A stretch of DNA of 20,000 nt. It comes from an uncultured virus (IMG/VR IMGVR_UViG_3300022198_000005) (Duplodnaviria; Heunggongvirae; Uroviricota; Caudoviricetes). This document shows, piece by piece, positions 1 through 20,000 of the stretch. Numbering within the stretch: position 1 is the first letter of the stretch; every line of letters begins with the position of its first letter. Below the pieces are notes generated by a model. That model made no database searches. It was not told the DNA's origin and saw only the letters and a program-made list of their open reading frames with translations. Location: the IMG/VR virus record IMGVR_UViG_3300022198_000005; one strand, 5' to 3'. Both the position numbers and the translations under genes were made by a program.

Positions 1-1676
1 TGAGTCACAAAGTGAGTCATACCTCGAATCACGATCCTACTACCGGCTCTGACCTGTTCGGTGAATCGAGTATTGGTTCCAGTAACCGTAGCGCTGTTTT
101 GAGTAACTGCGAGAGTACCGGTAATGTTCTGAGAAGCTGCTCTCTTTACACAGTACAAATATTGACCGTCAAACTCAAAGAACACTCCGTTTTGGTCGTC
201 AAACAATCCAGCACGCACACAACTACCAACCCAAGACTTTACATATACTTTTGAAGTTGCTTCAAGGACAGCAGTAGTATCTCCGAGGGTACCAGCAGCT
301 GTTAAAGTAAACGTATAATCGTCTACAATAGTTTGTACGGTATATTGACCTTCATATCCACTAGTAATTATTCCATCAAGTTCAACAACTGCACCTGGTT
401 GTAAACCGTGATCGATATCATCAGTCTTTACAGTAATTGTAGAACTCGCTGCAGTACCACTCGCTGTGACTGATTGTAAGTCATAGTTAGGAGCAAAGAG
501 AGTACCCGACGACCATAAGAAACCTTTACCTGATTGATAACGGAAATAACGTTTCGTCTGTCGTACAACGGTTGCGGCATACGTCGGCGTCTTTGTTGAT
601 AAGATAACACCGCCGTCAAACGGTCTATGCACGATCGTGGCGTTTGATAACGCATAGAGCGTAGGAGCACCAGGACTACTGATTGCACCTCCTGCTCTGG
701 CAGTATAAGTCATAGAAGTCAACGAAGGTGTTGACTTGATAAAGAATGGACCAGATCCAAGAGCTGCGTTCGTTCCTGAACCAAGAGCTACGTGAATGTT
801 TGTTCCTGGGATCAACCCGTGAGGAGCTGAAAAGTTCAATGTAATAATAGACGGGTCTGCACCATTACTTGTGACTGATGATACTGGGATTGATGCACCA
901 TCAAACAACTTACCTAGTTTAACTAAAGTTTCTTCTGTATAAAGAGAATCTCCAGGAGTTGCACCAACAAGACCTCGAGCAAAGTACTTCAGACTAGTAC
1001 TACTTGGCACTTGATAGATGATAAAGCTACCATCAGCACGAGAGAAGCCTCCGATACCTGAGTTCAATCCTGTCACGTTTACTACGTCATTAACAGATAA
1101 TCCATGTGCCGTCGTAAAGGTAACTGTGATAACGCTATTCGTACTACTCGTCGTAGTATAGTCAGTCACGATCGTAGAAACAGTAAGGTCAACACCGGGC
1201 AACTCATATGTGGAAGGATACCCTTTCACAATACCATAGCCTGCCCACTTTGTAGGCTGAAGACCATATTCAAAGTCAGCATCGATCATTGACTGCGGAT
1301 TCGATACACGAATACGTTCGATCGCATCAGTACCAAAGTTCCATGGACGAATCGTTTGACCATAATCTTCTGTGTCTTCACAGAAGATCTGCAGTTGGTC
1401 ACTTGAGCTCATCGTCGATGTATCATACGCGAGAGTAAAAGTCGTATAACCGTCGTGTGCTGTATTGATAGCAGGAAAATCAGTAGAGTTTCCTGCAGTA
1501 AAAGTCGCAGTAGTACCTGCAAACGTAGCGTCTGCAAAGTTATAGATGATAACGTTATCAGTTACGTTGGTAATCAGCAACAGCTTATCAAGTTTATACC
1601 GCTGAGGGACCTTTACCGTACCAGATCCAGCTCCACCAGGAGTAAACACATAGTCACGAATTAGTTTTTTAGCCAT
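1..1676 (-). CDS. Virion structural protein of T4-like phages, 3'-truncated by the window edge (558 codons visible); absent from the ORF track
   Basis: Manual translation from ATG at 1676 (AGGA just upstream; 7 nt after the tail fibre stop): MAKKLIRDYVFTPGGAGSGTVKVPQRYKLDKLLLITNVTDNVIIYNFAD...RIRVSNPQSMIDADFEYGLQPTKW...HRPFDGGV...RQTKRYFRYQSGKG...RAGLFDDQNGVFFEFDG...MTHFVT. Frame is consistent to base 1. Motifs are recalled from large structural proteins of marine T4-like phages; it has several 'HGL..G..V' beta modules. Confidence 0.88.
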   Translation of the reverse strand, partial: MAKKLIRDYVFTPGGAGSGTVKVPQRYKLDKLLLITNVTDNVIIYNFADATFAGTTATFTAGNSTDFPAINTAHDGYTTFTLAYDTSTMSSSDQLQIFCEDTEDYGQTIRPWNFGTDAIERIRVSNPQSMIDADFEYGLQPTKWAGYGIVKGYPSTYELPGVDLTVSTIVTDYTTTSSTNSVITVTFTTAHGLSVNDVVNVTGLNSGIGGFSRADGSFIIYQVPSSTSLKYFARGLVGATPGDSLYTEETLVKLGKLFDGASIPVSSVTSNGADPSIITLNFSAPHGLIPGTNIHVALGSGTNAALGSGPFFIKSTPSLTSMTYTARAGGAISSPGAPTLYALSNATIVHRPFDGGVILSTKTPTYAATVVRQTKRYFRYQSGKGFLWSSGTLFAPNYDLQSVTASGTAASSTITVKTDDIDHGLQPGAVVELDGIITSGYEGQYTVQTIVDDYTFTLTAAGTLGDTTAVLEATSKVYVKSWVGSCVRAGLFDDQNGVFFEFDGQYLYCVKRAASQNITGTLAVTQNSATVTGTNTRFTEQVRAGSRIVIRGMTHFVT

Positions 1677-1683
1677 TATCCTT

Positions 1684-4600
1684 TTATCCTAAAGCAATTG
1701 AGAAGGCAATTGATTGACTCCGAGTCGCAAAAGCTGCTGCGTCAGCCGAATCACCTTTTGGACCTTGTGGTCCACGTTGTCCAATAGAAGTAAATACTTG
1801 CCAAGTACTATTTATGTAGATGAATTCAATGATATTTTGGCCGATATCGATAAAGAAGTCATCAGCATAACCTTCGATAGTATTACCGTTCCTACCAACT
1901 GTCAGGCCAGTAGTTGACCAGTTACCTACATCGATCAACTTGACATAGTGTCCGGTCGTTGGGGTGGCAGGTAAGTTAATCGTAAATGTTCCACCAGTCG
2001 TATCTACTGCGATCCGCTCAGCGTTACTTGCGGTATAAGGTCCGCTTGACACAGTAGTGTAAGTCGATGAGAATACAGCAAAGTCTGAATCAAAACCAAG
2101 GTATCTACCACGAAGGTTACCAAAGTTCCAAGTGGGTAGGTTCCAACCAGTGCCACCAACGTTGATGGTCTGATCAGGAGATGAGCTATCAACACCGTCT
2201 TGGACTAAACCATCAAATACGTACCATTCACCGTTAGTCGCATCGCGAATGAAACCAGTACGGCGGATAGTTGAACCACCGTCATCAGAGTAGCGACCGA
2301 TGATACCAATGTCGACTGTATCTGCACTGTTACTATCAGCAACTTTGATGTATGCGTTTCCAACACTCAAGTTCGAAGTAGCGTTGACCGTCTGTGTACC
2401 AAGAACCGTCAAGTTACCATTGATGATCACGTTACCAGAAGTAGCCAATGCAGAGAACTGCACTGAGTCTGTCGTTCCAACCGCTTGACCAATCGCGATT
2501 ACACCAGTGCCACTATTATAAGTTACACCAGTACCGCCTGATAGCTTAGCTCTGACTTCAGTTGCGCTTGGACCGGTGTATGTCAATACGCCAGTTGAGG
2601 CGTTGTACGACATTGAACCATCACCGCCAGCATCATTGACAGAGAAGAGTGCACGAATCTGGCTGGTAGTCCTTTGAGTAAAGGATATTACTCCAGTACT
2701 GGAGTTATAGCTTAATGAGCCAGAGACAGAGATCGCTGATCTTGCACGAGCGTTGGTAAAGTACTGGTTAGTGCCTTCAGCAAGCGCTGTAGTCGTTTGG
2801 TTAGACAAGCTGCTAACAGTACCAGTAACATTACCAGTGAAACCGCCTGTTGCTTGGATATTACCTGTGGCATAGATGTCAGCACCACGTAAGTTGCCGC
2901 TAACGCCGATACCACCAGTAACGACCAAAGCACCAGTCGTCTTGTTCGACGAGTTAGTACTAGAAGGGATATAGAAGTTGCCGCTTGCGTCCATGCGCAA
3001 GAGGTCTGTACCACCTTCTAAGTTAAATGGTGCTCTACCTACATTATTACGGATCTTAAATTGGCTATTCGTACCTTGGAAACCGAGATACGTCGTATTC
3101 GAATCAAGTCTTCCTTTGACTGCAAGTACGTTGTGGAACTGGTTATCGATACCTAACGCAAGACCAGCAGAGTGTGTAGAGTCATCAGAAGTATATGTTA
3201 AGATGTCCTGTTGACTATCACCCACAAAGATGTCTTTGTTGATAGCCAAACTACCATGTGACTCTTCATAGATGCGAACGTTACCGATTTGCAAGTAGTC
3301 TTCAACATCGATGCGAGTAAATCCGCCTAATATCGTGTTGAAAGAGTTACCATCAGCAGTGTTGATGGTCATGGTATTCGTTGCAGAATCCCATGCAGTG
3401 GATGCAACACCAGCAACCGTTACGGTACCAATACTATCAATGAAGCCGGATGCATCAACCGTAAACTTAGGGATCTGAGTAGCAGAACCCCAGGTACCAG
3501 CATAGCTAGTCGCTCCAGTACGAGAGATCGTCGTGAAGTTTGCGGTTGAACCAGATATGTCAGTGATGACCGCAGAATCAGCAGTGATATTTGTGGCGCT
3601 GATCGAATCAGCTGTTACTAAACCAGTAACTGCAGCACCAGTCGTGGTCGTCTGTACTCTTGTAACACCATCGCGATACAGTCTAACTCCATTTGCTTGA
3701 CCTGCGGTCATGTATGGAGTATTACCACGGTTTGCTACATTGATGGAGTCTGCTTGTACGTTGATCGCACCAGCAGCGTTGTTCAGCATCAATAAGTTGG
3801 TGCCATCATGAGAGATGTCAAGGTCTGCACTATCTATCGTACCAAACGTTAACTTGAGACCGTCATTGATGCGAATGTCGCCAGACGTATGAGTCGTAGC
3901 GGCATCAACACGCATGAACTGAGTAGAGTTCAAGCCGTCTAATGTATCAGCATCAACGTTCAAGGCATCGATAAATGCCTTTGTTACTCGAGCATCGATG
4001 TTTGAGTCAACTCGAGCCTTTGTATAGTACTTGTTTCCGCCTTCAGTTAGATTAGATGTAGTGAAGGGATCAAGTGTGATGGTCTCAACGAATGAGTTAC
4101 CATCAGCAGTATTGATCGTAAAGTTACCGTTCGTACTATCAAAGTTGATAGAAGAAACACCAGCGACGGTAACAGTGCCAACACTATCGATACGACCTTG
4201 AGCGTTGACTGTAAAGACAGGAATCTCTGTGGCACTACCGTACGTGCCTGAATCAACTGTCGTATTCGCTAAGCTGAGAGTATTTGTCGAAGAATCATAG
4301 TTTAAACCAAGACCGTTGAGAGTTGCCTCATCAATGGCCATGTTAAAGTCTGAGTCAAAGTTAGCCTTCGTATAGACTTGCTCAACATCGAATGAGAACT
4401 GACCAGTACTACTATTATAAGATAAGTCACCAGCAGCAGAGAACATCTGACGAATGCCACCGATGCTTGAGTCTCTACCTAAAGCTAAGTAATACTGTTG
4501 TAAGCTATAGAAACGAGTAGCCGAGTCTCTCAAGTCAGAGTCAAATCGGGCTCTCGTATAGTATAGGTTATTACCTTCAGTGAGGTTAGTCGTCGTCTTC

Positions 4601-7119
4601 TGAGCAAAGTCAGAATCAAAACCTAAGTACTGGCCTTCAAGCGTACTTGCTTGGAACGGTGCAAGCTCAAACGTAGAGTCGTTAGTATCGATCTGAGGAG
4701 CATCAGGCTCAGGCAAGTAATTTTGGAATACCTTCCAAGTACCTGCATCTGAAGCATCTCTAAAGAAACCAGCGTGGGCATATGTGCCACCTTCGTTATG
4801 ATTACCAGCAAAGCCGAGATCGATCGTTGCGGTTGGGCTTCCAGCTGATTCACTAGCGTTCAAGTAGAACAGGTTATCACTAATGTTCAGGTTGGTAGAG
4901 TTAACAGTAACTGTAGTGCCGTTGACTTGCAAGTTACCGCCAACTATCACGTTACCAGTCGTAGCGAGAGCACTAAAGTTGACCGAGTCGCCAGTTCCTA
5001 CAGGTTGACCGATAGAGATGACGCCAGTCGTAGAGTCATAACCAACACCAGTGCCAGCAACTAAGTGGGCTCTGACTTCAGTAGGTGAAGGACCTGTATA
5101 AGTGAATACACCGCTTCCAGAGTCATACGTAAAGCTACCATCACCACCAGCATCGACCGCGGTTAGATGTGCACGAACCTCTGTCGCAGAAGGACCAGTG
5201 TAAGTAAACACACCAGTCGACTCACTGTACGTAAAGCTGCCGTCACCCCCATTATCAACGGCTGAGAAGTGTGCTCTGACTTCGGCAGCAGATGGTCCAG
5301 TGTATGTGAATGTACCAGTTGACTCATTGTAAGAGAAGAATCCGTCTCCGCCGTTATCAACAGCATTGAGGTGTGCTCTTACTTCTGCAGAAGATGGACC
5401 ATTATAAGAGATCTCTCCAGTGATAGGGTTGTATGAGAGAGAACCGTCACCGCCAACGTCAGTTACTCTGATCGAGAAGCGAGCTCTGCTCTCATGGTCT
5501 GCAGAGTCATGCAAACGAGTAAGGAACGTATTACCGTCTGCAGTATTGATCGTTAAGACGCCAGTCGCAGAGTCATAAGCAGTAGAAGAAACTCCAGCAA
5601 CGAGTACTTCGCCGATAGAGTCGATCTGACCTTGAGCATTGACGCTGAAGATCGGGATCTGAGTCGTAGAACCATAAGATCCCGCAACGACTCCAGTGTT
5701 AGTGATGCTTAATGTGTTGGTTGAGCTGTCATATGAGAGGCCAGTGCCATTCAACGCGGCTTCATCGATCGCCATGTTGAAGTCACTATCAAAGTTAGCC
5801 TTTGTATAGACTTGTTCAACATCAAAACTAAACTCGCCAGTACTTGCATTATAGCTTAAGTCACCAGCTGCAGAGAAGTAATTACGAATCGTCTGAGTAG
5901 AAGTCGCGTCGCCTAAAGCAGAGTCAAACCTTGCTCTCGTATAATATAGGTTGTCGCCTTCAGTGATATTGTTCGTCGTAAAGTACGCAGCAAGCTCAGC
6001 ACTATCGATCGACAATGTATTCGTTGCGGCATCATAGGCAAGACCAACTCCGTCAGTTCCAGCAGCATCGAGTGCTACGTTAAAGTCAGAGTCAAAGCCT
6101 AAGTAACGACCTTCAAAGTCAGGAGCCTGAACTCCCTTGTTGAACACCCAGTCGTCAGCAGCCGCATTGTATGTCAGGTCTGCATTGGCACCAGCGATCG
6201 TGATGCCTGCACCGTCAGCAGCTGCAGCGTTAGGAGCACTATCAGCAAGGACGATGTTCTTATCATTGACCGACAATGTGGTCGAGTTGATCGTCGTGGT
6301 CGTACCATTGACGGTAAGATCACCTCCAACGGTCACATTGCTTGTAGTGACGACAGTATTGAAAGTTACGTCGCTTGTGGTCTCAACCGGCTGGCCGATC
6401 GAGAGAGTATTCGTAGCAGAATCATAATGCAAACCTGTACCATTCAACGTGGCTTCGTCAATAGCCATGTTGAAGTCAGAGTCAAAGTTTGCTTTCGTGT
6501 AGACTTGTTCTACGTCAAATGAGAATACGCCAGTCGTTGAGTTGTAGCTGAGGTCTCCGCCAGCGCTAAACTTTGAACGAACGACTTGAGTAGAATGCGC
6601 ATCAAGAAGAGCAGAGTCGAATCGTGCTCTTGTGTAGTATAGGTTTGTGCTGTCCTCAGCAAGGTCAGCAGTCGTGTTCTGATCGAGGTTAAGCTTAGCG
6701 ATGTTATTATCGCTATCTCGTACGACAAGTATGCCACCAGAATCTTGTATCCTAAGGCCACCAAGGTAGATCGTGCCACCACTCAGGTGCAAGTCTTTCC
6801 ATTTTAGAGCTGCAGTACCAAGGTTATGAGTGCTATCTTCGTCTGGTACTAGATCACTATGGACACGGTTAACTACTAAGTTACCATCTACGGTGACATC
6901 ACCTGTAGAATGGATCTCAGCAAACTGTACGCTATCAGCAATACCTAAGAATTGGCCTCTACGGGCAGTCCAATCTCCAGTGGCTGAATCGTAGACGAGT
7001 ATGTCTTTATTAACCGCACCGTCGACGTTAACGTGCTGAAGCGTGTTAAGGTCGTTAGGGTTGGTTATGTATTTGTTTGTAGGTACTCCTACAATAATAC
7101 GTTTTACGATTGTCGGCAT
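1684..7119 (-). CDS. Long repeat-rich tail fibre / fibre-like virion protein (1811 aa)
   Basis: G/S/T/D/N-rich with several interspersed repeat families ([12 protein letters not shown], [10 protein letters not shown], GPSAxEVRAH, GNLxVNGTT, GxYGSATxIPxFTV). It also has a DADTLDG motif, a [16 protein letters not shown] motif, a C-terminal [16 protein letters not shown] domain, a short [10 protein letters not shown] collagen-like stretch and an AFSIALG terminus. GAGAGG SD upstream. Confidence 0.88.
1809..1816 (-). promoter_or_regulatory. Possible late promoter variant (CATAAATA) ~130 nt upstream of the 1676 start
   Basis: Plus strand tatttatg = minus CATAAATA, which has the ATAAATA core. It is intragenic, so it could be chance. 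Confidence 0.4.
4324..6525 (-). repeat. Three dispersed copies of an ~80-aa module with an invariant 25-aa core [25 protein letters not shown] (6451-6525, 5758-5832, 4324-4398)
   Basis: Direct comparison of the translation and DNA of the three copies. Confidence 0.92.
5062..5469 (-). repeat. Four tandem 102-bp (34-aa) coding repeats, consensus [31 protein letters not shown]; fifth dispersed copy at ~2542-2646
   Basis: GPS codons recur at 102-nt spacing (~5394, 5292, 5190, 5088), and the units are visible in the translation. Confidence 0.92.
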
Positions 7120-7126
7120 GTTCCTC

Positions 7127-7480
7127 TCACCTTGTCACTGAAGGAGTTACGTGAATATGACCCTCGAGGATCCTTTCTATCACTCTATCTCCATCACTAT
7201 CTAAAAAGGAGAGTTCTACATCATAAACATATCTTCCGGCTTTTAACGTATCTGTCTGTAGGTTGGTAAGGGAGATGCTACATTTTCCAGCGGTCGCGGG
7301 GTCATAGATGCCTTGTGTAAAGACAATGGTGTCAGCGCTATCGCTATTATAGGTTCTTTTTAACTTAGCAGCTAGAGAGTGGTTGGTGAGGTCTTTGACA
7401 GAGCCATCTTGGTTCACAAGATGTAGCTCGATCGAGACGTCAGCTCCCTGATCAATTGTAATTTCTTCGTATTTCGCCAT
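7127..7480 (-). CDS. Conserved small virion protein, BppU N-terminal-like Ig-fold (fibre/baseplate adaptor-like)
   Basis: IDQGADxSIEL...[22 protein letters not shown]...RILEGxIxVTPSVTR pattern, typical of small proteins preceding fibre genes in T4-like marine phages. AAGGGAAG SD. Confidence 0.75.
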
Positions 7481-7509
7481 CTTCCCTTACCTTAGACGAT
7501 ATCTCTGTT

Positions 7510-7517
7510 TATTTATA
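7510..7517 (-). promoter_or_regulatory. T4-type late promoter TATAAATA upstream of the BppU-like/tail fibre genes
   Basis: Plus strand tatttata at 7510-7517 is the exact gp55 consensus, ~30 nt upstream of ATG 7480. It overlaps the stop codon of the upstream radical SAM gene. Confidence 0.85.
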
Positions 7518-8271
7518 CTTTGGGCAGATTAAAGTTATAGTCAACGGATTCTTTTATGCCCTTGGTAACAAATAGACCTCGGTCTTTTTCTATTTGTTGT
7601 ACATCCTTGAACATGACGACTGGTTTAAACTTATCAGAAGCAGGCTTGATCGATGACGAGGACCTATCTGTCTTGACAATCTTTAGGTTTAACTTATGCA
7701 TCTCTGCAAGCATCTTGGCTTCTTCGATCTGATGCTCATTATGACCAAACACAATGAACTGCCATGTGATCCGTTTTCCCATCTCAGAGCCTAAGACGAT
7801 GGCCTGATATATTAACTCTGCATTCTGTCCAACTCGATATATTGGGCTAGTATCAGGTAAACCATCAAGACCAAAGATCCATATCACGTTTGGAGGAGTG
7901 AGCTCAAACGCTTTACGATACCATGAGATGTTCTTTTGATGAGAGGCAGTATGGATCCTAAACGTTGTATCTGGAAACTCAGCACAGAGTCTAAGCACAT
8001 CATAGAACTTTTTATGATATACTGGATCACTAAATTGTCCGCATAAGGATATATTATTTTCAAAGAACTCAAATATCTTTCGAAGGTTATCGATGCTGAT
8101 GTCGCCAGACTCTCTCATCTTTTGCTTCATGCCAATGTGTCTTTTATCATCCTTCGGAAGCTTAAGGAAAGCCCTTACACATTGAGCACAATAAAGCCCA
8201 CACTTATTTGTAATCTCTATATTAGCATTCGACGAATACTTTTGAGCTATAACATACTTACTATGACTCAT
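7513..8271 (-). CDS. Radical SAM protein, core domain only (252 aa; start revised from 8325 to 8271)
   Basis: NIEITNKCGLYCAQC (CxxxCxxC), LCGQFSDP, FGLDG, YRVG, WQFIVFGHNEHQ. ATG 8271 has GGAG upstream and overlaps the end of the preceding gene. Confidence 0.88.
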   Translation of the reverse strand: MSHSKYVIAQKYSSNANIEITNKCGLYCAQCVRAFLKLPKDDKRHIGMKQKMRESGDISIDNLRKIFEFFENNISLCGQFSDPVYHKKFYDVLRLCAEFPDTTFRIHTASHQKNISWYRKAFELTPPNVIWIFGLDGLPDTSPIYRVGQNAELIYQAIVLGSEMGKRITWQFIVFGHNEHQIEEAKMLAEMHKLNLKIVKTDRSSSSIKPASDKFKPVVMFKDVQQIEKDRGLFVTKGIKESVDYNFNLPKV

Positions 8272-8560
8272 CTCTGACTCCGCAGTATAGATGACATCTT
8301 GACAAACACTTATCTGGCTCTTCATCTAACTTTCGAAAGTATTCTACCCACACATCTGATGTAAGGATTTCTTCAACTGTATCATTATTTTCAAGTTTTA
8401 ATCCTTCATCATAAAACCCATGTGCTTCGAGCTCGGGTTTAATATGAACGACATCTAACCAACAGCAAGGAAGCAAATAGCCATTTGAAGCATAAGCGAT
8501 ACCTCTGATCTCTTTGTCATAACCATCATTCTGCTTTTTGCATCGTGGTTTAATCTTCAT
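8261..8560 (-). CDS. Stand-alone SPASM/twitch-like Fe-S domain protein (99 aa)
   Basis: IKPRC...YASNGYLLPCCW...VEEILTSDVW...CLSRCHLYCG. Matches the C-terminal domain of the 12901-14112 protein (EITC...GLVYPCCW...LVDIINGEMW...RCGYMC). Confidence 0.8.
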   Translation of the reverse strand: MKIKPRCKKQNDGYDKEIRGIAYASNGYLLPCCWLDVVHIKPELEAHGFYDEGLKLENNDTVEEILTSDVWVEYFRKLDEEPDKCLSRCHLYCGVRDES

Positions 8561-9386
8561 ATGTCACTCCAAGTATCTTCCTGGCACCAAAAATCTGCTC
8601 CCGGATTACGTCTGGCGGATACTGGAGCCTGCCAACCACAGCATAACCTAACGCATTACGAGGGTCATCTTTCTCAAAACCTAGCTCTGAGAGCCTTTCA
8701 GCGTTATGATCCCACCATCTATCAAACTTTTCTTTATAACTGATCGGTCCATTGTTAAATGAGACGATGAAGTCAGAAGAATACTTACGTTGAGGACGAA
8801 TGTTTTCTTCTCCAACGTAGAGGTCATCATCTTTAAATACATCCCACAATGTTTTTCCCTTATGACAATAGTTTAATCTAATGTCACCGGGTTTCCAATC
8901 AAGTGTCCAATGTTGATAGTCTGAAGGATCTAAGTCGATCAACTCAGAGTTCATGTTCACGACGATCCTTCCAGGATTGCCAAAGTCTTCATAACGATGG
9001 ATCAATACGTTATACTGATCTATCGTGTGTTTAACTTTACGAGGCGCGTTCTTATAGAACTCGTTAGGGTCTTCTTGCGCACCTCTCATATCTTCGAAGT
9101 ATTTATGCAGTATGTTCAACAGCTCTTGGTCAAGACCTTTATCTTCATCGATCTCATGGTCAATAAAGTGTTCCCATGCGTTGATGATATGGATGCACTG
9201 ATTTAACTCATATACGACTCGCTCTTTGGTCCAATAGTAGTTTAAGTTGTATATGCGATCATTAAAGTATACGGTGCCATCCTTATCGATCGTCTCTTTC
9301 AAGAGCATAGCCCACTTATGACCAAGCGAATGGTCACACGACTCTATGCTAAACTCAGAGTTATCGAGGATGACGTTGAACTTCAT
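8550..9386 (-). CDS. Hypothetical protein (278 aa), possible metal-binding helical protein
   Basis: Long ORF coupled to both neighbours (ATGA overlap at 9383-9386). Motifs LNILHKYFE, YNVLIHRYE, LNYCHKGKT. No family confidently recognised. Confidence 0.75.
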   Translation of the reverse strand: MKFNVILDNSEFSIESCDHSLGHKWAMLLKETIDKDGTVYFNDRIYNLNYYWTKERVVYELNQCIHIINAWEHFIDHEIDEDKGLDQELLNILHKYFEDMRGAQEDPNEFYKNAPRKVKHTIDQYNVLIHRYEDFGNPGRIVVNMNSELIDLDPSDYQHWTLDWKPGDIRLNYCHKGKTLWDVFKDDDLYVGEENIRPQRKYSSDFIVSFNNGPISYKEKFDRWWDHNAERLSELGFEKDDPRNALGYAVVGRLQYPPDVIREQIFGARKILGVTYED

Positions 9387-10618
9387 AGTTGTCCGCTAAA
9401 GATGTACTTGTTCGTGATGTTACGAAAGTCTGACATCTCCTTTGCCTTTGGTACACATATCCCACATCCGCAGTATGAGTTAGGACATACCACAGTAGGA
9501 GTACGACCTGCATCAAACTGGGCTTGGAGCCATTCAAGGTAATCATCTGACTTGGTCAAAGAACAGATCGGACCTTTTCGATCTGTAGCCTTTTCTTTAG
9601 TAAACTTAGACAAGTCTACGTCTGGCATGGGAGTGCCTTCGATCTTTGCCATACATGTCTGATGGTGATAGACTGCATCTTTATCTTCTTCGATATGTAA
9701 GAAGAACCAATTTACCATGCAGTGATAGTCTTTAAAGTTAGACTGCTCGATGAACATCACGTCATCTTCTTTGCCATCATTCTTTACTGTCATGCATCGG
9801 CCGCCACAACACATCCGACCCATCTTTCTGGCTAAACCATCTTGGTCAAGTGAGATTGCAGGAGGCTTCCTTAACTGTACGTCCTTGATAGGGATACGAG
9901 TGACTTGTTCGTTCTTTGACTGCCAATGCATCTTGATGTATTGCATCTGATCTTTCTCATAGACCTGAGTCGTACGTCGCATCTTACCGTCAACGTCTTC
10001 AAACCATTCTGACTTAAACTTATTATCGTCTCCAATAGTTCGAGGGATGTAAGGGATCTCATTAGGCTTGAGGAAGTTTTCGATCAAGTCCACACACTCA
10101 TCAAAGTAATCAGCATGCATCATCACGTTGACCTTTGACATCTTCTTACGTGCTTGGTTCTCTTTTAAGAATAAGAGGTTCTCACGTACCAAAGCTTTCT
10201 GTTTATCGGTGCCTTCACAATGATAAGACACTGTGATCGTATTCATGTGATCGAGCAAGAACTGACCTCGTCTCTTGCTCCATGTTCCGTTAGTCGTGAG
10301 GTTCAACTCCATATATGGGTAGTTTTCTCTCAAGTATGGCACTAAGTCATAGAATGCAGGGTTGACTGCAGGTTCTCCACCTGTAAATGAGATCTTGCAT
10401 GTCCAGTTACGATCTGCTCGATGAAAGTCATCATAGATCTTCCAGTACTTGTCGATAAAGTCTGCTGTCTTCTTGTACTTTTCAAATGAGTTAAATGGTG
10501 CAGTTGTAGAGTGCATCCATCCAGTGCAGTATGAGCAGTCATAGTTGCATCGACGACCAAGGTCCCATACAACCATCTTTGTTGGTTTGTGTAACTCAGA
10601 GTAGATATAATCAAGCAT
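9383..10618 (-). CDS. Radical SAM protein with Cys-rich C-terminal extension (411 aa)
   Basis: WDLGRRCNYDCSYC, FTGGEP, LTTNG, VSYH. C-terminal MCCGGRC, HCMVNW, HQTC, CPNSYCGCGIC. Confidence 0.92.
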   Translation of the reverse strand: MLDYIYSELHKPTKMVVWDLGRRCNYDCSYCTGWMHSTTAPFNSFEKYKKTADFIDKYWKIYDDFHRADRNWTCKISFTGGEPAVNPAFYDLVPYLRENYPYMELNLTTNGTWSKRRGQFLLDHMNTITVSYHCEGTDKQKALVRENLLFLKENQARKKMSKVNVMMHADYFDECVDLIENFLKPNEIPYIPRTIGDDNKFKSEWFEDVDGKMRRTTQVYEKDQMQYIKMHWQSKNEQVTRIPIKDVQLRKPPAISLDQDGLARKMGRMCCGGRCMTVKNDGKEDDVMFIEQSNFKDYHCMVNWFFLHIEEDKDAVYHHQTCMAKIEGTPMPDVDLSKFTKEKATDRKGPICSLTKSDDYLEWLQAQFDAGRTPTVVCPNSYCGCGICVPKAKEMSDFRNITNKYIFSGQL

Positions 10619-11171
10619 TTGTATATTTTGAGAACCAGTCTCGTTGTTTCAATAGGTCTTTCTGCTGATTAAACAGGTAGACGGGGTAAGGCTTTTCGTC
10701 CTTTGTCCAGTTGATAGAGCTATAGTTGCTTTTATCATAAACATCATAATCAACTTGTTCTTCGATGAATTGATCCATACCTTTATAGTACTTCAACATC
10801 CAATACTCAGGATCTTGGTCGAACTTCTTATATATGTCAGACCTATCTCCTTGCCATGACATGATGGAGGAGTTTAGTTTCGTATGAAATGTTGGTCTCC
10901 ACCATGCATGGCAGAGCGTGAATCGTTCTGTAAGGAATGAGTTGCAGTCTCCTTTGATGAGCATATCAAGGTCAAAGTAGATGTTTTGACCGTCTCTAAA
11001 CTTATCAAAGATCTGTAACTTATTAAAGACCTGGATCTCATATCGATCTTCGGTCATCACCTCAAACGAATCATACTTTAGGTTTGAGTACGTATCAACC
11101 ATATGTTTAAGGTTGTCTACGTACCAATCATCATACTTTGTGCCAGTCTGGACACATATCACTCTCAGCAT
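10611..11171 (-). CDS. GT-A fold glycosyltransferase-like protein 1 (186 aa; start revised from 11285 to 11171)
   Basis: MLRVICVQTGTKYDDWYV, FNKLQIF, YFDLD (DxD), LNSSIMSW, GMDQFI. The N-terminus aligns with the starts of the two paralogues, and the revised start removes the overlap with the divergent gene. Confidence 0.8.
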   Translation of the reverse strand: MLRVICVQTGTKYDDWYVDNLKHMVDTYSNLKYDSFEVMTEDRYEIQVFNKLQIFDKFRDGQNIYFDLDMLIKGDCNSFLTERFTLCHAWWRPTFHTKLNSSIMSWQGDRSDIYKKFDQDPEYWMLKYYKGMDQFIEEQVDYDVYDKSNYSSINWTKDEKPYPVYLFNQQKDLLKQRDWFSKYTNA

Positions 11172-11209
11172 ATAGATAATATCATTGAAAACATGAATAT
11201 ATCTATATG
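11169..11209. promoter_or_regulatory. Divergent control region: imperfect palindrome with a TATAGATA late-promoter-like box on each strand
   Basis: CATATAGATA (11169-11178) and TATCTATATG (11200-11209) are perfect 10-bp inverted repeats that include both start codons. Inner TCAT/ATGA extends the symmetry. Confidence 0.6.
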
Positions 11210-11809
11210 GACATCCGATACTCCAAAGTGATGAAGTGGTTTTGGCATAATCATAGAGAGAACTTTGACCGACTACTCGAGTCACTCTCTCCCAACCAAC
11301 TCGAATGTAAACACTGGCTGATCGACGAGCTAAACCCTGTCTGGTTTAGGGATCACTCGTTAAAGATAGAGATCATAGGATCTTGGTTTGCCTGGCCTCT
11401 TGTAGACTTCTTAGCTCGTAAGTTTGACATCGAAAGGATCAGACTATACGATCCTGACCCATTCGCATGCATGGTGGCAAGAAGGTATATCGAAGAGTTT
11501 AAGTTCCCATTTGAGATACAGACATTTGAGATGTCATATTGGGACCATGAACAAGATGAAGTGGGTTGTCACTTACTCATCAATACATCAGCTGAACACA
11601 TGTATGAAACCCTTGCGACTGGCAGACAGAAATATGCAAAGGCTCCAGTCGTTGCTCTACAGTCAAATAATATGTTCAACGAAGAAGATCATGTGAACTG
11701 CGTATCAAGTGCTGAATCATTATCAAAGCAAAACGGGTTAAAAAGCATCTTATATTCTGGCACAAAGAGCTTTGATCGGTATGATCGTTACATGGTGATC
11801 GGCGTATGA
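11207..11809 (+). CDS. Class I SAM-dependent methyltransferase-like protein (200 aa)
   Basis: Rossmann-like pattern IEIIGSWFA (motif I-like), RLYDPDP (acidic end of beta2), LLINTSAEHM, VALQSNN, DHVNC, RYMVIG. Confidence 0.65.
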   Translation: MDIRYSKVMKWFWHNHRENFDRLLESLSPNQLECKHWLIDELNPVWFRDHSLKIEIIGSWFAWPLVDFLARKFDIERIRLYDPDPFACMVARRYIEEFKFPFEIQTFEMSYWDHEQDEVGCHLLINTSAEHMYETLATGRQKYAKAPVVALQSNNMFNEEDHVNCVSSAESLSKQNGLKSILYSGTKSFDRYDRYMVIGV

Positions 11810-12504
11810 ACTTCTTTTGTTTGAAGTGGGGTACTAAGTATGACGCTAAGTACGTCAATCGACTTTATGGCAGTCTAAAGAAAAACTGTCAAGTTGATTT
11901 TACATTTACGTGTTATACTGATGATCCAACGGAGTTAAGAGAAGAGATCGAGGTCAAGGACATCAGAGAACTACGACCTTATGATACTGATAGAGTCTTT
12001 ACGTATGAGAAACTCATCTTGCTTGAGAAGCATGAGAAAGGTATGTGGATCGACTTAGATGTCCTTATACATAAAGACATCACAGACCTCGTGACAAGAG
12101 ACGTAGATTCTTTCACGATGATATGGAATGATTGGAACGACTACGAGTACAAGACTGCATTGAACTGGGGGAAAGGTACAGCATGTCATGTGAACAGCTC
12201 GTTCGTGCGGTTTGAGAACGCAGAGTGGCTAGTACGATATACTCATGACAACTGGGATAAGATCGAGTTTACCTATAAGTCTCTTGACAAATACTTGTTT
12301 TATCAACACTTTCGAAAGAATAACCTAGCATTTTGGGAACCTGGTATCTTCTCTAACTATAATGTGCAAGGTCAAGTATTAAAGAACAGAGTGACCTTGT
12401 TTAATACATCCCATGTCCATGCGAATAATTTAAAAGACAGAGCGATTGAACTTCATGAAGCAGAGCCAAATGTACAGAGAATCTGGAAGTCGTACTCCCT
12501 TTGA
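11806..12504 (+). CDS. GT-A fold glycosyltransferase-like protein 2 (232 aa)
   Basis: FFCLKWGTKYDAKYVNRL, FTCYTDD, YEKL, WIDLDV (DxD), VNSSFV, SLDKYL. ATGA overlap with the upstream gene. Confidence 0.82.
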   Translation: MNFFCLKWGTKYDAKYVNRLYGSLKKNCQVDFTFTCYTDDPTELREEIEVKDIRELRPYDTDRVFTYEKLILLEKHEKGMWIDLDVLIHKDITDLVTRDVDSFTMIWNDWNDYEYKTALNWGKGTACHVNSSFVRFENAEWLVRYTHDNWDKIEFTYKSLDKYLFYQHFRKNNLAFWEPGIFSNYNVQGQVLKNRVTLFNTSHVHANNLKDRAIELHEAEPNVQRIWKSYSL

Positions 12505-12904
12505 AGGTTGGATCATCTTGTATGACAGAGTAGTCTTGTTGGCTCCTGGGAATAAAGAAGATCAGATCGAGCAGTTTGTTGATATGGGAGTAGAGGTTCG
12601 TGCTCTAGACTATAACCCTAAGTTTCATCAATACAAGCACTATGAGGTCGTTGACTTCATCTTTGACGATGTAAGTCTTAAAGCTGATTGTTTGGTTCAT
12701 TATAACTGTGAGAAGACGTACTATAAGATCAACTATACAGGTGACATCATACTCAGAGGTGATGACAGGCATAAGAACGGGGACTGTAACCCTATCACGT
12801 CATGCGAGCAGCTTATCATGCAGTACGAATTGAAAGAAGTGTATGATACTGTAATACAAGACTGTGGTAAGCATAAGCAATATATCGTATGGGGTAAAAG
12901 ATGA
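12470..12904 (+). CDS. Short, divergent methyltransferase-like protein, likely a paralogue of 11207-11809 (start uncertain: 12446, 12455, 12470 or 12518)
   Basis: VVLLAPG / RALDYNP / LVHYNCEK / ILRGDD / DCNPITSCEQL / YIVWGK are colinear with IEIIGSW / RLYDPDP / LINTSAEH / ALQSNN / HVNCVSSAESL / YMVIGV. Confidence 0.6.
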   Translation: MYRESGSRTPFEGWIILYDRVVLLAPGNKEDQIEQFVDMGVEVRALDYNPKFHQYKHYEVVDFIFDDVSLKADCLVHYNCEKTYYKINYTGDIILRGDDRHKNGDCNPITSCEQLIMQYELKEVYDTVIQDCGKHKQYIVWGKR

Positions 12905-14112
12905 CCAAATGGTTTGAAATAAATGATGTTGGAAGGGTCCAACTCGAGATCACAAACTATTGCAATGCAGCATGTCCATACTGCGAAAGAGCACTTAGAC
13001 CTAAAGATCAGCTTAATAATAGTTACATGTCTCTTGATACTATCAAGAAGTTTTTTGATCCCTATGAATGGTTAAGTCTAAATCAAATCCACCTTTGCGG
13101 TAATGTAGATGAACCGACAATCCATCCTCAACTCTTTGAGATGATCGATTATTTTCTTGGAGTAAGCCATAATAATTCTACACATATAACGATCTCTACG
13201 AATGGAGGAGCCAGAGACGAGGAGTTTTGGACTGAACTAGGTAAAGTATCATCTGCAAATAAAGTCAGCGTATTATGGGGAATCGATGGCTTAGAAGATA
13301 CTAATCATCTTTATCGAGTTGGTGTCAAGTGGAATACACTCATGCGTAATGTAAAGGCATTCATCTCAGCCGGAGGTCATGCATCATGGCAGTTTATCGT
13401 ATTTGACCATAATAAACATCAAATAGACGAAGCCAAAGCTCTCGCAAAGGAATTAGGGTTTAGACTGTTCAAGACCATATCTTCAAATAGGATTCCAAAA
13501 GAAGAACAAAGTCAAAGACCAAGCAAGATAAAACCTGAGCCAGTTAAGTTTTATAAAGAGCATGAAGCAAAAACCTTCTTGACAATACCTCCACAGACTA
13601 GGCGTGCCAATTTGATAAAGCCAGTATTTGAAAAGAAGGAATATGTAGAAAAAACTCGTGTAGATATGGTGCCAGTAGTAGAAGAAAAGAAGTCATTCAG
13701 AGTCTTTGTTCCCATACACGGAATAAAACCAAAGCTAAATACATTTAGGATTTCATTGCCTGCAAAGGGAACGCAGACGCATCCAGAAATCACTTGTGCA
13801 GCAAAGCCATGGTCTTATAAGAAACATTTTTCTCATGATGGTATCAGAGCTAACATCTATATGACGCACGAAGGATTAGTGTACCCATGTTGTTGGGTTA
13901 CTTCGAAAAGAGGACTGACTGAATTAAAACAGACGGCGTTTGGTATACCTGCTGAAGATTATTCTATACATCATAATGAGCTCGTAGACATCATCAACGG
14001 AGAGATGTGGACACATATCGATGAATCTATGGATCAACTAAGATGCGGTTATATGTGTAAGAACTCTATCGAACATGAAACGGTAGACATCAATCAATAT
14101 ACACAACTATGA
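12901..14112 (+). CDS. Radical SAM protein with C-terminal SPASM/twitch-like domain (403 aa)
   Basis: QLEITNYCNAACPYC, LCGNVDEP, STNGG, WGIDGLEDTNHLYRVG, WQFIVFDHNKHQ. C-terminal C...GLVYPCCW...CGYMC. Confidence 0.92.
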   Translation: MTKWFEINDVGRVQLEITNYCNAACPYCERALRPKDQLNNSYMSLDTIKKFFDPYEWLSLNQIHLCGNVDEPTIHPQLFEMIDYFLGVSHNNSTHITISTNGGARDEEFWTELGKVSSANKVSVLWGIDGLEDTNHLYRVGVKWNTLMRNVKAFISAGGHASWQFIVFDHNKHQIDEAKALAKELGFRLFKTISSNRIPKEEQSQRPSKIKPEPVKFYKEHEAKTFLTIPPQTRRANLIKPVFEKKEYVEKTRVDMVPVVEEKKSFRVFVPIHGIKPKLNTFRISLPAKGTQTHPEITCAAKPWSYKKHFSHDGIRANIYMTHEGLVYPCCWVTSKRGLTELKQTAFGIPAEDYSIHHNELVDIINGEMWTHIDESMDQLRCGYMCKNSIEHETVDINQYTQL

Positions 14113-14777
14113 CGAAAGTATTTGCAGTAAGGATCGGTGAGAAGTATGGTCCAGAATATGAGGAGTATATTGACTCTCTCATCCCTAACGTGACATGGAT
14201 ACATGAACCCATTCGGTATGACGTTAAGTTTCAATGGAATAAGCTGTATCCAATGTCTCTTGACTTAGACGAGCCCGTCGTGATGATCGACATTGACATG
14301 GTATTCATGAATGCTTATATGGATCTGATTGAATACCCGATCGAGAGAGGCCAGTTCATTGGTATGCATAACTGGTGGGCGACTGGCGGATGTCCTCTTC
14401 AAGGAGGGTTTCAGAAGTACTATCCTAAAGACTGTCGCTACATCTATGACAAGTTCATGAGAGACCCATCATATTGGCAACGTTATTACATTGAGAAGAA
14501 AGAAACTTCTGGGCTTGTGAACGGCGAACAGAACTTTGTATATGAGTCAGTAAATGAAAGGCTTGAACTGAAGTATTTGCCAGATCAATGGTGCACAAAG
14601 TGGAAAGCAGACCCGCAAAAAGAATGGGTAGTTAACATGAACGCTAACTACCCAGGAGACTGGCTGTACTTAGGTGAAGAGTTTAACCCTGAGATTCGGG
14701 TTCTCCACTTTCTGGGGCGGGAGCAGGTTCCGGAGCAGGTTCGTCAACCGAAGTGGGAGTGGCTGCTGCCTGTTTAG
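14109..14777 (+). CDS. GT-A fold glycosyltransferase-like protein 3 (222 aa)
   Basis: VFAVRIGEKYGPEY, QWNKL, MIDIDM (DxD), NGEQNFV, VLHFLG (C-terminal His as in GT8-like enzymes). ATGA overlap. Confidence 0.8.
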   Translation: MTKVFAVRIGEKYGPEYEEYIDSLIPNVTWIHEPIRYDVKFQWNKLYPMSLDLDEPVVMIDIDMVFMNAYMDLIEYPIERGQFIGMHNWWATGGCPLQGGFQKYYPKDCRYIYDKFMRDPSYWQRYYIEKKETSGLVNGEQNFVYESVNERLELKYLPDQWCTKWKADPQKEWVVNMNANYPGDWLYLGEEFNPEIRVLHFLGREQVPEQVRQPKWEWLLPV

Positions 14778-15240
14778 GACCAGCATGAAACATAGAGATC
14801 AATTCTAGCATATCTGTCGACTTACGCATCGCTGCTTTCCATTCACGATCGGTCGACTCTTTAATCTTTTCATGCTCAAACAAGTTGAGCTTGAACTCAA
14901 AGAACTCTTCCTTCTTATTCGAAATGTCGATGATACTTTGGATCGTGATGGTTGTAGTAGGTGCTTTATCAGCAGAATAGATCAGGCCTTCATCAGTAGC
15001 GATCTGCTTGACCAGGCCTAAAAATGCTTGACGTTCAAGACTTCTTTTCTCGTCAGTATTCTTATTGATCTTATCCACTGTAACATGTTTTAACAACTCT
15101 TGAAACTGTACCATGTTTTCATCAGCAGGGATCACTTCTTCATAATCAGTTCCATCTGGCTGAACCCATAACGTACAGACGTTTTCTCTCTCTAGATCAA
15201 CAAAGTATGCTGTTCTAAGGTTCTTTTTTTCGCTTGACAT
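14683..15240 (-). CDS. Hypothetical phage protein (185 aa) with Pro/Ala/Glu low-complexity tail
   Basis: GAGGA SD upstream of ATG 15240. Charged helical protein (EFFEFKLNLFEHEKIKES...MRKS); follows the structural genes on the same strand. Confidence 0.75.
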   Translation of the reverse strand: MSSEKKNLRTAYFVDLERENVCTLWVQPDGTDYEEVIPADENMVQFQELLKHVTVDKINKNTDEKRSLERQAFLGLVKQIATDEGLIYSADKAPTTTITIQSIIDISNKKEEFFEFKLNLFEHEKIKESTDREWKAAMRKSTDMLELISMFHAGPKQAAATPTSVDEPAPEPAPAPESGEPESQG

Positions 15241-15252
15241 ATTATAGTCCTC

Positions 15253-16260
15253 TTATGTTAAGTACACCCAAAGGTAGTTGGTTTTAACTGATGTCGACGC
15301 TCCCGATGGCACGTCTTGTGATCGATAGTCGTTTGCGTTGACAAATCGGTATAGAGTAGTTTGACCGGCGAGCTTGGTATCGATCATGCCGCTACCTCTA
15401 ATAGCGGCTCCTGTCGCAGGAGAAGTCGTAGAAACTTCGTAACGTGTACGATAGCCAACATGTGATTCGTTCGCCTCGTAGATATAATCTTGAATCCACT
15501 CAAAAAATCTACGAGCAAAGTTATTGTCTCCAAGAGGAGCAGAACTATACGGTTTAATCAAGCTTCCGTCTGACTTTACGAAAGCTGGCAATCTTCCTCC
15601 CCAAAGGCCAGTGGTCGCGTTCCAGTTTGTAACATTCAAATAATATTCCCCGGTGGTCTGAGGTTGATCTAGAGTGTTAGGGATACTTCCCGCAACATAA
15701 GCTGCAGCGTTTGCTCTCGTATCGACGTAGACTGTAGAAGCGTCCACGTTCGAAGCGCCAGTCACTGACGTAGTTGTATTAACCATATACAGGTTGCCTG
15801 CTGTCGCATCGCCAATCAGATTAGCCGCGCCTTTCTTTCCAGTAATTGCTGGATATACAAGCGTGTCAAACACGTCTTGTTTTGTCATTACTTTGATGTT
15901 TCCAGCTTCATAATAACAAGGTCTTAATGTAGTAGCATCAGTAGTGAATTTTTCAGTCCATGCTTTTCCAGTATAACCGGTAGCGGTTACGGTTTGCTCA
16001 ATGCGGTCATAAGTAACAGTAACAGTAGAAGTATCTGCAGGGTTTTGATAAGTGACTGCGTTAGTTGTATAAGCACCAGCTTGCAAACGAGTATCAGTGA
16101 TACCGTTCAAGTTTGCATCATTAGTGCTTTTACGCGATAAACTTGTACCCACTAGTGTACGTCTTTGTATTTCTGCAATCAACGAATCCAACTCGCCCTG
16201 AGTAAAAGATCTGGGTTGACCAGTTACCGCATCTAACCACATTGGTCTTCTCACTGCCAT
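15253..16260 (-). CDS. Putative virion structural protein (335 aa)
   Basis: T/A/G-rich, in the structural gene run, with three DT(R/K) motif repeats. Confidence 0.7.
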   Translation of the reverse strand: MAVRRPMWLDAVTGQPRSFTQGELDSLIAEIQRRTLVGTSLSRKSTNDANLNGITDTRLQAGAYTTNAVTYQNPADTSTVTVTYDRIEQTVTATGYTGKAWTEKFTTDATTLRPCYYEAGNIKVMTKQDVFDTLVYPAITGKKGAANLIGDATAGNLYMVNTTTSVTGASNVDASTVYVDTRANAAAYVAGSIPNTLDQPQTTGEYYLNVTNWNATTGLWGGRLPAFVKSDGSLIKPYSSAPLGDNNFARRFFEWIQDYIYEANESHVGYRTRYEVSTTSPATGAAIRGSGMIDTKLAGQTTLYRFVNANDYRSQDVPSGASTSVKTNYLWVYLT

Positions 16261-16262
16261 AA

Positions 16263-16877
16263 TTAAGCTCCTGGACTATATATTGTTTTAAGTACTGATC
16301 CGTCTGAATCTTGGATTTCAAGTGTTACTAAATTATAGAACCGACTTGAACGAATTGTTGCGGCAGTAATCATATTATTCGTGACGCTGTTCGGAGCTAC
16401 ACTAAATGCACCAGTTGATGAATCGAATAAGATGCCACCTGCACTATCTTTTTGGAATACTGACTTGATCTGTGTCGCAGTAGCTCCGCTGTAAGTGAAA
16501 GCGCCAGTACCCGAATTATAAGAGAGCGAACCAAACCCTGATCCACTTACACTTAAACTCGACTTCGCAAGAGTTTGTACTGAATCTGAAGATGAATAAT
16601 ATCCTATAATTCCACTCGCCGAATCATAATCGATACGACCGACCGCAGTACCAGAAGTAGTAGTATTTAGCGCTGAGAAACCTCCACGAGCAAGAATAGC
16701 TACTTCAATCGAATCATCAAGGTCAACTACGATCGCATCAATACGATTGATAGCAGCAACAACGTCTGAATCCCCGCCGGTGAGCAATGCAGGGTCACCA
16801 ACGTTCGTAGAGATCGTGTTGGTCTTACTTACCAGCGTTGATACTGGATCTGATAAGTTAACTATTGGTCTAGTCAT
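16263..16877 (-). CDS. Short fibre-like structural protein (204 aa)
   Basis: N-terminal VNLSD...KTNTISxxVGD...DVVAAIN pattern. Shares the GSLSYNSGTGAFTYSG repeat with the 1811-aa fibre. AAGGGAAG SD. Confidence 0.75.
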   Translation of the reverse strand: MTRPIVNLSDPVSTLVSKTNTISTNVGDPALLTGGDSDVVAAINRIDAIVVDLDDSIEVAILARGGFSALNTTTSGTAVGRIDYDSASGIIGYYSSSDSVQTLAKSSLSVSGSGFGSLSYNSGTGAFTYSGATATQIKSVFQKDSAGGILFDSSTGAFSVAPNSVTNNMITAATIRSSRFYNLVTLEIQDSDGSVLKTIYSPGA

Positions 16878-17088
16878 TTCTTCCCTTTATGAGAGTCTGT
16901 AACATGGATTTGATTTCAGCCATGTCATCCTCAAGTCTATCAAGCCGCTTGGCTGATTGGACCTTCGCTCTCTTTACCTGTTTTGCTTGGTCAATCTTTT
17001 GTTTATTTATATTGATGATGGCACCACTTACCCGGTCTCTCACGAAACCGGGATGTCCTTCAACCTTTATGTACCGTTGTTCTGTCAT
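16870..17088 (-). CDS. Small conserved T4-like phage protein with coiled-coil C-terminus (72 aa)
   Basis: YIKVEGHPGFVRDxxSGAIIN...LEDDMAEIKSMLQTL, recalled as the small gene following DUF4815-type genes in marine T4-like phages. ATGA overlap at 17085-17088. Confidence 0.8.
   Translation of the reverse strand: MTEQRYIKVEGHPGFVRDRVSGAIININKQKIDQAKQVKRAKVQSAKRLDRLEDDMAEIKSMLQTLIKGRND
17004..17011 (-). promoter_or_regulatory. T4-type late promoter TATAAATA, internal to the 72-aa gene, upstream of the 204/335/185-aa genes
   Basis: Plus strand tatttata at 17004-17011. Shares the 12-mer TATAAATAAACA with the 7506-7517 site. Confidence 0.7.
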
Positions 17089-20000
17089 GTGGCTAAGGCA
17101 ATGATCCTCAAGTCTTTGATGCGAGGTACACGAGAAGAGTTTGTAGAAGTCATTACCACCTTGACTTGGAACTGACTGAATGGAGCCAACGTACCAGTAT
17201 CACCACCTGCAAGGAACGAGTACTCACGGTATGTAACTCTGTCGTTATCAGCTGGGAGCTCGGCCTCTTTTGCGATCTCTGTCCAAACTACATCATCAAG
17301 TACAGTGTCTGATGTGCCGCTCTTATAGTATACCTTGATGTCAGCTTCAGCTGGTCTGTTCGCGCTCAAGAACACTTTAATGCCGCTAGCTGGTTCAGCG
17401 AGAGTAACCTTCTTGGTCAAGTGTTTAGCAGCGATAGAACCTTCTGTTGGGTCAGCCTCATCGATCCAAACCAATGGGACGTTAAATCCAGTAGTTGCAG
17501 CAGAGTCTTGATTATCAATGACGTTCTCAGTCAAGATCATCGAGACACGTTGCAAGTCAATGACCGGAGACACTTTTGTATCAGCAGTCGTAAGGTCGAT
17601 ACGCATCGTAGCAGACTTTGCAGAGATCAATGTTTCGTTTGCTGGTGTCAAGATAACCTTTGGCTCATCGAGATAGTTCTTCTCGTTTAGCTGGATAGTC
17701 GTGTATGAACTTGACTTACTCCGAGTACCTGAACCAGTCATGCGATTACGAGTCGTACTCGCATAAGATCCACCAGCAGTAAGCTTCACGCCTGCACCAA
17801 CGGTTGTTTCTTCTGGTTGCATGATTGTAACCAACGGGTGAATCTCATCAAAGTGTGCTTGTTGAGACACTAAGATACTTCCGCCTCCGATAGCAGAGAA
17901 GTCTGCTTGAGAGTCAGAACCAACAGAGATTCCAGTCCAATCAAGGTCATATACCTTATGCGTACCATTGATCGCGCTTGGCACAACACCACCGACAGAA
18001 TCTGTAAGTCCGCTGATCGTCACTACGTCACCATAGATGAATCCATGTCCAGGGAACAGAATGGTCACGTCAGAATCTCCAGACACCGTACGAATTCGGT
18101 TTGCTGGTAGACGTTCTGCAGCCATAACACCGTTCTCAAGGATGGCATAACCGCTTGTATCAAACTCTGCACGATACAACTTAAACATCAAGTCTCTCGT
18201 TTGGTCTGGAGTCCAAGTAGAAGAGTTTTGTGACTGGAACAATGAACCAAGTGAAGGCTGTTTAGTCACACGAGATGAAGTAGTACCAATCACAAAGTCA
18301 TACGTCTTAGCAACATATACGTTGTAACCAGCAGTCTCTGCCTTCAAGCGAATCGCATACTCTCTACCTGGAGATAAGTACACTGGTTCATCAAAGACAA
18401 AGTTTGTCGGGTTAGCTTTCACCACGTCGATGTCATCTACGTCGCCGATGTCTTCGATCGCCACGACTGCTGAACCTGAGATGCCACCACCACGAATAGA
18501 GAACGCACCAGGAACAACGATCTGCGTAGGAGTACCATTTTCCATCGTCACGATCTCGCATTGGATCGGCACGTCTGCATCTTTCGTCTTGATAAAGATG
18601 TCACACGACGTGATGAATACGCCGTTGGGGTATTGCACTCTATCGATGTAGAAAGATTGTGCCAACGGATCAGAAGGAGGAGGCGGAGGTACGATCGCCA
18701 CAGTAACTGAACGTGTAGATCTGATCGTCTTTTGACGGATGTCAAGCGTACCAGCTGAGGTGAAGGAAGAGATACTTGTGCTGATCGCCTCATTATCATA
18801 GACGCTCACATCCATCAACTTAAACTCGGCAGTTCCAGTACGGAATCGAATGTTGTCAGTTGCAGGGATGAAGAATGATCCAGTCAAGATACCATCTGCA
18901 TCAGAGATCAACTGGCCTGGAGTCAACGGGTGTTGTGTTGCATTCTGATACGTATTGCCATAGTCTGAATCAGTCGTAGCATAAAGTTGGAAGCCACCTT
19001 CAGGACGAACCCAATCAGATACATCAATACCGTTAAAGAATGCAAAGTAACGAGTATTAGGTCTCAAGCTAACGGTCTTGAAACGCACAAGCTTTGATCT
19101 CATCCATGGGATGATCTCTGTCCGTAGCTGCTTGTTGCCGATAGTCTCATTAGTGGTCTTATCACCAGTAATGTATGCGGTTCCTACACCACCAGCAGTC
19201 CAGCCATTCTCGAGAGCTTGTCTTAAAATCTCAGATGATTGGTTTGAAACTGTTACATATTCGAACAAGTCTGGTTCATATCGAGTCTCTACCCACTCAT
19301 CAGTAGCAGGAGAAAGGATGGTGTAACCCTGTGAAGTAATCACCTCGAACGGGTTTACGTTCATCGTTTCAGTCGCAAGCAACTGCTGAGCAAAACTTAC
19401 TTCACTATAGTCAAGAGTAGCAAACTCACCAGTCCTACGAACATTGCCAACCAAAGACGCATCAGAGTCAAAGATCAAGCGTACGTTCTTCTTGACGAAA
19501 GGAGGCAGCAGCTGTTGTTCATCAGTGTCGATCGAAGCGCGATATCTTCCAGGGATATAGTCTGCAAAGATTGACGTTGAGAAGTTGTCTGCCAAGAATC
19601 CAGACTTTGTACGAGGTAGACCATCAGAGTCAAGTACTAATTCAGTCTGAGCTGCATTTTCAAGTAAGGTCAAAGAAGTAAGCTCTTCAAGCTTACTCAA
19701 CCTACGCTCAAGACGACCGATGTCTTGCATCGTATAACCAAGGTTCTTGATCGAGCTGAATGAAAGGTCTGATTCACCCAGCGTATTCGCATTCAAGTTG
19801 AATTCATAGATCAACATGGACCCAACAGGAATATCAGGCACTGTAGGCTGTAAAGAAGATACGCCTTGAATATACTTTATTTCTGCGCGATTAGATTTAA
19901 TCGCTGCCTCTTCTCTACGAAGGACCAAGCGATCTTTACGTGGCATATAGTAAACCACATCAGTGTCGATAGATGTCTGGTTCTCAGGTAAGTGAACCAC
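17085..20000 (-). CDS. Large virion structural protein, DUF4815-like, 5'-truncated by the window edge
   Basis: YYMPRKDRL, YTMQDIGRLERRLxxLExxTSLTLLE, KSGFLADNF, NVNPF, PWMRS, FRTG, DPLAQSF, GSLFQSQNSSTWTPDQxxDLMFxLYRAEF, SPVIDL, PRIKDLRIIALA. Confidence 0.88.
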   Translation of the reverse strand: MVHLPENQTSIDTDVVYYMPRKDRLVLRREEAAIKSNRAEIKYIQGVSSLQPTVPDIPVGSMLIYEFNLNANTLGESDLSFSSIKNLGYTMQDIGRLERRLSKLEELTSLTLLENAAQTELVLDSDGLPRTKSGFLADNFSTSIFADYIPGRYRASIDTDEQQLLPPFVKKNVRLIFDSDASLVGNVRRTGEFATLDYSEVSFAQQLLATETMNVNPFEVITSQGYTILSPATDEWVETRYEPDLFEYVTVSNQSSEILRQALENGWTAGGVGTAYITGDKTTNETIGNKQLRTEIIPWMRSKLVRFKTVSLRPNTRYFAFFNGIDVSDWVRPEGGFQLYATTDSDYGNTYQNATQHPLTPGQLISDADGILTGSFFIPATDNIRFRTGTAEFKLMDVSVYDNEAISTSISSFTSAGTLDIRQKTIRSTRSVTVAIVPPPPPSDPLAQSFYIDRVQYPNGVFITSCDIFIKTKDADVPIQCEIVTMENGTPTQIVVPGAFSIRGGGISGSAVVAIEDIGDVDDIDVVKANPTNFVFDEPVYLSPGREYAIRLKAETAGYNVYVAKTYDFVIGTTSSRVTKQPSLGSLFQSQNSSTWTPDQTRDLMFKLYRAEFDTSGYAILENGVMAAERLPANRIRTVSGDSDVTILFPGHGFIYGDVVTISGLTDSVGGVVPSAINGTHKVYDLDWTGISVGSDSQADFSAIGGGSILVSQQAHFDEIHPLVTIMQPEETTVGAGVKLTAGGSYASTTRNRMTGSGTRSKSSSYTTIQLNEKNYLDEPKVILTPANETLISAKSATMRIDLTTADTKVSPVIDLQRVSMILTENVIDNQDSAATTGFNVPLVWIDEADPTEGSIAAKHLTKKVTLAEPASGIKVFLSANRPAEADIKVYYKSGTSDTVLDDVVWTEIAKEAELPADNDRVTYREYSFLAGGDTGTLAPFSQFQVKVVMTSTNSSRVPRIKDLRIIALAT

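Follow-up and report, generated by a model that had tools for sequence, protein, structure and literature searches.

What does a block of ten enzyme genes do between the baseplate and tail-fibre genes of a T4-like phage? The window (the whole stretch of DNA that was analysed, 20,000 nucleotides) belongs to a 47.8-kb contig of a T4-like myovirus related to the Pelagibacter phage Mosig. The original prediction was that these genes form a late pathway that builds and tailors a glycan or other adduct on virion fibre proteins.

The island and its surroundings

It was found that positions 7513-14777 of the window hold ten densely packed genes in two divergent arms: three CxxxCxxC radical SAM genes, three DxD GT-A glycosyltransferase paralogues, g6, g8, g3 and the SPASM-like g2. 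All ten open reading frames (ORFs) of the predicted island are present, and neighbours overlap within each arm as had been claimed, by 4-65 nt in the minus arm (g1/g2 65, g2/g3 11, g3/g4 4, g4/g5 8) and by 4-59 nt in the plus arm (g6/g7 4, g7/g8 59, g8/g9 4, g9/g10 4). The runs containing the phage are labelled freshwater and estuary. One contig of an independent estuary-labelled run covers 7008-15808 with 288 differences (about 3%), and the length changes listed over four runs are two in-frame changes (6 and 9 nt, found at 13669 in g9) and a low-depth -1/+1 pair, 12 nt apart.

The placement among fibre and virion genes was confirmed, with VrlC and h1-h3 on one side and p117 and the fibres, including one of 1811 aa, on the other:

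7127..7517 (with its box), minus strand: fibre-assembly-like gene p117, with its own TATAAATA box at 7510-7517, 29 nt upstream
14625..14654, minus strand: terminator-like hairpin directly after h1 and inside g10, a 13-pair stem followed by a T-run (consensus match only)
14683..16877, minus strand: h1, h2 and h3, three small late genes between VrlC and the island, with a TATAAATA box at 17004-17011 (minus strand)

The assignment of p117 comes from matches to phrog_1084 (3e-20) and phrog_3304 (2e-17), and fibre genes come next. VrlC lies upstream of the block, and the fibres lie downstream of it.

A host recognition cluster (HRC) has already been described for pelagimyophages and cyanomyophages; in the available text of that paper (Zaragoza-Solas et al. 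2020, PMC7029224) it is hypervariable, lies directly downstream of VrlC and contains tail-fibre genes, glycosyltransferases and radical SAM cassettes. The island studied here has the same position in a T4-like aquatic myovirus and the same mixture of fibre, glycosyltransferase and radical SAM genes, and is a self-contained accessory enzyme cassette within such a hypervariable cluster, of which the gp14 side lies outside the contig. It is accessory because C48C1, the closest named relative, has no island homologue between VrlC and the fibre-assembly gene. The available text of PMC7029224 deals with gene content only, and promoters, a conserved glycosyltransferase/methyltransferase (GT/MT) core and a split radical SAM pair do not appear in it. 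Furthermore, the freshwater genomes in that text lack radical SAM and LPS-related genes, whereas the present phage comes from freshwater and estuary runs.

Late-type promoters

The two arms are separated by a short control region:

11171..11207, no strand: divergent control region, 35 nt between start codons, with an inverted pair of TATAGATA boxes at 11171-11178 (plus strand) and 11200-11207 (minus strand), each 28 nt upstream of the start codon of its own arm

TATAGATA is a one-mismatch variant of the late-promoter box. It occurs at three sites in the contig, all 15-28 nt upstream of a start codon (those of g6, g5 and a gp4-like head-closure gene), whereas the other 23 single-mismatch variants occur at 26 sites, of which one is near a start. 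Because all three sites are near a start compared with about 2.7% of strand positions, P is about 2e-5, a value to be read as positional support for a motif selected after the gap was seen. The TATAAATA box has six sites in the contig, four of them 6-36 nt upstream of the start of a structural gene.

The equivalent 35-nt divergent gap of Mosig contains the canonical TATAAATA in both directions. Canonical late boxes also precede the GT/MT arms of two other loci (L063 and L050), and in L052/L053 the GT/MT genes continue from the late structural gene h2 in the same direction. We infer that a bidirectional late-type promoter serves both arms, which would be read together with the virion genes, and the island is probably transcribed late, so that the predicted late expression is plausible from the sequence.

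Radical SAM genes

7513..8325, minus strand: g1, radical SAM core without an auxiliary-cluster domain of its own, 270 aa; the start may be Met19, at 8271
8261..8560, minus strand: g2, free-standing twitch/SPASM-like Cys-rich domain, encoded upstream of g1
9383..10618, minus strand: g4, radical SAM enzyme with a Cys-rich C-terminal domain, 411 aa, 16 Cys in the protein
12901..14112, plus strand: g9, radical SAM enzyme with a fused twitch/SPASM-like domain, 403 aa

The three predicted radical SAM genes have the expected motif (CGLYCAQC in g1, CNYDCSYC in g4, CNAACPYC in g9), and the Pfam Radical_SAM gathering score of 29.5 bits is exceeded by g4 (39.0) and g9 (39.5) only, g1 reaching 17 bits. 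Both g1 (7e-7) and g9 (1.6e-28) match phrog_21308, and by blastp g1 and the core of g9 are paralogues (31% over 222 aa, E 1e-25). In g9 a lineage-specific insertion separates the core from the C-terminal domain, and residues C299, C330, C331, C382 and C386 are invariant in A3. The best PDB match of g4 was MoaA (5e-5). Although g4 and g9 share a radical SAM core and a Cys-rich auxiliary-cluster domain with the NF033640 (N_Twi_rSAM) family, which they match at 7e-14, they are not members because their scores, 51.7 bits, fall well short of the 170-bit cut-off.

A free SPASM-like gene had also been predicted. As a separate SPASM-like ORF g2 stands, with PCCW and Cx3Cx3C motifs and a Pfam SPASM match of 17.7 bits, under the cut-off of 21.5; its independence does not. 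It aligns with g9 residues 302-386, the Cys-rich C-terminal domain (blastp, E 2e-5), which makes g2 the detached auxiliary-cluster domain of g1 rather than an independent gene. Binding between g1 and g2 is predicted (ipSAE 0.78, compared with 0.00 for the best control), and the split pair is also found in Mosig and in L028, L056-L061 and L063. Relative to SPASM/twitch enzymes, the domain is C-terminal in g9 and a separate polypeptide encoded upstream in g1/g2.

Among the twitch/SPASM-type enzymes nearest by profile are SkfB and YydG, which mature peptides, and weak scores were obtained with many peptide-maturase models of NCBIfam. These matches would fit a role in which the radical SAM enzymes mature a phage protein or peptide by cross-links, epimerisation or methylation, the GT-A genes having a separate function. 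We regard this as very unlikely: every NCBIfam match is far under its family cut-off, a precursor-peptide gene has no space in the island because the largest gap is 35 nt, and the GT/MT core stays constant in the relatives compared while the radical SAM genes vary in number, from 1 to more than 10.

Glycosyltransferase-like and accompanying genes

10611..11171, minus strand: g5, GT-A glycosyltransferase paralogue, 186 aa from Met39; the ORF continues to a GTG at 11285
11806..12504, plus strand: g7, GT8-like GT-A glycosyltransferase, 232 aa
14109..14777, plus strand: g10, GT-A paralogue, 222 aa; the 3' end overlaps the convergent h1 by 95 nt
11207..11809, plus strand: g6, class I SAM-dependent transferase-fold protein, 200 aa
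12446..12904, plus strand: g8, small protein of a virus-only family
8550..9386, minus strand: g3, conserved protein with no function assigned, 278 aa

The claim of three DxD GT-A paralogues was borne out. The motif is DLD in g5 and g7 and DID in g10; the AF2 model of g7 (pLDDT 90.8) has a GT-A fold nearest to GT8-type enzymes, and hhalign related g5 (96.6% probability) and g10 (79%) to the g7 family. The start of g5 is most likely Met39, because residue 1 of g7 and g10 aligns to g5 residue 39-40. Each of the three has separate orthologues in other phages (44-58% identity), those of g10 in L045, L042, L052 and L063 being 46-50% identical, and g5 is 43% identical to Mosig_00094. Among 50,697 GenBank phage records, g5 and h2 each match Mosig only, and the g7 family has no match.

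Foldseek matches of g7 (1e-8 to 1e-6) are LgtC (best), the UGGT catalytic domain, LARGE1, GlyE and glycogenin, among which glycogenin, GlyE and UGGT are protein-glycosylating GT8-type enzymes; the chlorovirus PBCV-1 capsid glycosyltransferase A64R (2p72) is at rank 46 (E 1.1e-6). The GT8 retaining glycosyltransferases (CAZy/Pfam) thus share with g7 the GT-A fold (TM about 0.6) and the invariant DxD (D83 and D85 in 43 sequences of the g7 family), but their sequence identity to g7 is 12-18%, and the island proteins are minimal at 186-232 aa, without extra domains. By sequence, Pfam GT8 (PF01501) was not reached (12.2 bits compared with the 24.3 cut-off; E<=1 in 2/43 family members). In weighing the readings, glycogenin, GlyE, UGGT and A64R were counted for virion-protein glycosylation and LgtC, as the best match, against it.

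LgtC is a lipooligosaccharide galactosyltransferase. The prediction of fibres or other virion proteins as the substrate was not supported by the evidence gathered. The main rival, in our view rather unlikely, is host-envelope modification. Here soluble GT8-like enzymes, working from the cytoplasmic side, would modify lipid A-core, other precursors of envelope glycans or a host glycoprotein, and the SAM and radical SAM enzymes would tailor the sugar. The receptor would thereby be masked, which would prevent superinfection or the loss of progeny to cell debris, and co-variation of receptor and fibre would explain why the cassette travels with fibre genes. Besides LgtC, this reading is favoured by related cassettes at non-fibre locations (G003, G004 and G013, see below) and by the authors of PMC7029224, who in its available text favour host O-chain modification by the GT8 genes of pelagimyophage HRCs. 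Against it, membrane segments are predicted in 0/10 island proteins, because the highest 19-residue Kyte-Doolittle mean is 1.33; Pfam, PHROG and NCBIfam profile searches found no lipid-carrier, flippase or polymerase gene among the ten, nor does the island contain an initiating phosphoglycosyl transferase; and Pfam GT8 is not reached by sequence. Late-type promoters would also be poorly timed for exclusion, because only the envelope made in the last minutes would change.

Of two predicted methyltransferase-like genes, g6 holds at the level of the fold. Its model (AF2 pLDDT 96.0) matches CmoA, NTM1, Coq5 and NodS at about 1e-6 in Foldseek and its profile matches spermidine synthase (3e-4), and the predicted fold is confirmed as that of class I SAM-dependent methyltransferases. 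The second, g8, with a probable start at the ATG three codons in (12455), is just weakly g6-like: hhalign gives 31% to the C-terminal half of the g6 family, and its Atlas matches are viral hypothetical clusters at 0.91-0.95, methyltransferase clusters appearing only under 0.9. It is possibly a remnant of the g6 fold. The one gene said to have no recognisable function, g3, has no credible match in PDB, Pfam or Atlas, and a Pfam domain was present in 0/39 relatives; its homologues in other phages also adjoin DNA polymerase, and gp32.

Linkage and placement in relatives

The island is syntenic with that of the cultured phage Mosig, which shows the order VrlC-h2-h1, then two enzyme arms that diverge, then the fibre-assembly gene and the fibres, and has homologues of g5, g10, g6 and g1+g2. 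Linkage was evaluated in loci chosen by the structural gene h2 alone (15 new loci, 14 with downstream sequence). Genes like g5/g7, g10 and g6 were found within about 6 kb of h2 in 13 of the 14, in six distinct architectures, with one further architecture lacking GT/MT genes. The predicted linkage to a structural gene therefore holds for h2, although it may come from shared descent because the loci are those of related phages.

As a rule for structural genes in general, linkage failed. Related larger cassettes elsewhere combine g7-g8-g6-g5 with up to about ten radical SAM genes; the related cassette lies 30-35 kb from VrlC in G002/G003 and G013, and the cassettes of G003 and G004 have few late boxes and, as neighbours, gp32/gp59/gp33 and FolE/QueC-like genes. 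No VrlC turned up in G004, and the two gp32/gp33-adjacent islands come from complete genomes. Fibre linkage is thus not obligatory, because unlinked homologous islands, an observation named beforehand as one that would count against the original prediction, occur in these three genome types.

The larger islands sit amid auxiliary metabolic-type genes (taurine dioxygenase-like, tryptophan halogenase-like, nucleotide-sugar epimerase, FolE and QueC-like), and the Mosig island contains a sugar aminotransferase and a carbamoyltransferase. Such neighbours, together with generic radical SAM profile matches that include MoaA, the cytosylglucuronate decarboxylase BlsE, viperin-like enzymes and NifB, are consistent with an auxiliary metabolic or natural-product cassette that acts on a metabolite in the cytoplasm. 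It would make or edit a nucleotide sugar, nucleoside or cofactor-like compound that aids replication or counters competitors or host defence and is not attached to the particle. We consider this unlikely, since three separately conserved glycosyltransferase paralogues imply transfer to an acceptor, the window has no scaffold or precursor-synthesis gene, and the promoter type is late and the genes are linked to h2.

Related genes also lie near FolE, QueC-like and QueE-like 7-deazaguanine genes (G003, G004 and L030), and radical SAM enzymes participate in some thymidine hypermodifications; both would suit the placing of sugar or alkyl groups on phage DNA bases. This reading we judge the least probable. 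The T4 DNA glucosyltransferases have a GT-B fold, unlike the GT-A fold of g7. Kinase, DpdA-like and nucleotide-handling genes are absent from the island, and its late-type promoters and position amid virion genes argue against a role in DNA.

Virion-protein glycosylation and known systems

The best explanation, with a probability of roughly 0.4, is that the cassette glycosylates phage virion proteins. The three transferases g5, g7 and g10 would add a short glycan taken from host nucleotide sugars, none of the ten genes being one for sugar-nucleotide synthesis, and would transfer it directly onto phage structural proteins in the cytoplasm, ahead of assembly. The SAM-dependent and radical SAM enzymes would then modify this glycan or the site to which it is attached, through reactions such as methylation, epimerisation or dehydration-type chemistry. 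The likeliest acceptors would be the baseplate-distal and fibre proteins encoded next door; acceptor and product are guesses.

Mycobacteriophage virions are reportedly glycosylated by virus-encoded GT-A-type enzymes that act on the phage's own structural proteins, in work attributed to Freeman et al. in 2023, and A64R of PBCV-1 is likewise a virus-encoded GT-A-type enzyme, and it glycosylates a structural protein of that virus. To our knowledge, neither system has radical SAM partners. No report of a glycan on any T4-like aquatic phage was found in the literature searched. Grouped radical SAM genes are known from the T4-like Campylobacter phages CP220 and CPt10, which in the available text of Timms et al. 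(2010, PMC2853527) have 11 and 12 of them in an exchangeable module, with no function assigned and a metabolic benefit at low oxygen suggested. It was found that g9 matches radical SAM genes of CP220 and F379 (27.5% identity, E 1e-13 to 6e-14), but the similarity is confined to the radical SAM core, and that text reports no GT8-like or g6-like partners. The original statement that no characterised pathway has such a composition is therefore fair as to the pathway, whereas the island type itself is already in print as the HRC with glycosyltransferases and radical SAM cassettes.

What is new here is the inverted TATAGATA pair ahead of both arms and the presence of h2-linked GT/MT genes in nearly all of the loci assessed. 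If virion-protein glycosylation is the true function, the benefit to the phage would likely be altered adsorption, shielding or stability of the particle.

Layout and Genomic Setting of the Island

ORF listing and translation of the island (7513–14777) gave two divergent arms with ten genes in total, the number originally predicted.

Genes of the island, in order of transcription within each arm (window positions, strand)
10611–11171, minus: g5, GT-A paralogue, read from Met39 (the ORF extends to 11285)
9383–10618, minus: g4, radical SAM protein
8550–9386, minus: g3, unassigned
8261–8560, minus: g2, predicted auxiliary-cluster domain
7513–8325, minus: g1, predicted radical SAM core
11207–11809, plus: g6, predicted SAM-dependent transferase fold
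11806–12504, plus: g7, predicted GT-A fold
12446–12904, plus: g8, weakly similar to the g6 family
12901–14112, plus: g9, radical SAM protein with a Cys-rich tail
14109–14777, plus: g10, GT-A paralogue

Adjacent genes overlap by 4 to 65 nt, and the sole gap is the 35 nt separating the arms. The G+C content of the island (40.5%) falls below the values for the flanks (45.5 and 44.4%), and with ten genes in 7.3 kb it is the smallest version among those examined. A hydrophobicity scan found no membrane-like segment in any of the ten proteins (maximum KD19 1.33), and none of them matched the initiating transferase, flippase or polymerase families looked for as marks of an O-antigen or capsule locus. 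The organization also differs from that of a RiPP cluster, in that no precursor-peptide gene adjoins a maturase and the genes overlap, with a single internal gap, although a precursor nested in another gene or encoded at a distance may exist. Maturation of proteins by the radical SAM enzymes alone is, in our estimation, improbable. At the far end of the plus arm, g10 and the convergent gene h1 share 95 nt (14683–14777), and a terminator-like hairpin of the h1 transcript lies within the g10 coding sequence (14625–14654).

The window corresponds to G000:C1:2164-22163 of a 47.8-kb viral contig of 26% estimated completeness. PHROG annotation of the whole contig identified a T4-like phage with a baseplate module, a 1679-aa VrlC, gp32, gp33, and head-closure and tail-tube genes. 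Locally, VrlC is followed by the late genes h3, h2 and h1 (14683–16877, minus strand), then by the island, and then by the fibre-assembly-like gene p117, a fibre of 1811 aa and a fibre-like protein of 970 aa. The 1811-aa fibre (1684–7119) contains several long internal repeats, such as units ending in EVRAH, and h3 (16263–16877) shares one of the repeat motifs, with 36.6% identity to fibre residues 1467–1543.

Passages of a published account (PMC7029224) describe the host recognition cluster, from pelagimyophages and cyanomyophages, as containing fibres, many glycosyltransferases and radical SAM cassettes; in T4-like aquatic myoviruses it is a non-syntenic island bounded by VrlC and gp14, with tail fibres and accessory enzymes inside. 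The order on the VrlC side and the synteny with the cultured Pelagibacter phage Mosig place the island in such a cluster, the gp14 boundary lying beyond the contig end. Mosig, which is grown on Pelagibacter ubique HTCC1062, has the same layout as the window, including a 35-nt divergent gap, and homologues of g5 (43%), g10 (27%), g6 (29%), g1 (33%) and g2 (30%), as well as of h1, h2 and p117. It was the only phage matched by h2 and by g5 among 50,697 GenBank phage records; a tblastn search of the same records with g7 gave no match, nor did a megablast search of GenBank phages with positions 7000–15300. The closest named relative by VrlC is phage C48C1 (38%), which has only fibre-type genes between VrlC and the p117 homologue and no island homologue there. 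Therefore, the island is accessory.

Three Distinct GT-A Paralogues

The original prediction of three DxD GT-A paralogues held, for g7 by a structural model and for g5 and g10 by profile only. The AlphaFold model of g7 (pLDDT 90.8) has a GT-A fold, with 364 PDB matches at E ≤ 0.001, those listed being almost exclusively GT-A enzymes. The best structural matches are of GT8 type (LgtC, the UGGT catalytic domain, LARGE1, GlyE and glycogenin; E 1e-8 to 1e-6), PBCV-1 A64R ranks 46th, and viral GT8-like models in BFVD also match. Across 43 sequences, D83 and D85 of the metal/nucleotide-sugar motif (DLD) do not vary.

Similarity at the level of sequence is much fainter. The g7 score against Pfam GT8 (PF01501) was 12.2 bits, with a cut-off of 24.3 bits; of the 43 members of the g7 family, two matched this model at E ≤ 1 (best 6e-4), and a g7-family profile found no match among PDB sequences. 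There are 192 metagenomic relatives of g7 at E ≤ 1e-3, with no Pfam domain among the 120 listed. When members of the g7 and g3 families were scanned singly against Pfam, the matches were scattered and all sub-threshold. Both g5 and g10 are distant paralogues of g7 (hhalign 96.6 and 79%, respectively) and each has its own orthologues in other phages, at 44–50% identity, which argues that three distinct activities are kept together.

Two BFVD entries (A0A6J5PVH5 and A0A6J7XC21) are uncultured-phage proteins of about 700 aa that join a g7-like GT-A domain to an MptE-like domain. The MptE-like domain is typical of Maf-type flagellin glycosyltransferases, and by this analogy the partner domain would hint at protein glycosylation in the relatives.

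Another interpretation is that the glycosyltransferases modify the host envelope. Passages of PMC7029224 suggest this, naming GT8 as the commonest glycosyltransferase of host recognition clusters and proposing that it alters the host O-chain, and the likeness of g7 to LgtC agrees with it. We consider this interpretation the main rival, although unlikely.

Radical SAM Enzymes and a Split Core/Twitch Pair

The CxxxCxxC motif, which in this superfamily marks the site of the SAM-binding [4Fe-4S] cluster near the N-terminus, was found, as predicted, in g1, g4 and g9, and C21, C25 and C28 of the g9 motif are conserved in at least 90% of the rows of the g9-family alignment. Both g4 (39.0 bits) and g9 (39.5 bits) score above the 29.5-bit gathering cut-off of Pfam Radical_SAM (PF04055). 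The g1 score of 17 bits is under this cut-off, but g1 aligns with the g9 core (31% over 222 aa, E 1e-25) as a clear paralogue. The g2 protein aligned to the Cys-rich tail of g9 (residues 302–386, E 2e-5). Because g1 matches the core and g2 the tail, the two appear to be a split g9-like enzyme, with the auxiliary-cluster domain encoded upstream of the core. Thus, the SPASM-like gene of the original prediction exists as a separate ORF, and not as an independent gene but as a domain split from g1.

The auxiliary-cluster assignment was evaluated by looking for the SPASM/twitch pattern CxnGx4C...Cx2-3C. The patterns found are C-x25-G-x4-C...Cx3C in g9 and G-x4-C-C...Cx3Cx3C in g2, and five Cys in the C-terminal domain are invariant in the g9-family alignment. 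The g2 score against SPASM (PF13186) was 17.7 bits, below the 21.5-bit cut-off; g4 and g9 each scored 51.7 bits against N_Twi_rSAM (NF033640; cut-off 170 bits). A PDB sequence search with g9 alone gave no match. Since the NCBIfam matches of the radical SAM enzymes are all far under cut-off and their PDB profile matches are generic (GDGT-MAS, SkfB, BlsE, NifB, MoaA and YydG), assignment stops at the twitch/SPASM group.

The split pair is ordered twitch-then-core in the window (7513–8560) and in one other locus (L028, 11462–12332), and core-then-twitch in Mosig and in loci L056–L061 and L063, g9 being the fused form. Because such pairs recur in other loci, the two-polypeptide form is widespread and not a local wreck. 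A core/twitch pair encoded by two overlapping genes is present at L046:15004-15850. A predicted complex of g2 and g1 scored 0.78, compared to 0.00 for the best of three controls, with contact agreement between runs of at least 61% and partner pLDDT of at least 75; of 78 solved complexes, 51 attain the mark for such predictions, as do 2 of 108 mismatched pairs. The score shows likeness rather than binding, since two parts of one split gene can attain it through resemblance to solved single-chain radical SAM/SPASM structures.

Between its core and Cys-rich domain, g9 has an insertion of about 70–80 residues (residues ~205–290; window 13500–13800) that is absent from homologues. Radical SAM modules are also known from CP220-like phages, according to passages of PMC2853527.

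SAM-Fold Proteins and g3

The g6 model (pLDDT 96.0) has a class I SAM-dependent transferase fold, with a seven-strand Rossmann-like arrangement. Foldseek returned at least 500 matches to it at E ≤ 0.001, those listed being almost exclusively SAM-dependent transferases; no Pfam match was found for g6. An acidic residue, D84, is almost invariant in the family. The Gly-rich loop is degenerate relative to GxGxG (IIGSWFAWP; family consensus IIGGWFGxP). Spermidine synthase (3e-4) and CntL (0.013), enzymes that transfer aminopropyl and aminobutyryl groups, are the best sequence-profile matches, and so methyl transfer by g6 is putative. Two methyltransferase-like genes had been predicted: the fold of g6 bears this out, the methyl transfer does not follow, and g8, a member of a virus-only family, has a weak likeness to the C-terminal half of the g6 family.

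Searches with g3 and 39 relatives assigned no function, an Atlas search with g3 gave no usable match, and the model of g3 itself had a pLDDT of 0.41. A profile match to D-amino-acid aminotransferase was at chance level (E 0.09) and was rejected. Homologues of g3 adjoin DNA polymerase and FolE/QueE-like genes, or gp32 (L030:9926-10804; L032:1531-2397). Therefore, g3 moves independently of the GT/MT core, which comprises the GT-A paralogues, the transferase-fold gene g6 and g8.

Late-Type Boxes in the Divergent Gap

A T4-type late unit was taken to have a TATAAATA box about 10–40 nt upstream of its first gene. The contig has six TATAAATA sites, four of which are 6–36 nt upstream of the start of a structural gene; one of these four is 29 nt ahead of p117, and a fifth site is 126 nt ahead of h3. 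No exact TATAAATA box was found within the island. The divergent gap (11171–11207) contains CATATAGATA...TATCTATATG, with two TATAGATA boxes as an inverted pair. Either arm has its box 28 nt upstream of its start codon, and together the two form a perfect 10-nt inverted repeat that bridges the divergent start codons. The TATAGATA variant occurs three times in 47.8 kb, always 15–28 nt upstream of a start codon; the third site (G000:C1:38715) is 15 nt upstream of a gp4-like head-closure gene. The other 23 single-mismatch variants have 26 sites, with 1 of the 26 near a start. About 2.7% of strand positions count as near a start, which for 3 of 3 sites gives P ~2e-5 as a post-hoc estimate. Its placement suggests that TATAGATA may serve the island phage as a functional variant of the T4-type late box.

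The equivalent gap of Mosig has the canonical TATAAATA facing both directions, canonical boxes precede the GT/MT arms in loci L063 and L050, and in L052 and L053 the h2 operon runs on into GT/MT genes. Given the box placement in the window and the matching picture in relatives, the island is likely to be transcribed late, a timing that modification of the host envelope fits poorly. A search of the island for sigma-70-type promoters gave 29 sites (21.9 ± 3.7 in shuffles), none convincingly placed.

Linkage of the Cassette to Virion Genes

Loci found through island genes have the conserved core order g7-g8-g6-g5(-g10), with 0 to at least 6 radical SAM sites detected per locus. The original prediction linked the cassette to virion genes and set homologous islands unlinked to structural genes as a test against itself. 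The linkage holds in the window, L045, G005, G011, G012 and Mosig, in which the cassette is directly downstream of VrlC. The test counts in part against the prediction, because the cassette is 30–35 kb from VrlC in the viral genomes G002/G003 and G013, and it adjoins gp32/gp59/gp33 and FolE/QueC-like genes in G003 and G004. Such non-fibre locations agree with modification of the host envelope. We judge a metabolite pathway to be quite unlikely and DNA modification to be very improbable.

Tens of kilobases long, the G003 and G004 islands have few late boxes and about ten radical SAM genes. Neither PF16075 nor the VrlC protein of the window matched in the complete genome G004. These islands (G003:C1:60700-97000, with loci L036 and L022; G004:C1:7700-42000, with L026 and L040), in complete relatives of 167–177 kb, also hold tryptophan-halogenase-like, taurine-dioxygenase-like, nucleotide-sugar epimerase and denV genes.

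Linkage was also evaluated in loci chosen by the structural gene h2 alone, using a three-row alignment as the query; a single-protein h2 query matched the same phage only. It was found that 13 of the 14 loci with downstream sequence (15 new loci in all) have genes like g5/g7, g10 and g6 no more than about 6 kb away, in 6 distinct architectures, with L062 as the sole negative; these loci are related phages, and descent and function are therefore inseparable in this comparison. An h2 profile search of G002–G005 and G013, run without a positive control, gave no match. When genome contigs were scanned for the g7 family, there were 393 pattern matches but only four relatives, all on MAG contigs. 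Island genes accompany all four, VrlC is present in the L045 locus and elsewhere on the contig of L042, and no cellular context was found for any of them.

Habitat and Maintenance of the Island

Public DNA runs that contain the island carry freshwater and estuary labels, and no RNA run was among those listed. Marine SAR11 is the host of the closest cultured relative, and published freshwater pelagimyophages are said in passages of PMC7029224 to be without radical SAM and LPS genes. One contig from an independent estuary-labelled run covers 7008–15808 with 288 differences. Over four runs, the length changes listed were two in-frame natural variants of 6 and 9 nt in the g9 insertion, at 13669, and one low-depth −1/+1 pair. 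The island genes are kept intact in this strain of about 3% divergence. A joint in one X9 contig (7246 to 17140) that would skip the island and h1–h3 was rejected, its shorter side of 27 letters being below the reliability mark.

Discussion

The best fit, with a probability of roughly 40%, is in our view that the phage glycosylates its own structural proteins directly, SAM-dependent and radical SAM enzymes doing the editing; timing, solubility and an h2/fibre neighbourhood are best accounted for in this way. A late, soluble pathway with three separate transferases would glycosylate the structural proteins directly, without need of a lipid carrier or export machinery, and the SAM-dependent and radical SAM enzymes would edit the glycosylation. 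A more detailed version, which is tentative and on balance somewhat doubtful, is that, late in infection by T4-like aquatic phages of the Mosig lineage, three minimal GT8-like enzymes assemble a short glycan, with baseplate-distal or fibre proteins as its acceptors and h2 as a prime candidate. Radical SAM enzymes, including the two-polypeptide core-plus-twitch form, and a SAM-dependent transferase would edit this glycan on the protein, tuning host range or hiding the particle, and the cassettes would be exchanged between two genomic hotspots.

The island type is already in print as gene content, in passages of PMC7029224. A literature search on phage and viral radical SAM phrases returned no paper, other combinations returned only PMC7029224 and unrelated annotations, and no function for such islands was reported in the literature found. 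New here are an island of minimal size, a GT/MT core that is conserved, bidirectional late-type boxes of variant sequence, a radical SAM pair that is both split and permuted, and a connection to a cultured model phage.

In abundant aquatic T4-like phages, those of SAR11 among them, such islands range from several to tens of kilobases, and the window offers a clear core of three GT-A paralogues and a SAM-dependent transferase-fold protein with a simple bidirectional control region. Because the cultured Mosig has homologues in the same layout, virion glycan, host envelope and metabolite are directly testable as alternatives. If the host envelope is the target, the island would be a late receptor-masking system. 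If the glycan-editing pathway of the Mosig lineage is correct, it would be a protein-glycan tailoring chemistry without viral precedent. If the virion is the target, radical-SAM-edited protein glycosylation would join phage biology, with a bearing on the evolution of host range.
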